From Thermoguttaceae bacterium (lineage in GTDB: Bacteria > Planctomycetota > Planctomycetia > Pirellulales > Thermoguttaceae): DNA of 64,000 nt. This document shows, one piece after another, positions 1 through 64,000 of the stretch (positions are counted from its first letter, which is position 1; each line of letters starts with the position of its first letter). A program made the position numbers and the translations under genes. Where the stretch lies: NCBI GenBank assembly GCA_031548665.1, contig JAVBQW010000029.1, positions 11,684-75,683 of the forward strand, given 5' to 3'. The notes under the pieces are model-generated. The model saw nothing but the letters and a program-made list of their open reading frames with translations. It was not told the DNA's origin and ran no database searches.

Positions 1-2199
1 ATCGAATTCGAAAAGCCGTTTCAATTTTTCGGCCAACGAAATCACGAAGACCCGTTCTTCGAGCCAACCGGCGAAATGTCGCCGTTTTTCGCGTTCCTCT
101 TCGATTTCCTCTTCGGTTTTCGGAACGAGTTCCTCGACCGTCGCTAAGCCGAGCGTCAACAGCGTCGGATCGAGCCGCTCCATGGACAACGGCCCGTTCG
201 GCAAAACATCCTGTTTCGGTACGCGAACGTTCGGCCCGATCGACGCCGGAAGTTCCAACAAACTCTCGAAGGCCTGCAACCGCTCCGCCCGGTCCGCGAT
301 GCCGAGATGCTTCAGCAGGAACAAGCCGTACAGCGGATTGACGCCGCGCAACTTCATCAGCAACGGAAGACGCTCCGTGGGATACGCATAACGAAAAACA
401 ATTTTGTTTTCGCTTGCGTTTTTCTCGTCATCCCCGCGAAGGCGGGGACCTAGAGTGTTCGGCTTAACCTCCGTTTGCATCGTTTCCATTGTCCGGTTCT
501 GTAACGATGCAAACGAACTGGAAGGCTTTTCGTCTAGGTCCCCGCCTTCGCGGGGAGGACGGACGTTTTCTTCCGTTTCGATGACCGGTTCCGGATCGAG
601 TTTGATAAATCCGGCGGTCCAGAGCGTGAGGAGCATTTCGTCGAGCGACTTTTGTCCGACGTGGAGCCGTTTCGCTCCCATGAGACGCCGCGCAACGATT
701 TTTCGGATCGGTTCGATGTCGTGGTCCAGCGAAATGATATGGGCCAACAACCGCCACGGAAACTCGCCGCGACTGGTCAACTTGGCGGGGGGTAAGTCTT
801 TGAGTTTGAAAAACTGTTCTTCGCTCCAATACTGTTCGGTCGTCCGCCGGGTCGGCTGCTTTTTCTTCATTTTTTTCTTCATCTCACGAAGCACGGGATC
901 CTTCGTGTCCTCGGGAATCTGGTCGTACTTCGCTCTCCATCGGGCGATCTTTACGTCGTCTTCGTGAGCCAGAGCGAAGACGAATCCCTGCGTGTCGAAC
1001 TGCGGTCGACCGGCGCGGCCGAAGATTTGATGAGCGGAACTCGATTCGAGCATTTTTTTGTCGCCAGACGGTCCTTTCATCAAGCTCGGCAAGATAACGG
1101 ATCTCGCGGGCAGATTGATTCCGGCGGCCAGCGTTTCCGTACAGACGCAGTAGGAGAGCAATTTACGTTGAAAAAAATCTTCGACGATCCGACGGTATTT
1201 CGGTAACACTCCGGCGTGATGGATTCCGATTCCCCGGATCAGGATCTGTTTGAGTTTCGGACCGGCTCCCTGTGTCCAATCATACTGTTCGAGCAGTTTC
1301 GTGATTTCCTTCTGCCGTTCCGGCGTGATCATGTCGCGGCCTCGGATCTGGTCCGCGATCTCCCAACATTCGTTGCGGTCGAAACAGAAAACCAAGGCCG
1401 GCGTGAACCGGCTTTCCTCGTCGCCGCGAACCATGATTTCGAGCTGTTCGGTCAATAATTCGTCGCCGACCCAATGATAGGTTAACGGAACTTTCCGTTC
1501 CTTCGATTCGACCAACGTCAGTTTTCGTTGCTGATGGTCGCGCAACCAAGCGACGAATTCGTACGCGTTGCCGACCGTCGCCGAGATGAGCAGCGTCCGA
1601 ACGTGTTGGGGAAGGAGTCCCAACGTGAATTCCCAGACCATGCCGCGTTCCTCGTCGGCGAAATAATGGAACTCGTCCATCACAACGGTCGAAACTTCGC
1701 TCCAGGACCTGCCGTCCAGGCATCCAGGAGCTTCCGCTCCGGCGACAAAGTTCGCTCCCGTTGGTCGCTTCGCGTCAGACGGCGCAAACGTCGCCGAAGG
1801 AGAATGACCTTGCGCCGCCAGCAATCGGTTGAACAAAATTTCCGCGACGACGACGAGGATCGGGGCGTCGGGGTTTTCGCGACGGTTTCCCGTCACGAGA
1901 CCGACGTAGTGCTTGTTGTATCCCCAGCGTTCGAGGGCGTGTTGGATTTCGCGATATTTTTGTTCGCAAAGGGCAATCAACGGCGAGGTGTAATACGCTT
2001 TCTTACCGGTTTTGATCGCTTCGTAGATTCCGGCTTCGGCAATCAGGGTTTTTCCCATGCCGGTCGGAGCGCAGACCAGAACGCCCTGTTCGGCGGAAAA
2101 CCATGCAAGAACCGCTTCTTCCTGAAACGGATACGGTTCGAACGGCAGCGTGTCGAGATAAGCAAAGGCAAGGTCTTCGCGGGACGGCGTTGAATTCAT
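1..2199 (-). CDS. DExH-box superfamily-2 helicase (Ski2/HelY-like, probably the DUF3516-containing type); 3' end runs off the window
   Basis: Minus-strand frame is open from ATG at 2197-2199 to position 1, with no stop, so it is missing from the ORF track. Hand translation gives motif I CAPTGMGKT, motif II VVMDEFHYF, motif III LISATVGN, then GIGIHHAGVLP and TETLAAGINLPARSV. Plus ORF 1528..2193 is its phased shadow. Confidence 0.85.
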   Translation of the reverse strand, partial: MNSTPSREDLAFAYLDTLPFEPYPFQEEAVLAWFSAEQGVLVCAPTGMGKTLIAEAGIYEAIKTGKKAYYTSPLIALCEQKYREIQHALERWGYNKHYVGLVTGNRRENPDAPILVVVAEILFNRLLAAQGHSPSATFAPSDAKRPTGANFVAGAEAPGCLDGRSWSEVSTVVMDEFHYFADEERGMVWEFTLGLLPQHVRTLLISATVGNAYEFVAWLRDHQQRKLTLVESKERKVPLTYHWVGDELLTEQLEIMVRGDEESRFTPALVFCFDRNECWEIADQIRGRDMITPERQKEITKLLEQYDWTQGAGPKLKQILIRGIGIHHAGVLPKYRRIVEDFFQRKLLSYCVCTETLAAGINLPARSVILPSLMKGPSGDKKMLESSSAHQIFGRAGRPQFDTQGFVFALAHEDDVKIARWRAKYDQIPEDTKDPVLREMKKKMKKKQPTRRTTEQYWSEEQFFKLKDLPPAKLTSRGEFPWRLLAHIISLDHDIEPIRKIVARRLMGAKRLHVGQKSLDEMLLTLWTAGFIKLDPEPVIETEENVRPPREGGDLDEKPSSSFASLQNRTMETMQTEVKPNTLGPRLRGDDEKNASENKIVFRYAYPTERLPLLMKLRGVNPLYGLFLLKHLGIADRAERLQAFESLLELPASIGPNVRVPKQDVLPNGPLSMERLDPTLLTLGLATVEELVPKTEEEIEEEREKRRHFAGWLEERVFVISLAEKLKRLFEFD
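427..560. mobile_element. PAL-A MITE-like element, copy 1 (134 bp), located inside the helicase ORF
   Basis: 28-bp terminal inverted repeats GTCATCCCCGCGAAGGCGGGGACCTAGA / TCTAGGTCCCCGCCTTCGCGGGGAGGAC (27/28 match). Inner palindrome CGTTTGCATCG...CGATGCAAACG. Related copies at 20356, 23965 and 54863. Confidence 0.85.
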
Positions 2200-2439
2200 G
2201 GAAAAGTCGATTCAAAGAGCTGGAATTTGAGGTCCCGGAAACCCCGGTTTTGAAATTTGCTCCTCGATGTTGTTGGTGATGAAGCGGTAACGTCGGACAA
2301 CTCAGCAAGAAACTCCGTAGAAACCGGCGCGAGCGACCAGCGATTATACAGGACAACGAGGACGTTTTCCAGGCTCTCGCCAGAAAGTTCCCTATCGAAA
2401 ACGGAGACGGTTTATTCTTTGGCGAAAGCCTTGCGCCGC

Positions 2440-3648
2440 TCACCGTTCGTACAGAAAGTTGGCGAGCATTGCCTTGCCGAGGTTGTCGCAGACGGCGAGA
2501 ACGACCTCGTGCGGCGTGTTCTTTTCGGCGCGGAGTACGACCTTGACCCGACTGTTCGGTTTCGAGACGGCAAGGGCGTCGAGCATTTCGGCGAGTTTTT
2601 CGAGTTCAATGGTCTTGCCGTCCCATTGCACGGCGCCGGTTACGGAAATTTGCAGGGCGACGGGAATCGAAACTTCGGCTTTCGCCTTGTCGATCGTTTC
2701 GGCAACGGAAATCGGAACGCCGCCGTTCGCCTTACTGAGGTCGGCGGCCTGCATGAAGGCGAACATCTCGATCGTTTCCCGGGGATCGACCGGCGAGATT
2801 TTTGTTTGAAAAAACTTGCAGATTTCCGCGACCAACGGTTTGTATCCGTCGTAGGATCCGGCGTCGCCGTTTCCTTTTTCTCCGAAGACGACAGCTCCGT
2901 AACCCGGTTTGCCGGCGCGGATTCCCCGGAACGTTCCGACACGGCCGCCGTCCCAGACGCCGACGACGAATTCGGCCCCTTCGGTTTGTGTTCGGCTGAC
3001 CGTTTGGCAACCGGTTCCCATCAACGTGAAGAGTGTTTCGACGCCGTGGATTCCGTACCAAAAAAGGTCCGGATGCTTTTCGTTGAGGCTGCACGGACTC
3101 CAAGCGTCGCAACCGAGGATTTTTCCGAGCGGCTGTTCGTTTCTCATCTTTTGGTATCCGGCGGCGTAGCGAAGCGACGATGCGGAAAAGATCGAAACTT
3201 TTTTCTCGTCGGCCAACCGGAAGATTTCCAGGACGTCGGCGAGGCAGCCCGCCATCGGCTTGTCGACGAAGAGCGGTTTGCCTGCGGCGATCACCGGTTT
3301 GGCCTGTTCGAGATGCGGTCGACCGTCAACGCTTTCGAGGAGGATGCCGTCGACGTTCGGCAACAGGGCTTCGATGGTCGGATACAGTTTGATCCCTTGT
3401 TTTTCCAGTTCTTCGGCAAACTGTTCGACACGGCCCCAACTGTTGGGATTGTCCGGCATTCCGCCGGGATAGGCCGCGACGACCCGGCAAAAATTGAACG
3501 GCGCCTCGGCGTCCGGTGCGTTGATCGTCTTGACGAACGCCGGAACATGCGAGGTTGTCGTCCCGATAATTCCGAGTCGGAACTTTTCCTCCGCGTAAAG
3601 TTGAGAACTCAAAGACATCATCAGGAAAAAAACAAGGAGCCGTTGCAT
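2440..3648 (-). CDS. Secreted Gfo/Idh/MocA-family oxidoreductase with a C-terminal ExbD/TolR-like domain
   Basis: 402-aa ORF with ATG preceded by GGAGG. Signal-like N-terminus MQRLLVFFLMMSLSSQLYA. Rossmann start FRLGIIGTTTSH and GKPLFVDKP. The last ~80 aa (IPVALQISVTGAVQWDGKTIELEKL...KVVLRAEKNTPHEVVLAVCDNLGKA) follow the ExbD periplasmic-domain pattern. Confidence 0.75.
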   Translation of the reverse strand: MQRLLVFFLMMSLSSQLYAEEKFRLGIIGTTTSHVPAFVKTINAPDAEAPFNFCRVVAAYPGGMPDNPNSWGRVEQFAEELEKQGIKLYPTIEALLPNVDGILLESVDGRPHLEQAKPVIAAGKPLFVDKPMAGCLADVLEIFRLADEKKVSIFSASSLRYAAGYQKMRNEQPLGKILGCDAWSPCSLNEKHPDLFWYGIHGVETLFTLMGTGCQTVSRTQTEGAEFVVGVWDGGRVGTFRGIRAGKPGYGAVVFGEKGNGDAGSYDGYKPLVAEICKFFQTKISPVDPRETIEMFAFMQAADLSKANGGVPISVAETIDKAKAEVSIPVALQISVTGAVQWDGKTIELEKLAEMLDALAVSKPNSRVKVVLRAEKNTPHEVVLAVCDNLGKAMLANFLYER

Positions 3649-3689
3649 GGAAACCTCCGTTAAAGGGAGCCTCGGAAAATTCCGAAAAC

Positions 3690-3711
3690 GAGCCGGGACC
3701 TGTGGTCCCGG
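3690..3711. repeat. PAL-B hairpin GAGCCGGGACC-TGT-GGTCCCGG (terminator-like)
   Basis: Perfect 8-bp stem with a 3-nt loop. Same motif at 7041, 7071, 27338, 29806, 57264 and 63869. Confidence 0.85.
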
Positions 3712-3770
3712 TCATAAAAAATGAAGAGATGCTTTCGGTCTCAACGGCGTCTGTCCAGAAATAAACGATC

Positions 3771-3814
3771 CAAAGAGCCCCAAGTGGAGGCGGTACTCCG
3801 CCGTAACTTGGGGG
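3771..3814. repeat. PAL-E palindrome CAAAGAGCCCCAAGTGGAGGCGGTACTCCGCCGTAACTTGGGGG
   Basis: Identical base for base to 36940..36983, which lies inside the UbiD-family ORF. Nested stems CCCCAAGT/ACTTGGGG and GGCGG/CCGCC. Confidence 0.9.
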
Positions 3815-3815
3815 T

Positions 3816-4176
3816 GGGAGCGTTTTCCAATTGGGGGCGAAAGATGGAGCAAAATACCGCGAGAAAGTTGTTGACTTTTGAATCTTCGGCCTGAAAGGCC
3901 ATTGCATTTCAGCCCAAGGCAAGGCGTACTCGCCGCCGCCCTGGGACCGGTCGTATTCACCAGCCGCCGCCCTGTAAGGGCAATGCCAAGCCGAGGTTGC
4001 ACTGCCCTTTCAGGCCGAACATTTCTTGGGGGCCGCCAACCCAGGGCGACGCCTTCGGCTCTGCCCTGGGCTGTGATGCAATGCCCCTCCGGGGCGAAAT
4101 CGGTTAAATATCAAATTTACGCGACTCTCTCGACTTTTCACGATCATTTCCGCACCCAATCTGAAAACGCTCCCCT
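3816..4176 (+). mobile_element. PAL-H composite ~350-bp element, copy 1 (array of hairpins with imperfect ~40-bp termini); boundaries approximate
   Basis: A core of ~260 bp (3844-4105) aligns by eye at roughly 90 percent identity to the reverse complement of 8680-8937. Internal hairpins include CCCAGGGC...GCCCTGGG. The ends CCAATTGGGGGCG / CGCACCCAATCTG are inverted. Confidence 0.7.
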
Positions 4177-4235
4177 TGGGGGTTGAAGCGGCAATCAAAT
4201 TTGTACAGTTGTAAAGATTATTTCTGGACAGGTCC

Positions 4236-7004
4236 TTAAATCTTTCGGAGCGTGATTTTTCGGAGGAAGACTTCGCCGCTTGGAATCGCGATCCGGAAAT
4301 CGGCGCCGTTCGCGCCGCGTCCGAAACCGGGATACTTGATCGGAAACACCGCTTCGCTCCAACGGCCTGACGATTTTTCGTCCGGTTTCAGGTTCTTGAC
4401 GACCGAACCGCGAAAATGTCTGGCCGTACCGCTGAGAGCCGGATCCGCGCTGTCATACTGAATCGTGAGCCACGGACAGCAGTCGGCGGCGTTTTCCGGC
4501 GGAAGGTATTCGACGACCAATTCATATTCCGCTCCCGGAGCCGGAGCGAAATAAGGCTCCGTGATGTTGAAATAAAGATATTTCCCGGCGACACGCCAAG
4601 CCTTGACGGTTTCGCCGTCGCCTCTTTTTACGTCGCGAATTTCCAGGGGGCCGTCGCCGTTTTGGGCCGGTCCGAAATTGACCGCCGCGATTCCGGAGTC
4701 TTTTTCCGGCGTTCCGCTCGGCGTCGGAAATTTCGGCTGGACGGAAATCTCTTTGAGTTGAACGTTTCGATGAAACAGGTCGGCGTAGCGCTTCGTCAGG
4801 TCGATGTATTTTCGTCCGTATTCTTTCGTTTCGCAGATTTCGGTTCCTTCATGATACTCGGTCCAGGTTTCGACGTGGACCCATTTCGCCCGGGTTTTCG
4901 GATCCTTGAGCAAAAGCTGTTCCCAGGAAAATTCGTAAAACTTGCCGTCGTCGCGGGAATTGACCAGCGGCTTGCGCGACCTGACGGCGGAGTGATCGTA
5001 TCCGGGACCCACGGCGGCGGTTTCCAAAAGTTGCGGTTTCAATGCCGCGCCCCAGCGATACACGCTGTCCGCTTTGCCCGGCCAACTCGCTTCTTTGACG
5101 ATAAACAGGTCGCAGCCGAATTCCTTCTTGAACATTTCCTTGACGGCGGGGAACAGCGTGTCGTCAACCGCTCGGGCAAAGGCCGCAGCGTAAAGAAAAA
5201 CGACCGGTTTGCCGTCGATGGTCGCTCGATGTTTCGGCGGAACCAGCGAGAAGAAATCCCGAATCGTTGCGTAGAACCAACGCTTTCCTTCGTCCTTCGT
5301 CAGGTCGACTTGGATTTTCTCGGCATTGTGCATCAGCGTGCTGGTATCGTAAAACATTGCGATACCGGCCGGTTTTTTTCCTTCGGCGAGAAGTTTTTCC
5401 CGGGCTTCGACCATCGGCGGAATGCCTTCGTTGCTGAACGCGAATCCTCCGGGCTGCTGTTTTTCCGGTGTTCCCCAATAGACGAGGATCGCGACGTCGA
5501 TTCCGGCCTTTTCGATGTCGACGAGTTGCGCTTTATGCCAGTCGACGGACTTCCAACTGATTCCTTCCAGCGTCGGCGGATGGTCGGTCAGCGCGTCGGA
5601 TCCGTCGGCGTTCAAAATATGGGCTTTGCTCGGCGTGTCGTACCAATAGAAATACGAGGTCGCGACGACTGGCGTTTCCTTGGAAAAGTCGACACCGGGA
5701 CCGCTGCCCACGAATTTTCCCGGAGCCGGCGGCAGCGGAGCTTGTTTCGGACGTTCTTTCGGCTGCTGCTTCGGACTCTTTTTCAAGGCTTCCGCCGCGT
5801 TACCGACAAGTTTCAGGTAAAAGTCGCTGGGGAGTCCCTCATAAGTCGAAAAGGGACTTTCGCCGACCGGGGGATTATTCGAACACTTAAAGATCGCGGT
5901 GCCTTCGTCGATTTCGTCGAACATCGCCTGGTAGATCATTCGGACGCCGCCGGCGAGATGAGCGTCGTATTGTGTTTGGAGAAATTCGCCTTTCAAACGG
6001 GGGGTCGCATTGAGTTGGGCTTCCGTTGCACGGGCTTTCATCAGATTATACCAACTGAACCCCGGATAGACGACCGGCAGGAATTCCTTGCCGTTTTTCG
6101 TACACCAAGCCAAATCGTCGTAAGCCGTGTTGGCGGCGTAATCGAAGGCGCCTTTCGGCGTTTTGTAGCGACCGACGGTCCACGGACTGGCGATATCCGC
6201 TTTGAGAATGATTTCGTGCAGCAACGGATCCTTGAGACTGTCGCCTTTCAATTCCCGCCAATAGGTCGGAATGCCGAGCATCACGGTGTTGCCGCCGTAT
6301 TTCGGATCGTCTTTCAGGAACGTGACGAGTTCGAGACATTGTTTGAGCGTATATTTCCGGTTGTCGTTGAAGCCGATTCCCCAAACCGCGACGACCGGCT
6401 TGCCGTTATGTTTTTGATACATTTTGTCCGACGTGATCTTGTTTTCGTCGATCAGGCGTTTCCAGTCGGCGATCAACGCATTGGGAAGCATTTCCCCGTT
6501 CGCGCCGGAAAGGTCGTACATCATCGCCCAGGTCCGGCCGTGTTGCGAGGCGCCGGCCCGGACGTTTTCCATGACGTTCTGTCGGGCGTTGCGACGCTTT
6601 TCGTCCGTCGTCGCTCCGATGAAGCGTTGCAGGAAGACGCCGTCGATTTTATTGTCCTTCATCCATTGAAAATGTCGGACGACGGTTTTCTTGACATGGG
6701 GACTGAAAACGTACGCCGTGGAACCGTCGGCGTGTTTGAACGGCGTCGCGAATTTTTCGTCGTCGTCCATTTCGCTCATATCGGGCCAGAGATCGAAGCA
6801 GCAGAATCCCGGTTCGAACTTGCCGTGGGCTCCGTAATGGGTCCAGCCGAACCCGGAGCCGTCTTTGTCGGCGTGATGCCAACCTTGGTAGCCGCACATC
6901 ACCTTGCCGACGAGCGTCGACGGATCGGCGTCCTGCGCGAACAGTGTGGAAATCGAAAAAACGGCGAACAGCGCCAACGAAAAAACACGTAATCGTTTCA
7001 TCAT
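4236..7004 (-). CDS. Secreted putative glycoside hydrolase with two TIM-barrel-like catalytic-type domains and a C-terminal beta-sandwich; family uncertain
   Basis: Long ORF. The first ATG pair is at 7004/7001; the track start at 7016 is a TTG. Signal peptide MMKRLRVFSLALFAVFSISTLFAQ. CGYQGWH...DLWPD...IDGVFLQRF in domain 1 and YFYWYD...DVAILVYWG in domain 2, joined by a P/K/Q-rich linker. Confidence 0.7.
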   Translation of the reverse strand: MMKRLRVFSLALFAVFSISTLFAQDADPSTLVGKVMCGYQGWHHADKDGSGFGWTHYGAHGKFEPGFCCFDLWPDMSEMDDDEKFATPFKHADGSTAYVFSPHVKKTVVRHFQWMKDNKIDGVFLQRFIGATTDEKRRNARQNVMENVRAGASQHGRTWAMMYDLSGANGEMLPNALIADWKRLIDENKITSDKMYQKHNGKPVVAVWGIGFNDNRKYTLKQCLELVTFLKDDPKYGGNTVMLGIPTYWRELKGDSLKDPLLHEIILKADIASPWTVGRYKTPKGAFDYAANTAYDDLAWCTKNGKEFLPVVYPGFSWYNLMKARATEAQLNATPRLKGEFLQTQYDAHLAGGVRMIYQAMFDEIDEGTAIFKCSNNPPVGESPFSTYEGLPSDFYLKLVGNAAEALKKSPKQQPKERPKQAPLPPAPGKFVGSGPGVDFSKETPVVATSYFYWYDTPSKAHILNADGSDALTDHPPTLEGISWKSVDWHKAQLVDIEKAGIDVAILVYWGTPEKQQPGGFAFSNEGIPPMVEAREKLLAEGKKPAGIAMFYDTSTLMHNAEKIQVDLTKDEGKRWFYATIRDFFSLVPPKHRATIDGKPVVFLYAAAFARAVDDTLFPAVKEMFKKEFGCDLFIVKEASWPGKADSVYRWGAALKPQLLETAAVGPGYDHSAVRSRKPLVNSRDDGKFYEFSWEQLLLKDPKTRAKWVHVETWTEYHEGTEICETKEYGRKYIDLTKRYADLFHRNVQLKEISVQPKFPTPSGTPEKDSGIAAVNFGPAQNGDGPLEIRDVKRGDGETVKAWRVAGKYLYFNITEPYFAPAPGAEYELVVEYLPPENAADCCPWLTIQYDSADPALSGTARHFRGSVVKNLKPDEKSSGRWSEAVFPIKYPGFGRGANGADFRIAIPSGEVFLRKITLRKI

Positions 7005-7040
7005 TTGTTTTTCCAAAGAAGATTGATTTGCAAGAGCTTA

Positions 7041-7095
7041 GGAGCCGGGACCTGTGGTCCCGAAAGCCCGGAAGAGCCGGGACCTGTGATCCCGG
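7041..7095. repeat. Two tandem PAL-B hairpins downstream of the DUF1559 gene
   Basis: GGAGCCGGGACCTGTGGTCCCG at 7041-7062 and GAAGAGCCGGGACCTGTGATCCCGG at 7071-7095. Confidence 0.8.
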
Positions 7096-7204
7096 AGTAG
7101 CGGGATCTCTCCATTGTCGCCGCTTCAGGATCCCGTTTCAAGAGCTCGGCAAAGTTTTTTTCCAAACCGCGTCGGCAGACGACGCGGTTGATCGACCGAC
7201 GATT

Positions 7205-8407
7205 CTATTCCATAATCGTCACGCTTTTGCCGTCATTGACAACGCTCAGCGGCAACAGAACTTCCCCGACTGGCGTGGTCACGCCGAGGCCCTTGACGGC
7301 GCCGTCGCCGAGAAGGAAATGGCAGATGCCGGGATGATAGCTGCCGAAAGAGGCTCGGTTACGAAGGTTGTCGGTCAAGTGGTCATTGGGACGTGCAATA
7401 CTACATTCAGTATCTTCGACAACCCAGTCGCTGCCTCTGAATCGGAACGCAAAACCTCGGAATGCGCCAAAGTTACGGTGTTGACCGCCCGCCTGATAAC
7501 CGCAATCGCTGTAGTACAAATTACTGTACGGGGCGGCGCCACTGTCGTTGCAGAGCCCGAGATAAGTGGGATGAATATGCTTTTCTCCCACAAGAATTTG
7601 ATTGCTGGTTCCATCCGACAACCAGGAGAAATCGTCGCGGCACCCCCAAGCTTTCTCTCGGGTTCCGTGAGTTGGCGAGACGCTTTTGGAGAGAAAAACC
7701 CGAAACGGCCCCCGAAACGGTTGATAGAAATTCACCTTGTTATCTCCCCAATTGTCTCTCCATGTTCTGCTCCAAGCTTCGACCATACGGGAGTTGGCCG
7801 CATCCGGCGCTATATCGGTGGCACTCTGCATTTCACCGTCGTAGGCCATGACTGCGGCATAATCGCTTTGCGGGCCCGGTGGAATGTTTCCCGTCACTTG
7901 CACGAATTCCTCCGATTTGATGTAAAGCGGACCTCCGCCACGGCGCGAGGGGCAGCGATAGATCGGAACGGAGCCGAATTGCCTGCGAACTTCATCCGAA
8001 TTTGTCCCCAATGCACCGTTGGGATTACCGGAATGTCCCCACCAAGCCTGATTGAATTCCTGATCGAAGTTACGTTCGACAACTTTATCATAGAGCTGCG
8101 GCTGTTCGATGAACGGATAGAGAAACAACCACATCGTCGCCCGGTTGATACCGATCCCGCACGGCGGCAGGCCTTTCATGGTATCGTGAAAATTGTGAAT
8201 GCCGATACCAATTTGTTTCATATGGCTCGCACATTGCATACGCCGTGCCGCTTCCCGGGCCGCCTGAATGGCCGGCAGCAGCAGCGCGATCAAGACGCCG
8301 ATGATCGCGATCACCACCAAAAGTTCAACGAGAGTAAATCCTCGCAACTTACCCCTCCCCCTCAGACAGCCACGTTTCGCGAAAAACCGCAACACAAACT
8401 TTTCCAT
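7205..8407 (-). CDS. DUF1559 / H-X9-DG protein with prepilin-type N-terminal cleavage/methylation domain
   Basis: [37 protein letters not shown] near the N-terminus and [16 protein letters not shown] (H-X9-DG) near the C-terminus. Confidence 0.9.
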
Positions 8408-8599
8408 GGCAATACCTTTCTAATAGGAAATAGAAACACAGGCTTTGCTGAAAGAACATCCCCCAAGACGTGATTCATTTCACAATCGCAGGAGATCGAC
8501 AAACCGGGCACGAAGCTTTCAGATAAAACCCCACACTATTTTCAGGATAATTGATCCCGTCGACGTTGTCAAGAAAATAAGGGATAAAAGTCACTCCCT

Positions 8600-8968
8600 C
8601 GAAACGTTTTCCGATTGGGGGCGAAAAAGAGAGCAAAATACAGCGAAAAATCGAGAGTGTCGCGTAAAAGTTGGTCTTTTACCGATTTCGCCCCGAAGGG
8701 GCATTGCATCACAGCCCAAGGCAGAGCCGAAGGCGTCGCCCTGGGTTGGCGAACCTCAAGGATTGTTCGCCCTGAAGGGCAGTGCAACACCGGCTTGGCA
8801 TTGCCCTTACAGGGCGGCGGTTGGCGAATACGACCGGTCCCAGGGCGGCGGCGAGTACGCCTTGCCCTGGGCTGAAATGCAATAGCCTTTCAGGCCGAAG
8901 ATTCAAAAGTCAATGACTTTCTCGCTGTATTTTGCTCCATGTTCCACCCCCCATCGGCAAACGCTCCC
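8600..8968 (-). mobile_element. PAL-H composite element, copy 2, inverted relative to copy 1; boundaries approximate
   Basis: The reverse complement aligns with 3816-4176. Termini are CCGATTGGGGGCG and CCCCCCATCGG. Confidence 0.7.
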
Positions 8969-9009
8969 AACGCTGCCGCCGCCCCCAATCGGCAAACGTT
9001 CCCGGGTTT

Positions 9010-10185
9010 TCAGAAACTCGGCAAGGACACGTTGACGCCGTCGTTGACGCGAGAATACGCCGCGAGGATCGGATTCGCGGTAACCGTTACCGCCAGCGAA
9101 AAGACGGCTCCGTCACCGAGCAGCACATTGCACACGCCCGGATGCCAACTGCCGAAAGCGTTCGTGTTTTGATCGTTGATCCGTGCAAAACCTTCGTAAT
9201 AATCGTTGATTGCAGCGGTCGCACCCCCGGCGTTTTCAGCGCGAACGTAAAAATATCTCATGCTGGCAAAACGACGGTTTTCGCCGAAATTCAAAATCGA
9301 GCAATCGGCACGGAAAATGCCGGAATCCTCGCACCTTTCAAACGCATTGGGATGAATATGCTTTTCCGAAACAAGGAACTGATTGGAAGAACCGTCGGCC
9401 CACCACGCCATGGTGTCACGGGGAAGCCAAGTTCGGCCGTTGCCGCTGGTCAATACCGCTTGGCGAAACGGACTGGCGTCAAACTGGATTTGCGCGCCGC
9501 TGTTGCCGACGTGCCAGTGAATGGCGTTCTGCGAGACGCTTTTGTCCGCTTTATAAACGCACAAAACAGGGCTGTAATCACCACGAGGTCCCGCGGAAAG
9601 CCCCGCGCCGCTGCCGGTTCCGTCGTCGTTACAGGAGGACGGGAGCAGATATTCGGTGACGATGCACGGTCCGCCGCCGCGACGTGTCGGACAGCGGATG
9701 GTCGCGACCGACCCATGGCGATTGCGGCCTGCTTCATTGAGGGCTCCAGCCGTTGCCGCGTTGGCGAGATTCCACCAAGCGTTGGAATACCAAACGCTGA
9801 AACCGGTGTTGCCGTTGAAGACCGTGGTGTCGTATTCGTCAAAGAGCTGGGTCTGTTCAAGATACGGATACAAGAGCGGCCAAATCAGCACCCGGTTCCA
9901 ACGATTATTGTCCGCTCCGTTTTCGGAGCCGATCATCGACGGCGGCAAGCCGCGAACGGTATCGTGGAAATTGTGGACGGCAATACCGATTTGTTTGAGA
10001 TTCGTAATGCACTGGGCTCGTCGTGCCGCTTCCCGGGCCGCTTGAATGACCGGCAACAGCAGCGCAATCAAGATGCCGATGATCGCGATGACCACCAAAA
10101 GTTCAACGAGAGTAAAGCCTTGCAGCTTGCCTCCCTTCACTAAACGGCCACGCTTCGCGAGAAAACGCAACGAAAACTTTTCCAT
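9010..10185 (-). CDS. DUF1559 / H-X9-DG protein with prepilin-type N-terminal methylation domain (paralog of 7205..8407)
   Basis: Start chosen at [13 protein letters not shown] by analogy with the paralog [50 protein letters not shown] and [16 protein letters not shown]. Confidence 0.9.
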
Positions 10186-10501
10186 GACAATACCTTTCAA
10201 ATAGTAAACTGGAAAAAAGGACAGCAACTTGGCACCGCGTTAACGAAACAGTAAACTTGTTCGGCAACGGACTCCGCTACCCGAACACAATCGATTCCGT
10301 TTTCGCAGATTCGCCAAAAGGCACCTCGAAAAATCCATCCTGACGTCGTTGAAACCGAAAACACCTCTTGATTCTTTAAGACTGCGACCACAGGTCGCAG
10401 CTCGTTTTCAGAATTTTCCAAGGTACCTTAATGTTAATTGTCATCGACGGGAAAGTCAAGGAAAAATGTCCCTCGCTTCCGACGAAAAATAATGAAAGCC
10501 C

Positions 10502-11929
10502 CTAATTTTTCAATCTTTCCAGATATTTCGTCCGGATGCCGTTCAGTTCTTCGACGACTTCCGGATGCTTTTCGGCGAGGTTCGTCGTTTCGCCGGGATC
10601 GTTTTTCAAGTCGATCAGGACCAGCGGCGGCTCGGGAGGTTGTTGCGGAAACCTCGGATTATTCATGTTCCACGGCGTCGGCTTCGACACGTCGATCGGA
10701 TTGGCGAGCAACTTCCAGTCTCCTTTGCGGAGGGCCCATTGTCCGTTGAGCGGTTTGACGTCCCAATAGAGTTCTTCATGCGGCGACGGTCCGTCGTTCT
10801 TCAACGCGTCGGCAAAACTCTTGCCGTCGATCACTTCCTTGAGTTCCTGTTTCGGAAACGCGACGCCGCAGAGCTCCGCCAGGGTCGGCATCCAGTCGCA
10901 GCCGCTGAGTATCTGATTTCTGACGACGTCCTTCGGCAACGACTTCGGCCAGGAAACCACGGAAGGAACCCGGATGCCGCCTTCGTACATGCTGAACTTG
11001 CCGCCGCGATACGGACCGGCCCAACCGCCGCCGTAGCCGGTTCGCTCCTCGAAGGAATGTCCCTGATCCGCCTGGAACACGATGATCGTGTTCTCACGCA
11101 GCCCTTCCTTTTCCAATGCTTCGACGATCCGGCCGATCTGCTTGTCCATGTCGGTCAGGAACGCCGTGTACAGCCGCCGAACGTCGACCGTCGAATTGAA
11201 CTTGCCGGCGTAGAGAACTTCTTGGGGAACGACGTTTTCATACGATTCCATCGTTTCCGTCGTCGGCTGCACCGGATAATGCGGAATGTTGTAGGCAACG
11301 TACGTAAAAAACGGTTTCTCCTTGTTCCGCTTGATGAAGTCGATGCACTCGTCGGTCATCCGCTGAGGAAAATACTGCCCCGGTTCGTAGATTTCCTTGC
11401 CGTTCTTCCAAAGATCGTGTCGGCAGGCGCCTTCCCAGTAGATGTAGTGCGACCAGTTGTCGATGACGCCGCCCATGATCCCATAGTGTTCGTCGAATCC
11501 CTGTGCGGTCGGGATCGTCTCGGGCGAGTATCCGAGATGCCATTTTCCGAACAGACCCGTCCGATAACCGGCATCGTGGAAAAGTTCGGCGATCGTGTAC
11601 TGCTCGGTCGGCATTCCGGGGCGTCCGAACATGCAGGACACGTTGGCGGGAACACCGGCACGGGTCGGCATTTTGCCGGTCATCAGGCCGGCTCGGGAAG
11701 CGGAGCAGACCGGTGCCGGGGCGTACATTTGCGTGAAACGAACGCCGCTTTTCGCCAACCCGTCGATGTTCGGAGACAGAACGTCCTTTGTTCCGTAACA
11801 GCCGAGGTCGACGGCTCCTTGATCGTCGGAGTAGATCAGCACGACGTTCGGTCGCTGCATTTCAGCGGCGAACACCGAAACGGCAACAAGCAAGACGACC
11901 GAAGTCGCCAGAATTCGGACCGTGTTCAT
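10502..11929 (-). CDS. Arylsulfatase (formylglycine-dependent sulfatase family), secreted
   Basis: PNVVLIYSDDQG, the FGly motif CSASRAGLMTGK (a C-x-A-x-R variant), GKWHLG, and an N-terminal signal peptide. Confidence 0.9.
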   Translation of the reverse strand: MNTVRILATSVVLLVAVSVFAAEMQRPNVVLIYSDDQGAVDLGCYGTKDVLSPNIDGLAKSGVRFTQMYAPAPVCSASRAGLMTGKMPTRAGVPANVSCMFGRPGMPTEQYTIAELFHDAGYRTGLFGKWHLGYSPETIPTAQGFDEHYGIMGGVIDNWSHYIYWEGACRHDLWKNGKEIYEPGQYFPQRMTDECIDFIKRNKEKPFFTYVAYNIPHYPVQPTTETMESYENVVPQEVLYAGKFNSTVDVRRLYTAFLTDMDKQIGRIVEALEKEGLRENTIIVFQADQGHSFEERTGYGGGWAGPYRGGKFSMYEGGIRVPSVVSWPKSLPKDVVRNQILSGCDWMPTLAELCGVAFPKQELKEVIDGKSFADALKNDGPSPHEELYWDVKPLNGQWALRKGDWKLLANPIDVSKPTPWNMNNPRFPQQPPEPPLVLIDLKNDPGETTNLAEKHPEVVEELNGIRTKYLERLKN

Positions 11930-12010
11930 AGAAACTTTCAGGGTAAAGGTTTGAAAAAATCTATACTGCGAAACGGCATTCGACTGACATTATTTCGTCG
12001 CAATTTCCGA

Positions 12011-12646
12011 ATGATTTCCCGCAAACGACTCAACCGACCGAAGCTTTTCGTCGATAAACCGTATTGGGATTGTATCGACTTCACCGCCCTCTTTCAATCG
12101 TCGCCAATGGATACGCCGAATCTTGCCGCCGCTTCGATGCTGGTCGGAAAATGTTTGGACGACCACCATCCGGAGCGGAGCGGCGTGTCTCTCATTGCGT
12201 TTCCGGGCGAGGAAAGCGACTCGATTCAGGAAGCCTGGCTGGAATCGTTGAGCGGTGTCCGTGTTCGGCGATCCGATCGAGTGCTGCTGGCGCAGCCGTT
12301 GCATTGGCCGGTTCCGATCATTTTCGGCGTTCTCGGTGCTTCCGGGGCCGATTCTTCCGCCGATTCTTCTGTTTCAGGGTTTGAGGTTCGCGACAACAAC
12401 GTCATCGTGTTGAAGGGCGACTCGCCGATCCAAGTCGTCGCCCACGACGGCCGTAAGCTCGTCGAGATCGGCAAGAGCTTGAACGGTCCGACGATCCGGA
12501 TTTGCCAGCGCGACGCGGCGATCCAACTTCCCGGCAAGCTGAGCATTGCGGCGGCAGAGCTTCTGCTTCGTTCCCACGGCGGCGACGTCCGAATCGAAGC
12601 CGATCAGGAAGTCGTCGTTCAGGGCGACCTGATTCGTTTGAATTAG
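12011..12646 (+). CDS. Hypothetical protein (211 aa), hidden in the tail of the long shadow ORF 10565..12646
   Basis: ATG at 12011, in frame with the 3' part of the track ORF and beyond the sulfatase gene. GC3-rich codons. Convergent with the SDR gene. The sequence looks protein-like (…PVPIIFGVLG…VRIEADQEVVVQGDLIRLN). The start codon is uncertain. Confidence 0.5.
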   Translation: MISRKRLNRPKLFVDKPYWDCIDFTALFQSSPMDTPNLAAASMLVGKCLDDHHPERSGVSLIAFPGEESDSIQEAWLESLSGVRVRRSDRVLLAQPLHWPVPIIFGVLGASGADSSADSSVSGFEVRDNNVIVLKGDSPIQVVAHDGRKLVEIGKSLNGPTIRICQRDAAIQLPGKLSIAAAELLLRSHGGDVRIEADQEVVVQGDLIRLN

Positions 12647-12683
12647 CGATTCCCCGTTTCGCCGCATGTCGATGTCCGGCTCG

Positions 12684-13415
12684 CTATCGATCGACGTCGG
12701 CCGGTTTCTTTCCGCCGTTGAGCCGCAAGTCGATGCCGTCGACGAAGTCGGCGGACGGCGAAACGAGCCAAAGAACGGTTTCGGCGACGTCTTCCGGTTC
12801 GCCCCAGCGTCCGAGCAGCGACTGTTCGGCTCCGAACCGTCGAAACGTTTCGGAAGCCTGATCGCCCCAACGGGTTCGAATCCAGCCGAGCGACAGGCAG
12901 CGAACACGGACTTCCGGAGCGAGCGTCGCGGCCAGGGAGCGACAGAATCCGAGGACGGCTCCTTTTGCCGCTCCGTAAAGCTGAGCGGTTTCCCCGGCCA
13001 AACCATCGGCGACGCCGTCCCAACTGAAAAAGACGAGCGTTCCGCCGCCTTGTTCTTTCATCCGCTGTCCGACTCGCCGCGACAGGCTCAGCGTTGCGAA
13101 CACGTCGACCTCCATGAGCCGCCGCAGTCGTTCGTCGAAGGACAAATGTTTCAGCTCGGCCGACATCAGGTCGACGCCGGCGGCGTTCACCCAGAGATCG
13201 ATCTTCGGCAAGCGTTCGAATACGGCGTCGACGAACCGATCGGATTCGCCGGGCGTCGAAAAATCGGCGTTCAGGAAATTTTTTCCTACTGTTCGGTGAG
13301 CATGTCTTAAGACCGAAACGCCGGCTTGTTCCAGAATATCGGCCGTCGCCTTGCCGATACCGCCGGAAGCGCCGGTAATCACCGCGTTTCGACCATCAAG
13401 TTGCGAGTTCTTCAT
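12684..13415 (-). CDS. Short-chain dehydrogenase/reductase (SDR)
   Basis: VITGASGGIGKA (TGxxxGxG) and YGAAK (YxxxK). Confidence 0.9.
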   Translation of the reverse strand: MKNSQLDGRNAVITGASGGIGKATADILEQAGVSVLRHAHRTVGKNFLNADFSTPGESDRFVDAVFERLPKIDLWVNAAGVDLMSAELKHLSFDERLRRLMEVDVFATLSLSRRVGQRMKEQGGGTLVFFSWDGVADGLAGETAQLYGAAKGAVLGFCRSLAATLAPEVRVRCLSLGWIRTRWGDQASETFRRFGAEQSLLGRWGEPEDVAETVLWLVSPSADFVDGIDLRLNGGKKPADVDR

Positions 13416-13453
13416 TTCGAGGGACCTTTACGGTAGAATCTATTTTTCACCAA

Positions 13454-13497
13454 AAAGAGCCGGGGACGAAGCCGGTACTCCGGCGCAGTCCCCGGGC
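13454..13497. repeat. PAL-C palindrome AAAGAGCCGGGGAC-GAA-GCCGGTACTCCGGC-GCA-GTCCCCGG
   Basis: Outer stem CCGGGGAC/GTCCCCGG and inner stem GCCGG/CCGGC. Lies in the divergent intergenic region. Confidence 0.85.
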
Positions 13498-13514
13498 CGA
13501 ACAGATAAGCCGTC

Positions 13515-15089
13515 ATGAAAAATTTTCGTTTAATTTTCTTCGCCCTATTATCTCTTTTTGCGATATTTCTTGAAGCGGCGCCCCCCGACGCCTTGCGGCA
13601 GGCGGCGAACCAGGCGACGGTCGAGTATCGTAACGACTTGGAAAAGCTTGCCGACTGGGCCGCCAAACAGGGACTCCGTGCGGAGACGTTGCAGACACGG
13701 TCCGCCGTGTTGCCATCGGAGCCCGACAAAATTTTTCTGCCGAGTTTTCCGCTCGCCGTGGGAACCTTGGACCTTCCGAAGGGACTGCCGAGCAACCTGC
13801 CGAGAAAATACGCGGTCCTTTTTCTCTCCGGCGAAACGGCTTCGGAAAAGTCCGGTGACGCGTTGGAAAAAGAATCGGGCGTCGCGTTGGCGCCGCAAGA
13901 CGTTTGGCGGATTCAATTTCGTACGATCCGGACGAACTACGCCAAGCGGCTCCAGTTGCTGGCCAAGACGGCGGTCAAGGACCAGCGGGGTTCCCTGGCG
14001 GTCCAGTTGGCGGTCGCCGGACTCCACGCGAACCCCGATCACGAAGGTTTTCGAACCGTCTTCGGATTCGTCAAATACAAGGGCGAATGGCGAACGCCGT
14101 GGGAAGTCGAGCGACTGAAAAAGGATTTCGTCGATCATGAACGCTTCGGCTGGATCCCGAAGAAAGCGGTCGACCGTTACGAAAAAGGAGAACGGTATTG
14201 CAACGGCGAATGGATTCCCGAAACGGAAGACATCCGAAGGCATTCGGCGATTGAAAACGGTTGGAAAATCGAGTCGGAACACTACGATCTGACGACGAAT
14301 CACGGCATCGAGGAAGGCGTTCGGATGCTCCGGCAGAACGAGAATCTCTACCGGGCTTGGAAGCTGCTGTTTTTCCGTTACATGGCGACCGACGCGCAGC
14401 TTGCGACGCTTTTCAACGGCAAAATGGTCCCCGCGCCGCTTCGGCGGCACAAAATCGTTCTCTATCGGGACCGTGAAGATTTTCTCCGGGCCGAAAAGGC
14501 AAGGGGCGAAAAGGAACCCGAACGGTTCGCCGGAATGTACCGATATACCAACAAGGACGGTTGCTGTTATTTTTACGTCAGCGGTTCCCTGTCGATCATG
14601 TATCACGAGTCGACGCATCAACTGTTTCAAGAAACGAAAAACATCGCCGGGAACCAACTGTTGAGTGGCGTGGCGAAAAACGAACAGCCGTTGAACACCT
14701 GGCTCCGGGAGGGCGTCGCGATGCTCATGGAAACGCTCCAGGTCGACGAGGCCGGATATTACGTGATCGGCAACAAGAACAGCGGCCGGATCCGGTCGGC
14801 GAAACGGAATTTCCGTAACGATCGTTTTTTTCTGCCGTTTTCGGATCTCGCGGACATCGACGGTCGGGATTGGAAGTCTCACGAAAAAATGGGTTCGCTC
14901 TACGATCAATCGGCGGCGATGTTTTATTTTCTCATGTTTTACGAAAACGGTCGGTTGCGCGATCCGCTTGTCGTGTTGCTTCGGCTGCATTACGAGCAAA
15001 AGGACACGCGGCAGTCGATCGTCCAGTTGACCGGGATGAGTACCGACGAACTCGACGCCGCGTTCAAGGATTTTTTGAAAGAAAACTAA
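13515..15089 (+). CDS. Secreted HExxH protein (putative zinc metallopeptidase-like, DUF1570-like)
   Basis: Signal peptide MKNFRLIFFALLSLFAIFLEA and an HESTH motif in SIMYHESTHQLF. The family assignment is from memory. Confidence 0.7.
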   Translation: MKNFRLIFFALLSLFAIFLEAAPPDALRQAANQATVEYRNDLEKLADWAAKQGLRAETLQTRSAVLPSEPDKIFLPSFPLAVGTLDLPKGLPSNLPRKYAVLFLSGETASEKSGDALEKESGVALAPQDVWRIQFRTIRTNYAKRLQLLAKTAVKDQRGSLAVQLAVAGLHANPDHEGFRTVFGFVKYKGEWRTPWEVERLKKDFVDHERFGWIPKKAVDRYEKGERYCNGEWIPETEDIRRHSAIENGWKIESEHYDLTTNHGIEEGVRMLRQNENLYRAWKLLFFRYMATDAQLATLFNGKMVPAPLRRHKIVLYRDREDFLRAEKARGEKEPERFAGMYRYTNKDGCCYFYVSGSLSIMYHESTHQLFQETKNIAGNQLLSGVAKNEQPLNTWLREGVAMLMETLQVDEAGYYVIGNKNSGRIRSAKRNFRNDRFFLPFSDLADIDGRDWKSHEKMGSLYDQSAAMFYFLMFYENGRLRDPLVVLLRLHYEQKDTRQSIVQLTGMSTDELDAAFKDFLKEN

Positions 15090-15145
15090 ATTTTCACACG
15101 GCTTGCCGATCGTTTGCGTTTTAACCGCGCAGCGTGTCTTCGACG

Positions 15146-18100
15146 TTATTGTTCAACGAAAATTTCCACGTCGTCGATCCACAGCGTACCGGAAGCGCCG
15201 TTGAGACCGACCTGGACGGTGAGGCGTTCGAGCTTTTCCGGAACGGCGAATTCGGCAACGATTTGTTTCCAATCGAAGGTTCCGAGCAAATTCGGCGACG
15301 AATAATATTGCATTTTACCGCCGATTTGCGCGGCGAAGCGGATGCAGCCGACCTGCCAACCTTCGGGGCCCTTTTCGATCTTGTCCCCTTTGACCCACGC
15401 CGTGAGTTTCAGTTTCGAACCGACGGGAAACGCCTTGGCGTCGAGATCCTGGGCGAAGAGTCGATAATTCGCGATTTCGCCGACGACCTGGGCCGACGCG
15501 CTGCCGGAATGTTTTTCCGAAACGGATATCGAGCCTCCTTGCGGCGTCTGCCAACCGCCGAACTGTTTTCGGTCTCCCTTCAACACGACGCCGGTTCGGA
15601 GCGACACGAGATCGTTTCCGAACGAATTTTCGAACCCGCCGTCGGCGATGATCGAATTTTCAGAGCCCGACGCGTCAGCGAGGGGAGCGGCGTTGGTCCC
15701 TCGCTGACGCTTCGGGCTCTGTTGTTTGTCGTCGACGAAAACCGTTGCGGCAAACGAACGCCAACGGTTCGGCGGTCCGACCGCATCGCGATCGTCGAAC
15801 GTTACGAAAAAGTTCTTACGATCCAAAAAGAGCTTTGACGCGGCATCCCCGTCGACATTCGAAAACCGCAACAACACCGATTGATCGGACGATCTCAACA
15901 CGGCGGCATCCACCTCATTTAGCCGGTACTCCGGCGATCTTCCCTTGGCGTCGACGTTCGTTCCCGTCGCAACGGATTTCCCGTCCTTAAAATACTCGAA
16001 CGTTTCGACCCGATCCATGGGAAAGATCGCCGCGAGAAAGCCCTTGTTGTCGGTCGGCATTCGGGACGTTTTGACACCGTAATTCAGATCGAACGCCGAA
16101 TCGTCGCCGAGAGCGTATTCGATGAAATACTCGACGGGAGGCCGCAGCAAATCGAAGCGACCGTTATGCCGGAGTTGTCCTTCGAATCGCAGCCGCATCA
16201 CGTCGCCGTCCTGCACGATTCGGCAGGCCGCTTCGACGTCGTCCGCGGCGGCGTAACGCATTTTCTTGTCGCTGTAACCGTAATCGGTGTAAAGATCGCC
16301 TTGCCGTATTAAAGAGCCGGGGACGGAGCGGTACTCCGCGCAGTCCTCGGATTGAGCGACGTTCCCGGTCCGGGGATTGCGCTCCGCTCCATCCCCGGCT
16401 CTTTGCGTGTCGTTCGAGACTTTTCGATCGAGCGACGTAATCGTACCGCTCCGCGATATTCGCAATCGATAATGATCGTTCTCGTAAATCCAACCGCCGA
16501 TTGCGCGACGGAAATTCGGATTCGGCGGATCTTTGGGATCGGTCGGCGGTAGTCCGAAGAACAACGTGAACGCCGGTTCCGTCGCCAATCGGGGAGCCGT
16601 TTCGTCGGTCCACGAAACGAGCAACGACAATTCCTTCTTTTCACCGATTCGATCCAATATCCGTACACGGGCCGGTGGGGTGTCGTCTAAAAGCACCGGC
16701 AACAGACCGCATGAAACCGAGTTGTTGGAGCGCAACGGATAAAACGGCGTCAACAACGAATCGAAGATCACGTTCGTTCCTTGCGGTCGCCAATAGATGG
16801 AGCCGTAAACGCCGTCCGTTGTCAAATGTCGTGGTTGATAATGTTCGACAAAGAAATCCCACGGCGTCAGGACGTTCCAATGCGGAAATCGGCTGTCGGG
16901 CACCGAAAAGTTAATTGCCGCATTGGGGGGAATGTCCGTTCCCGTCCAACGGCTCGTCATCCGAAAACAAGGAAGGAAGTAATCCCTTTTTCCTTCGTTG
17001 GAATAAACGATTTCAAGTGTTGCGTTTCCGAACTTTCGGTGGACGGTAATCTCTTTGTCTTTTTGAACGATAATCGGTTTCTCGGCCTTTGCAAGGTATT
17101 CGGGCGGCAGGAACAGGTCCGCTTTGCCGAGAAGAGACGGATCTTTCTCCCAATTACACAACGCGAGAAGTCCGTCTTTGGGATCAATGTAAGCCGTATA
17201 TTTGTTTTCCAAGGGAAAAACAATCGCATCGACTTCGGGCTTGAGTTGCTCGGGAGCTTCCTCTTTTCGTGTCGCTTTCGAAATGGACCCAATAACGTTT
17301 TTGAAACCCTTCAACTTGTCGATTTCAGACTGATTTTTCCTGAAAACGATAAAATTGACACCAAAGGGACCGGGCGAAAAATACTTTATTTGAACATGAT
17401 CGTCGACAATCTCCATATTCGATATTTTGTCCAAAATCCAAGGGGGTGAAACATAGCAAGCCTCGGCGTCTTTCGTTTTCAATATCGATGGAAGTTTGTT
17501 CAACGGCATCCGAAGCGTTCCGTTCTCAACCTTGTCACGAAAATCGATCATCGCGATGCAGGCGTCGTCCCCTTTGGTACGCAACACGGCGAACACGCCC
17601 GGCGGCACATCGACGGCAAGATAATCGGCGTCGCCGCCTTGCAATTCCGGTAACACATTCCGTTGTGAGAATATTTTGCGTACATCATCGAAATTGCCGT
17701 CTTCCTGTTCGTGATACACGAGCGGAATGCCGTGGATGAACGCCGTCAGCGCAACCAGCGCCCGATGCGGTTCGACGCCGTACCAAAGTTGTCCCCGTAG
17801 CGAATCGTGAGACTCGACATGCCGCAACCGCAGCAGGTCGGGGATGTCCGAATACTGTTGTTCGTGCAGCCAACGGCGTAAACGTTTCACAAATTCTTCC
17901 GGCGTCTGCTTGCGAGAGTCCTGAAGCACGCTGTAACATAAATCGAAATCGTACACCGCGTCGCTCACCGCTCCGAAAATGCTGCCGTTCACCTCGGCGA
18001 GGATCGCGCCGTCCGGTTTCTGGTCCTTCACCGCCTTGCGAATCGCCCGGAGCATGTTAAAGCCTCCCTGCGATTGCGAATGGGACGCCCGACTGTACGG

Positions 18101-19477
18101 AATCGCCGGATTCCAGTTCGGAATCTTGCTCCCGCCGCAAGCGTCGACGCGGTATCCGTCGATATCGTACTCTTTCACATAATACCGTGACACGTCGGCC
18201 ATGTAGTCGATCCAACTCGGCCAATTGAAATCGAAACACCAATAATCGAGCGTCGAACCGTCTTCTTCCTGCACGAGCCATTCCGGATGTTTTTTGGCCC
18301 GGTCGTTCGTATTGCTCCCGCCGTGCGGCACGTTGTCCTGGAGAACCTTCAAGCCGAGTTCGTGAGCCCGCTTCACCAAGGTTCGATATTCTTCCGCCGC
18401 TTTTTCCGGCGTCGAACCCAAGCCGTCCTGAAATTTGTAATAGTCCCGCGGATGGTAAATCGACTTGTCCTCCAGCGGCATCAACCAGATCGCGTTGCAG
18501 CCGAGTTCCTTGATCCGATCCAACAATTTCGTCGCCGGAACGAACCCGCCGAGATCCTTGCAACCGCTCCCGATGGTTCCACCGGGATGGAAACTGTACA
18601 GGATCGCCGATTCGAACCATTTCGGACGGTCCTTCGGGACAACGTGTCCGAGCCGTCGCATCAAATCGTGGATTTTGAGCAGCGCGGTTTCCGAGTCGCC
18701 GTCGACGATTTTTAAATATCCGACGCCGAGGTATTGCTTGCCCGCAAGTCCCGGCTTGACGTGTCCCTTGACGTCGAAACTCTGCGTCAGCCGCACGCCG
18801 CCGTCCCGTCGCTCGATTCCGCTGCTCGGTCTGTCGGCGTAGTCGATCAAATTGTCCGAAAGAAGGATCACGCTCTTTGTCTTGTCGAGTTGAAAGACCA
18901 GCGGAGCGGAATCCTTCCAACTTCCCTGTCGAGCCCCCTGGGGAAAATTGTCCGGCGTGAACTTTTTCGGGGGATATTGGGCCGGAACGAAAAATTCGGC
19001 GTTCGTTTCAAACGGAAAGGTCGGGTACGCCATCCAGAAATTTTTGAGCTTTGTCGGTTCCTTGCCGTTCCAAGTCAGTTCGACGTTTCGGCCGAGCGTT
19101 GCCGTGGGAATATCGACGGAATACCGAAACATTACGGTCCAGTCGCCGAGTTTGTACGTTGCGTTGACGACGGAATCCGACTCTTTTTTGATTTCGACGA
19201 GCTTCGGCGGGTTTTTGTGGAAGATCCAGTCCGCGTCCTGCATCACGTCGAAGAACTGCGGGACGACGGCGCTGTCCGGGGACTGCGCCGAGTACGGCTT
19301 CGTCCCCGGCTCTTTGAGGGAGATTATTTCGCCTTTGGAAAGAATTTCCGTGAGGACGCCGGTTCGGTCGTCAAAACGGATCGCAAAGGTTTCCGAATTG
19401 CCGAGCTCCAGGGCCGGACAAACGGAACAGGAAAAAACGAACGCCAAAAAAAGAAGATAGTGTTTCATGAACCCCAT
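15146..19477 (-). CDS. Giant secreted GH13 (alpha-amylase family) enzyme with a C-terminal CBM4/9-like module
   Basis: GH13 regions GCNAIWLMP, DGYRVDA, ILAEVNG and HVESHD. The C-terminal segment IADGGFE...TLWIDDVEIFVEQ is typical of CBM4/9. Alternative start at MKHYLL (19468). Confidence 0.85.
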   Translation of the reverse strand: MGFMKHYLLFLAFVFSCSVCPALELGNSETFAIRFDDRTGVLTEILSKGEIISLKEPGTKPYSAQSPDSAVVPQFFDVMQDADWIFHKNPPKLVEIKKESDSVVNATYKLGDWTVMFRYSVDIPTATLGRNVELTWNGKEPTKLKNFWMAYPTFPFETNAEFFVPAQYPPKKFTPDNFPQGARQGSWKDSAPLVFQLDKTKSVILLSDNLIDYADRPSSGIERRDGGVRLTQSFDVKGHVKPGLAGKQYLGVGYLKIVDGDSETALLKIHDLMRRLGHVVPKDRPKWFESAILYSFHPGGTIGSGCKDLGGFVPATKLLDRIKELGCNAIWLMPLEDKSIYHPRDYYKFQDGLGSTPEKAAEEYRTLVKRAHELGLKVLQDNVPHGGSNTNDRAKKHPEWLVQEEDGSTLDYWCFDFNWPSWIDYMADVSRYYVKEYDIDGYRVDACGGSKIPNWNPAIPYSRASHSQSQGGFNMLRAIRKAVKDQKPDGAILAEVNGSIFGAVSDAVYDFDLCYSVLQDSRKQTPEEFVKRLRRWLHEQQYSDIPDLLRLRHVESHDSLRGQLWYGVEPHRALVALTAFIHGIPLVYHEQEDGNFDDVRKIFSQRNVLPELQGGDADYLAVDVPPGVFAVLRTKGDDACIAMIDFRDKVENGTLRMPLNKLPSILKTKDAEACYVSPPWILDKISNMEIVDDHVQIKYFSPGPFGVNFIVFRKNQSEIDKLKGFKNVIGSISKATRKEEAPEQLKPEVDAIVFPLENKYTAYIDPKDGLLALCNWEKDPSLLGKADLFLPPEYLAKAEKPIIVQKDKEITVHRKFGNATLEIVYSNEGKRDYFLPCFRMTSRWTGTDIPPNAAINFSVPDSRFPHWNVLTPWDFFVEHYQPRHLTTDGVYGSIYWRPQGTNVIFDSLLTPFYPLRSNNSVSCGLLPVLLDDTPPARVRILDRIGEKKELSLLVSWTDETAPRLATEPAFTLFFGLPPTDPKDPPNPNFRRAIGGWIYENDHYRLRISRSGTITSLDRKVSNDTQRAGDGAERNPRTGNVAQSEDCAEYRSVPGSLIRQGDLYTDYGYSDKKMRYAAADDVEAACRIVQDGDVMRLRFEGQLRHNGRFDLLRPPVEYFIEYALGDDSAFDLNYGVKTSRMPTDNKGFLAAIFPMDRVETFEYFKDGKSVATGTNVDAKGRSPEYRLNEVDAAVLRSSDQSVLLRFSNVDGDAASKLFLDRKNFFVTFDDRDAVGPPNRWRSFAATVFVDDKQQSPKRQRGTNAAPLADASGSENSIIADGGFENSFGNDLVSLRTGVVLKGDRKQFGGWQTPQGGSISVSEKHSGSASAQVVGEIANYRLFAQDLDAKAFPVGSKLKLTAWVKGDKIEKGPEGWQVGCIRFAAQIGGKMQYYSSPNLLGTFDWKQIVAEFAVPEKLERLTVQVGLNGASGTLWIDDVEIFVEQ
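15661..15721. repeat. PAL-F long hairpin inside the GH13 ORF
   Basis: CAGAGCCCGACGCGTCAGCGAGGG...CCCTCGCTGACGCTTCGGGCTCTG with a 23/24 stem. Read on the minus strand as QSPKRQRGTNAAPLADASGSE. Relative at 32447-32505. Confidence 0.85.
15914..15936. repeat. PAL-G 23-mer CTCATTTAGCCGGTACTCCGGCG inside the GH13 ORF
   Basis: Identical to 37991..38013. Read on the minus strand as SPEYRLNEV. Confidence 0.9.
16311..16350. repeat. PAL-C palindrome inside the GH13 ORF
   Basis: AAAGAGCCGGGGACGGAGCGGTACTCCGCGCAGTCCTCGG. Read on the minus strand as SEDCAEYRSVPGSL. Confidence 0.85.
19276..19314. repeat. PAL-C palindrome (opposite orientation) inside the GH13 ORF
   Basis: CCGGGGACTGCGCCGAGTACGGCTTCGTCCCCGGCTCTT. 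Read on the minus strand as KEPGTKPYSAQSPD. Confidence 0.85.
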
Positions 19478-19538
19478 TTTACGGGATCCAACCGGCGGCG
19501 TCCAGCGATCCGCTTGCGTTTTAGCCGCGCAGCGCGTC

Positions 19539-20315
19539 TTAAACTCCCGGAACGACGATTTTGAGCGGCAGCGTCGGATGGTCGACGAACTGGAAGTCGA
19601 CGTGATAGATGCTCCGAAGATGTTCCGGCTCCATCAGGTATTTCGGACTGCCGTCGAAGCAAATCGAGCCGTTGGACAGGGCGATGACGTGAGTTGCGTC
19701 GAGGACCGCCCGATTGACGTCGTGAGTTACCTCGACGATCGTTTTCCTCCGTTGTTGGTTGAACGTTCGCAGAAGGTTGCCGATCTCGCGTTGATGTTTG
19801 TAATCGAGATAGGTCGTCGGCTCATCGAGGAACAGCACGTCGGCTTCCTGGGCGAGCGCCGCCGCGATTTGGACCTTTTGCCGTTCGCCGCCGCTGAGCG
19901 AGTCGACGAACCGGTCGGCAAGGTCCGTAACGCCCATCGTTTCCATGGCGTCGTCGACGATCCGTTGATCGGCTTCCGAAATCGGCGAAAACGGCTTCAG
20001 ATGCGGATACCGCCCCATTTCGACGATCTGCCGAACTTTGAACGCGAAGACCGGCTGCATCGCCTGCCGAACGTACGCAATTCGCCGGGAAAGGATTTTG
20101 CGCGGAATCCGTTTGACGGAGGTTCCGTCGAAAAAAATCTCACCGCTCCAGGAATTCAGGAGCAGGTCGATACATTTCAAGAGCGTCGTCTTTCCGGCGC
20201 CGTTCGGACCGATGATCGCAAGGTATTCCCCTTGTTCCACGTCGAACGACAGGTCGTCCAACAGGAGCCGGTCGTTGCGACGGAGAGCCAGATGGCGGAC
20301 GGAAAGCAAGGACAT
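19539..20315 (-). CDS. ABC transporter ATP-binding protein (FepC/BtuD-like), with no permease or binding protein nearby
   Basis: Walker A GPNGAGKTT, signature LSGGERQK, Walker B VLFLDEP. Start moved to MSLLSVRHL because the first ATG (20360) lies inside the PAL-A element. Confidence 0.85.
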   Translation of the reverse strand: MSLLSVRHLALRRNDRLLLDDLSFDVEQGEYLAIIGPNGAGKTTLLKCIDLLLNSWSGEIFFDGTSVKRIPRKILSRRIAYVRQAMQPVFAFKVRQIVEMGRYPHLKPFSPISEADQRIVDDAMETMGVTDLADRFVDSLSGGERQKVQIAAALAQEADVLFLDEPTTYLDYKHQREIGNLLRTFNQQRRKTIVEVTHDVNRAVLDATHVIALSNGSICFDGSPKYLMEPEHLRSIYHVDFQFVDHPTLPLKIVVPGV

Positions 20316-20355
20316 GGAAAATCTCAGAAAATCGCTTTTCTGAAAGCTAAATTCC

Positions 20356-20477
20356 GTCATCCCCGCGAAGGCGGGGACCTAGAGAACAGATTTCAATAGG
20401 CTTCTTGCACACGTTATTGACGGATGCAAACGGTCGACAACATCTTCCGTCTAGGTCCCCGCCTGCGCGGGGATGAC
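20356..20477. mobile_element. PAL-A MITE-like element, copy 2 (122 bp)
   Basis: GTCATCCCCGCGAAGGCGGGGACCTAGA...TCTAGGTCCCCGCCTGCGCGGGGATGAC. The internal part is the reverse complement of the internal part of copy 4. Confidence 0.9.
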
Positions 20478-20497
20478 GAAAAAGAGACCACACGATC

Positions 20498-23400
20498 TCA
20501 ATCGCCGCGTCGGACCATGATTTCGTCTTCCTCTTCGGCGTGGCGTTCCGCTTTTTTACGGCTGTATTCCAAGCGGGCGTTGATATGCTTCTCGCAGTAC
20601 TCGGCGAAGCCCTGCATGATCACGAAGAGGACCGGCGAGACGTACACGCCGACCATCGTTTCCATGAGCAGACCGCCGAAGACGCAGCTTCCGATCGCGT
20701 TGCGGCTGTTGGCTCCGGCGCCCGACGCGACGACCAGCGGCAGCACGCCGAGGATGAACGCGAACGACGTCATCATGATCGGCCGGAGCCGCAATCGCCC
20801 CGCTTCGTAGGCCGCCTGGACCAACGGCGTGCCGTGATGCCGCTTTTCCCGGGCGAATTCCGTGATCAGAATCGCATTCTTCGCCGAGAGACCGACCATG
20901 AGCACCAGACCGATCTGCGTGTACAGGTTGATTTCCATTTTACCGTGGACCACGCCGCTGACGACGACCGCCGTGAGCGCCCCGGCAACCCCGAGAGGAA
21001 CCGCCATCATGATGATCAGCGGCGTCGACCAGCTTTCGTACTGGGCCGCCAAAATCAGGAAGCCGAACACGATCGACAGCGCGAAGATAATAATCGTCTG
21101 GTTGCCGACCCGTTTTTCCTGGAACGACATACCGGTCCATTCATAGCTGAAGCCGTCAGGAAGCGGAATTCCTTCCATCTTCGCCATCGCCTGTCCCGTG
21201 CTTTTGTCGGGACGATTGATTCCCATGAGCGACGCGCTGGGGAACAGATTGTACCGCGTAAGGAGTTGCGGACCGGAGATTTCCTTGATCGTTACGAAGG
21301 AGCTGAGCGGAACCATCGTTCCGTTATTGTTTTTGACCTTCATCGTCAGGATGTCGCTCGGATTGTCACGGAAATCGCCGCGCGCCTGGACGTAAACGCG
21401 GAAGGTTCGACTGAACTTATTGAAGTCGTTGATATACGCCGAACCGATGTTCGTCTGGAGGGCCGCGAAAACTTCCGTCAGCGAGAGCCCCATCTTGATC
21501 GCCTTGTCGCGGTCCATATCGAGATAAAGTCGCGGCGCATTCGGATTGAACGGCGTCATCGCCATCATGATCGTTCCGACGGGGATTCCCCGGGCCGTGT
21601 CTTCGTCGTCGACGGTCGTCGCTTTGGCTTTCAGATCTTCCAACACGTTGTACATCGTTTCCGGGGTCGTTCCGCGTTCGTCGAGCAGCACGTACTGGAC
21701 GCCGGTCGTCATGCCGAGCCCCATGATCGGCGGCGGCGTGAACAGTCGGATTTCCGCTTCCGGAATCGTGTTGAACGCTTTTTCCAAACGGTCTTTGAGC
21801 GCCTGAAGTTTCAGCTCCGGCACACTGCGCTCATCCCACGGTTCGAGCGGCAGAATCGCGATGCCGAGATTGGAGCCCGCGCCGCCGAGGAACGAAAAGC
21901 CGTTGATCAGCATCCAATATTTGACGCCCTGTTTGGGTTCGCCGTACTTTTCCTTCGTCAATTTCTGTTCGTCGAGCTTGTTTTGACCGAGTAGTTGTTC
22001 CACGCGGTTGAGTACCTCGGCGGTTCGTTGCTGCGTCGCTCCTTCCGGCAGCTTGATATCGACGAAAATCACGCCCTGATCTTCGTCTGGAAGGAATCCC
22101 TTCGGCAGGAGGGTGAATCCTTGGTAGAGGACGAAGATCAAACCGCACCAAAGCAGCAGGATCAGCGGCGCGATGTAAATCATTCCCCTGACGGTCTGCA
22201 GATAAAAGGCGGCGAATCCATCGAAGAAGAAGTTGAACACGCGGAACGGAATCGCTTTGCGGTTCTTCGGAATCGACGGCCGCAGCAAGATGCCGCAGAG
22301 GGCCGGCGCCAACGTGATGCCGCAGATTCCGGAAATTCCGACCGCTCCGGCGATTGTCAACGCGAATTGTTTGTACAGTTTGCCGACGATTCCCGGCATC
22401 ATGGCGGTCGGGAGGAAAATCGCCATCATGACGAGCACCGTGGCGACGACGGGACCGAACACTTCGTTCATCGACTTCTTCGCCGCGTCGTGCGGATTGA
22501 GTTTCTCCTCGTCGATGATCCGCTGAGTGTTTTCGACGACGACGATTGCGTCGTCGACCACGATCCCGATCACGAGAATCAGGCCGAAAAGCGTCATCGT
22601 GTTGATCGAGAAGCCGAACAGGCTCATCAGGAAGAACGTTCCGACGATCGACACCGGAATCGTGAGCGTCGGAATGAGGGCCGCCCGCCAGTCTTGCAGG
22701 AAGATATACACCGTGGCGACGACGAACAACACGCAAAGGAGCAGCGTTTCGTAAAACTCGTCGACCGTTGCCCGAATGAAGCTCGTTGCGTTGAACGCGA
22801 CGTCGTAGGTCAAACCGCTTCGACGTAAACTTTCCTTGAGCGCTTCCATCGTCTTGATCGCGTCGGCGGAGACTTCCAGGGCGTTGGCTCCCGACCGCTG
22901 CGCAACCGCCATGCCGGTCGCCGTTTGTCCGTTGAAGCGGCATTCCATCGTGTAGTTCGCCGCTCCGAGTTCGATCAACGCAATGTCTTTCAACCGGAGA
23001 ATGCTGCCGTTCGGATCACGGCGCAAAATGATGTTTTCGAATTGGGAGACGTCCTCCAAACGGCCCAGCGTGACAATCGCGAGGTTCGTCTGGATTCCTT
23101 CCGGAATGGGCGGAACGCCGATTCGTCCCGAGGCGACTTGAACGTTCTGTTCGCGGATCCGGGCGTTGACTTCCTGGACGGAGATTCCCCGGGCGGCCAT
23201 CGCGTCTTCGTCGAGCCAGATTCGCATACTGAAGTCGCGGTTGTCGAACATCATGACCTGGCCGACGCCCTTGACCCGGGCGAGTCGGTCTTTGACGTAC
23301 AACGAGGCGTAGTTCGCGAGGTACGGACCGCTCTTCGTTTCCTCCGGCATGTCGGGATCGTTGGCGACTTCTTCCGCTTGTTTGGCGGCTCGTTCCAACG

Positions 23401-23911
23401 CTCCGGAGATTCCGCCCTTTTCGTGGACCGGCCCCGGTTTTCCTCCCTTGAGCGGATTGTGTCCGCCTTCGAGATATTCATGGATGTTGAGGAAGAGTAC
23501 GAAGCTGGTCGATCGTTTTTCGACCTTGATTCCCATGCGGCGAACTTCTTCGGGAAGCAGCGGTTCGGCGATCTTGACCCGGTTCTGGACGAGCACCGAG
23601 GCGATGTCCGGGTTCGTACCGACTTCGAACGACACGGTGATCGACATGGTTCCGTCGCTGGTACACGAGGTCGCCATGTACATCATGTTATCGACGCCGT
23701 TGATCTGCTGTTCCAGCGGAATCGCGACGGTGTTCGCGACGTCTTCCGCGCTGGCACCGGGATAGACCGCTTCGACCGTCACGGTCGGCGGCACGATGTC
23801 CGGAAACTGTTCGACGGGAAGCGACTGCAACGAAACGGCACCGAGCAGCGTGATCACAAGACAGATGACGCACGCGAAAATCGGTCGGTCGATGAAGAAA
23901 TGAGAAAGCAT
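20498..23911 (-). CDS. RND efflux transporter permease (AcrB/HAE1-like), 1137 aa, with no adjacent MFP or OMF genes
   Basis: N-terminus MLSHFFIDRPIFACVICLVITLLG matches the AcrB-type start. The two large periplasmic loops and the repeated 6-TM pattern are visible. An extra ~60-aa insert (EYLEGGHNPLKGGKPGPVHEKGG...) lies in the first loop. Confidence 0.9.
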   Translation of the reverse strand: MLSHFFIDRPIFACVICLVITLLGAVSLQSLPVEQFPDIVPPTVTVEAVYPGASAEDVANTVAIPLEQQINGVDNMMYMATSCTSDGTMSITVSFEVGTNPDIASVLVQNRVKIAEPLLPEEVRRMGIKVEKRSTSFVLFLNIHEYLEGGHNPLKGGKPGPVHEKGGISGALERAAKQAEEVANDPDMPEETKSGPYLANYASLYVKDRLARVKGVGQVMMFDNRDFSMRIWLDEDAMAARGISVQEVNARIREQNVQVASGRIGVPPIPEGIQTNLAIVTLGRLEDVSQFENIILRRDPNGSILRLKDIALIELGAANYTMECRFNGQTATGMAVAQRSGANALEVSADAIKTMEALKESLRRSGLTYDVAFNATSFIRATVDEFYETLLLCVLFVVATVYIFLQDWRAALIPTLTIPVSIVGTFFLMSLFGFSINTMTLFGLILVIGIVVDDAIVVVENTQRIIDEEKLNPHDAAKKSMNEVFGPVVATVLVMMAIFLPTAMMPGIVGKLYKQFALTIAGAVGISGICGITLAPALCGILLRPSIPKNRKAIPFRVFNFFFDGFAAFYLQTVRGMIYIAPLILLLWCGLIFVLYQGFTLLPKGFLPDEDQGVIFVDIKLPEGATQQRTAEVLNRVEQLLGQNKLDEQKLTKEKYGEPKQGVKYWMLINGFSFLGGAGSNLGIAILPLEPWDERSVPELKLQALKDRLEKAFNTIPEAEIRLFTPPPIMGLGMTTGVQYVLLDERGTTPETMYNVLEDLKAKATTVDDEDTARGIPVGTIMMAMTPFNPNAPRLYLDMDRDKAIKMGLSLTEVFAALQTNIGSAYINDFNKFSRTFRVYVQARGDFRDNPSDILTMKVKNNNGTMVPLSSFVTIKEISGPQLLTRYNLFPSASLMGINRPDKSTGQAMAKMEGIPLPDGFSYEWTGMSFQEKRVGNQTIIIFALSIVFGFLILAAQYESWSTPLIIMMAVPLGVAGALTAVVVSGVVHGKMEINLYTQIGLVLMVGLSAKNAILITEFAREKRHHGTPLVQAAYEAGRLRLRPIMMTSFAFILGVLPLVVASGAGANSRNAIGSCVFGGLLMETMVGVYVSPVLFVIMQGFAEYCEKHINARLEYSRKKAERHAEEEDEIMVRRGD

Positions 23912-23964
23912 ATGAAATGGGAGATATTTTGATATTTCCGTACAGATTTCGCGAAAAAACGTTC

Positions 23965-24066
23965 GTCATCCCCGCGAAGGCGGGGACCTAGACGGAAGGC
24001 GTTATTAACCGTTTGCACACTCTTAACTTGCGGCGATGCAAAGGGTTGGAAAATTTACTCTCTAGG
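23965..24066. mobile_element. PAL-A MITE-like element, copy 3, truncated in its right terminal repeat
   Basis: The full left TIR and internal region are present. The right TIR stops after TCTAGG, where the 154-bp element begins. Confidence 0.8.
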
Positions 24067-24216
24067 GCGTGTTGACACTATAACAATAGGCGAACAAGGT
24101 AAATGTCTGGGCAAAATAGGACATTGCAAGATGATCGAAAAATACTTTAATACACCGCAACACCCGGTTTTTTACTTCGGTTTTTGTCAAATCCTCGTTA
24201 GTGTCAACAGGCCCTA
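24063..24216. mobile_element. 154-bp AT-richer MITE-like element with 18-bp terminal inverted repeats
   Basis: TAGGGCGTGTTGACACTA (24063-24080) against the reverse complement of TAGTGTCAACAGGCCCTA (24199-24216), 17/18 match. The interior is clearly less GC-rich than its surroundings. Single copy in this window. Confidence 0.7.
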
Positions 24217-26383
24217 AGGGACGGGCAAAGCCATTCCATCGTCGACCGCAGCGAAGACACGGACCGATGGTACGAAATCACGAGTTTTCCGATCCGCGAC
24301 GCCGATTCCGGTGAATTGAGTCGCGTCCTCGAATTCATCCAGGATATCACCGAACGTCTTGAACAGGAAGCGGAGTTGAAACGGCGGGAAGAACAGCTTC
24401 GGTCGCTGCTGAACTCGATGACCAACAGCCTGCTCCTGCTCGACATCGTGCGTGACGAGAAAGGCAAACCGATCGATTTCGTCGTGACCGACGCCAATCC
24501 GGCCTACTGCGCGACGTTCGACACGTCGATGGATGAACTTCGCGATCGATCGTTTCTGGTTCGAGGGAATGAACGAGGCGTGCTTTCGACAGATTTCGGC
24601 GAACAATGGCGGAAAGGACTCGAACTCGCCGCGGAAGGAATCGGAGGCTCGTACCACATCGAAATCCCTAACGTTCCCACCGCGCCCTATCAGGAAGCGA
24701 TCGTGTTTCCCGCCGGAAAAAAACAAATCGGCCTGCTCCTGTACGACGAAACCTTCCGCGTTCGGTCGGACAAAAAACTGCGCATGATGCAGTTGATCAT
24801 CGACCGGATTTCGCAGCCGGTCATCTGGTTGTTCCCGAACGGAACCATCCAGTACGCCAACGATTCAGGATGCCGCGCTGACGCCCGACGGGCCCATCGG
24901 CGAAAAAATCTGGAAATTCGATCCAGCGTATTCTCTTGGCGTTTGGAAGACGCTGATTGCTGGACTTTCAACGGAAAAAGTCCAGCGATTCGATACCGTC
25001 ATGCGACGTAACGATGGAACCACCTTTCCGACCGTGGTAACGGCCAACCTGCTGGAACAGTACGGCGAGCCGTTCATCGTGGTCGGTTTCCAGGATTTGA
25101 GCGACCAGACGAAACGGATCAAGGCGGAACAAACGGCTCTCGCCAAGTCGCGGTTCCTCGATCACATGTCGCACGAGGTCCGTACGCCGCTCAACGGCAT
25201 GCTCGGTATCGCCGACCTGCTGCTCGAAACCGAATTGACGGAGAAGCAGCGTGAGTTTGTCGACATGTCCCGTGTTTCCGGACAGCAATTGCTCGCGATC
25301 GTCAACAACATCCTCGACTTCTCCGTGATCGACGAAGGAACGTTGAAACTCCAGAAAAACGAATGCGATTGGTCGAATTTGTTGGAATCCCAACTCAAGA
25401 TTTTCCGGACCTTGGCGGCTGAACGGCAAGTCGACGTGGTCTTTTCGCTGACGATCGCCCCCGGACTTCCCCGCCGGATTCTTTGCGATGAAAAAAGGCT
25501 GCGGCAAGTCCTGTTCAACCTGTTGGACAACTCGCTGAAATTCACACCGCGGGGAAACGTCGCCGTGCGCGTTACCGAAGCTCCCACGACGCCGGAGTCG
25601 TTTCGAAAAGACGACAAAGACGCCGGCGGCGGCCCGATTCACCGATTTTCCTTCGAGGTCACGGACACGGGCGTCGGCATCTCGAAGGAAAAGCTCGCCA
25701 ACTTGTTCGAAGCGTTCACCTTGGGCGACGCTTCCTTTTCGAGGAAATACGGCGGGACCGGTTTGGGATTGGCGATTTCACGCGCGCTGATCTTGAAAAT
25801 GAATGGAGAAATCATCGTCGAAAGCGAAACGGACGTCGGTTCGACCTTCCGTTTCACCTTGCCGTTCGAGGCCGCTGAGGAACGGACGCCGCCGGAAAAC
25901 GAGCCCGTCACGAAAAAGGAATCGCCGAAATCCGTCGCAGCGAAATCACCGGACGAAACACGGATTCTCGTCGTCGAAGACAATCGAATCCACCGGATCG
26001 TAACCGGCGAAATCCTCAAGAAGCCCGGATTCCTGTATGAATTCGCCGAAGATGGTCTTCAAGGTTGTGAAGCGATTGCCACGAAACCATACGATCTCGT
26101 GTTAATGGACTGCCAGATGCCCGTCATGGACGGCTTCGACGCCACGAAACGCATCCGGGCCATGGAAGCGGGCGTCGACGAATGGAAGCCGACACACCAA
26201 GGCCGGATTCCGATTATCGCCCTTACGGCTAACGCGTTACCGGGCGACGAGAAAGCCTGCTACGACGCCGGCATGGACGACTTTTGCAGTAAACCGGCCA
26301 ATGCCGTTCAATTGTTGGAAGCGATTAGTAAATGGATTCCGTTGAAAAAATCAGCGCCGGTAGAATCAGGACCGCGTCCGTAA
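24217..26383 (+). pseudogene. Hybrid sensor histidine kinase (PAS-PAS-PAS-HisKA-HATPase-REC), 5'-truncated and carrying a +1 frame break near 24865
   Basis: The frame is open from just after the 154-bp element and starts in the middle of a PAS fold (…DRWYEITSFPIRDADSGELSRVLEFIQDITER). The third PAS is split between track ORFs 24316..25011 and 25001..26383 (…PNGTIQYANDS | DAALTPDGPIGEKIWKFDP…). H-box HMSHEVRTPLNG, GGTGLGLAISRAL, and a receiver ILVVEDNRI…DLVLMDCQMPVMDG. Confidence 0.6.
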
Positions 26384-26476
26384 GGAGGCGGTCGTTTCGA
26401 CGACATCGACCGAACTCAACCGCTTCCTCACGGTCGCGGCTCCGAATTCACCCTATCGACACGAAAGACTCCAGCC

Positions 26477-27319
26477 ATGATGAGTGTATCAGCTCTTCCA
26501 AGCATTTTGATCGTCGACGACGTCAACGAGGATATCGCCATCTTAAACCATATCCTTAAGAAGAATTATGAGATCCACATCGCCAAGACGGGAGAATCCG
26601 CCCTGAAAATGGCGGAAGAGATCAAACCGGATTTGATCCTGCTCGACATCATCTTGCCCGACATGACCGGGTTCGTCGTCCTCGAAAAATTGAAACAATC
26701 GTCGACGACGCAGGGAATTCCCGTGATTGTCATCACGGGCATCAACCATGTTCAATACGAACAAAAAGGGCTCCAGCTCGGCGCGGTGGATTACGTCACG
26801 AAGCCGTTTCACAACACGGTCGTTCTCGCGAGGATCAAAACGCACATCCAGATTCTGCAATATATTCGTACGATTGAGGATCTCGGTTTGATCGATTCCG
26901 GAACGGGCGTCTCGAACCGCCGCGGATTTGAAAACCAAATCGAAACGGAATGGGCCCGGGCCGTCCGGGAGAAAAAACCGCTGAGCCTCCTTCTCATCGA
27001 TATCGACGCATTCGAAAAGGCCGACAACGGCGCCGACGGAAAGGATCACCGATTTCAAGCCATTGTGTCGCAGTTCACCCTTTCTCTCCGTCGCCCGGCG
27101 GATTTCCTGGCCAAGTTGGACGATCGAACGTTCGCCGTGCTGTTGCCGAACACGGACGAAACCGGAGCGCAAACGGTCGCCGATGATATTCGCCGTCACA
27201 TAATGGAAAACGTGCCGGAAGCCAATCACGGATCGTTGCGGATCGGCGTCGCTTCGATGCAACCGACAACGGAAAGCTCTTTCGATGGATTGATTTTCAA
27301 AGCTCAAAATGGTCTTTGA
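26477..27319 (+). CDS. Response regulator: REC domain plus a degenerate GGDEF domain
   Basis: REC: ILIVDDVNED…DLILLDIILPDMTG…K. The GGDEF-fold region begins DSGTGVSNRRGF, but the active-site motif reads DDRTF and is preceded by RPAD (RxxD). Confidence 0.85.
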   Translation: MMSVSALPSILIVDDVNEDIAILNHILKKNYEIHIAKTGESALKMAEEIKPDLILLDIILPDMTGFVVLEKLKQSSTTQGIPVIVITGINHVQYEQKGLQLGAVDYVTKPFHNTVVLARIKTHIQILQYIRTIEDLGLIDSGTGVSNRRGFENQIETEWARAVREKKPLSLLLIDIDAFEKADNGADGKDHRFQAIVSQFTLSLRRPADFLAKLDDRTFAVLLPNTDETGAQTVADDIRRHIMENVPEANHGSLRIGVASMQPTTESSFDGLIFKAQNGL

Positions 27320-27337
27320 AATAATTACGCGTGGGAC

Positions 27338-27361
27338 AAGAGCCGGGACCTGCGGTCCCGG
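27338..27361. repeat. PAL-B hairpin between convergent genes (likely bidirectional terminator)
   Basis: AAGAGCCGGGACC-TGC-GGTCCCGG, lying between stop 27319 (+) and stop 27380 (-). Confidence 0.8.
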
Positions 27362-27379
27362 TTCCCGAGTCTATCTCGC

Positions 27380-29764
27380 TCAATCGGCGACACGGTACAG
27401 TTCGATCTCCCAAATTCGTGCGAGGTTGCCCGGCGTCTCCGTGATCAGGAGTCGGAAGGCGTCGCTCGTCACCGGATCGAAGCGTTTACCGAAGTCGCAG
27501 TCTTCGTTTTTCTCCGTTTTGGCGCCGGGAATATCGCCCCATTGTCCGCCGTCTTTGCGTTGCAGGACGAAAGCACGGATCGGCGTCGTGGGACCGACTT
27601 GACCGGTCAGAATTCGCAGAGCGTTGACGTTGACCGATTTGTCGAAATTCAATTCGACCCAATGCGGATCGGCGTCCATTCCCTCCTCGCCGGCGTCGCT
27701 GACCCAGCGTCCGGCGTTGTTCTTGAGATCGAATTTGCCGTCGTTGAGATACTTGGCGTCGTAGCCGCCTTCTTTTCGCGTCGTCGACACGGAAACCTTG
27801 GCGTCCCGAGCGAAATTCTTGCCGGCTTTCGGCAACCAAGTCGGTGGAACCGCCTTTTTGGCCGGTTCGCTGGGAGTCCGCGGCATGGCGGTATGCCAGA
27901 ATTTGTCCGTTTTCGCTCCGATGCCCGCCGTCATGAGACCCTTGAGATCCTCAAGATGCTTCTCCACGACGCCGCGCGGCGTCGTGTCGTATTTTTTGCA
28001 CAGCGACGCCGCCATGCCGACGACTTCGCCCATCATGCCGCCGGTTCGCATCACGCGGATCGTTCCCAAGGCGACGTGCGTCACGCTGATGCAGCGGCCC
28101 GCCATGAAAAGGTTCGTGACGTTCTTCGAATAGAAGCAACGATAGGGAATCGCATAGGGCTGGATCGGCTTGTGCTTGGCGATGGTTCGGAATTCTTCGC
28201 CGGGGAAGAATTTCGAGTTGCGGGCCTCCGGATAATGGAGGTCGATGGTCCACGTCGTCACGACGCTGGCGTCCGGCCATTCTTTTCGGCCGACGATATC
28301 CTGTTCCTTGAGGACGACGTCGCCCATCAGGCGGCGGGACTCCCGTTTTCCGGCGACGTACGCCACCCAACCGAGTTTCCGCGTGTCGGCCTTTTCCCTC
28401 CATTTCGGTTCGCTATGGTTCTTCATGTAGGCCCAATGTCCGTATGCGGCACGCAGACCATTGTCCCGGACCCGTTCGAAGTCCCAAACCTGATCGAGAT
28501 TCATGCCGGTTTCCCAATCCCAGTCGCCGTGGACCATCGGATGGGCGCTTTCCGCCGTGAATTGGTGGGCCCAGGGAAGATCGGGGAATTCCGTCTTGAC
28601 CGGATTGCCGTTTTCGTCCTTCGCCGGAATCGAGTACCATTGGACGGAGGCGCCCATCGTCATTTTGTCGCCTTCTTCCGGAGCGAGTTCCTCGTCGGTT
28701 TCGGCTTTGGATTCGCGGCCCATTCTCCATTCAGCGCCGGCGAGGAATCCGAGGTTGCCGTCTCCCGTGCAATCGGCGAAGTTTTTGCCGACGAACTTCG
28801 TTTCCGCTCCGGTTTCGATGTGCTTGCCGATCACCGTTTTGACCGTGATCGAACCGTCGGCGTTTTTGTCCGTTTCAACGGCGATCATCCGGGTGCTGAA
28901 ATACAGCGTCAGATTTTTCTCCGCCTTCAGAACGGCGATTTTCTTGCCGTCGTTGTAGACTTCGCCGGTTTGCGCGTTGCCGTCCTGCTGCGGGTCGAGT
29001 TCATGAACGAGATTGCCGAGGTTCGGATACGGCGGATAGCCCATCCGGCCTTGGAGATGGACGCGGACTTCGGAGCTGTTGTTTCCACCGGGAACGGGCC
29101 GATCATGAACCAGCGCGACTTTGCAGCCGAGCCGGGCGGCGCTGACTGCGGCACACATTCCAGCCGTTCCGCCGCCGACGACCACGAAATCGAAGGGTCC
29201 TTCCTTGGCAAGCGGAGCGTCCGTCGGTTTTTCAGTCAGCCCCAGCGTCTTTCGTCGGAGAATGTCGATTTGTTTAATATCTTCCGGCGGCGTGTAATTC
29301 GGATCCGCCGAGAAAATAATCGCATCAAGTCGGCCGTCGAAACCGGTCAAATCGTGTAGCGTGAGTTTCGCCTTCGTTCCTTTGACCGAAATCGTTCCGC
29401 CGGCTTGCCAATGCCAGGGATTTCCTTCGGTTCCGAACACGGTGTCAAGCTTTTTGTCGTCGACGCTGAGTTCGAACTTGCCGGGAGCGTGTTTTTCGGT
29501 CCATGGAGCGACCCAGTTTCGGGTCCGGACGAAGACGCGGTAGTCGCCGGGCTTCGGAAACGCGACTTCGGTGTCGGCGTCGGCGACCGGAACGCCCATT
29601 CCGTGGGCGAGGAGGATCGAGGAGCCTATCACGTCGATGAACTGCTGATCGACGACCCAACCGCCTTTATTGGCAAAGGATTCGGCTTCGACGAACACGG
29701 GATCGTTTTGGGCGACGGCCAGTGAAGCGACCAACAAAAGACCGGCAAAAAGAACGAATCTCAT
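27380..29764 (-). CDS. Secreted FAD-dependent oxidoreductase with N-terminal CBM-like and C-terminal discoidin (F5/8 type C)-like domains
   Basis: FDFVVVGGGTAGMCAAVSAARLG dinucleotide fold. C-terminal HWVELNFDKSVNVNALRILTGQ…RIWEIELY. Start set at MRFVLFAGLLLVASLAVAQ, which has AAGGAG upstream; the longer track ORF begins inside a repeat. Confidence 0.8.
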   Translation of the reverse strand: MRFVLFAGLLLVASLAVAQNDPVFVEAESFANKGGWVVDQQFIDVIGSSILLAHGMGVPVADADTEVAFPKPGDYRVFVRTRNWVAPWTEKHAPGKFELSVDDKKLDTVFGTEGNPWHWQAGGTISVKGTKAKLTLHDLTGFDGRLDAIIFSADPNYTPPEDIKQIDILRRKTLGLTEKPTDAPLAKEGPFDFVVVGGGTAGMCAAVSAARLGCKVALVHDRPVPGGNNSSEVRVHLQGRMGYPPYPNLGNLVHELDPQQDGNAQTGEVYNDGKKIAVLKAEKNLTLYFSTRMIAVETDKNADGSITVKTVIGKHIETGAETKFVGKNFADCTGDGNLGFLAGAEWRMGRESKAETDEELAPEEGDKMTMGASVQWYSIPAKDENGNPVKTEFPDLPWAHQFTAESAHPMVHGDWDWETGMNLDQVWDFERVRDNGLRAAYGHWAYMKNHSEPKWREKADTRKLGWVAYVAGKRESRRLMGDVVLKEQDIVGRKEWPDASVVTTWTIDLHYPEARNSKFFPGEEFRTIAKHKPIQPYAIPYRCFYSKNVTNLFMAGRCISVTHVALGTIRVMRTGGMMGEVVGMAASLCKKYDTTPRGVVEKHLEDLKGLMTAGIGAKTDKFWHTAMPRTPSEPAKKAVPPTWLPKAGKNFARDAKVSVSTTRKEGGYDAKYLNDGKFDLKNNAGRWVSDAGEEGMDADPHWVELNFDKSVNVNALRILTGQVGPTTPIRAFVLQRKDGGQWGDIPGAKTEKNEDCDFGKRFDPVTSDAFRLLITETPGNLARIWEIELYRVAD

Positions 29765-29805
29765 GGTTTCTCCTTGTTGAAGGAAATCGAAGCCTGAAGG
29801 AAATC

Positions 29806-29828
29806 GGAGCCGGGACCTGCGGTCCCGG
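29806..29828. repeat. PAL-B hairpin
   Basis: GGAGCCGGGACC-TGC-GGTCCCGG. Confidence 0.85.
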
Positions 29829-29941
29829 TCTTTCGTCGTCATTGTACCTTGGACGCCTTCGAAAGAAAACCGGTAAAAAGTGAATTTTTCGAGGGCGATT
29901 TGTCACAGAGGAAAAGAAAACGTGAAATTGTGGGGCCGTCC

Positions 29942-29969
29942 TTGCCAGCTGGGTGAGAGGGATTATAAT
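29942..29969 (+). promoter_or_regulatory. Sigma70-like promoter TTGCCA-N16-TATAAT
   Basis: -35 box at 29942-29947 and -10 box at 29964-29969. About 80 nt upstream of the 33-codon ORF. Confidence 0.4.
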
Positions 29970-30052
29970 CCGAAAAGACGTCGCGGAACTAAAAGGTTAT
30001 ATTCCTTTTTTTCGTGATCTCCGCATCCACACCCCCAAATAGGAGAAGACCC

Positions 30053-30154
30053 ATGAACAAGCGACGACGACATTGGTGGAAGGGCCCGCTACTTTACACA
30101 GCGGCGAGTCTTTTAATGTTCATGATGAGTGTTCCTTGTTCGCCGATCGGTTGA
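30053..30154 (+). CDS. Candidate small membrane protein, 33 aa (MNKRRRHWWKGPLLYTAASLLMFMMSVPCSPIG)
   Basis: ATG preceded by AGGAGAAGACCC. A basic N-terminus is followed by one hydrophobic helix. Bracketed by a promoter-like site and a canonical terminator. Below the track length cutoff. Confidence 0.4.
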   Translation: MNKRRRHWWKGPLLYTAASLLMFMMSVPCSPIG

Positions 30155-30178
30155 ACGGCGACGTTCTTTTATGAATGG

Positions 30179-30216
30179 AACGGGACGAATCTTACGGGGT
30201 TCGTCCCGTTTTTTTT
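30179..30216 (+). terminator. Rho-independent terminator
   Basis: Stem AACGGGACGAA / TTCGTCCCGTT with a 10-nt loop, followed by a T8 run. Confidence 0.75.
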
Positions 30217-30218
30217 GT

Positions 30219-30229
30219 GGGGGGGGGGG
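30219..30229. repeat. G11 homopolymer tract
   Basis: Eleven consecutive G, two nt after the terminator T-run and 67 nt upstream of the hydrogenase -35 box. Confidence 0.95.
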
Positions 30230-30295
30230 AATTGTATCGGTCGGCCAATTTTTTCTGTAATCCTTACGGCTTTCCGGCTCTGTTTGAGGACGTCC

Positions 30296-30323
30296 TTGCA
30301 AGGAATTTTTTTTCTTGTAGAAT
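30296..30323 (+). promoter_or_regulatory. Sigma70-like promoter TTGCAA-N16-TAGAAT for the hydrogenase gene
   Basis: Boxes at 30296-30301 and 30318-30323. AAGGAG RBS at 30379-30384. Confidence 0.4.
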
Positions 30324-30391
30324 ACTACGAGTTCTTTGACTGGATAAAATTTTATCGATAACAAAGTTTCCAATATTCGAAGGAGTCAACC

Positions 30392-32413
30392 ATGATCGAT
30401 ACCGTGAAAACGCTGACTATCAACGGAATGTCGGTTCCGATTCAAGGAGAACGTAATCTTTTAGAGGTCGCCCGGAAAGCGGGGATCGATATTCCGACGT
30501 TTTGCTATCATTCGGAATTGAGTATATACGGGGCCTGTCGACTCTGTCTCGTCGACGTCAAGGGCTTGGGAATCGTCGCCGCCTGTTCGACGACGCCGAC
30601 CGAAGGCATGGAAGTCAAGACGCATACGGAAGAAATCCGGCAAATGCGTAAAGTCGCCTTGGAATTGATCCTGGCGAATCACGACCAGAATTGTACGACT
30701 TGTCCCAAAAACACGAATTGCCGGCTCCAAGAGCTGACGCGGCAGCTCGGCGTCACCGAAGTCCGCTTCAAGAGGACTTTCGTCCAACGACCGATCGACC
30801 GTTCCAGTTTGTCGTTGGTCCGCGATCCGAATAAATGTATTCTCTGCGGCGACTGCGTTCGGGCTTGCTCGGAAATCCAAGGTGTCGGAGCGATCGGTTT
30901 CGCCGGTCGGGGAGCCAAGGCAAGCGTCGTGCCGCCGTTCAACAAGAATCTGGCGGACGTCGAATGCGTCAACTGCGGACTCTGCGCCTCGGTCTGTCCG
31001 GTCGGAGCCCTGACGCCGCGAGACGACGTCGACGACGTTTGGAAAGCGATCAACGATCCGAAGAAAAAGGTGATCGTTCAGGTTGCCCCGGCGGTTCGTG
31101 TCGCGATCGGCGAAGCGTTCGGCGGAGTGCCCGGAAGCGTCGAAATGGGCCGGATCGTCGCCGCCCTGAAAGCGATCGGATTCGATCAGGTTTACGATAC
31201 GAGCTTCGCCGCCGATATGACGGTCCTTGAGGAAGCGAATGAATTCATCGAACGGAAGACGAAAAACGAAAAACTGCCGCAGTTTACGTCCTGCTGCCCG
31301 GCATGGATCAAATACGCTGAACAGTTCCTGCCCGACTTTTTGCCCAACTTGTCGAGCTGCAGCTCGCCGCAACAGATGTTCGGCGCGACGGCAAAGAGAA
31401 TCCTGCCGGAACAGCTCGGCGTCGCCAAGGAAGATCTGATCGTCGTCTCCGTCATGCCGTGCACGGCGAAGAAATTCGAAGCGAAACAGTCAAAATTCAT
31501 CAAGGACGGAATCGCCGACGTCGACGTCGTGCTGACGACGCAGGAATTGGTCCGGATGATCGAAGAAGCCGGTCTCCGTTTCAACGATTTGCTGCCGCAG
31601 TCGCTGGACAATCCGTTCGGCTTCAAAACCGGCGCCGGCGTGATCTTCGGAGCGTCCGGCGGCGTGACTGAAGCGGTACTCCGCTACGCCGTGGAAAAAA
31701 TCAAGGGCGTCAAGCTCGACAACTTCGAGTTCAACGAAGTTCGCGGCGACGAGAATATTCGGGAAGCGGAATTCAACCTCAACGGTTTAATCGTCCGGCT
31801 TTGCGTCGTCCACGGTCTGGGCAACGCCCGGAAAGTCGCCGACATGATCAAAAAAGGCGAAAAGCAATACGATCTTGTCGAAGTCATGGCGTGTCCCGCC
31901 GGTTGCGTCGGCGGCGCCGGCCAGCCGGTCTCCAACGACTGGGAAGTCCGCCGCAGCCGCGCCGAAGGTTTGTACAAGGCCGACAAAATGCTGCAGCTCC
32001 ATAAATCGCAGGACAACCATCTGCTGACGGAGTGCTACGAAAAGCATTTCGAAGGCGGAGTCGGCGGACACACGGCGCACGAACTGCTCCACACGACGTA
32101 CCATAATCGCCGCCGGATTTACGGCCTCACGATGCCGGTGCTCGACGAAACGACCGGCGAACCCGAAGTCCGCGTTTCGGTCTGCGTCGGAACGAGTTGC
32201 TTCGTTCGCGGCAGCCAGGCGCTTTTGAAGAAGATCGTCGATCACATTCAGGACCAGGCGCTCGGACATCTCGTCCAAGTCGAAGCGACGTTCTGCACCG
32301 AAAACTGTGATCGCGGTCCGACCGTGACGGTCGGCAACAACGTGATTTTCAAGGCAACACCGGAAGTCGTCGTCGCGGCGATCAAGAACCAACTCGACGC
32401 CGCCAAAGTATAA
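30392..32413 (+). CDS. hydA: [FeFe]-hydrogenase catalytic subunit, HydA-like, with N-terminal 2Fe-2S/4Fe-4S ferredoxin modules and a C-terminal thioredoxin-like 2Fe-2S domain
   Basis: H-cluster motifs TSCCPAW, MPCTAKKFE and EVMACPAGCVGGAGQP. N-terminal CYHSELSIYGACRLCLV and two CxxCxxCxxxCP clusters. C-terminal VCVGTSCFVRGS…FCTENCDRGP. Confidence 0.85.
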   Translation: MIDTVKTLTINGMSVPIQGERNLLEVARKAGIDIPTFCYHSELSIYGACRLCLVDVKGLGIVAACSTTPTEGMEVKTHTEEIRQMRKVALELILANHDQNCTTCPKNTNCRLQELTRQLGVTEVRFKRTFVQRPIDRSSLSLVRDPNKCILCGDCVRACSEIQGVGAIGFAGRGAKASVVPPFNKNLADVECVNCGLCASVCPVGALTPRDDVDDVWKAINDPKKKVIVQVAPAVRVAIGEAFGGVPGSVEMGRIVAALKAIGFDQVYDTSFAADMTVLEEANEFIERKTKNEKLPQFTSCCPAWIKYAEQFLPDFLPNLSSCSSPQQMFGATAKRILPEQLGVAKEDLIVVSVMPCTAKKFEAKQSKFIKDGIADVDVVLTTQELVRMIEEAGLRFNDLLPQSLDNPFGFKTGAGVIFGASGGVTEAVLRYAVEKIKGVKLDNFEFNEVRGDENIREAEFNLNGLIVRLCVVHGLGNARKVADMIKKGEKQYDLVEVMACPAGCVGGAGQPVSNDWEVRRSRAEGLYKADKMLQLHKSQDNHLLTECYEKHFEGGVGGHTAHELLHTTYHNRRRIYGLTMPVLDETTGEPEVRVSVCVGTSCFVRGSQALLKKIVDHIQDQALGHLVQVEATFCTENCDRGPTVTVGNNVIFKATPEVVVAAIKNQLDAAKV

Positions 32414-32418
32414 ACGGT

Positions 32419-32505
32419 CGGTTTTTCAGAGCCCGAAGCCGGTTTTTCAGAGCCCGAAGCGTAAGCGCGGGGTTAGAACACAACCCCTCGCTTACGCTTC
32501 GGGCT
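32419..32505. repeat. PAL-F hairpin preceded by a direct duplication of its head (20 bp, 21-bp period)
   Basis: GGTTTTTCAGAGCCCGAAGC occurs at 32419-32438 and 32440-32459. Hairpin CAGAGCCCGAAGCGTAAGCGCGGGG…CCCCTCGCTTACGCTTCGGGCTC (22/23) at 32447-32505, just after the hydrogenase stop. Confidence 0.85.
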
Positions 32506-32577
32506 CCGTTTCACTCAAGGAGTACAATCCCTCGGACCCTGTTCGTTTCGGGTTCGACGTTTGATGTTGTATTCGCT

Positions 32578-32892
32578 CTACCCGGTCAGGCCGTAAAACT
32601 TTGCCGCTTTGGCGATATCGTCGTGATATCCTTTTTCGTAACTGTTCCAGTTGTCGGCGGGAATCAACGTAATCGCTTCGAGCGTTGCCGCCAACGATTC
32701 CGTAATCGGAAGACGCCCGGCAAACAGGAGTTCGGCCGCTTCGACGGGCAATCCGGATTTTTGGGCGAATTCCTCTTTACTCATCCCCATTTCGCCGAGT
32801 TTCTCTTCCAGAATTTCACCCGGGGCAACAGGAATAATGTAGTCCGGTTCGTGTGAAAAAAGTTGTTTCCCGGCTCGTGTCGTCGTTGACAT
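32578..32892 (-). CDS. higA: HigA-family antitoxin (XRE-type HTH)
   Basis: 104 aa. PGEILEEKLGEMGMSKEEFAQKSGLP is typical of the HigA/VapI HTH. Located 12 nt downstream of the toxin gene. Confidence 0.8.
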   Translation of the reverse strand: MSTTTRAGKQLFSHEPDYIIPVAPGEILEEKLGEMGMSKEEFAQKSGLPVEAAELLFAGRLPITESLAATLEAITLIPADNWNSYEKGYHDDIAKAAKFYGLTG

Positions 32893-32904
32893 GGTACACC
32901 TCGA

Positions 32905-33237
32905 CTAATGGTAATCGACGATTTCAATGATCGTCACGGTAGTAATTCGCGACCAATCCAAGCCTCCGTCCGGTTTCATCGGCGGCGGATCATCTGTCGG
33001 TTTCAGTATCAAACGAAACGGACCGCCGATGCTCGTCGCGATTTGTCCGGCTCGATCCTGCCCCAGTTCATGCCAATGGCCGGGATCATGCCGAAGCGAT
33101 TCAAGATTCCCAACCTTTTGGAGCTGCGACAATCGTACATTCAGTGTTTTGGCTCGAACAGGCCCGAACTCCTTTTGCATCGTGGCAATGGAGGAACAAG
33201 CTTTTTGGATCCGTTTATTCTCATAGCTGATGTCCAT
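32905..33237 (-). CDS. higB: HigB-like toxin (RelE/ParE superfamily, plasmid maintenance system killer type)
   Basis: 110 aa. …LESLRHDPGHWHELGQDRAGQIATSIGGPFRLIL… and a C-terminal IIEIVDYH matching the HigB pattern. The toxin-first gene order is typical of higBA. Confidence 0.75.
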   Translation of the reverse strand: MDISYENKRIQKACSSIATMQKEFGPVRAKTLNVRLSQLQKVGNLESLRHDPGHWHELGQDRAGQIATSIGGPFRLILKPTDDPPPMKPDGGLDWSRITTVTIIEIVDYH

Positions 33238-33265
33238 CGAAACAATCCTTCTTAATTACATCGAC

Positions 33266-33294
33266 ATTCTACGACATTGGATCGACCTTTTCAA
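33266..33294 (-). promoter_or_regulatory. Sigma70-like promoter TTGAAA-N17-TAGAAT for higBA, with a direct repeat AATGTCG x2 over the -10 box
   Basis: The minus strand reads CTTGAAAAGGTCGATCCAATGTCGTAGAATGTCGATG. The repeat is a plausible HigA operator. Confidence 0.45.
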
Positions 33295-33337
33295 GCCGAT
33301 TTCCTGACGCGTAGAACCGGGAACGCGTTGCCCTTCC

Positions 33338-33366
33338 TTGAATCGTTGCGCCGGCATCGATACAAT
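33338..33366 (+). promoter_or_regulatory. Sigma70-like promoter TTGAAT-N17-TACAAT for argH
   Basis: Boxes at 33338-33343 and 33361-33366. GGGAG lies 9 nt before the ATG at 33400. Confidence 0.4.
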
Positions 33367-33399
33367 TGGGGAGACCCATACATACCGGGAGCGAAAACA

Positions 33400-34809
33400 A
33401 TGCAAGAAAAAGAAAAGGAAAAAGCGTGGAGCGGCGTCTTCACGGAGGGAACCGACCGCCGCGTCGAATTGTTCACGGAAAGTATCAGTTTCGACCGACG
33501 GCTCTACGAAGTTGATATTCGAGGCTCCATCGCCCACGCCCGGATGTTGCAGGACGTCGGTATCCTGACGGAGGACGAATTCCGTCAAATCGAGGAATCG
33601 TTGGTCGAGATTCGTCGGAACATCGAAGACGGAACCTTCGTGTTCAACATCGAGCTCGAAGACATTCATATGCACATCGAGCACGCGCTGATCGAAAAAA
33701 TCGGCGACGTGGGGCGGAAGCTGCATACGGCACGCAGCCGGAACGATCAGGTCGTTACGGATCTTCGGCTCTGGGTTCGGGACGCCCTCGACCGAATCGA
33801 CCGCCGATTGTTGGATGTCCAGGCGGCGTTTGTCGGTCGCTGCGAATCGGATTTCGACGTGATCTTGCCGGGATACACCCATCTCCAGCGGGCTCAGCCG
33901 GTGCTTGCGCCCCATTATTGGCTGGCGTACTGCGAAAAGTTCCAACGGGACCGGGAACGACTCCGGGATTGTCGAAAGCGAGTCAACATTCTCGGTCTCG
34001 GTGCCGCGGCCCTTGCCGGAACCAGTCTTCCCATCGACCGAGCCAAGACGGCGGAGTATCTCGGCTTCGAACGCATCGCGGCAAACAGTCTCGACGTGTC
34101 CAGCGATCGGGATTTCGTTCTCGAAGCGGCGTTCTGCCTCGTTGAAATCGCGATCCATACGAGTACCTTGGCCGAGGAATGGATTCTCTGGTCGACCTCG
34201 GAGTTCAATTTTCTGCGACCGCCGCAGCCGTTCTGTACCGGTTCGTCCATCATGCCGCAGAAGGTCAATCCGGACGTCCTCGAACTGATCCGCGGCAAGA
34301 CGGCAAGAGTCGTCGGCAGCCTTCAAACGCTGCTCGTTCTGACGAAGGGACTTCCCTTGGCGTATAATCGGGACCTGCAGGAAGACAAGCAGCCGATTTT
34401 CGACGCCTTCGATACCGTGGAAGCCGTGCTGAATCTCGCCGCTCCGCTGGTCGAAGGGGCGACGCTGCAACGGGAGTCGATCCGCGCTCGTTTGGAGCTC
34501 GGATATCTCGACGCCACGGTCCTGATGGAATATCTCATCAAGAAAAACGTTCCGCAACGGACGGCCCACGGAATCGTCGGCCGACTCGTCCGGACCGCCA
34601 TGGAACGCGGCAAGCCGCTCGCCGCGCTGCCGTTGCAGGTCTTCCACGAGGTTTACGAAGGCTTCGATTACAACGTCTTTGAAGAGGTTCTGGGCTCGGA
34701 AAAAGCCGTCGCCGCAATGAAAAGCTACGGTTCGACCGCTCCGTCCGAAGTTCGGCGTCAGATCGAGTTCTGGAAGGAAAAAATCGACAAGGACTACCGC
34801 AACATTTAG
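33400..34809 (+). CDS. argH: Argininosuccinate lyase
   Basis: [10 protein letters not shown]…, [10 protein letters not shown], and the fumarate-lyase signature [11 protein letters not shown]. Start set at [12 protein letters not shown]; the track ORF starts upstream at 33277. Confidence 0.92.
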
Positions 34810-34874
34810 CCGGTACTCCAGTCATCCCCTTTAGCCGGTACCCCGGTCCTCCCCATTTAGCCGGTATTCCGGCT
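34802..34874 (+). repeat. Three tandem PAL-G units (about 25-bp period) overlapping the argH stop codon
   Basis: TTTAGCCGGTA begins at 34805, 34830 and 34856. The argH TAG stop is the TAG of the first unit. Confidence 0.85.
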
Positions 34875-34880
34875 TTTTTT
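34859..34880 (+). terminator. Rho-independent terminator formed by the last PAL-G unit
   Basis: AGCCGG-TATT-CCGGCT followed by T7. Confidence 0.65.
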
Positions 34881-34882
34881 GC

Positions 34883-34911
34883 TTGCCGGACGTTCCTCGC
34901 CGTCGTATAAT
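34883..34911 (+). promoter_or_regulatory. Sigma70-like promoter TTGCCG-N17-TATAAT
   Basis: Boxes at 34883-34888 and 34906-34911, upstream of the DUF1559 gene. Confidence 0.4.
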
Positions 34912-35035
34912 AGATCTTTCCTTATTTTGCTCGTCGGCCGTGATCGACCTCTCGAAAGGGTGTCGCAGAGAAGGCAAAACGTTTTCAAGCAAATACTGGT
35001 CTGGCGAGCGTCTCATCCCTTTGGCTGGAGATACC

Positions 35036-36172
35036 ATGAAATCATCATCCGTTCGTTTTTGCAGGGAAAGGAAAATTCCTTTCGGGTTCACGCTCGTGGA
35101 ACTTCTCGTCGTCATCGCGATCATCGGCGTGTTGATCATGCTCCTCCTTCCGGCCATCCAGGCCGCTCGGGAAGCGGGACGTCGCATGCAATGTTCCAAC
35201 CACCTCAAGCAAATCGGTTTGGCAGTCCATAATTTCCACGACTCGTTGCGAGGCACTCCTCCGGCGGCGATCGGCGGTTTACCGCGAGGCCTGACGACGG
35301 GAACCACACACTCCACGAACCGCGCTTCGATCTTCGTGTTGATTTATCCTTTTATCGAACAGCAATCGCTCTACACGATGCTCCGCGAAGAGAACGCCAC
35401 CCGCCGAGCCGCGTGTACGTCGCCGTCGGATCATGCCAATAATTATTACAATGGAATCGGTTCCTACTTCGACATGCCGTGGTGGAATCAATTGTCGGAA
35501 GAAGAGAAAAAGGCGTTGGGCTCCGTGAGTAATTATCTCTGTCCTTCCCGTCGCGGCGGTAATAAGGGGGTTGAAGAGCGTGTCGGATCGAATGCGCAAT
35601 TCATTTCCGGTCCGGTTACCGATTACGGTTTCGTGGTCAATTTCGCCGACCCGCCGACCGGAGCATCGGCCGAAGCACGATATATTCACTGTCTCGACCC
35701 GGAGTTTCGCGTGACCTGTCACAACGGGCCCTTCCGCCAATCCACGATGGAAAACTTCCGAAGTCCGAACGACTGGCAGGTTCGGGATGATTTCGCCCGT
35801 TGGGCGGACGGACTCAGCAATCAAATCTGCTTCGGAGAAAAGCATGTTCATGTCAGTCGAGCCGGAGGGGCTTGCGACGACAGCGATCCCTATTCGCGGG
35901 TCAATTGTTCCTATCTCGTGATCGGACACGAAAGAGTCTCGTCGACCTATGCCTTGTGCCGGAATAAAACGGACGTTTCGACGTTCAGGATTCGTTTTCC
36001 GGAAGATTCACCGCTGGGATACAATAACGCTTTCGGAAGTTTTCATCCGGGAGTCAGCCAGTTTTTGATCGGTGATGGTTCTGTAAGGGCCTTTCCGAAC
36101 ACGACGACAACGACGATCTTGGACGCGCTGTCTGATGTTCGAGACGGAAAAAACGTTCCCTTGCCGCAATAG
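35036..36172 (+). CDS. DUF1559 / H-X9-DG protein with prepilin-type N-terminal methylation domain
   Basis: Start at [54 protein letters not shown]-terminal [16 protein letters not shown]. Confidence 0.9.
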
Positions 36173-36187
36173 ATTCGAACCGCGCCG

Positions 36188-37999
36188 ATGGGATACCGAA
36201 CGCTGAAACAATGTATCGTCGATCTTCGAAAGACGGGTCGGCTCGTCGACGTCGACGAACCGGTCGATCCGAACCTCGAACTTGCGGCCGTCCAGCGGAG
36301 GGTGTTCGAACGCGGCGGTCCGGCCCTGTATTTTTCGAAACCGATCGGGTGCTCTTTTCCGATGGTCTCGAATCTTTTTGGAACCGAGGAGCGGATCGAA
36401 TATATTTTCCGTGACGGCGTCGAACCGTTGCGGAAGGCGATCCAATGGGGCGCCGATCCCTTGCAATCCCGGCTCGAAATCTCGACGGGACTTTTTTCGC
36501 TCGGTATGTCCGGCTGGTTTTCAAGGCCGAAATTCGTCCGTCGCGCCCCGGTCTTCGCCTGTCGGACGACGCTCGACGTTTTGCCGAAGCTCGTTTCCTG
36601 GCCGAGGGACGGCGGTCCCTATATCACGTTGCCGCAGGTTTACACGGAGGATCCCGATCATCCCGGCGTCGGTCGGTCGAATCTCGGCATGTACCGGGTC
36701 CAGCTTTCCGGCAACGATTACGAGCCGAATCGGGAAGTCGGGCTCCATTATCAGATCCAACGAGGCATCGCGGCCCATCACGCGGCGGCAATCCGACGGG
36801 GCGAGCCGTTGCCGGTCAACGTTTTCGTCGGCGGCGCCCCCGCAATGACGCTCGCCGCCGTCATGCCGCTGCCCGAAGGACTCAGCGAACTGCTCTTCGC
36901 CGGACTTCTGGGCCGCCACCGAATCCCTCTATATTCCCCCAAAGAGCCCCAAGTGGAGGCGGTACTCCGCCGTAACTTGGGGGTTCCGCTATCGGTCTAT
37001 GCCGAAGCCGATTTCTGCCTCACCGGATTTCTCGACGCCGGAATAATCAAGCCGGAAGGCCCCTTCGGCGACCATCTCGGATATTACAGCCTGCGGCACG
37101 ATTTCCCGGTATTTCGGGTCGAAAACGTTTTCCATCGCAAGGACGCCGTTTGGCCGTTCACGGTGGTCGGGCGTCCGCCGCAAGAAGACTCGATGTTCGG
37201 CCGCTTCATCCACAAAATCGTCGGATCGGTCGTCACGCAAAAGCTGCCCGGCGTCCACGCGGTCCACGCCGTGGACGAAGCCGGCGTCCATCCGCTGCTC
37301 TTGGCGATCGGCAGCGAGCGTTACGTTCCCTATGAAAAAAACCGTCGGGCGGCGGAACTCCATACCTTGGCCCACGCGGTTCTCGGCTTCGGTCAACTTT
37401 CGTTGGCGAAATTTTTGTTCCTCGCCGCCCGGGAAGACGATCCGGGACTCGACGTTTATAACACGGAGAAATTCCTGAAACACGTTTTATGCCGGGCCGA
37501 TTGGCGGCGGGACGTTCATTTCGTCACCCAAACGACGGCGGATACCTTGGACTATTCCGGCGGCGAACTGAATCGTGGCTCGAAAATGTTCGTTGCCGTG
37601 AGCGGTCCGCCGATCCGGGAGCTGCCGACGGAATTCGACGGCGATGTGAAGTCGAAAAATCCTCGAATCGCGTTTCCCGGTGTCGTCTGTATCGAGGGAA
37701 ACGTCGTTCCGAACGACGGGGCCTTGGAAAAATTCCCGTTGATCGTGATCGTCGACAATTCGGAGTTCACGGCAGCGAGTTTACGGAATTTCCTTTGGAC
37801 GACGTTTACGAAGAGCGATCCGGCCGTCGACGTTCACGGCGTTGGCGAATTCACGGAGAACAAGCATTGGGGCTGCACGGGTCCGCTGATCGTCGACGCC
37901 CGTCGCAAGCCGCATCACGCTCCGGAATTGGAGGAGCCGCCGGAAATCGCCCGCCGCGCCGACGCCCTCACCGACCGGATTCTCCGCTCCCTCATTTAG
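36188..37999 (+). CDS. UbiD-family (prenyl-FMN dependent) decarboxylase, long form
   Basis: N-terminus MGYRTLKQCIVDLRKTGRLVDVDEPVDPNLELAAVQRRVFERGGPALYF and downstream blocks typical of the UbiD family. The stop codon lies inside a PAL-G repeat. Confidence 0.85.
   Translation: MGYRTLKQCIVDLRKTGRLVDVDEPVDPNLELAAVQRRVFERGGPALYFSKPIGCSFPMVSNLFGTEERIEYIFRDGVEPLRKAIQWGADPLQSRLEISTGLFSLGMSGWFSRPKFVRRAPVFACRTTLDVLPKLVSWPRDGGPYITLPQVYTEDPDHPGVGRSNLGMYRVQLSGNDYEPNREVGLHYQIQRGIAAHHAAAIRRGEPLPVNVFVGGAPAMTLAAVMPLPEGLSELLFAGLLGRHRIPLYSPKEPQVEAVLRRNLGVPLSVYAEADFCLTGFLDAGIIKPEGPFGDHLGYYSLRHDFPVFRVENVFHRKDAVWPFTVVGRPPQEDSMFGRFIHKIVGSVVTQKLPGVHAVHAVDEAGVHPLLLAIGSERYVPYEKNRRAAELHTLAHAVLGFGQLSLAKFLFLAAREDDPGLDVYNTEKFLKHVLCRADWRRDVHFVTQTTADTLDYSGGELNRGSKMFVAVSGPPIRELPTEFDGDVKSKNPRIAFPGVVCIEGNVVPNDGALEKFPLIVIVDNSEFTAASLRNFLWTTFTKSDPAVDVHGVGEFTENKHWGCTGPLIVDARRKPHHAPELEEPPEIARRADALTDRILRSLI
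36940..36983. repeat. PAL-E palindrome inside the UbiD-family ORF
   Basis: 44 bp identical to 3771..3814 (46 bp with the flanking C and T). Read as PKEPQVEAVLRRNLGV. Confidence 0.9.
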
Positions 38000-38013
38000 C
38001 CGGTACTCCGGCG
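37991..38013. repeat. PAL-G 23-mer overlapping the UbiD-family stop codon
   Basis: CTCATTTAGCCGGTACTCCGGCG. The codons CTC ATT TAG end the ORF. Confidence 0.9.
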
Positions 38014-38045
38014 CAAGACATTTCGCGAGATTCAACTTGCGATCA

Positions 38046-38074
38046 TTGAAGTTCGGTACGGATGAGTTTATAAT
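38046..38074 (+). promoter_or_regulatory. Sigma70-like promoter TTGAAG-N17-TATAAT
   Basis: Boxes at 38046-38051 and 38069-38074, 36 nt upstream of the phosphatase ATG. Confidence 0.4.
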
Positions 38075-38109
38075 ATCGAGGTCGAATTCTTTTCACGCGA
38101 CGTCGATCC

Positions 38110-40032
38110 ATGAAATTATCCATCCGCCAAAAACTGTTCCTTGGTATCGTTCCGCTCTGCCTGATCGTCTACGCGCTGGTCGTCTTTTTTCAGACCCGCG
38201 GCGCTACACGAACGGCGATCGAGAACGTCAAAGTCTTGTTGCGGGAAACGACCTCGAAATACGCCGCCGAATGCGACGTCGTTCTGACTCGGGCGGCCCA
38301 GGCGACGGAAACCGCCGCCGATGTCATGACGGTCGCTCCGCAAACGGAAACCGACGAAATCAACGCGTTGTTCCGACGAATTCTCGAAGCGAACACCGAC
38401 GCCGTCGGATTCGGACTCGGTTTCGAACCGAACAAGCGAACGCCCGGTGTTCGGCTGTTCGATCCCTACGTTTACCGGGACAACGAAAAAAAAGATGAAA
38501 TCGGAGCGAATCCGATCGGCGAATTCGATTATTTTGTCCGGGATTGGTATGCCGACGTCAAGAAAACGGGACGAGCCCTTTGGACCGAGCCCTACGTTGG
38601 CAGCGTCGGCAACACCTCGACGATGTGTACGTATTCGGTTCCTTTTTTCCATCATCCCTCCGAGGGACCGTCGGAGTTGCTCGGCGTCGTCGCGATCGAC
38701 GTTTCGCTCGACAATTTGCGAGGAATTCTCGCTCGATTTCATGGAAATCGCATCGCGCTCCGTTTGGTCAGCGTCAAGGGAACGATCATCGCGGATTCTG
38801 ATCCAGCCCTTGAAATGAAGGAAACCCTTTCATCGCTCGCGGAAAAATCGAAGAATCCCTCTTTGATCGAGATCACGAAACAAATGATGTCCGGCAATCA
38901 GGGAACCGTCTCTTACCAGCCCGATTCCGGACAGGAGCGAATTTGGTTGGCCTACGCCCCGCTTCCTCGAACCGGTTGGAAGCTGATCGCGTCGCTCCCG
39001 GAATCGCAGGTTTTGACGCCGATCTATCGCCAGGCTTATCAGAGTATTGCGTTGTTTTTCATCGGCCTGTTTTTGATCGTCGGAATCATCAGCATCGTTT
39101 CTTTTCGAATCACGGCCCCATTGAAGCGATTGACGACGTTCGCAGGCAAGTTGGCGAAGGGCGATTTCGACGCGACCATCGACGGCGAGGTCGGGTCCGA
39201 CGAAATCGGCGATTTGGCTCGAACCTTCGAAACAATGACCGCCGAACTCAAACGGAACGTCAAGCGACTGATCGACGAGGAATCCGCTCGAAAAGTCGTC
39301 GAGAAGGAGCTTCAGTTCGCCCGTCGGATTCAGGCGTCGCTCCTTCCGAGGATTTTTCCGCCCTTTCCCGAGATGAAGGAATTCAATCTCCACGCGATGA
39401 ACGAACCGGCGACTTTCATGGCCGGCGACTTTTTCGACTTTTTCTTCATCGACCAGACGACGCTGGTCGTCGTGTTGGCCGATGTCAGCGGAAAAGGGGT
39501 CCCGGCCGCGATGTTCATGGCGGTGTCCCGAACGGCGATTCGCAACTATACCGTTCCCGGTCGTTCCGTCGAGGAAATCATCGAGAGCGTTAATCGGACG
39601 CTGGCCTCGGACAATGTCGACATGATGTTCGTAACCTGTTTTTACGGACAGTACGACATCCGAACGGGACGTTTGACCTATGTCAACGCCGGACACAATC
39701 CGCCTTATATTATGAGGCAAACCGGCGGATTCGAGACGCTTGGAGCAACCGGAACATTCCTGGGGCCCTTTCCAGACCTTCCGTTTTCGGCCAAAGAGGT
39801 CGTTCTCGCCCCCGGAGACCTGCTCGTAACGTTTACGGACGGTGTAACCGAAGCGTATGACAAAACCCCGGACGACCTTTACGGTGAAACGCGTCTCGAA
39901 ACCCTGCTCGAAAAAATTCGTGACGAACCGGTCGAAGATATTTGCGACATCGTTTTCGAGGACGCCATCGAATTCAGTCACGGCGAGCGGCACGACGACA
40001 TCACGCTCCTCGTGTTGAGAAGAAATATTTGA
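38110..40032 (+). CDS. Membrane sensor phosphatase: Cache-like periplasmic domain, HAMP, PP2C/SpoIIE (RsbU-type) phosphatase
   Basis: An N-terminal TM, then a ~270-aa extracytoplasmic region, a second TM, HAMP (RITAPLKRLTTFAGKLAKGDFD…IGDLARTFETM), then ARRIQASLLP…AGDFFDF…LADVSGKGVPAAMFMA…ITLLVLR. Confidence 0.85.
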   Translation: MKLSIRQKLFLGIVPLCLIVYALVVFFQTRGATRTAIENVKVLLRETTSKYAAECDVVLTRAAQATETAADVMTVAPQTETDEINALFRRILEANTDAVGFGLGFEPNKRTPGVRLFDPYVYRDNEKKDEIGANPIGEFDYFVRDWYADVKKTGRALWTEPYVGSVGNTSTMCTYSVPFFHHPSEGPSELLGVVAIDVSLDNLRGILARFHGNRIALRLVSVKGTIIADSDPALEMKETLSSLAEKSKNPSLIEITKQMMSGNQGTVSYQPDSGQERIWLAYAPLPRTGWKLIASLPESQVLTPIYRQAYQSIALFFIGLFLIVGIISIVSFRITAPLKRLTTFAGKLAKGDFDATIDGEVGSDEIGDLARTFETMTAELKRNVKRLIDEESARKVVEKELQFARRIQASLLPRIFPPFPEMKEFNLHAMNEPATFMAGDFFDFFFIDQTTLVVVLADVSGKGVPAAMFMAVSRTAIRNYTVPGRSVEEIIESVNRTLASDNVDMMFVTCFYGQYDIRTGRLTYVNAGHNPPYIMRQTGGFETLGATGTFLGPFPDLPFSAKEVVLAPGDLLVTFTDGVTEAYDKTPDDLYGETRLETLLEKIRDEPVEDICDIVFEDAIEFSHGERHDDITLLVLRRNI

Positions 40033-40138
40033 TCAACCCTTCGCAAATTATTCCCGCAGCGGAGTTTTCACGAACTTCCGCGCGTCGCAAGGCGACGCGG
40101 CTAAATTATCGTTCGCATTCAACCTCCAACGTCGACCA

Positions 40139-42715
40139 ATGAACCGAATTTTCTTCGCTCTGCTCCTGATCGTTTCCGTTGCTCTTGAGGCCTTCGCCCA
40201 GGACGATCATTACGCGATAACGCCGACCGAAAAGGAAGCTCTCCTGACGAAAGCGCAATCCGCTCTGACATGGTTCCGAACGATGGACCGCGATTCGCGT
40301 ACCAACACTCCGATGGCGACCTACCGCAAGCAAATTTCGCCGTTGGAGTTGATGCAGGCCGCAGCCCTGATGAAGGAGGCCAAGCAAGACGACGTCTCCC
40401 GGATGATGCGCGAAATGTTCCCGTATATGCAGCCGACGAACGAGGAATGCTTCGCCGTGCAAGAGCGGCTCGGCGACGAAATGCTCGATTCCTTCAAGGA
40501 TTTGAGGGAGGTCCAGCAAGGGGAGATCACGACGGATTCCGTGACGATGGTCCGGGAACGTTCCGCATTGTTTCTCAAGGAGTCGTTGAATCCGGCCGAG
40601 CGAATGATTTTGTACAACGAGCCGACGACGCCGTTGGAAATCATGCGAGTGGTTTCCAACCTTCTTTCTCCGGGTCGGCCCGGTTTGGTTCGGTTTTATC
40701 TGCGACGATTCCTGAAAAACGATCTTCAACCGGAGGAAGCGGCGGCGATCATCGACAACGTCGGTTCGTCGACGTTGATGCAGCTTTCCCGGAAGAGGGA
40801 TTTCGCGCCGCAGGGGGAGGAGGTCGTGTCGAAAATCTTTGCCGAAGCTCGGAAATATTGGCGGGACCCCGAAACGCTCAAGGAGCCGCTTGATCGTTTG
40901 GGGAGCGGCGAAAAGGCCGAGGTTGTCGAATCCGTCCGGGCGCTCTGGAAAGGCGCCGACGTTTCCGTCGACTTGCTGTTGGATAAGTTGGAGCGGAGCG
41001 ACGACGAAAAAGAGGTCGCCGCGATCCAGGATTTTTTGCCGTCGTTCGGCAGCGGAATCGCCGAAGCGTTGAGCGAAACGTTCCGGAGCGGCAACGCCAA
41101 GTTGATCAGTCGAGCGGCAAAGGCGTTGGACAAAATTCTGCCGAATGAGGAAGGATTCCTGTTTTACGCCCCGATGTTCGACGAGCAGTTGCCCGCCGAA
41201 CTGCGCAACGAGATTTCTTCTTATGTCGAAAGGCGACAGGATTCGAAGCCGACCGCCGAAAAAGCGGCCGTTGTCCTGTACAAACGGGCAAAGGATTATT
41301 TTGAAAAGAATCGTGGCGTAAAAACCGACGCCGACGGATACGTCAAGTTCTGGAACTGGGACGCCAACGAGTTCAAGGTGAAGCATATTCGGATGTTGGT
41401 CCCGGCGGCGTATCGACTTTTCGCCTGGCGCTATGCGTCGCTTGCCCACCAAATTCTGCCGGACGACGACGGAATCAAGCGGCTCTATCTGTTGACCTTG
41501 TTCGATCGGACGGCGAACCTGAACGGTTTGGACACGCCGCTTGGCGACGATCCTTCGAAGCTCCGGGTTGCCGCCGCCGAGTTGAGCGTCGCCCAGCTCG
41601 AAGCAATGTTGAAGGAAGGAATCGAGTCGGAGCATTTCGCCGCCGCCCAAATCGCGGCGACGTTGCTCGGCGAACGCAACGTCGACGAATTGCTGTACGA
41701 TTCGAACTCCGACAAACCGCGAATTCTTGTCCAAGCTCTTTCCGCTCCGGACCGCCGTGTTCGCTACGCCGCTCTTGAGGCCGTCGTCAAATTGAAGCCG
41801 CAGCGTCCGTTTCCCGGCTCCAGTCTGGTCGTCGACAATTTGACGTGGTTCGCCCGGTCCTCGGGCAAACGGGTGGTCGTCGTCGCTCATCCAAGGCAGT
41901 CGATTGCGGCGAAAGTCGGCGGACATTTTTCTTCTTGCGGATACAAAGCCGAACTTGCCGAAACGAGCGCCCGCGCGCTGCGGGCCGCCGCGAGCTCGCC
42001 GGACGTCGAGCTCCTGGTGATCGATTTGCTCTGTTCGAAGCCGCCGGTCCCCGAAATGTTGCAGGCGATGCGGCAGGACAACAGGACCTACGATATTCCG
42101 GTTGCCGTCTTGACCGACGACGACCGGGCCTTGGCGACCGCGACCGATTTTCGTTCGTTGCCGTCGATGCAGAAGATTGAAAAGCAGCGGGGCGACAATC
42201 CCTTTGCTTTGTCGCTCTCGGCCGTGTATCCGCCGGTCGGCGACGACGAAACCGCGAAGAAGGTCAACCTCGATTTGTTCGAACGCTGCGGTGTGGAACC
42301 GGTTCCCGCGACGTTACGGCTTCAACAGGCTCGGCAATCGCTGGTCTGGCTGAAGGAGATCATCGAATCGCCGTCGAAGATTTATCAGGTCGAGGGGCTC
42401 GATTCCGTGGTCCGTTCGGCGGTTTACAGCGAGACGAAAATCTGGCAGGGCCTCGACTTGGCGGCGTCGATCAAATCCGGCGCGATGCAGGACTTGCTTT
42501 ACGATGTGATCTCGCAGGAGATGAATCCGATCGAGTTACGAAAAGAGGCCGCCGAAAAGTTCAAGGAGAGCGTCGACAAGTTCGGCGTCCTGCTTCGCGG
42601 CAAACAGGTCCAACGGCTTTACGACCGGTACAACGCCAGCGAAAAGGAGCCGAAGGAATCGCAGGAAATCCTCAGCGGCGTGATCGACCTCGTCGAAGAA
42701 AAAACGTTGAAGTAA
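40139..42715 (+). CDS. Secreted hypothetical protein (858 aa) with a HEAT-like repeat and a receiver-like (CheY-fold-like) segment
   Basis: Signal peptide MNRIFFALLLIVSVALEAFAQ. ALSAPDRRVRYAALEAVVKL looks HEAT-like. KRVVVVAHPRQS…VELLVIDLL…IPVAVLTDDD resembles a receiver fold. Coding-like codon usage throughout. Confidence 0.7.
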   Translation: MNRIFFALLLIVSVALEAFAQDDHYAITPTEKEALLTKAQSALTWFRTMDRDSRTNTPMATYRKQISPLELMQAAALMKEAKQDDVSRMMREMFPYMQPTNEECFAVQERLGDEMLDSFKDLREVQQGEITTDSVTMVRERSALFLKESLNPAERMILYNEPTTPLEIMRVVSNLLSPGRPGLVRFYLRRFLKNDLQPEEAAAIIDNVGSSTLMQLSRKRDFAPQGEEVVSKIFAEARKYWRDPETLKEPLDRLGSGEKAEVVESVRALWKGADVSVDLLLDKLERSDDEKEVAAIQDFLPSFGSGIAEALSETFRSGNAKLISRAAKALDKILPNEEGFLFYAPMFDEQLPAELRNEISSYVERRQDSKPTAEKAAVVLYKRAKDYFEKNRGVKTDADGYVKFWNWDANEFKVKHIRMLVPAAYRLFAWRYASLAHQILPDDDGIKRLYLLTLFDRTANLNGLDTPLGDDPSKLRVAAAELSVAQLEAMLKEGIESEHFAAAQIAATLLGERNVDELLYDSNSDKPRILVQALSAPDRRVRYAALEAVVKLKPQRPFPGSSLVVDNLTWFARSSGKRVVVVAHPRQSIAAKVGGHFSSCGYKAELAETSARALRAAASSPDVELLVIDLLCSKPPVPEMLQAMRQDNRTYDIPVAVLTDDDRALATATDFRSLPSMQKIEKQRGDNPFALSLSAVYPPVGDDETAKKVNLDLFERCGVEPVPATLRLQQARQSLVWLKEIIESPSKIYQVEGLDSVVRSAVYSETKIWQGLDLAASIKSGAMQDLLYDVISQEMNPIELRKEAAEKFKESVDKFGVLLRGKQVQRLYDRYNASEKEPKESQEILSGVIDLVEEKTLK

Positions 42716-42743
42716 AAATAAAAGCCGTAAGGTTTTTTATACC

Positions 42744-42789
42744 CAAGAGCCGGGGGTGTAGGCGGTACTCCGCCGTAGCCCCCGGATGG
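42744..42789. repeat. PAL-D' hairpin (PAL-D head plus GGTACTCC core)
   Basis: CAAGAGCCGGGGGTGTAGGCGGTACTCCGCCGTAGCCCCCGGATGG. A reverse-oriented relative lies at 52515-52572. Confidence 0.8.
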
Positions 42790-42928
42790 TTAGTGTTCCG
42801 AACAGAATGAAACCTCGAATATGTTTTTTCGAGCGGCAATCGCAACAACGGTGATTGAAGTTCGTTCCGTCCGTCAGTGCGCCAGAATACCGGCTCCCTT
42901 CCGGCTGTTGTATTACCCCCAACGAATC

Positions 42929-45900
42929 ATGAAACGATTACTTCTCTTCATCGTCCTTTTCTTCGCCGCGACGACGGCGTTCGGACAGGTTTCGAAACTG
43001 AACACGATCAAGAATCCGTCGCTGGACGAGTTGCGGAAAAACTTTGCGAAGCCGCATCGGGATTACAGCACCGGCCCGCTCTGGACCTGGAACGACATGC
43101 TGACGGAAGAACAGGTCCGTTCGACGCTCCGGGACTTGGCGGGACAGCACGTCAAACAGGTCTGGGTGCATCCGCGGCCGGGCCTGATGACGCCGTATCT
43201 TTCCGACGACTGGTTCCGGCTCTGGAAGGTTGCGCTGGACGAAGCGGAAAAGCTCGACATGAACGTCTGGATTTACGACGAGAACTCGTATCCGAGCGGT
43301 TTCGCCGGCGGTTTCGTGCCGGAAGCACTCCCCGACTCAAGGGGCATGGGCCTGAAATTCGAGGAAATCGACGCCGCTGAAAAAATCGACGAAAACATCT
43401 GGTACGTTTTCCAGCCGTCAGGTTTTAGCCCGCGCAGCGGCGAACCCGACCAACAAACGTACAAAAACATCACCGAAACCGCCAAGAAAAACGGCAAGTT
43501 GGAAAAACTCGAAAACGAACAAAAATACCTCGTCGGCAAGATCCACACCACGCCGCAGGGCGGTTGGTTCGGCGGCAAATGGTACGTCGACCTCTTGAAA
43601 AAAGGCGTTACGGAAAAGTTCATCGAAATCACGCATGAATCGTACAAAAAGAACGTCGGTGACCAGTTCGGCAAGCGGGTTCCGGGCCTGTTCACGGACG
43701 AGCCGCATCCGGCGGGGTCCTACGTCGGAACGTGGGTCCACTGGAACGACGACATTCCCGTACAGTTCGAGAAAAAATTCGGATATTCGCTCATCGACAA
43801 TCTCCCGTCGTTACAGAAAAAAGTCGGCGACTGGAAAAAGGTGCGGCACAATTTCCATCAATTGATCCTCGAACTGTTCGTCGACCGATGGTCGAAGCCG
43901 AACTTCGAATGGTGCGAAAAGAACAACCTTGAATGGACCGGACATTATTGGGAACACGGTTGGCCCAGCACGGGACACGGCCCCGACAACATGGCGATGT
44001 ACACCTGGCATCAACGGCCCGCGATCGACTTGTTGATGAACACGTACAACGACAAGTCGCCCAACGCCCAGTTCGGCAACGTCCGGGCGGGGAAAGAACT
44101 TTCCTCCATTGCGAACCAGATGGGCCGCAGCCGAACGCTGTCCGAAAATTACGGCGCCGGCGGTTGGGACATTCGGTTCGAAGACCTGAAACGGCTCGGC
44201 GATTGGTCCTATGCGATGGGCGTGAACACCTGCAACGAGCATTTATCGTACGTCACGATCCGGGGCGCCCGCAAGCGCGACCATCCCCAATCGTTTTCGT
44301 ACCATGTCCCGTGGTTCGAAGGATATCACGTTCTGGCCGATTATTTTACGAGATTGTCGTACGTTTTGTCGCAGGGTCGGCAAATTAACCGCATCGTGGT
44401 TCTCGAACCGACGACGACGGCGTGGATGTATCAGGGGGAAGGAAAACTGAACGAAATCGGGCAGAGTTTCACCGATTTCGTGAACGCTCTGGAACACGCG
44501 CAAGTCGAATACGATCTGGCGTCGGAAGACACGATTTCCCGTTTCGGCGGTGTCGACGACAAGACGTTTTCGATCAATCTCGGCAAGTACGATCTGGTGA
44601 TCCTGCCGCCGAACATGGAGAACGTCAACAAACGCACGGCGGAATTATTGGCGCAATATGTCAAAAACGGCGGCAAGCTGCTCTGCGCCGGCGACTGGCC
44701 GACCCTCTGCGATGGTTCGGAGCCCGGCGGCGTCGAAGCCCAATGGTTGAAACTGCTCGTCGATCTGCCGAACGCGGAACGGACTTCGACCGCTGATGCC
44801 GTAACCGCCGCAAAAAAACGAACGACCGAAGATGGAATTTCGTTCAACGTCCCCGAAGGAACGACCGGTGTGTTTCATCATCGGCGACGTTTGCCGGACT
44901 GCGAAATCTTCTTTGTCTGCAACGTGGACCAGGAAAATCGTGCGAATATTTCGATCAATTGGCCGGCGGGGAAGCATCTTTCTCTTTGGAGCTTGCAGAA
45001 CGGCGAAATCGTCAACACGAGACCGGGCCCGGCCGACATCGCCATGTATATGTTGCCGAGTTCCAGTCAGCTGCTTGTTTTTACCGATACGAAAATAATG
45101 GGTGCCGGTCGCGGCGAGGCCATACCGAAACAAAAGAAAGTGTTCGGCTCCGAAACGACGATCAAGCGACTGGACGACAACGTGTTGACGCTGGACTTCG
45201 TGGACGTCAAAATCGGCGACGAAGAACGCAAGGGGATTTATACTTACGCCGCGAACCGTTGGATTTTCGAGAAGCACGGCACCGGCGTCGTGAGTCGCGG
45301 CGGCCAGAGTTTCTTCGGCAATCCATGGGACAGTTGCGTCCAATTCAAGGACGAACTGATCACGAAAACCTACCCGGAAGGCAGCGGCTTCGAAGCGGTT
45401 TATCGCTTCAATATCGACAAAGAATACTTCTCGCAAAAAGAGCCGGGGACGGAGCGTACTCGCGCAGTCCCCGGACCCTTCGCGATCGTGATCGAGCGCG
45501 CCGATCTGTACAAAATTTATTGCAACAACGAACCGGTTGCTGTGCAACCGGAGTCTTGGTGGTTAGACAAATCGTTCGGTAAAATCGACATTTCAAAACA
45601 CGTCAAGCCCGGCGAGAACGAAGTCAAAATCGTCGCCGATCCGATGACGATCTACCACGAACTGGAACCGGCGTACCTGCTCGGCGACTTTTCGTTACGC
45701 CCTACCCTGAAGGGTTTCGTCGTCTGTCCGCCGCAGCCGCTCACCATGCAACCGGCGGAAAAAATCACCCCGGAAACCTGTCACGACGAGGAAATCGAGC
45801 GGGTTGCCTGGCTGTCCAGCGGCGTCGGATTCCGTCCGACGCGGCCCGAACACAAGGACGACCGGGCTCCGTGGATCGAGTTCGATCTCGGCAAGGAACA

Positions 45901-46741
45901 GGAAATCGTTGCGCTGCGGATTTGGAACTACAACGAACGGAATATCAAACAGCGCGGAGTCGCCGAAATGGACGTTACGGAAATCGGTTCCGTGTCGCTG
46001 CCGATCGGCAACGGTCTCGCCGTCGATATTCCGTTCGAAAAACCGACCAAAATGAAGACGGTCCGGTTCACGATCCGCTCAAGCCACGCCGGAGCGAAGT
46101 TTCCAATCGCCGAAGGGGATGAAGTTCGAGGAACCGGTTTCGTCGGTCTCGCCGAGGTACAATTCCTCGTCCGGGATTCCAACGATCCGAAAAAACTGGT
46201 CCCGCTCAAAAACGTAACGGCAACGGCGTCGAGCGAACTCGTGATCGATTCTCACGACAGAAAAGCAAAGTACGTCGTCGACGGCAGTGGTCTCGGCGCC
46301 GAACCGCCGTCCCGAAACGGCTGGAATTTCCAGGGGATGCCGTTCTACGCCGGAAAGGTCGAGTATTCCCGGAGCTTCGACGTCGAAAAAATGGACGGCA
46401 AGTATTCGGTAAAACTGCCGGACAGTCCGAACGGTTGGTACGGCGCGACGGCTCGGATTTTCGTCAACGGCTGTAATGCCGACAGTGACGCCGGATTCGT
46501 CGTCTCTTCGCCGTGGACGGTCGACGTCACGAAATTCGTGAAACCGGGCAAAAACGACGTTTTCGTGCAAATTTACGGAACGCCGAAGAATCTGCTCGGT
46601 CCGCACCACGCCGGTCGGCTTCGCGGCAGCGCCTGGCCGAACGCCTTCCAACGGGGACCGGACAAACAGCCCGCCGGAACCGCTTACGATACCATCGGTT
46701 ACGGACTGTTCGAACCGTTCGAGTTGATCCAGACGAAATAA
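42929..46741 (+). CDS. Large secreted glycoside-hydrolase-like protein (GH106/GH2-sugar-binding-like N-terminal region) with a discoidin (F5/8 type C) domain
   Basis: Start at MKRLLLFIVLFFAATTAFGQ. PHRDYSTGPLWTWNDMLTEEQV…VWVHPRPGLMTPYLSDDWF is a pattern seen in rhamnosidase-like GHs (from memory). PWIEFDLGKEQEIVALRIWNYN is the discoidin part. Family uncertain. Confidence 0.75.
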   Translation: MKRLLLFIVLFFAATTAFGQVSKLNTIKNPSLDELRKNFAKPHRDYSTGPLWTWNDMLTEEQVRSTLRDLAGQHVKQVWVHPRPGLMTPYLSDDWFRLWKVALDEAEKLDMNVWIYDENSYPSGFAGGFVPEALPDSRGMGLKFEEIDAAEKIDENIWYVFQPSGFSPRSGEPDQQTYKNITETAKKNGKLEKLENEQKYLVGKIHTTPQGGWFGGKWYVDLLKKGVTEKFIEITHESYKKNVGDQFGKRVPGLFTDEPHPAGSYVGTWVHWNDDIPVQFEKKFGYSLIDNLPSLQKKVGDWKKVRHNFHQLILELFVDRWSKPNFEWCEKNNLEWTGHYWEHGWPSTGHGPDNMAMYTWHQRPAIDLLMNTYNDKSPNAQFGNVRAGKELSSIANQMGRSRTLSENYGAGGWDIRFEDLKRLGDWSYAMGVNTCNEHLSYVTIRGARKRDHPQSFSYHVPWFEGYHVLADYFTRLSYVLSQGRQINRIVVLEPTTTAWMYQGEGKLNEIGQSFTDFVNALEHAQVEYDLASEDTISRFGGVDDKTFSINLGKYDLVILPPNMENVNKRTAELLAQYVKNGGKLLCAGDWPTLCDGSEPGGVEAQWLKLLVDLPNAERTSTADAVTAAKKRTTEDGISFNVPEGTTGVFHHRRRLPDCEIFFVCNVDQENRANISINWPAGKHLSLWSLQNGEIVNTRPGPADIAMYMLPSSSQLLVFTDTKIMGAGRGEAIPKQKKVFGSETTIKRLDDNVLTLDFVDVKIGDEERKGIYTYAANRWIFEKHGTGVVSRGGQSFFGNPWDSCVQFKDELITKTYPEGSGFEAVYRFNIDKEYFSQKEPGTERTRAVPGPFAIVIERADLYKIYCNNEPVAVQPESWWLDKSFGKIDISKHVKPGENEVKIVADPMTIYHELEPAYLLGDFSLRPTLKGFVVCPPQPLTMQPAEKITPETCHDEEIERVAWLSSGVGFRPTRPEHKDDRAPWIEFDLGKEQEIVALRIWNYNERNIKQRGVAEMDVTEIGSVSLPIGNGLAVDIPFEKPTKMKTVRFTIRSSHAGAKFPIAEGDEVRGTGFVGLAEVQFLVRDSNDPKKLVPLKNVTATASSELVIDSHDRKAKYVVDGSGLGAEPPSRNGWNFQGMPFYAGKVEYSRSFDVEKMDGKYSVKLPDSPNGWYGATARIFVNGCNADSDAGFVVSSPWTVDVTKFVKPGKNDVFVQIYGTPKNLLGPHHAGRLRGSAWPNAFQRGPDKQPAGTAYDTIGYGLFEPFELIQTK
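45437..45474. repeat. PAL-C palindrome inside the large GH ORF
   Basis: AAAGAGCCGGGGACGGAGCGTACTCGCGCAGTCCCCGG, read as KEPGTERTRAVPG. Confidence 0.85.
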
Positions 46742-46750
46742 GGACATTCA

Positions 46751-49700
46751 ATGAGACTTTTTTTCCTGCCGATATTGCTTGTTCTTGTTGTGTTCTGTAA
46801 TTTCACAACGGCTCAAGAGAAAAAAACCTTCGACGGCGACTTCGCCCCTTCCGACGGCTGGTTGAAACCGGCGGAGCGGGAATTTCGGCACGAAATCTGT
46901 CTCAACGGTTCGTGGGAGTTCCAGCCGGTTCCGGTTCCCGCCGATTGGAAGCCGAACCAGGGCGTTCCGCCGGAACTCGTCAAACCGCACGAAAACGGTT
47001 GGGAGAAAACGCGGATAAAAATTCCGTCGCCGTGGAACGTCAATACCTGGGGCAACGGCCGCAACGTCGGCGAGGGAACGAAGCATCCGTATTGGCCGGA
47101 CTCGGTGTACTATCCGAGCTATCCCGAACACTGGGACGGCGTCCGCATGGCGTGGATGAAAAGAGAATTCGCCCTTCAGAGCCGCGACCGTGAGGAAGCG
47201 GTTCGGTATATTCTCCATTTCGAAGCCGTCGGCGGCAACTGCGAAGTGTACGTCAACGGCAAAAAGGTCGGCGAGCATTTCGGACGTTTTTTACCGTTCG
47301 AGTTCGACATCACCGACGCGGTGCAATTCGACAAACCGAACGAAATCCTCGTCGGCGTCCGGAGTCTGCGTCTGTACGATAAAGTGAGCGAAAAGTTCAC
47401 GAAGATGCGGACGCCGTACCCGCCGGGCTCGAACATGGACAACATCTGCGGAATTTGGCAGGACGTTTATCTGCTTACGGTCCCCGCCGTGCGGATCGAC
47501 GACGTCTTTGTAAAACCGTTCGTCTCGAAGGACACGCTGGAAGTCGACGTCACGCTGAAAAACGATTCGGATAAACCCGTCAACGTTTCGATCGACGCTT
47601 GCGTTTTAGCCGCCAACGGCGCGCAAACGCCAATGAAATTGCAACGAACAACTGAAACGGAAATCCTCGCCGGAAAAACCGCAACGATAACGCTCACCGA
47701 AAAGGTCGGCGACAAACTGAAGCACTGGTCGATGGACGACCCGAATCTGTACAATATCGTCCTCGACGTGTCGGCGGACGGTAAAAAGATCGACACGAAG
47801 CAGACACGATTCGGTTGGCGGGAATTCAAAATCGTCGGTAAGGAGTTGCAACTCAACGGCAAGCCGGTGAAGTTGTTCGCCGATTTGTTGCATCCGTTCG
47901 GGCCGTTCATCTGTTCGCGGGACTACGTGAAGGCGTGGTACACGATGGTCAAAGACATGCACGGCAACGCGGTGAGACCGCACGCGCAGCCGCATCCGCG
48001 GATTTACCTCGAATTAGCGGACGAAATGGGAATCGCCGTACTCGACGAAACCGCTCTGTTCGGCAGTTCGATCCAATTGAACTTCGAGGAGCCGATTGCG
48101 TGGGACCGATTTTCGGAGCATTATCGCAAACTGATTTTGCGCGACAGGAACCATCCGTCGGTGTTCGGTTGGAGTTGGGGAAACGAACTGTTCGCGATTT
48201 TCATTTACGACAAGAACATCACGCCTGAATTGACCGACATCTGGTGGGACAAGCTAGCGGCGTACGGAAAAGAGGGCGAAAAGTTGGACCCCTCCCGGAA
48301 CTGGTTTTCCTGCGACGGGGACGGCGATGTTCGGGGAACGAGTCCGGTCTGGAACAAGCACATCGGACACGGCCTGCCGCCGAAAGATTTTTTACCTGAG
48401 AATCTCGACAAACCGTTGATGATCGGCGAACAGGGGGGCTCGTATTACGCCAGACCGGGACAGCTTGCGGTGTTCAACGGCGATCGGGCTTACGAAGACT
48501 ACCGGGGCCGTAGCGAGGCGCTCGGGATCGACGTGTATCAAAATATCGTACAGGTCGCGATTCCGAAGTTGGCGTTCTTCTCCCCGGCGGAAACGGCGTG
48601 GTTCGGTTTGGAGCATTTACCGCTGGGATATTCCGATTTCAGCCGCCTGCCGAATAAACGGGACGGAATATTCTTCACGAAACCTTGCGAAGAAAACAAG
48701 CCCGGCGTGCAGATCGAACGGTTGCCGCCGTACGTCTGTACGTTTAATCCCGGTTGGGACAAGACGCTGCCGCTCTACAAACCGCTCCCGCTCTTCGAAG
48801 CCCAGAAAGCGGCGCAGGATCCGCGAGGTCCGCAACCGTGTCCGATAGGACAGAAACTCAATTTTCGGGCCGTCAGCATCCGAAGCATGGAGACCGATCA
48901 GGTTTTGTTTCACGGCGACCCTCAAGGGGAATTGTTCCGACAGCTCACGGCAATCGGTGTACCGCTCGTTTTACCGAAGGACTGGTCGAAAGAAAGACGG
49001 AATTCCTTCGTCATCGTCGACGGCAATACATTTTCCGACACGAATACGCTTAACGCCGATGAGAACTGGCGAACCGTCGTCGTGTTCCGGCGGAAAACGG
49101 AGATTCCAAAATCGTTCGAGAAATGGTTGGGCAAGACGACGCTCGTCGATCGAACGGCAACACAACTCAAAGGGGTCGAATTATTTTACTATGCCCAAGG
49201 TTGCGGCGTCGACGACTATTATTTTGCCGAAGAGCCGGGGGACCGTAACGTGATCAAATGCGGCTTCGAACTTGATCCGGCGAAGGAATACAACGTTTAT
49301 TACGAAGCGGCGGCGGTCGATTGGTCGTTGTTCAACGAGAGTCCAGAAGCGGCGAAATGCGGGGCCGTCTGCCTTTACGAATCGCTTGAAAAACCGTCCG
49401 GCATCGCGGCTGTCGCCTGCAAGACGAACCGAAGCGAAATTCTCTTTACAACGATCGACGTGATTCCGACGTCGCCGAAAAACGTTGCGCTATGGAAAAT
49501 GTTGCTTTACGGCGTGAAATTCGTCGAGCCGAAATCGGATTGGCTCGTGAAACCGTTCGAAAAAGACGAACCGGGAGTCGAGTGGAATTATACGTTCGAT
49601 AAACCGGCGGACGATTGGATGAAACCGGACTTCGACGCCGCTGTGTGGAAAACCGGCAAGGCGGGCTTCGGAACCCGTGTTCCCGGAATCGAAAAAAGCA

Positions 49701-50041
49701 CCACGCCGTGGACCGGAACCGATATTTGGCTCCGCAAAAAATTCGAGAGCAACGACGAAATCGAATTTTCAAAACTCTTTTTGAACGTCTACCACGACGA
49801 AGACGTCGAAGTTTACCTGAACGGCGATCTCGTCCTGAAACGGGGCGGACATCTCGTCAAGTACGAAAACTTCGAACTGCAGGGAGAACAGAAAAAGTTA
49901 CGAAAAGGCGAAAACGTCCTCGCCGTCCATTGCAAACAGACGGCGGGGGGCCAATACATCGACGTCGGCCTCGGAGTCAAAGCGTCCGGCGCAACGAAAA
50001 AGAAGGAACACGATCTGCTCATGGACGGACCCGTTCAATAA
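46751..50041 (+). CDS. GH2-family glycoside hydrolase (beta-galactosidase/glucuronidase-like) with an extra C-terminal sugar-binding-like jelly roll
   Basis: LHFEAVGGNCEVYVNGKKVGEH, GIWQDVYL, HGNAVRPHAQPHP, RDRNHPSVFGWSWGNE. C-terminal W…PDFDAAVWKTGKAGFG…IWLRKKF…VYLNGDLV. Confidence 0.85.
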   Translation: MRLFFLPILLVLVVFCNFTTAQEKKTFDGDFAPSDGWLKPAEREFRHEICLNGSWEFQPVPVPADWKPNQGVPPELVKPHENGWEKTRIKIPSPWNVNTWGNGRNVGEGTKHPYWPDSVYYPSYPEHWDGVRMAWMKREFALQSRDREEAVRYILHFEAVGGNCEVYVNGKKVGEHFGRFLPFEFDITDAVQFDKPNEILVGVRSLRLYDKVSEKFTKMRTPYPPGSNMDNICGIWQDVYLLTVPAVRIDDVFVKPFVSKDTLEVDVTLKNDSDKPVNVSIDACVLAANGAQTPMKLQRTTETEILAGKTATITLTEKVGDKLKHWSMDDPNLYNIVLDVSADGKKIDTKQTRFGWREFKIVGKELQLNGKPVKLFADLLHPFGPFICSRDYVKAWYTMVKDMHGNAVRPHAQPHPRIYLELADEMGIAVLDETALFGSSIQLNFEEPIAWDRFSEHYRKLILRDRNHPSVFGWSWGNELFAIFIYDKNITPELTDIWWDKLAAYGKEGEKLDPSRNWFSCDGDGDVRGTSPVWNKHIGHGLPPKDFLPENLDKPLMIGEQGGSYYARPGQLAVFNGDRAYEDYRGRSEALGIDVYQNIVQVAIPKLAFFSPAETAWFGLEHLPLGYSDFSRLPNKRDGIFFTKPCEENKPGVQIERLPPYVCTFNPGWDKTLPLYKPLPLFEAQKAAQDPRGPQPCPIGQKLNFRAVSIRSMETDQVLFHGDPQGELFRQLTAIGVPLVLPKDWSKERRNSFVIVDGNTFSDTNTLNADENWRTVVVFRRKTEIPKSFEKWLGKTTLVDRTATQLKGVELFYYAQGCGVDDYYFAEEPGDRNVIKCGFELDPAKEYNVYYEAAAVDWSLFNESPEAAKCGAVCLYESLEKPSGIAAVACKTNRSEILFTTIDVIPTSPKNVALWKMLLYGVKFVEPKSDWLVKPFEKDEPGVEWNYTFDKPADDWMKPDFDAAVWKTGKAGFGTRVPGIEKSTTPWTGTDIWLRKKFESNDEIEFSKLFLNVYHDEDVEVYLNGDLVLKRGGHLVKYENFELQGEQKKLRKGENVLAVHCKQTAGGQYIDVGLGVKASGATKKKEHDLLMDGPVQ

Positions 50042-50053
50042 ACGAGGATTTTT

Positions 50054-50128
50054 TCACACGGAGGCACAGAGGCACGGAGAGGAAGATGAATTGAAAATAT
50101 TCCTCCGTGCCCCCGTGCCTCCGTGTGA
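50054..50128. repeat. Long imperfect inverted repeat TCACACGGAGGCAC-NNN-GGCACGGAG … CTCCGTGCC-NNN-GTGCCTCCGTGTGA
   Basis: Two ~26-nt arms with a 3-nt internal mismatch and an AT-rich ~22-nt loop. Lies between the GH2 and GH43-like genes. Confidence 0.8.
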
Positions 50129-50162
50129 AACAAAATGAATTACATTTCAGTATCGATCCATC

Positions 50163-51245
50163 ATGAAAACAACACCATTCATTTTATTTCCGTTCGTCGT
50201 TTTGCTGAACATTTCACTTCGGGCGCAAGATACACCGAAAGTTCTGTATCCGACGGACAACAACGTCCAATGGATCACGAATCCGACAACGGAAAAAATT
50301 GCGCAACCGAAAATGAAATGGGCCGACACCGCGAAGAAATTCGACAAGGACGGCAAGCCGATTCCGTACTCGAAAGATCCCACGGTCGTTAAATTCGGCG
50401 GACGGTATCTGATGTACTTTTCGCTGCCGCCCAGCGATAAAGTCAAGACGCCGTGCGGTTGGATCATCGGAATCGCCGAGAGTTCCGATCTCGTCAACTG
50501 GAAAACCGTTCGGGAAATTGCGCCGATGCAGGATTGCGACCAAAAAGGACTTTGCGCTCCCTGCGCCCGGGTTTGGGACGGCAAGGTGCATCTCTTTTAC
50601 CAAACGTACGGAAACGGAAAGAACGACGCGATCTGTTACGCTTCGTCGGAAAACGGGCTCGATTTCACGCCGCATCCGGAAAACCCGGTGTTCCGACCGC
50701 ACGGCGATTGGACCTGCGGCCGCGCGATCGACGCCGACGTGTTCCGCTTCAAGGACAAACTCTTTCTGTACGTTGCGACCCGCGATCCCGACATGAAAAT
50801 CCAAAAGCTCGCCGTCGCAACCGCCGATCCGAACTCCGATTACGGCCCGAAATGTTGGACGCAAGCCGCCGACCGCTCCATTCTCGAACCGGAATTGCCG
50901 TGGGAGACGAAATGCATCGAAGCGGCGACCGTCTGTGAGCGCAACGGAAAACTCGTCATGTTCTACGCCGGAGGATACAACAACGATCCGCAGCAAATCG
51001 GCGTTGCGCAAAGTTTCGACGGCGTCAACTGGACCCGGCTCTGGTCGGTTCCCTTCCTTCCGAACGGTCCCGCCGGACAATGGAATTCCTCGGAGTCCGG
51101 ACATCCCGGCGTGTTCGTCGACGACGACGGGAAAACGTACCTTTTTTACCAGGGAAATCCCGACAAGGGAAAAACCTGGTTCCTCTCCGTCGTCGAAATC
51201 GGCTGGAACGGCGACGAGCCGTTCGTTGTTACGGAAAATCAATGA
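50163..51245 (+). CDS. Secreted five-bladed beta-propeller glycosidase (GH43-superfamily-like)
   Basis: DPTVVKFGGRYLMYFS, WIIGIAESSDLVNW, ARVWDGKVHLFYQ, LFLYVATRD and KLVMFYAGG form repeated blade-like motifs. The exact family is not resolved. Confidence 0.6.
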   Translation: MKTTPFILFPFVVLLNISLRAQDTPKVLYPTDNNVQWITNPTTEKIAQPKMKWADTAKKFDKDGKPIPYSKDPTVVKFGGRYLMYFSLPPSDKVKTPCGWIIGIAESSDLVNWKTVREIAPMQDCDQKGLCAPCARVWDGKVHLFYQTYGNGKNDAICYASSENGLDFTPHPENPVFRPHGDWTCGRAIDADVFRFKDKLFLYVATRDPDMKIQKLAVATADPNSDYGPKCWTQAADRSILEPELPWETKCIEAATVCERNGKLVMFYAGGYNNDPQQIGVAQSFDGVNWTRLWSVPFLPNGPAGQWNSSESGHPGVFVDDDGKTYLFYQGNPDKGKTWFLSVVEIGWNGDEPFVVTENQ

Positions 51246-52462
51246 AGCACCGGAAAAAGAACAGGCAGGTTCTCCTCCTCATCGAATCGTCCCGGGCGTA
51301 CGGCCGGGGAATCATCGAGGGCGTTTCCCGTTACGTTCAGGAGCGCGATCACTGGACGGTTTTTTACGAGGAACAGGGGATCCTCTCGACGTTGCCGCCG
51401 TGGCTGAGGGAATGGAAGGGCGACGGCATTATTTGTCGCACGGGAATCTCGACGCTCGGACTCCATCTCCGGAAGCTGGGTCTGCCGCTGGTTGAACTTC
51501 TCGGCGACGGCCGGCGTTTCGTCAGCGAGGTCCAGTCGGACGCCGTCGTCGCCGGCCGGATGGCGGCGGACCATTTCATCGAGCGGGGATTGAGACATTT
51601 CGCTTATTACAATTACGGAAATTCCTGGTGGGGCGAAGCACGGGGAAACGCTTTCGCCGGGGCATTGAGCCAAAAGGGACTCGACTGCCATACGCTGCTC
51701 TCCCGGCACGGCGAAAAGGCGGAGGCGTTCCCCGAATGGAAGCCGCTTTACGAACCGAAATTGCTGCGTTGGCTCTCGACGCTTCCCAAACCGGTCGGTA
51801 TTTGGTGCGCCGCCGATACGATTGCACAACGAGTTCACGCGGCCGTTCTCAAGCTCGGATTCTCGATTCCCGACGACGTTGCGCTGCTCGGCATCGACAA
51901 CGACGAACATCTCTGCAACGTCCTGACGCCGACGCTTTCGAGCATCGAGCCGAACTCCATCGTCGTCGGTTACCAGGCGGCGAAACGGTTGGACGCCAAG
52001 ATGGATCGGAAAACGTCCAGAAATCGAGAAAAGCCGCCGGACGAAACGCCGATCAGGATTGCGCCGCAGGGTGTCGTCCAGCGGCAGTCGAGCGACGTGA
52101 TCGCGGCCGCCGACCCGCTGCTCGTCGCCATCGCCCGGTACATTCGGAGCAACGCCCTGAAAGGATTGCTCGTTGCCGACGTCGCGCGGGAATTCGATAT
52201 TTCGAAACGGACTCTCGAACGGCGTTACAGAAACCATTTCGGACGAACCGTCGACCGGGAAATTACGCTGCTCCGCATGGAACACGCGAAATTCCTGTTG
52301 CGGGAAACTCTCCTGCCGGTCGCGGAGATCGGCGAACAGACCGGATTCGATCGCAACTATTTCATCAAGGCGTTCCACCGGATCGTCGGCGTCTCGCCCA
52401 GCGTTTATCGGAACGAACACCGTGTCGGTACGCCGTGGAAAGATCGACGCGAGGATCATTAG
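51242..52462 (+). CDS. XylR-like regulator (periplasmic-binding-protein-like sensor domain plus AraC-type HTH)
   Basis: Start at MKHRKKNRQVLLLIESSRAYGRGIIEGVSRY, overlapping the upstream stop as ATGA. C-terminal ISKRTLERRYRNHFGRT…IGEQTGFDRNYFIKAFHRIVGVSPSVYR. Confidence 0.85.
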   Translation: MKHRKKNRQVLLLIESSRAYGRGIIEGVSRYVQERDHWTVFYEEQGILSTLPPWLREWKGDGIICRTGISTLGLHLRKLGLPLVELLGDGRRFVSEVQSDAVVAGRMAADHFIERGLRHFAYYNYGNSWWGEARGNAFAGALSQKGLDCHTLLSRHGEKAEAFPEWKPLYEPKLLRWLSTLPKPVGIWCAADTIAQRVHAAVLKLGFSIPDDVALLGIDNDEHLCNVLTPTLSSIEPNSIVVGYQAAKRLDAKMDRKTSRNREKPPDETPIRIAPQGVVQRQSSDVIAAADPLLVAIARYIRSNALKGLLVADVAREFDISKRTLERRYRNHFGRTVDREITLLRMEHAKFLLRETLLPVAEIGEQTGFDRNYFIKAFHRIVGVSPSVYRNEHRVGTPWKDRREDH

Positions 52463-52514
52463 ATTTTCGCTCGACAACAACATCGCCGAGGTTTTCTACT
52501 GTCCGGAACACCAA

Positions 52515-52572
52515 CCATCCGGGGGCTACGGCGGGGTATTGTTTCTCTGGCCGCCTACACCCCCGGCTCTTG
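52515..52572. repeat. PAL-D' hairpin between convergent genes
   Basis: CCATCCGGGGGCTACGGCGG-loop-CCGCCTACACCCCCGGCTCTTG. Confidence 0.8.
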
Positions 52573-52586
52573 AGTTGAACCTTTTT

Positions 52587-54623
52587 TTAATAGAGGCCCG
52601 GATAGGACGTGTTGCCCATGTACAGGTTGTAGAAGCCGCCGTAGTTCGCGGTTTCCTGCGGACCGACCTGGGCGCCGAAGTATCCGTACGGATAAGCATT
52701 GCGAGACGGCATCCGCATCGCGGTGTCCGTCGGCATGTACGGCGTGCACCAAGCCTGCATCATCTGCTGGAACATGTCGTTCTGGCCGCCGCCCATCCGT
52801 TGTTCACGACGCTCGGCCCGACGCGCCGCAAGCCGGGCGAACAATCCCTGGCGACGCGGTTGCTGGTCCTTCATCAGGGCCATCAACATGAGAACGTCGG
52901 TCATCGACATTCCACCCTGATTGAAACCACCTCCGCCGTTCATACCGCACATCGTGTACGGATTTCCCCCCATCATGGGATTCATTCCCATCATCGGGTT
53001 CATGCCCATCATGTTCGGATTCGCGTACATCATCATCATCGGGTTCATTCCCATCGCCATGGGATTACCCATCGACGGATTCAGCGAGGCGGTCGGATCG
53101 GTCGGATTCATTCCCCCCATCATGTTCGCGTTGGCGTCGGCGGCGTACATTTGGGCGTACGGAGCGTAAGCACCGAACATTTGCATTTGCTGCAACTGTT
53201 GCATCTGCTGCTGCATCTGTTGTTGCTGTGCGGCCTGCGGATTGATCGGCAGCGGAGCCTGAAGGTCGTTGCCCGCAAAGGAATCCTTGGCTTCGCCCTC
53301 CGCAGTCGGCTGCGGCGCCCGGCCCATCAATTGGTCGTTCTGCTGCTGGAGCAATTGAATCTGCTGCTGGAGCTGTTGAATTTGCTGGGCGTAAGCCGCT
53401 TGGTAGGGATTCATCGCAGCACCCATCATCGGATTCATCGCGGGGTTCATGCCGCCCATCATCGGATTCATCACGGGATTCATGCCGCCCATCATCGGAT
53501 TCATCATCGGCATCGGAGCCGCTTGATAACCGACGACGACCATTCCGTAAGGCGTCATCGCGGTGATCGGTCGCGGCTGCTGCATGGCCTGCATCGCTCG
53601 CATCTGCTGCATCATCATCATCGCGGCGGGATCCACGGCCGGAGCCATGGAAGGCCCGGGAATGTTCATGTCGCCGCCCATCGGCCCCATCGGACCGGGC
53701 GGCAGGACCATCCATTGCGGACCGGACTGACGGCAACGGAGCAATCCGCAACCGTTATGCGACGGAGGCATGGAAACCATCGTGAATCCGTTCGGCAGCG
53801 TGAAGCACTGCGGACCGCCGGGCATTCCGGGACCGCAGCCGCTCATTCGGCTGTTCATCGGCATTCCGGACATTCCGTAACCGTCCCCGCCCATCATCGG
53901 ATTGAATCCGACCTGCGTCGTGCAACCGTGAAGACCCGTCTGGTTGATGTATCCGTTGTTACCCATCGGAACCGACGCGGCCTTGAACAAGGGCGACGAG
54001 AACGACCACGCGGTCGGCGTTTTTTCCGACGAGCAGAAAATTCCTGCCTGCGTGATTTCGTTCGGCGTGTTCGCGGTCGGCGTCGCCGGAACGACTTCCT
54101 CGGTGTTCGAGGCGAGTTGAATCGGCGTTTTTTCCTCCGCGGCTTTCAAGGCTTTCGGTTCCTGCAGCGTCAATTCGTCGGAGACGGTCGCTTCCGGAGC
54201 GACCTCCGCTTTCGCCGGATTGGCTTCGGGCAGCGGCTGCGGCAACATCTTCGGCGAGACCGGATAAACCGATTGGTTCACGGTTTTCATCGCCGTCGGA
54301 TACGGAAGATTGTAGGAGGGAAACGCCGTATACGTCGCGACGAACGGCGAAACGATTCCGTTGTCCGGCGACGTGTTCAAACTCCGCGACGCCAATTGAT
54401 TTTGGCTCTTGGCACTCGGCAGGTATTGGATCGATTCCGGCAGCACGACATGGGGAACCATTTCGTACTGGACGTTCGGAACACCTCTGGATATTCCGGC
54501 GGGCGTTCCGGACGCTTTGTGTAGACAATCTCCTCCGAAGGCGGGCAAGCCGAACCCCAATCCGAGGACGAGAATTCCAGCGGTCAACTGTTTCCGGACC
54601 GACTTGTTGCGTTTCTTTTTCAT
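52587..54623 (-). CDS. Secreted or membrane-anchored methionine-rich low-complexity protein (678 aa)
   Basis: ATG with GAGGG 6 nt upstream. N-terminus MKKKRNKSVRKQLTAGILVLGLGFGLPAFG. GC3-rich codons on this strand, unlike the His-rich mirror ORF on the plus strand. MNPMMGG-type repeats and a Q-rich coiled-coil-like stretch. Confidence 0.75.
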   Translation of the reverse strand: MKKKRNKSVRKQLTAGILVLGLGFGLPAFGGDCLHKASGTPAGISRGVPNVQYEMVPHVVLPESIQYLPSAKSQNQLASRSLNTSPDNGIVSPFVATYTAFPSYNLPYPTAMKTVNQSVYPVSPKMLPQPLPEANPAKAEVAPEATVSDELTLQEPKALKAAEEKTPIQLASNTEEVVPATPTANTPNEITQAGIFCSSEKTPTAWSFSSPLFKAASVPMGNNGYINQTGLHGCTTQVGFNPMMGGDGYGMSGMPMNSRMSGCGPGMPGGPQCFTLPNGFTMVSMPPSHNGCGLLRCRQSGPQWMVLPPGPMGPMGGDMNIPGPSMAPAVDPAAMMMMQQMRAMQAMQQPRPITAMTPYGMVVVGYQAAPMPMMNPMMGGMNPVMNPMMGGMNPAMNPMMGAAMNPYQAAYAQQIQQLQQQIQLLQQQNDQLMGRAPQPTAEGEAKDSFAGNDLQAPLPINPQAAQQQQMQQQMQQLQQMQMFGAYAPYAQMYAADANANMMGGMNPTDPTASLNPSMGNPMAMGMNPMMMMYANPNMMGMNPMMGMNPMMGGNPYTMCGMNGGGGFNQGGMSMTDVLMLMALMKDQQPRRQGLFARLAARRAERREQRMGGGQNDMFQQMMQAWCTPYMPTDTAMRMPSRNAYPYGYFGAQVGPQETANYGGFYNLYMGNTSYPGLY

Positions 54624-54862
54624 CTGATCCCTCAGCGTATGTTTTGACGGACTCCATTCCAGGCGCGCAGACGCCGCCGGTTCTTTTCGTATGATCGAAC
54701 CAATCGTTAGGAACCGATTGCGAAACGTACCGGTTTCGACGTATTTTCTCGTCGAGTCGGTCGGGTGATGCCGGTTTGTTCGGTCGATCCGAAGAATCCG
54801 GTCGTTCCGTAGATACCGAACGTTCCGGTTCGGTAAGATTTAAGGGCGATGCAGATAGGAAC

Positions 54863-54983
54863 GTCATCCCCGCGAAGGCGGGGACCCAGACGGAAAACGT
54901 GATTGATCGTTTGCATCCGTCAATAACGTGTGCAAGAACCTATTGGAATCTGCTCTCTAGGTCCCCGCCTGCGCGGGGATGAC
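54863..54983. mobile_element. PAL-A MITE-like element, copy 4 (121 bp)
   Basis: GTCATCCCCGCGAAGGCGGGGACCCAGA…TCTAGGTCCCCGCCTGCGCGGGGATGAC. Confidence 0.9.
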
Positions 54984-55011
54984 GGAATGAGGAGCGAATC
55001 GTTTCGACGGA

Positions 55012-57120
55012 CTATTCTTCGTCTTCCGCGAGGACGGCGGACGCGATGACCTGTTGCTGGATGTTGCCCGGAACGGGTTCGTAACGCAGGAACTCGATTC
55101 CGTAGCTTCCCTGACCGCCGGTCATGCTGGCGAGGGTCCGATTATAGGTCATCACTTCGGCCATCGGAGCCTCGGCGAAAATCGTCGTCATGCCGCCGCC
55201 GGCCGGTTGCGAATCCTTGAAACGACCGCGCCGCGACGGGGTTCCCAAATCGCCGGACACGTCGCCGACGTTCGATTCCGGAACCGTGATTTCCATCTTC
55301 ACGATGGGTTCGAGCAGCACCGGCTTCGCCTTTTGGAAGACTTCCTTGAACGCCATGGAACCGGCCGTTCGGAAAGCGTGTTCGTTCGAGTCGACGTCGT
55401 GATATTTTCCGTGGAACAGTTCGACGGCGACGTCCTGAACCTGATATCCCGCGATGACGCCTTTCGCCATCCGCTCCTTGAATCCCTTTTCGATCGCCGG
55501 GAAAAAGTTCGACGGAATCACGCCGCCGACGATCGAGTCGATCCAGAGGAAATTGTACACCGGATCGTAATGGAACGATTTCATCGACGGGAACATCGCC
55601 TTGTCGCTCGCAAAGGTTTCCGGATCGGTGTCCTTGGGGAACGGATACATCCGGATATGAACTTCGCCGAACTGGCCGGCGCCGCCGGACTGCTTTTTAT
55701 GGCGGTACATGCCTTCCGTTTTCGGGGTTTGAATCGTTTCCCGATAAGCGATCTTCGGTTCCTTCGTGTCGAGTTCGACCTTATCACGCCGTTTGAGCCG
55801 TTCGCGCACCACGGTGAGATGGAGTTCGCTCATTCCGGTGATCACGAGCTGTTTCGTCTGCTCGTTCCGTTCCGTGACGAAAGTCGGATCTTCCTGCGAA
55901 ATCTTCGCCAAGGCTCCGGAAAGCTTCGCTTCGTCGCCGCGGCTCTTCGGTTGAGCGGCGAGTCCGACCATCGGGGTCGGGAACGGGAATCGGTCCATCG
56001 TGAAATCGCCGAGCGTTGCGCAGGTTTCAAGTTCTTCGATTTTCGCGACGGCGACGATCATTCCGGGGCCGGCTTCGTCGATCGGTTTCGTTTCGTTCGC
56101 CTGCATTTGGAAAAGCTGCGCGATCTTGATGCCCCGGCGACTGGTCGACGCGGCGAGCGGCTGCCCGTTTTTGAGGGTTCCGCTGTAGACCCGGATGAAA
56201 TTGAGCTTCTGAACGAACGGGTCGATTCGGGTCTTGAAAACTTGCGCGATGACCGGACCGTTCGGATCGGCGACGATTTCGGTTTCTTCACCGGCCTGAT
56301 TTTTCGCTTTACGAACGACCATATCCGGCGGGAGCGCGCAGAGGGGCAGGGCGTCCATCATTTCCTTGAATCCGGCCTTCGTTTTCGCGGAGAGACAGAG
56401 GATCGGAATCAATACGCCTTGGTGAATCGCCTTCTTCATCAGATCGGCGAGCTCGGCGCCGGAGGGAATTTCGCCTTCGAAGTATTTTTCCATGACGGCG
56501 TCGTCGACCGTAACAATCGCTTCGATCAGCGATTCGTTGACTTTTTTCGGATCGAGAACCGCTCCCTCCGCATCGGCGGGGGGATCGAGCGTACTGACAA
56601 CGCCCTTGAAGGAATGTCCCTGACCGATCGGAACGTTCAACGGCACGCATTCCGGCCCGAAAACGTCCTTGATCAGCTTCAGGAGCTTCTCGAAGTCGAC
56701 GTTCTCGTTGTCCATGTTGTTGATAATGATCATTCGTCCAAGTCCGGCTTTTTCCGCTTCGGCGAAGACCCGACGCGTGTTGACCTGAATTCCGGCTTGG
56801 GCGTTGATCACAATGGCCGCGGTGTCGACACCGTACAGGGCGCCGACCGTCTGCCCGATGAAGTCGGGATAGCCCGGCGTGTCAACCACGTTGAAGAGTT
56901 TTCCGGCGTGTTCGAAATGGATCACGCTCGCTTCGATCGTATATTTATGGACTTTTTCCTCTTCGTCGAAGTCGCAGATGCTCGTTCCGTCGTCGACGCT
57001 CGCTAAACGCTTGACCAAGCCGGTTTCGTGGAGAATGGTGTCCGCAATCGTCGTTTTTCCCGAGCCTCCGTGTCCGCAAAGGGCGATGTTCCGAATATCC
57101 GCAACGCTGTACTTGGCCAT
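55012..57120 (-). CDS. Elongation factor G paralog (EF-G II-like translational GTPase)
   Basis: Start at MAKYSVADIRNIALCGHGGSGKTT. G3 reads DTPGYPDF and G4 reads NNMD. EF-G domains II to V are recognisable (…RVYSGTL…, …GELHL-like MSELHLTVV…, C-terminal LEPIVKMEITVP). Confidence 0.85.
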   Translation of the reverse strand: MAKYSVADIRNIALCGHGGSGKTTIADTILHETGLVKRLASVDDGTSICDFDEEEKVHKYTIEASVIHFEHAGKLFNVVDTPGYPDFIGQTVGALYGVDTAAIVINAQAGIQVNTRRVFAEAEKAGLGRMIIINNMDNENVDFEKLLKLIKDVFGPECVPLNVPIGQGHSFKGVVSTLDPPADAEGAVLDPKKVNESLIEAIVTVDDAVMEKYFEGEIPSGAELADLMKKAIHQGVLIPILCLSAKTKAGFKEMMDALPLCALPPDMVVRKAKNQAGEETEIVADPNGPVIAQVFKTRIDPFVQKLNFIRVYSGTLKNGQPLAASTSRRGIKIAQLFQMQANETKPIDEAGPGMIVAVAKIEELETCATLGDFTMDRFPFPTPMVGLAAQPKSRGDEAKLSGALAKISQEDPTFVTERNEQTKQLVITGMSELHLTVVRERLKRRDKVELDTKEPKIAYRETIQTPKTEGMYRHKKQSGGAGQFGEVHIRMYPFPKDTDPETFASDKAMFPSMKSFHYDPVYNFLWIDSIVGGVIPSNFFPAIEKGFKERMAKGVIAGYQVQDVAVELFHGKYHDVDSNEHAFRTAGSMAFKEVFQKAKPVLLEPIVKMEITVPESNVGDVSGDLGTPSRRGRFKDSQPAGGGMTTIFAEAPMAEVMTYNRTLASMTGGQGSYGIEFLRYEPVPGNIQQQVIASAVLAEDEE

Positions 57121-57263
57121 AAAATGTTCCTTGTCGACGAAAATGGATGAAAAAGAGGATCGGAAAACGAGAAACCTGCATTTTACAGAGAATCCCGACA
57201 GGTTCAATCCCCCGAACCAACCGCGTTTTCGGTGTTTGGGTGAGAAGGGGACCTTTTCAGGAT

Positions 57264-57285
57264 CGGGACCGCAGGTCCCGGCTCT
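57264..57285. repeat. PAL-B hairpin downstream of the FGGY kinase gene
   Basis: CGGGACC-GCA-GGTCCCGGCTCT. Confidence 0.85.
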
Positions 57286-57307
57286 GCGTTGATTTTTTCG
57301 GCCGTTC

Positions 57308-58804
57308 CTATTTGTCGGCGATGTAACCCTGCTCCACCATGAGGGTCACGAAATTCTCAAAATGTTCGTTGTAGGCACCGACCAGCTCCGAACGAGGAAA
57401 GAACATCTTTTCCGTGCTGATCATCGCCTCGGCGGTTTCTGCAAGCGAAGGAAAATAGACGCCCATCGCCCCCATCATGGCGGCTCCGAAGGCGGCTCCG
57501 GCGCGTCCGACCATTCGACGATTGACTCGACCGGTCATGTCGGCTCGACTTTGCATCCAAGAATCGGAAGCACTCCAGTCGCCGCCGGAGTAGATGTCGC
57601 CCTGAGAACCTTTGGCGTCGGCGAGTTTGTCGAGTTTTTGATAGCAGAGCCGTTCGAAGAAGGCCGTTCCTTGCAAACATGACGCAAACTGCACGACTCG
57701 ATTGTCGGTAGCCGGAGAAATAAATCCTTCGGCGCTCCCGGAGACGAAGGGAAACGTTTCGCCTTTTCGAGCGTTGGGATACGCCAGATAATCCGTGGGA
57801 AGCAGATTCTGCGCCTGGTGTTCGAGTTCCGTGAACGCGCCGTCGGAAAACCAGACCTTGATCCATTCGGCCCCGGTTTTGCTTTCCGTCGTGAAGAACC
57901 AAGCGTGATTCGGCAACTTGAAACTTCGGATTTGTCCGCTCGAAAAATTGATCAATTTCGGCGAAATGCCGCTGATCGACATGCCGTCGTGAAGAATCGT
58001 GTAAAAGTCGCCCTGCCGCCGCGCTCCGGAAGCGAGAAACGATGCCGTGTCGGAAGTCGTTCCCATCACAACCGGGATTCCAGCGGGCAAACCGGTCAGG
58101 GACGACGCCTTGGCATTGACTTTGCCGACCGGACGTCCCAAGGGAACCAGCTTGGGAAGCCGATCGCGAACGCCCAAATGCAGATCGTAGTCGAGCCAGT
58201 CCGGCCAACATTCGTCGATCAGGTCGCAACCGGTTCGCATGGCGATCGAGTATTCCGTGCAATCGATCTCGCCCTTGAGCATTCCGAGAATATAGTCCGT
58301 CGGATGCGCGAAATAAGCGTTTTCGTAAAGCTCCGGAAGATTGTCCTTGATCCAGGAGATTTTGGCGATCGCGTAATCGGCTTGAAACTGGAACCCCATT
58401 TTTTTGCAGTGTTCCTGACCGAGATAATTCAAGCTCGGAACCTGATCGACCGCGCGGACGTCGTCGCCGAGGATCGCCGGCATCAAGGGATTGCCGCGTT
58501 TGTCGAGAACCAGAATGGGACCGGGATCTCCACAGACGGAAATCGCCTTCAACTGGCTCGGACTGGAAACCTTTGAACGGAGTTGATTGATCAATTGTCC
58601 CAACGCCGAACGGGTCGCGTCCCACCAAACTTCCGGACTCAGTTCGCTGTATCCTTTGACCGTGACCGGATGGCGTTGCACAGCAAACGGAGCATGCGTT
58701 TCGCAAAGAATAACGCCGTTTTCCGTGACGGCGGCGACGTTCACTCGATCCGCCGCCAAATGAATTCCAAGAAAAACAGCCGCTTGGGTGGGAGTCGTAC
58801 TCAT
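57308..58804 (-). CDS. FGGY-family carbohydrate kinase (xylulokinase-like)
   Basis: Start at MSTTPTQAAVFLGIHLAADRV. GTTSDTASFLASGA, IYSGGDWSASDSWMQSRADMTGR and GAAFGAAMMGAMG match FGGY C-terminal blocks. The N-terminal phosphate-1 motif is divergent. Confidence 0.7.
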   Translation of the reverse strand: MSTTPTQAAVFLGIHLAADRVNVAAVTENGVILCETHAPFAVQRHPVTVKGYSELSPEVWWDATRSALGQLINQLRSKVSSPSQLKAISVCGDPGPILVLDKRGNPLMPAILGDDVRAVDQVPSLNYLGQEHCKKMGFQFQADYAIAKISWIKDNLPELYENAYFAHPTDYILGMLKGEIDCTEYSIAMRTGCDLIDECWPDWLDYDLHLGVRDRLPKLVPLGRPVGKVNAKASSLTGLPAGIPVVMGTTSDTASFLASGARRQGDFYTILHDGMSISGISPKLINFSSGQIRSFKLPNHAWFFTTESKTGAEWIKVWFSDGAFTELEHQAQNLLPTDYLAYPNARKGETFPFVSGSAEGFISPATDNRVVQFASCLQGTAFFERLCYQKLDKLADAKGSQGDIYSGGDWSASDSWMQSRADMTGRVNRRMVGRAGAAFGAAMMGAMGVYFPSLAETAEAMISTEKMFFPRSELVGAYNEHFENFVTLMVEQGYIADK

Positions 58805-58933
58805 AGACGAAAACTGCAGGAAGGAACCGAAAGAGAAACAAACATTCAGTCTAACGAAAAGCCCCTCTTGTGCCAAGAGGGTGTCGAATGATGAACGACC
58901 GATGGGTGCCGTATCTCGCCGGAACAAAACCGC

Positions 58934-58961
58934 TTGTCTCCCGGGAACAATACGGTAGAAT
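58934..58961 (+). promoter_or_regulatory. Possible promoter TTGTCT-N16-TAGAAT reading into the tandem repeat array and the ATPase gene
   Basis: Boxes at 58934-58939 and 58956-58961. Confidence 0.3.
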
Positions 58962-58984
58962 TGACGTTGTTTGGAGGACGACAA

Positions 58985-59120
58985 GACCGGAGTACCGGCT
59001 AAATGAGGACCGGGGTACCGGCTAAATAAGGACCGGAGTACCGGCTAAATAAGGACCGGAGTACCGGCTAAATAAGGACCGGGGTACCGGCTAAATGAGG
59101 ACCGGAGTACCGGCTAAAAT
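58985..59120. repeat. Tandem array of about 5.9 PAL-G units of 23 bp (GACCGGRGTACCGGCTAAATRAG)
   Basis: Units start at 58985, 59008, 59031, 59054, 59077 and 59100 and abut directly. The unit is the reverse complement of the 23-mer at 15914 and 37991. Confidence 0.95.
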
Positions 59121-59145
59121 TTTCCTTTTTGTATCGAGAGGTTCA

Positions 59146-62100
59146 ATGGACGATCGCACCATCACGTTTGACGGCCTTTCGATCAATCTTCAACAGGGAC
59201 TCGACACGGAACAGGTCCGACGTTCCACGGAAAAATACGGTCGAAACACTCTCACGCCGCCGCAGCGCGATCCGTGGTGGAAACTGCTTCTCGAAAAATT
59301 CGAGGATCCGACGATCCGTATCCTGATCATCGCGGCAGTTGTCTCGCTCCTCATGACGGTCCTTGAAAAAACCGTCCTCCAACACAAAGAAGCGAGTTTC
59401 ATCGACTCCATCGGCATCATTCTCGCCGTGCTTTTGGCGACGCTTGCCGGATTCTTCAGCGAACTGAAAAGCGCCGGGGAATTCGAGCTTTTGAACAAGG
59501 TCAAGGACGACATCCTGATCAAGGTCTTGCGGAACGGCCAGATTGTCGAGATTTCGATCAACGACGTCGTGATCGGCGATCTTGTCCGACTCGACCTCGG
59601 CGACAAGGTTCCCGCCGACGGCGTCGTTCTCGACGCCATGGGCCTGGTGCTCGACCAGTCCGTGATGACCGGCGAGTCCGTTCCCGTCGAGAAACATCCC
59701 ATCGCGCAAGAGCCGGGGGCGTCAGCCCCCGGATGCGCGGCGACGCTTGAAGACGCAACCCATCCGGGGGCTTACACCCCCGGCTCTTGCGCGGATATCG
59801 ACGAGGTTCATCTCGTTTACCGGGGAACCATGGTTTCGGACGGACACGGCTTGTTCCTCGTCACGGCGGTCGGCGACAAGACCCGACTCGGCCAGATCGC
59901 GGCGAATCTCGGTTCGACGGAGTCGGACTCCGACACGCCGCTGACGCAAAAACTGTCGAAGCTCGCCAAACAGATCAGCGTCGTCGGAATTACCGGCGCG
60001 ATGACGATTTTCACCGTGATGGCCGCCGAGGCGATCTGGAAGTCGACCCTCTTCGGCGAAAACTGGGCGGGAATCCTCCATTTTGAGGACGTCGGTCCCT
60101 TCATCGTACTGAGCTTGATCTCGCTCCTGTTCGGTTTCCTGGCGATGCGCTTCGCCCTGAAGCCGTTCTTCGAGAGCATGGACATTTCCCTGAAGAACCC
60201 GGGACTCCAAGCCTTGGCCTGCGTTCCGATGGTCGTCGGCGTCTTCGGCGTCGGACTCGGCTTGATGGAAATCCTCGACGCCCAAGACTCTTCAGTCGTC
60301 TTCTTCCAGCCGTCGGGAGAATCGAAACTCCTTGAGGGGCCCGAAGCGATGAAATGGATCGTCGGCGAAGCAATGTCGCTCGTTCGGGAATTGTTGACTT
60401 GCTTCGTCGTTGCCGTGACGATTATCGTCGTCGCCGTGCCGGAGGGACTCCCGATGATGGTTACGGTCTCGCTGGCCCTGAATATGATGAAAATGGCTCG
60501 CGAAAACTGTTTGATTCGAAAGCTCGTCGCTTCGGAAACCATCGGCTGCGCAACGGTCGTCTGCTCCGACAAGACCGGAACGCTGACCCAAAACCGGATG
60601 ACCGCGACCTGGCTTTATATTGGCCAACAAGAATTCGATGGAACGGATTTCGCCACGATACACGCCCTGCCGGAATGGTCGAAACTGGTCGACTCGATTT
60701 CCGCCAACAGCGAAGCGTCGCTGCATATCGAGACGGGCGGAGGCCGTTCCGGCGGCAAGAAAGTCGTCGAAGGAATCGGCAACCCGACCGAATGCGCCCT
60801 GTTGCGGCTGCTGTACGACGCCGGAGCCGACTACCGCAAACATCGCGACAAATATCCCCGACTTTGGGAGCTGAACCATAATTCGCAGCGAAAACTGTCG
60901 CTGGTCCTCGTCGAAGTCGACGGCAACAAACTTTGTTGGGCGAAGGGAGCTCCGGAACGGTTGATCGAACGCTGTGCTTCCGTTTACATCAACGGCGTGA
61001 CGCAACCGATTGATGAACATCTGGAAGCGATCCACGCCGCTCTCGACAAGGCCGCAAGCCAGGCGCTGCGGGTGATCGCGCTGACGGAAAAACAGGGAGA
61101 AGGAAACTGCTTCGACGAGTCGCATCCCGATCACTGTTTGAGCTGTCGCTGCCATACGTTGCTCGCCCTCGTCGGAATCGCCGATCCGATCCGGCCCGAA
61201 GTCGCCAAAGCGGTCGAAACCTGCCGCCAAGCCGGCGTCGACGTCAAAATGATTACCGGCGACTCCGAACCGACGGCGGTCGCGATCGCCCGCCAAGCGG
61301 GGATTCTTGCGCAAGAGCCGAGGATTCTTGCGCAAGAGCCGGGGGTGTCAGCCCCCGGATGCGCGACGACGCTTGAAGACGCAACCCATCCGGGGGCTAA
61401 CACCCCCGGCTCTTGCGCTGCCGCCCCCGGCTCTTGCGCGGAGGAACTTGTTCTAACCTCGGACGAACTCGCGAAGATCTCCGACGAGGAGCTGCCCGGA
61501 GTCGTCAAACGGCTGCGGGTTCTCGCCCGATCGACGCCGATGGACAAGCTCCGTTTGGTCAAGGCGATGCACCGTGACGGCGAAGTCGTCGCGATGACCG
61601 GCGACGGAACGAACGACGCTCCCGCGTTGAAATTCGCCGACGTCGGCATCTCGATGGGAATCGCCGGCACCGAAGTCGCGAAGGAAGCCAGCGACATCGT
61701 GCTGATCGACGACAATTTCAAGAGCATCGTCACGGGAATCTGGTGGGGCCGCACGCTGTACCAAAATATCCAACGGTTCCTGCAATTCCAGCTTTCCGTG
61801 AACGTCGTCGCGATGACCTGCGCCCTGATCGGTCCGATGGTCGGCATTCCGTTGCCGCTGACGGTTCCGCAGCTTTTGTGGATCAATATCATCATGGATA
61901 CGTTCGCGGCGATTGCGTTGAGTACGGAGCCGCCCCGGGAAAGTTCGATGCGGCGGCGCCCCGTTGCCCGGGACGCGTCGATCGTTACGCCGTCGATGGG
62001 CGTCTCGATTTTGCTCAACAGTTTTTACCAGGTCGTGATTCTGTTCCTCGCCCTGTATTTCGGCTGGTTCCTCGCTCCGGAACATCGATTTACGTTCAAT

Positions 62101-62448
62101 TTGGCGCCGAGAGCGGAGGAAAACATCGAGGCGTTGACCGTGTTTTTCACGATTTTCGTGATGTTCCAATTTTGGCGGATCTTCCTCTGCCGTTCATTGC
62201 GTTACGAAGAGCCGCCCTTTGCGCAGCTTTTGAAGAACCGGGCCTTCCTCGTGATCGTTTTGATTATCGCCGTCGTCCAATTCGGGATGGTTCAGGCGAG
62301 CGGCTTCGTGGGAATCGGCGAGATTTTTCGAACGGTTTCGCTCTCGGTCGGCCAATGGGGCGGCATCGCCTTGCTCACGGCGACGATCCTCCCGATCGCC
62401 TGGGCCGTTCGGCTTTTCATCTGTCGAGCGGGGCTGGAAGATTGGTAA
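59146..62448 (+). CDS. P-type ATPase, Ca2+-transporting type (P2A/P2B-like)
   Basis: Start at MDDRTITF with GAGAGG upstream. Cation_ATPase_N-like GLDTEQVRRSTEKYGRNTLTPP, TGESVPVEK, VAVPEGLP, CSDKTGTLTQNRM, MTGDGTNDAPALK. Confidence 0.9.
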   Translation: MDDRTITFDGLSINLQQGLDTEQVRRSTEKYGRNTLTPPQRDPWWKLLLEKFEDPTIRILIIAAVVSLLMTVLEKTVLQHKEASFIDSIGIILAVLLATLAGFFSELKSAGEFELLNKVKDDILIKVLRNGQIVEISINDVVIGDLVRLDLGDKVPADGVVLDAMGLVLDQSVMTGESVPVEKHPIAQEPGASAPGCAATLEDATHPGAYTPGSCADIDEVHLVYRGTMVSDGHGLFLVTAVGDKTRLGQIAANLGSTESDSDTPLTQKLSKLAKQISVVGITGAMTIFTVMAAEAIWKSTLFGENWAGILHFEDVGPFIVLSLISLLFGFLAMRFALKPFFESMDISLKNPGLQALACVPMVVGVFGVGLGLMEILDAQDSSVVFFQPSGESKLLEGPEAMKWIVGEAMSLVRELLTCFVVAVTIIVVAVPEGLPMMVTVSLALNMMKMARENCLIRKLVASETIGCATVVCSDKTGTLTQNRMTATWLYIGQQEFDGTDFATIHALPEWSKLVDSISANSEASLHIETGGGRSGGKKVVEGIGNPTECALLRLLYDAGADYRKHRDKYPRLWELNHNSQRKLSLVLVEVDGNKLCWAKGAPERLIERCASVYINGVTQPIDEHLEAIHAALDKAASQALRVIALTEKQGEGNCFDESHPDHCLSCRCHTLLALVGIADPIRPEVAKAVETCRQAGVDVKMITGDSEPTAVAIARQAGILAQEPRILAQEPGVSAPGCATTLEDATHPGANTPGSCAAAPGSCAEELVLTSDELAKISDEELPGVVKRLRVLARSTPMDKLRLVKAMHRDGEVVAMTGDGTNDAPALKFADVGISMGIAGTEVAKEASDIVLIDDNFKSIVTGIWWGRTLYQNIQRFLQFQLSVNVVAMTCALIGPMVGIPLPLTVPQLLWINIIMDTFAAIALSTEPPRESSMRRRPVARDASIVTPSMGVSILLNSFYQVVILFLALYFGWFLAPEHRFTFNLAPRAEENIEALTVFFTIFVMFQFWRIFLCRSLRYEEPPFAQLLKNRAFLVIVLIIAVVQFGMVQASGFVGIGEIFRTVSLSVGQWGGIALLTATILPIAWAVRLFICRAGLEDW
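59704..59792. repeat. PAL-D 89-bp double-hairpin element inside the ATPase ORF (first copy)
   Basis: 16-bp perfect termini GCGCAAGAGCCGGGGG / CCCCCGGCTCTTGCGC. Read as AQEPGASAPGCAATLEDATHPGAYTPGSCA. Confidence 0.9.
61301..61439. repeat. PAL-D element inside the ATPase ORF (second copy, 61330-61418) with both termini duplicated at a 21-bp period
   Basis: 86/89 positions identical to the first copy by hand alignment. GGATTCTTGCGCAAGAGCCG x2 (61301, 61322) and CCCCCGGCTCTTGCGC x2 (61403, 61424). Confidence 0.9.
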
Positions 62449-62511
62449 CCGTTCACGGACATTTGAAAACAGGCGTTCCCGTTGGGGTCGGTTTTCTATT
62501 CCGTTCCATGA

Positions 62512-62551
62512 CCGGGGACTGCGCGGAGTACCGCTTCGTCCCCGGCTCTTT
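62512..62551. repeat. PAL-C palindrome (reverse orientation), intergenic
   Basis: CCGGGGACTGCGCGGAGTACCGCTTCGTCCCCGGCTCTTT. Confidence 0.85.
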
Positions 62552-62616
62552 AGTTTGGCGACAAAACAACAGCCGGAATGGAGGCGTACTCGCCGCAATG
62601 ACGGTCGTTCGGCGTG

Positions 62617-62778
62617 TTACTCCGAAAGAAACAGGCGTTCCGGCGGGTTGCCTTCGTAATATTCGTTCAGGTCGAACAGCTTGCTGGAAAGCATGGCGAA
62701 GTTCACGATGTCTTGAAGGTCTTTCCCGACAGGATAAATCGTGTAGTCGTCTTGCGGCGAAACAATTCGTTCGATCAT
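62617..62778 (-). CDS. Candidate small protein, 53 aa (MIERIVSPQDDYTIYPVGKDLQDIVNFAMLSSKLFDLNEYYEGNPPERLFLSE)
   Basis: Its ATG overlaps the TGA of the upstream hydrolase gene (ATGA). Balanced, non-repetitive composition. Below the track cutoff. Confidence 0.45.
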   Translation of the reverse strand: MIERIVSPQDDYTIYPVGKDLQDIVNFAMLSSKLFDLNEYYEGNPPERLFLSE

Positions 62779-63782
62779 CGTTCAGATTTTTTTTCCGCGA
62801 AGCAGCCGTGTTCGAGAAATCGGAACACGGCTTCGTAAACGTCTTCGGTGAGGAGCATCTCGCCGTGTCCGACGTGAAATTGGATCCAATCGTCGGCTCC
62901 CAGCAGCCGGGTTCCTTCCGTGCTGACGATTCCGTCGTCGTCGCCGGCAATCAAGAGGCTGAATCCCCGATCGTCGCCGCGTCCCCCGGCGATGATTCCG
63001 AACGAACAGCAGGGAATTCCCAACGAAAGCTCCGTTCGGGGCCAATGAATGCCGAGTTCGTCGCCGCTTTCGCCGCCGACCCGTCGATTTAACGGATTGT
63101 TGCCGATCAACTTGACCGCGATTTCGGCGCCGTGGTTCGGCGGACCCAGCATCACAAATCGACCGATCCGACGATCCGGAACGAAGGCTCCACGAGCTTC
63201 CATCTTGTCGAGCGGCGTCTGCCAGTTTTCGTCCAACGGACCGCTCAAATACCGCCGAATGACGATGCTGCCGAGACTGTGTCCGATAAAGTCGATGCGA
63301 TTCACGGAATCCGGCAGGCCGCGAACAACCTGATCCAGCATCCGGGCGTGATCCAAAATCGACTGCTGCGTCGAAGGATACGACATGTTGAACACGGCGT
63401 CGTACTCCGGACGGTTGCGGAGACTCTCCGCGACGTGCCGCATCGTAAAACAGCCGGAGCCGAATCCGTGCAATACGATCGCGACCCGGCCCCGGAGCGG
63501 AACAATGTTTTCCTCCGACTCGATCTCCGTCAAACGACGACGGCATTCCTCCAGAGTCCCTGCCGTCCGTTGGATGGAGCGGGAGTCGAGCAGACGATAA
63601 GTTTCCGTCTTGACGTTTTGCTGGAGATGGTGCTCCCGGGAAAAATAGACGTCGCCCCAAAAAAATAAGCCGCCGGTCGTCTTGAACGGAACAATCTCCT
63701 CAATCTTCGGCGGGAAATTCTCCTGGCCGAAAACCGTGACGGCGAACAGTAAAAAAATCGGAAGAAAATGCTGCCCCTTCAT
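62775..63782 (-). CDS. Secreted alpha/beta hydrolase (lipase/esterase-like, GHSLG nucleophile elbow)
   Basis: Start at MKGQHFLPIFLLFAVTVFGQ. VAIVLHGFGSG and IDFIGHSLGSIVIRRYL. Confidence 0.8.
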   Translation of the reverse strand: MKGQHFLPIFLLFAVTVFGQENFPPKIEEIVPFKTTGGLFFWGDVYFSREHHLQQNVKTETYRLLDSRSIQRTAGTLEECRRRLTEIESEENIVPLRGRVAIVLHGFGSGCFTMRHVAESLRNRPEYDAVFNMSYPSTQQSILDHARMLDQVVRGLPDSVNRIDFIGHSLGSIVIRRYLSGPLDENWQTPLDKMEARGAFVPDRRIGRFVMLGPPNHGAEIAVKLIGNNPLNRRVGGESGDELGIHWPRTELSLGIPCCSFGIIAGGRGDDRGFSLLIAGDDDGIVSTEGTRLLGADDWIQFHVGHGEMLLTEDVYEAVFRFLEHGCFAEKKSER

Positions 63783-63851
63783 GACGTCCTCGCTCGTTTG
63801 AGGAGGAAAGTTTACCAAGGAAAGGGAGAAAAATCAAGATCGAACGACGGA

Positions 63852-63891
63852 CCGGGACCGCAGAGGGACCGGGACCGCAGGTCCCGGCTCT
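63852..63891. repeat. PAL-B hairpin with a partial duplication of its left arm
   Basis: CCGGGACCGCAG at 63852 and again within CCGGGACC-GCA-GGTCCCGGCTCT at 63869-63891. Confidence 0.8.
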
Positions 63892-63909
63892 GAGTTGAGG
63901 GGCGATTTT

Positions 63910-64000
63910 TCAACGTTTGTAGAGGAATCCGAGGCCGACGTAGTTTCCTTCCGTAATGGGGAAAATCGTCAGGCCCCTCGGAAGTTTCGCTCCGTCGGTC
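63910..64000 (-). CDS. 3' end of an unidentified minus-strand gene (…ITEGNYVGLGFLYKR-stop), partial
   Basis: Open minus-strand frame from the window edge to TGA at 63910-63912. Only 30 codons are visible. Confidence 0.3.
   Translation of the reverse strand, partial: TDGAKLPRGLTIFPITEGNYVGLGFLYKR

Follow-up and report, generated by a model that had tools for sequence, protein, structure and literature searches.

Short palindromic repeats that lie within bacterial genes have been described in several settings. Intragenic REP monomers and dimers are found in Opitutus terrae, a relative within the PVC superphylum, as well as in Thioalkalivibrio and Rickettsia conorii; the dimers encode 20-30 residues, and there are ORFs, uvrA among them, with two widely separated insertions (Di Nocera, De Gregorio, Rocco 2013, PMC3733652). 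In the GTAG and CGTC superfamilies of REPs, the stem-loop has an unpaired tetranucleotide of that sequence on one side, and the CGTC stem is 8-9 bp long and starts with A-T pairs (PMC3733652). Rickettsia palindromic elements (RPEs) are repeats that interrupt a large number of unrelated housekeeping genes in frame (Ogata et al. 2000, via PMC3733652 and PMC10969869). Their host proteins apparently keep their function, with the added peptide predicted at the protein surface (PMC3733652, PMC10969869). REPINs are mobilised by RAYTs and were described as extragenic (Bertels and Rainey 2011, PMC3116915). ERIC, Nezha and QMITE are bacterial MITEs that make in-frame fusions (review PMC10969869).

The window analysed here, a 64-kb stretch of DNA, contains two 89-nt elements of this general kind within one gene for a P-type ATPase (Table 1). 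They are best explained as copies of a REPIN-like repeat from a Planctomycetaceae clade of termite gut and soil that are read through as tolerated loops in a working pump, with a probability of about 0.78. Intragenic REPs and RPEs are already in the literature, as are double insertions in a single gene, and the locus represents a new example of them, not a new mechanism.

Table 1. Features of the ATPase locus, numbered from the first letter of the window.
Feature	Position	Strand	Basis or detail
23-nt tandem array, 5.8 copies of GACCGGAGTACCGGCTAAATAAG (family D1)	58985..59118	+	Different small hairpin repeat, directly upstream of the ATPase start codon
Host gene, PMCA-type Ca2+ P-type ATPase	59146..62448	+	Database protein P0001 100% identical; Pfam; structure matches; motifs
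Copy 1, 89-nt doublet, A-domain loop, ATPase residues 204-233	59704..59792	+	Left REP 59710-59735; right REP 59761-59786
Copy 2, left end: two tandem 21-nt units GGATTCTTGCGCAAGAGCCG(A/G)	61301..61342	+	Tandem Repeats Finder; codon view
Copy 2, core, 89-nt REPIN-like doublet	61330..61418	+	97% identity to 59704-59792; hairpin fold; REP pattern matches
Copy 2, parts	GCGCAA; left REP 61336-61361; non-palindromic spacer 61362-61386; right REP 61387-61412; TTGCGC	+	
Copy 2, reiterated right terminus	61419..61439	+	5-nt filler TGCCG, then second CCCCCGGCTCTTGCGC; encodes AAPGSCA

Each copy is made from two inverted REP-like hairpins (GAGCCGGGGGnGTCAGCCCCCGG), separated by a non-palindromic 25-nt spacer and capped by GCGCAA and TTGCGC, that together form one long hairpin; the arms of the two hairpins are the inverted repeats I12 and I17. 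The predicted DNA free energies of the two copies are -44.6 and -62.5 kcal/mol (z-scores -8.4 and -10.4). Both ends of both copies carry perfect 16-nt terminal inverted repeats, GCGCAAGAGCCGGGGG and CCCCCGGCTCTTGCGC, and the terminal 16-mer GCGCAAGAGCCGGGGG occurs nine times with two mismatches or fewer, compared with 0.08 expected by chance. The 23-26-nt hairpin GAGCCGGGGGnGTCAGCCCCCGG(ATG), a repeated imperfect palindrome within the 20-40 nt typical of REPs, occurs four times in the window. By eye, GCGCAAGAG stands before it and ATG after it, with CGTC at the stem/loop boundary.

The cores are identical at 86 of 89 positions, differing at element positions 17, 37 and 70, and have the same orientation and codon phase (direct repeat family D7). 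Their starts are 1626 nt, or 542 codons, apart, and both are therefore read in the same phase of the ORF. A previous sequence-only reading had described a second copy, in the same orientation and phase, inside the same P-type ATPase, and this description holds. Deletion by recombination between the copies, which that reading had also raised, would be geometrically possible, as they form direct repeats and the loss of the stretch between them would preserve the reading frame.

As in the published intragenic REPs, the repeats are short GC-rich hairpins, often in inverted pairs, that are mainly intergenic but in some cases lie wholly within ORFs for known proteins (PMC3733652). However, the unit has no unpaired GTAG or CGTC end-tag, its CGTC spanning the hairpin loop, and its stems lack the A-T pairs with which those of CGTC REPs typically begin; it thus fits neither published superfamily. 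The likeness to RPEs is one of behaviour only, in that palindromic sequences are inserted in frame into functional genes. RPEs are A+T-rich, around 100-150 bp long and come from an alphaproteobacterial endosymbiont, whereas the unit here is a G+C-rich 26-nt hairpin together with its doublet, a separation made from the descriptions of the two.

The database protein that matches the host gene, P0001, is 1100 aa long and starts at the ATG at 59146, and the longest ORF begins at 59095 (59095-62448). Its Pfam domains are Cation_ATPase_N, E1-E2_ATPase, Hydrolase and Cation_ATPase_C, and the top matches among solved structures are the PMCA-type pumps 8qmp and 6a69 (PMCA/ACA8; E 5e-140 and 1.5e-137). 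The invariant ATPase columns D492-K-T-G-T, T721-G-D and G836-D-G-T-N-D are all present, placing the protein with the type IIB/PMCA-like pumps.

Both doublets lie within the single uninterrupted ATPase ORF and add 30 (copy 1) and 44 (copy 2) residues. Aligned by phmmer to 8qmp, a PMCA structure, the protein shows breaks precisely at residues 201-241 and 742-784. In an AlphaFold2 model built from a 17-sequence alignment, both inserts are coil and have pLDDT values under 50; the model is weak overall (mean pLDDT 60.7, pTM 0.44) and was used solely for the low-confidence coil at the inserts, so that the structural argument leans mainly on the alignment gaps. The inserts occupy a variable loop of the A-domain, after VPVEK, and a variable loop of the P-domain, after AGIL, which would be the permissive places in this protein. 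The pump, otherwise intact and with its catalytic motifs in place, is most likely translated through the inserts and still functional, with the inserts as surface residues. Translation would yield peptides such as ...EPGVSAPGCATTLEDATHPGANTPGSC..., and the peptide quoted in the sequence-only reading is indeed the actual translation of the ORF.

Comparison with other ATPases suggests different histories for the two sites. Both doublets are absent from the closest orthologues, 16 of them at 60-81% identity. P0004 and P0036 each have an intact single REP-like hairpin at site 1, matching in position and frame, and P0002, P0003 and P0012 have decayed ones. Since orthologues already have a hairpin there, site 1 is not a naive site, and copy 1 looks as if an intragenic singlet of greater age had been expanded into a doublet or converted to one. 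At site 2, most close orthologues have no REP, and in some the loop is just four residues long; compared with these close orthologues, copy 2 appears to have been inserted de novo. Single REP units are found at the same junction in the more distant homologues P0036 and P0093, read in another frame in the latter, which points to some site preference or tolerance at site 2. The suggestion of two independent insertions has to be qualified to this extent. The recurrent occupation of both loops across lineages could mean targeting or function, not mere tolerance, and in this respect counts against the preferred explanation.

Copy 2 has reiterated termini on both sides, as had been noticed. On the left, Tandem Repeats Finder detects a 21-nt unit that is present 2.0 times at 61301-61341. 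The unit consists of the host codons for G-I-L followed by the left terminus of the element, and the pair encodes ILAQEPR-ILAQEPG. The duplicated GGATTCTT encodes the ‘GIL’ of the ATPase that is conserved in orthologues, so the duplication postdates the insertion, and it probably arose by slippage. Nested insertion, considered as the source of the doubled termini, was rejected on the left, where host codons form part of the duplication. On the right, the terminus CCCCCGGCTCTTGCGC at 61403-61418 is repeated at 61424-61439, and the reiterated end forms base pairs with the outer left terminus (61309-61324; I12). A near-identical reiterated end, CTCTTGCGCTGCTCCCGGCTCTTGCGC, is found at another family locus (L019). 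Of the 134 outward REP ends in the family, 14 carry an additional terminus, the expectation being about 0.007 per end, and the periods in coding copies are 18, 18, 21 and 21 nt. Terminus reiteration is thus a recurrent trait of this repeat family.

The family was found at 18 loci in two Planctomycetaceae MAGs, 13 of them in Th196P3bin110 and five in the second, and the same hairpin is present on 65 metagenome contigs from termite gut and soil. Its members include singlets and doublets with variable spacers, the majority of them intergenic. In-frame copies are found in Pfam-validated genes for a DEAD helicase (L043), BlaR1 M56 peptidases (L047, L040), Tex (L068), in which the element splits the YqgF domain, and Lnt (L073). 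In the window itself, in-frame palindromes are present in three further genes, making four in total. An orthologous helicase loop carries different REP families in two genomes.

Coding copies are nearly all read in the EPGASAPG/PGADAPGS frame, which is rich in Gly, Pro, Ala and Ser, while one of the reverse frames of the element has a TGA stop. Each ATPase copy also contributes Cys (...PGC...PGSC...). An exhaustive HMMER search with a 32-residue element peptide against 1.84 billion representatives gave four multi-stretch matches at about 51% identity, probably due to low complexity. Selection for the encoded peptide had been proposed from the ATPase copies. With nearly all copies in validated genes read in this one frame, it is better taken as a filter. 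In-gene copies would survive if they lengthen the ORF by complete codons, keep the stop-free EPGASAPG...PGADAPGS frame and fall in an insertion-tolerant loop, and would then be selfish or neutral passengers, not functional modules.

The element resembles a REPIN in its two inverted REPs that form a long hairpin across a short spacer, in having singlets beside doublets, and in its conservation across related genomes. It differs in that both window copies are intragenic, that reiterated termini have not been described for REPINs, and that neither a RAYT nor any other transposase was found in the 578 kb examined, whether next to a copy or elsewhere. In that 578 kb, tblastn with approximate query sequences for TnpA of IS200 and for RayT of E. 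coli gave no match, nor did a RAYT motif regex in six-frame translations of 524 kb; neither search reached more than a small fraction of a given genome. A weak IS200-like alignment beside the L011 repeat was rejected, as it lies within a 593-aa ORF without resemblance to a transposase. The element is also like a MITE, being small, non-coding on its own account, bounded by perfect terminal inverted repeats and capable of read-through. However, its interior is two REP hairpins and not a deleted IS, and inverted unit pairs bracketing a transposase-like ORF, as in a parent IS with the same ends, were not seen in the loci examined. Nor was a target-site duplication found in the flanks of copy 1 (...CCCATC / GGATAT) or copy 2 (...GATTCTT / GGAGGA), where 1-2 nt duplications would still be possible. 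Mobilisation would involve a RAYT-type (Y1 HUH, IS200/IS605-like) transposase that recognises single-strand hairpins, gene conversion between copies, or both. Rfam gave no match at gathering score in the whole window, and sub-threshold generic hairpins (miRNA precursors; Acido-Lenti-1, 23 bits against a 37-bit cut-off) were rejected as chance.

The positions of the copies might instead be set by preferential insertion at specific target sequences rather than by protein tolerance, which is considered unlikely. In three homologous ATPases from different samples, the unit starts within 1 nt of one junction after GGG-ATT-YTN, and the REP remnants at site 1 could themselves serve as a target. However, the ...GCGCAAGAGCC context named as a target in the sequence-only reading is the element’s own terminus, which also stands in front of intergenic copies in other genomes and is therefore uninformative on target choice. 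The left flanks of 11 clear-ended copies, compared by eye, have no motif in common beyond a weak A/T bias, and the flanks of site 1 and site 2 are unrelated (CCCATC and GATTCTT). With a site 2 loop of only four residues in some orthologues, tolerance alone would limit where insertions survive. It is just as doubtful, if conceivable, that the ATPase A- and P-domain loops and the C-terminal loop of the DEAD helicase are long-lived ‘landing pads’, in which the REP family that happens to be active in a genome repeatedly settles anew, converts the resident unit or expands it, with hairpin and peptide maintained across divergence to 60-80% identity.

Slightly less probable still is that the inserts are domesticated loop modules or functional mRNA hairpins, serving as a translational pause between domains, a regulatory site or a Cys site, and kept by selection. 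This would account for REP units in both ATPase loops of several lineages and for the helicase loop with its differing REP families. It would also fit the hairpin potential at site 1, where 74% of cells are paired compared with 30-50% in slid controls, and four pairs have changed on both sides. However, shuffles of the same six sequences reach the observed values of pairing and covariation, and there is thus no statistical covariation. Most close orthologues lack a doublet at either site and a REP at site 2, the same repeat is present in unrelated proteins and in intergenic DNA, and the different frame of the P0093 unit is contrary to a conserved peptide. Least probable by far is an artefact in which a palindromic repeat was misplaced or duplicated by the metagenome assembler. 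The contig does come from a metagenome-assembled genome, and palindromic repeats are difficult to assemble. Nevertheless, assembly duplication of either copy appears unlikely, because the copies differ at three positions and in their termini, and each is embedded in unique, in-frame ATPase sequence that is colinear with orthologues on either side. Independent assemblies, moreover, show similar in-frame units at the same sites and in other genes.

The two copies extend in-frame insertion of palindromic repeats, best documented for Rickettsia RPEs and for REPs of Opitutus and some Proteobacteria, to uncultured Planctomycetaceae, where it is apparently dense, with four genes affected in a 64-kb window. 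For annotation, odd loops rich in Gly, Pro, Ala, Ser and Cys in such proteins are repeat-derived, and neither domain features nor frameshift errors. The recurrent units in homologous pumps also make up a small natural experiment that can tell which of the loops of a P-type ATPase tolerate 8-44 extra residues.

True CGTC-type and GTAG-like REPs are found elsewhere within the window. The 23-nt array in front of the start codon shows that the ATPase locus is embedded in repeat-rich DNA.

The repeat at 61330-61418 (copy 2) matches the one at 59704-59792 (copy 1) at 86 of 89 positions (97%; direct repeat family D7), with three mismatches at element positions 17, 37 and 70. Their starts are separated by 1626 nt, which is divisible by three, and both lie in ORF 59095-62448 (+) and therefore share a reading phase, yielding the peptides AQEPGASAPGCAATLEDATHPGAYTPGSC and AQEPGVSAPGCATTLEDATHPGANTPGSC. 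The sequence-only reading had described copy 2 as a second same-orientation, same-phase copy with duplicated termini, and this was confirmed in full: the sequence had been read accurately and the feature is real. With ≤2 mismatches allowed, the 16-nt terminus GCGCAAGAGCCGGGGG occurs nine times in the window, where 0.08 would be expected. Folded as single strands, the core (89 nt) and the extended form of copy 2 (131 nt) give near-perfect hairpins (-44.6 kcal/mol, z-score -8.4, and -62.5 kcal/mol, z-score -10.4, respectively, versus shuffles).

Each copy consists of two inverted units of a small hairpin, GAGCCGGGGGnGTCAGCCCCCGG(ATG), around a 25-nt non-palindromic spacer and within outer caps GCGCAA/TTGCGC. 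This is the layout of a REP doublet or “REPIN”, and since the spacer is not palindromic, the common orientation of the copies is meaningful. Among genomes scanned at one per species, only two had the hairpin, at 18 loci in all: the Planctomycetaceae MAGs Th196P3bin110 and RSF170216_bin_32. A metagenome scan added 65 contigs, for which we infer a termite-gut and soil origin from names and from sample prefixes common to the MAGs. The window is present in neither scanned collection (species-representative genomes, metagenomes). Hairpin copies are both singlets and doublets, and the doublets have very different spacers. None of the other hairpin loci examined has the spacer seen in the window pair, so the two window copies are more closely related to each other than to any of those loci. 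The element has no match in Rfam, and its exact hairpin sequence was not found in the literature searched.

[quoted passage not shown] The classic in-frame palindromes are the RPEs of Rickettsia (PMC10969869). The window element behaves like intragenic REPs and RPEs, and its in-frame insertion is best filed as a further example of a known phenomenon. The window unit has neither end tag of the GTAG and CGTC superfamilies (PMC3733652) and so fits neither, and no RAYT (REP-associated transposase type) linked to it was found in the fetched DNA.

The host ORF encodes a PMCA-type Ca2+ P-type ATPase. Its database protein, P0001 (1100 aa, 100% identical), has the usual Pfam domains, and the closest solved structures are the plasma-membrane Ca2+ pumps 8qmp and 6a69. 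Alignment with 16 orthologues (60-81% identity) showed invariant catalytic motifs, and neither doublet is present in any of them. In the phmmer alignment with 8qmp the breaks fall exactly on residues 201-241 and 742-784, AlphaFold2 gives both inserts as coil at pLDDT <50 (in a model that is poor overall, mean pLDDT 60.7), and loop length at both sites varies widely across 120 homologues. Both sites are therefore naturally permissive. Upstream of the gene is a tandem array of a 23-nt unit, GACCGGAGTACCGGCTAAATAAG, made of a small CCGG-AGTA-CCGG hairpin plus CTAAAT, which stops 27 nt before the ATPase ATG at 59146, in the gap to the divergent upstream gene.

The two sites have different histories. 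The earlier proposal of two independent insertions does not hold at site 1, where orthologues have a single REP-like palindrome in the same frame: GGT CCGGGGAC TATC GTCCCCGG CTCTTTG in P0004, GAGCCGGGAGC TATC GCTCCCGGCTC with a perfect 11-bp stem in P0036, and decayed versions in P0003, P0012 and P0002. The window doublet equals this singlet plus 51 nt (17 codons), which is the spacing of its two direct CCGGGGGC octamers. The best reading of copy 1 is therefore that a singlet already resident in the gene became a doublet, either by expansion or by gene conversion, with copy 2 or a common master copy as a possible source. Across six orthologues, 74% of cells in the site-1 hairpin are paired, versus 30-50% in slid controls, but the shuffle control equals the observed value, so that covariation is not demonstrated. 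At site 2 a fresh insertion is likely relative to the close orthologues, which have no REP remnant there, yet in other samples two homologues of greater distance have single units of this family starting ≤1 nt from the junction (P0036, CAT CCGGGGAC TGAC ACCCCTGG CTCTTGCG; P0093, GCGCAAGAGCGGGGGGTGTCAACCCCCCGG, in a different frame). There must therefore be some preference for the site or a strong tolerance of insertions at it. The suggested insertion target, a “GCGCAAGAGCC context”, is wrong: it is the element's own end, found also in front of intergenic copies from other genomes.

Doubled termini also occur outside copy 2. Its left end has GGATTCTTGCGCAAGAGCCG(A/G) twice in tandem (61301-61342), and its right end has CCCCCGGCTCTTGCGC at 61403-61418 and, beyond a 5-nt filler, a second time at 61424-61439; both ends have a 21-nt period that extends the hairpin symmetrically. 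The left duplication takes in host codons G-I-L and so arose after insertion; the right one, with its unrelated filler, is not a simple tandem duplication. An additional CTCTTGCGC lies within 50 nt at 14 of 134 outward-facing REP ends, against ~0.007 expected per end, and the reiterated right end of locus L019 is almost the same as that of copy 2. Periods range from ~11 to 41 nt in intergenic copies (read off by eye) and, for the four coding cases, are 18, 18, 21 and 21 nt, a pattern consistent with filtering by frame. In other genomes, the reiterated peptides at L040 and L019 parallel the window peptide ILAQEPRILAQEPG.

In-frame copies elsewhere were surveyed as stop-free frames spanning each hairpin in the fetched loci, with long frames tested against Pfam. 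Besides the Pfam-supported genes in the table, DUF2339, EamA and amidohydrolase proteins probably also carry the element in frame, upstream of the first domain match. In the Pfam-supported genes the unit almost always reads EPGASAPG (forward) or PGADAPGS (reverse), with few exceptions (one arm of L073, and loci L066, L035 and L061), and ORFs using other frames mostly lack a Pfam match. Three of the six frames of the 89-nt element are open, and the frame common to the two window copies is therefore weak evidence by itself. The family-wide bias is a stronger argument, namely that only insertions yielding a flexible Gly/Pro/Ala/Ser-rich peptide persist. Besides the ATPase, three more genes in the 64-kb window have in-frame palindromic repeats; those of the alpha-amylase-family and GH106-like ORFs are members of a sister family, AAAGAGCCGGGGAC...GTCCCCGGCTCTTT, with an inner GTAC-centred hairpin, and encode KEPGT...VPGS.

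Repeats and host genes in the window and at related loci
Feature	Position	Strand	Detail
Copy 1	59704-59792		ATPase A domain, variable loop GESVPVEK / YRGTM
Copy 2	61330-61418		ATPase P domain, AGIL / ELVLTS
Alpha-amylase-family ORF, 1443 aa	15146-19477	minus	in-frame palindromes 16303-16403, 19270-19320
GH106-like ORF, 1306 aa	42821-46741		in-frame palindrome 45436-45480
DEAD-box helicase ORF	1-2211, extends beyond window	minus	in frame through CGTC-type dimer 426-563
Sister-family copies	13446-13500, 16303-16403, 19270-19320, 45436-45480, 62509-62559		last copy just 3' of ATPase stop codon
CGTC-type REP dimers	426-563, 20344-20483, 23956-24017, 54862-54988		CGTC-ATCCCCGC-GAAG-GCGGGGAC-CTAGA
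23-nt tandem array	58985-59118		5.8 copies
Related units	15909, 34803-34872, 37986		2.7 copies at 34803-34872
21-nt tandem duplication	32419-32460		CGGTTTTTCAGAGCCCGAAGC, perfect, 2.0 copies; period as in copy 2 ends
BlaR1-like gene	L040:1015-1080		18-nt period, reiterated termini, QEPGAFQEPGASAPG
TPR-like ORF	L019:1053-1101		18-nt period, reiterated termini, AQEPGAAQEPGALAPG
DEAD-box helicase	L043		unit/doublet in frame (Pfam)
Two BlaR1 M56 peptidases	L047, L040		in frame within domain (Pfam)
Tex protein	L068		YqgF domain split in frame (Pfam)
Apolipoprotein N-acyltransferase	L073		in frame between two domains (Pfam)

On the best-supported account, the element would be a REP-doublet repeat of selfish or neutral character that permissive loops tolerate and that is read through in translation. 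Its architecture suggests mobilisation by a RAYT-type single-strand transposase. A motif scan and tblastn found no RAYT-type gene in the fetched DNA (524-578 kb), and no target-site duplication is seen, a result that agrees with IS200/IS605-type chemistry without proving it. For copy 1, gene conversion between copies is an alternative to such mobilisation. Recombination between the direct copies could in principle remove an in-frame stretch of 542 codons that contains the phosphorylation site. The more interesting remainder is that REP units occupy the same loops in different lineages: ATPase sites 1 and 2 and a loop of the DEAD helicase, which holds a CGTC dimer in the window genome, where the L043 orthologue (~83% nucleotide identity across the gene) has a GAGCCGGGGG doublet in the corresponding position, flanked by LDPEP and YAYPT. 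This recurrence could mean targeting or long-term retention.

Other repeats are found in the window. Two inverted ~100-nt copies (42741-42830 and 52476-52578; 63-nt arms, 84% complementary) each start with the GAGCCGGGGG hairpin, and the loop of this hairpin contains an inner one flanked by GTAG, GTAGGCGGTACTCCGCCGTAG. They bracket a large glycoside-hydrolase gene cluster (42821-52462) and may form one composite element or be intergenic copies independent of each other. Long inverted repeats, one of 195 nt (92% complementary) and one of 113 nt (88%), lie ~4.7 kb apart at 3815-4118 and 8667-8969, and a ~200-nt family with 74-84% identity is present at 8151-8442, 10019-10220 and 35084-35274; paralogous gene segments are one possible explanation, and a mobile or invertible unit of larger size is another. 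ORF 52587-54623 (minus, 678 aa) has no Pfam match, and its 18-, 21- and 33-nt in-frame tandem repeats at 52964-53510, such as CCCATCATCGGATTCATCACGGGATTCATGCCG, indicate that the predicted product is a low-complexity repetitive protein.
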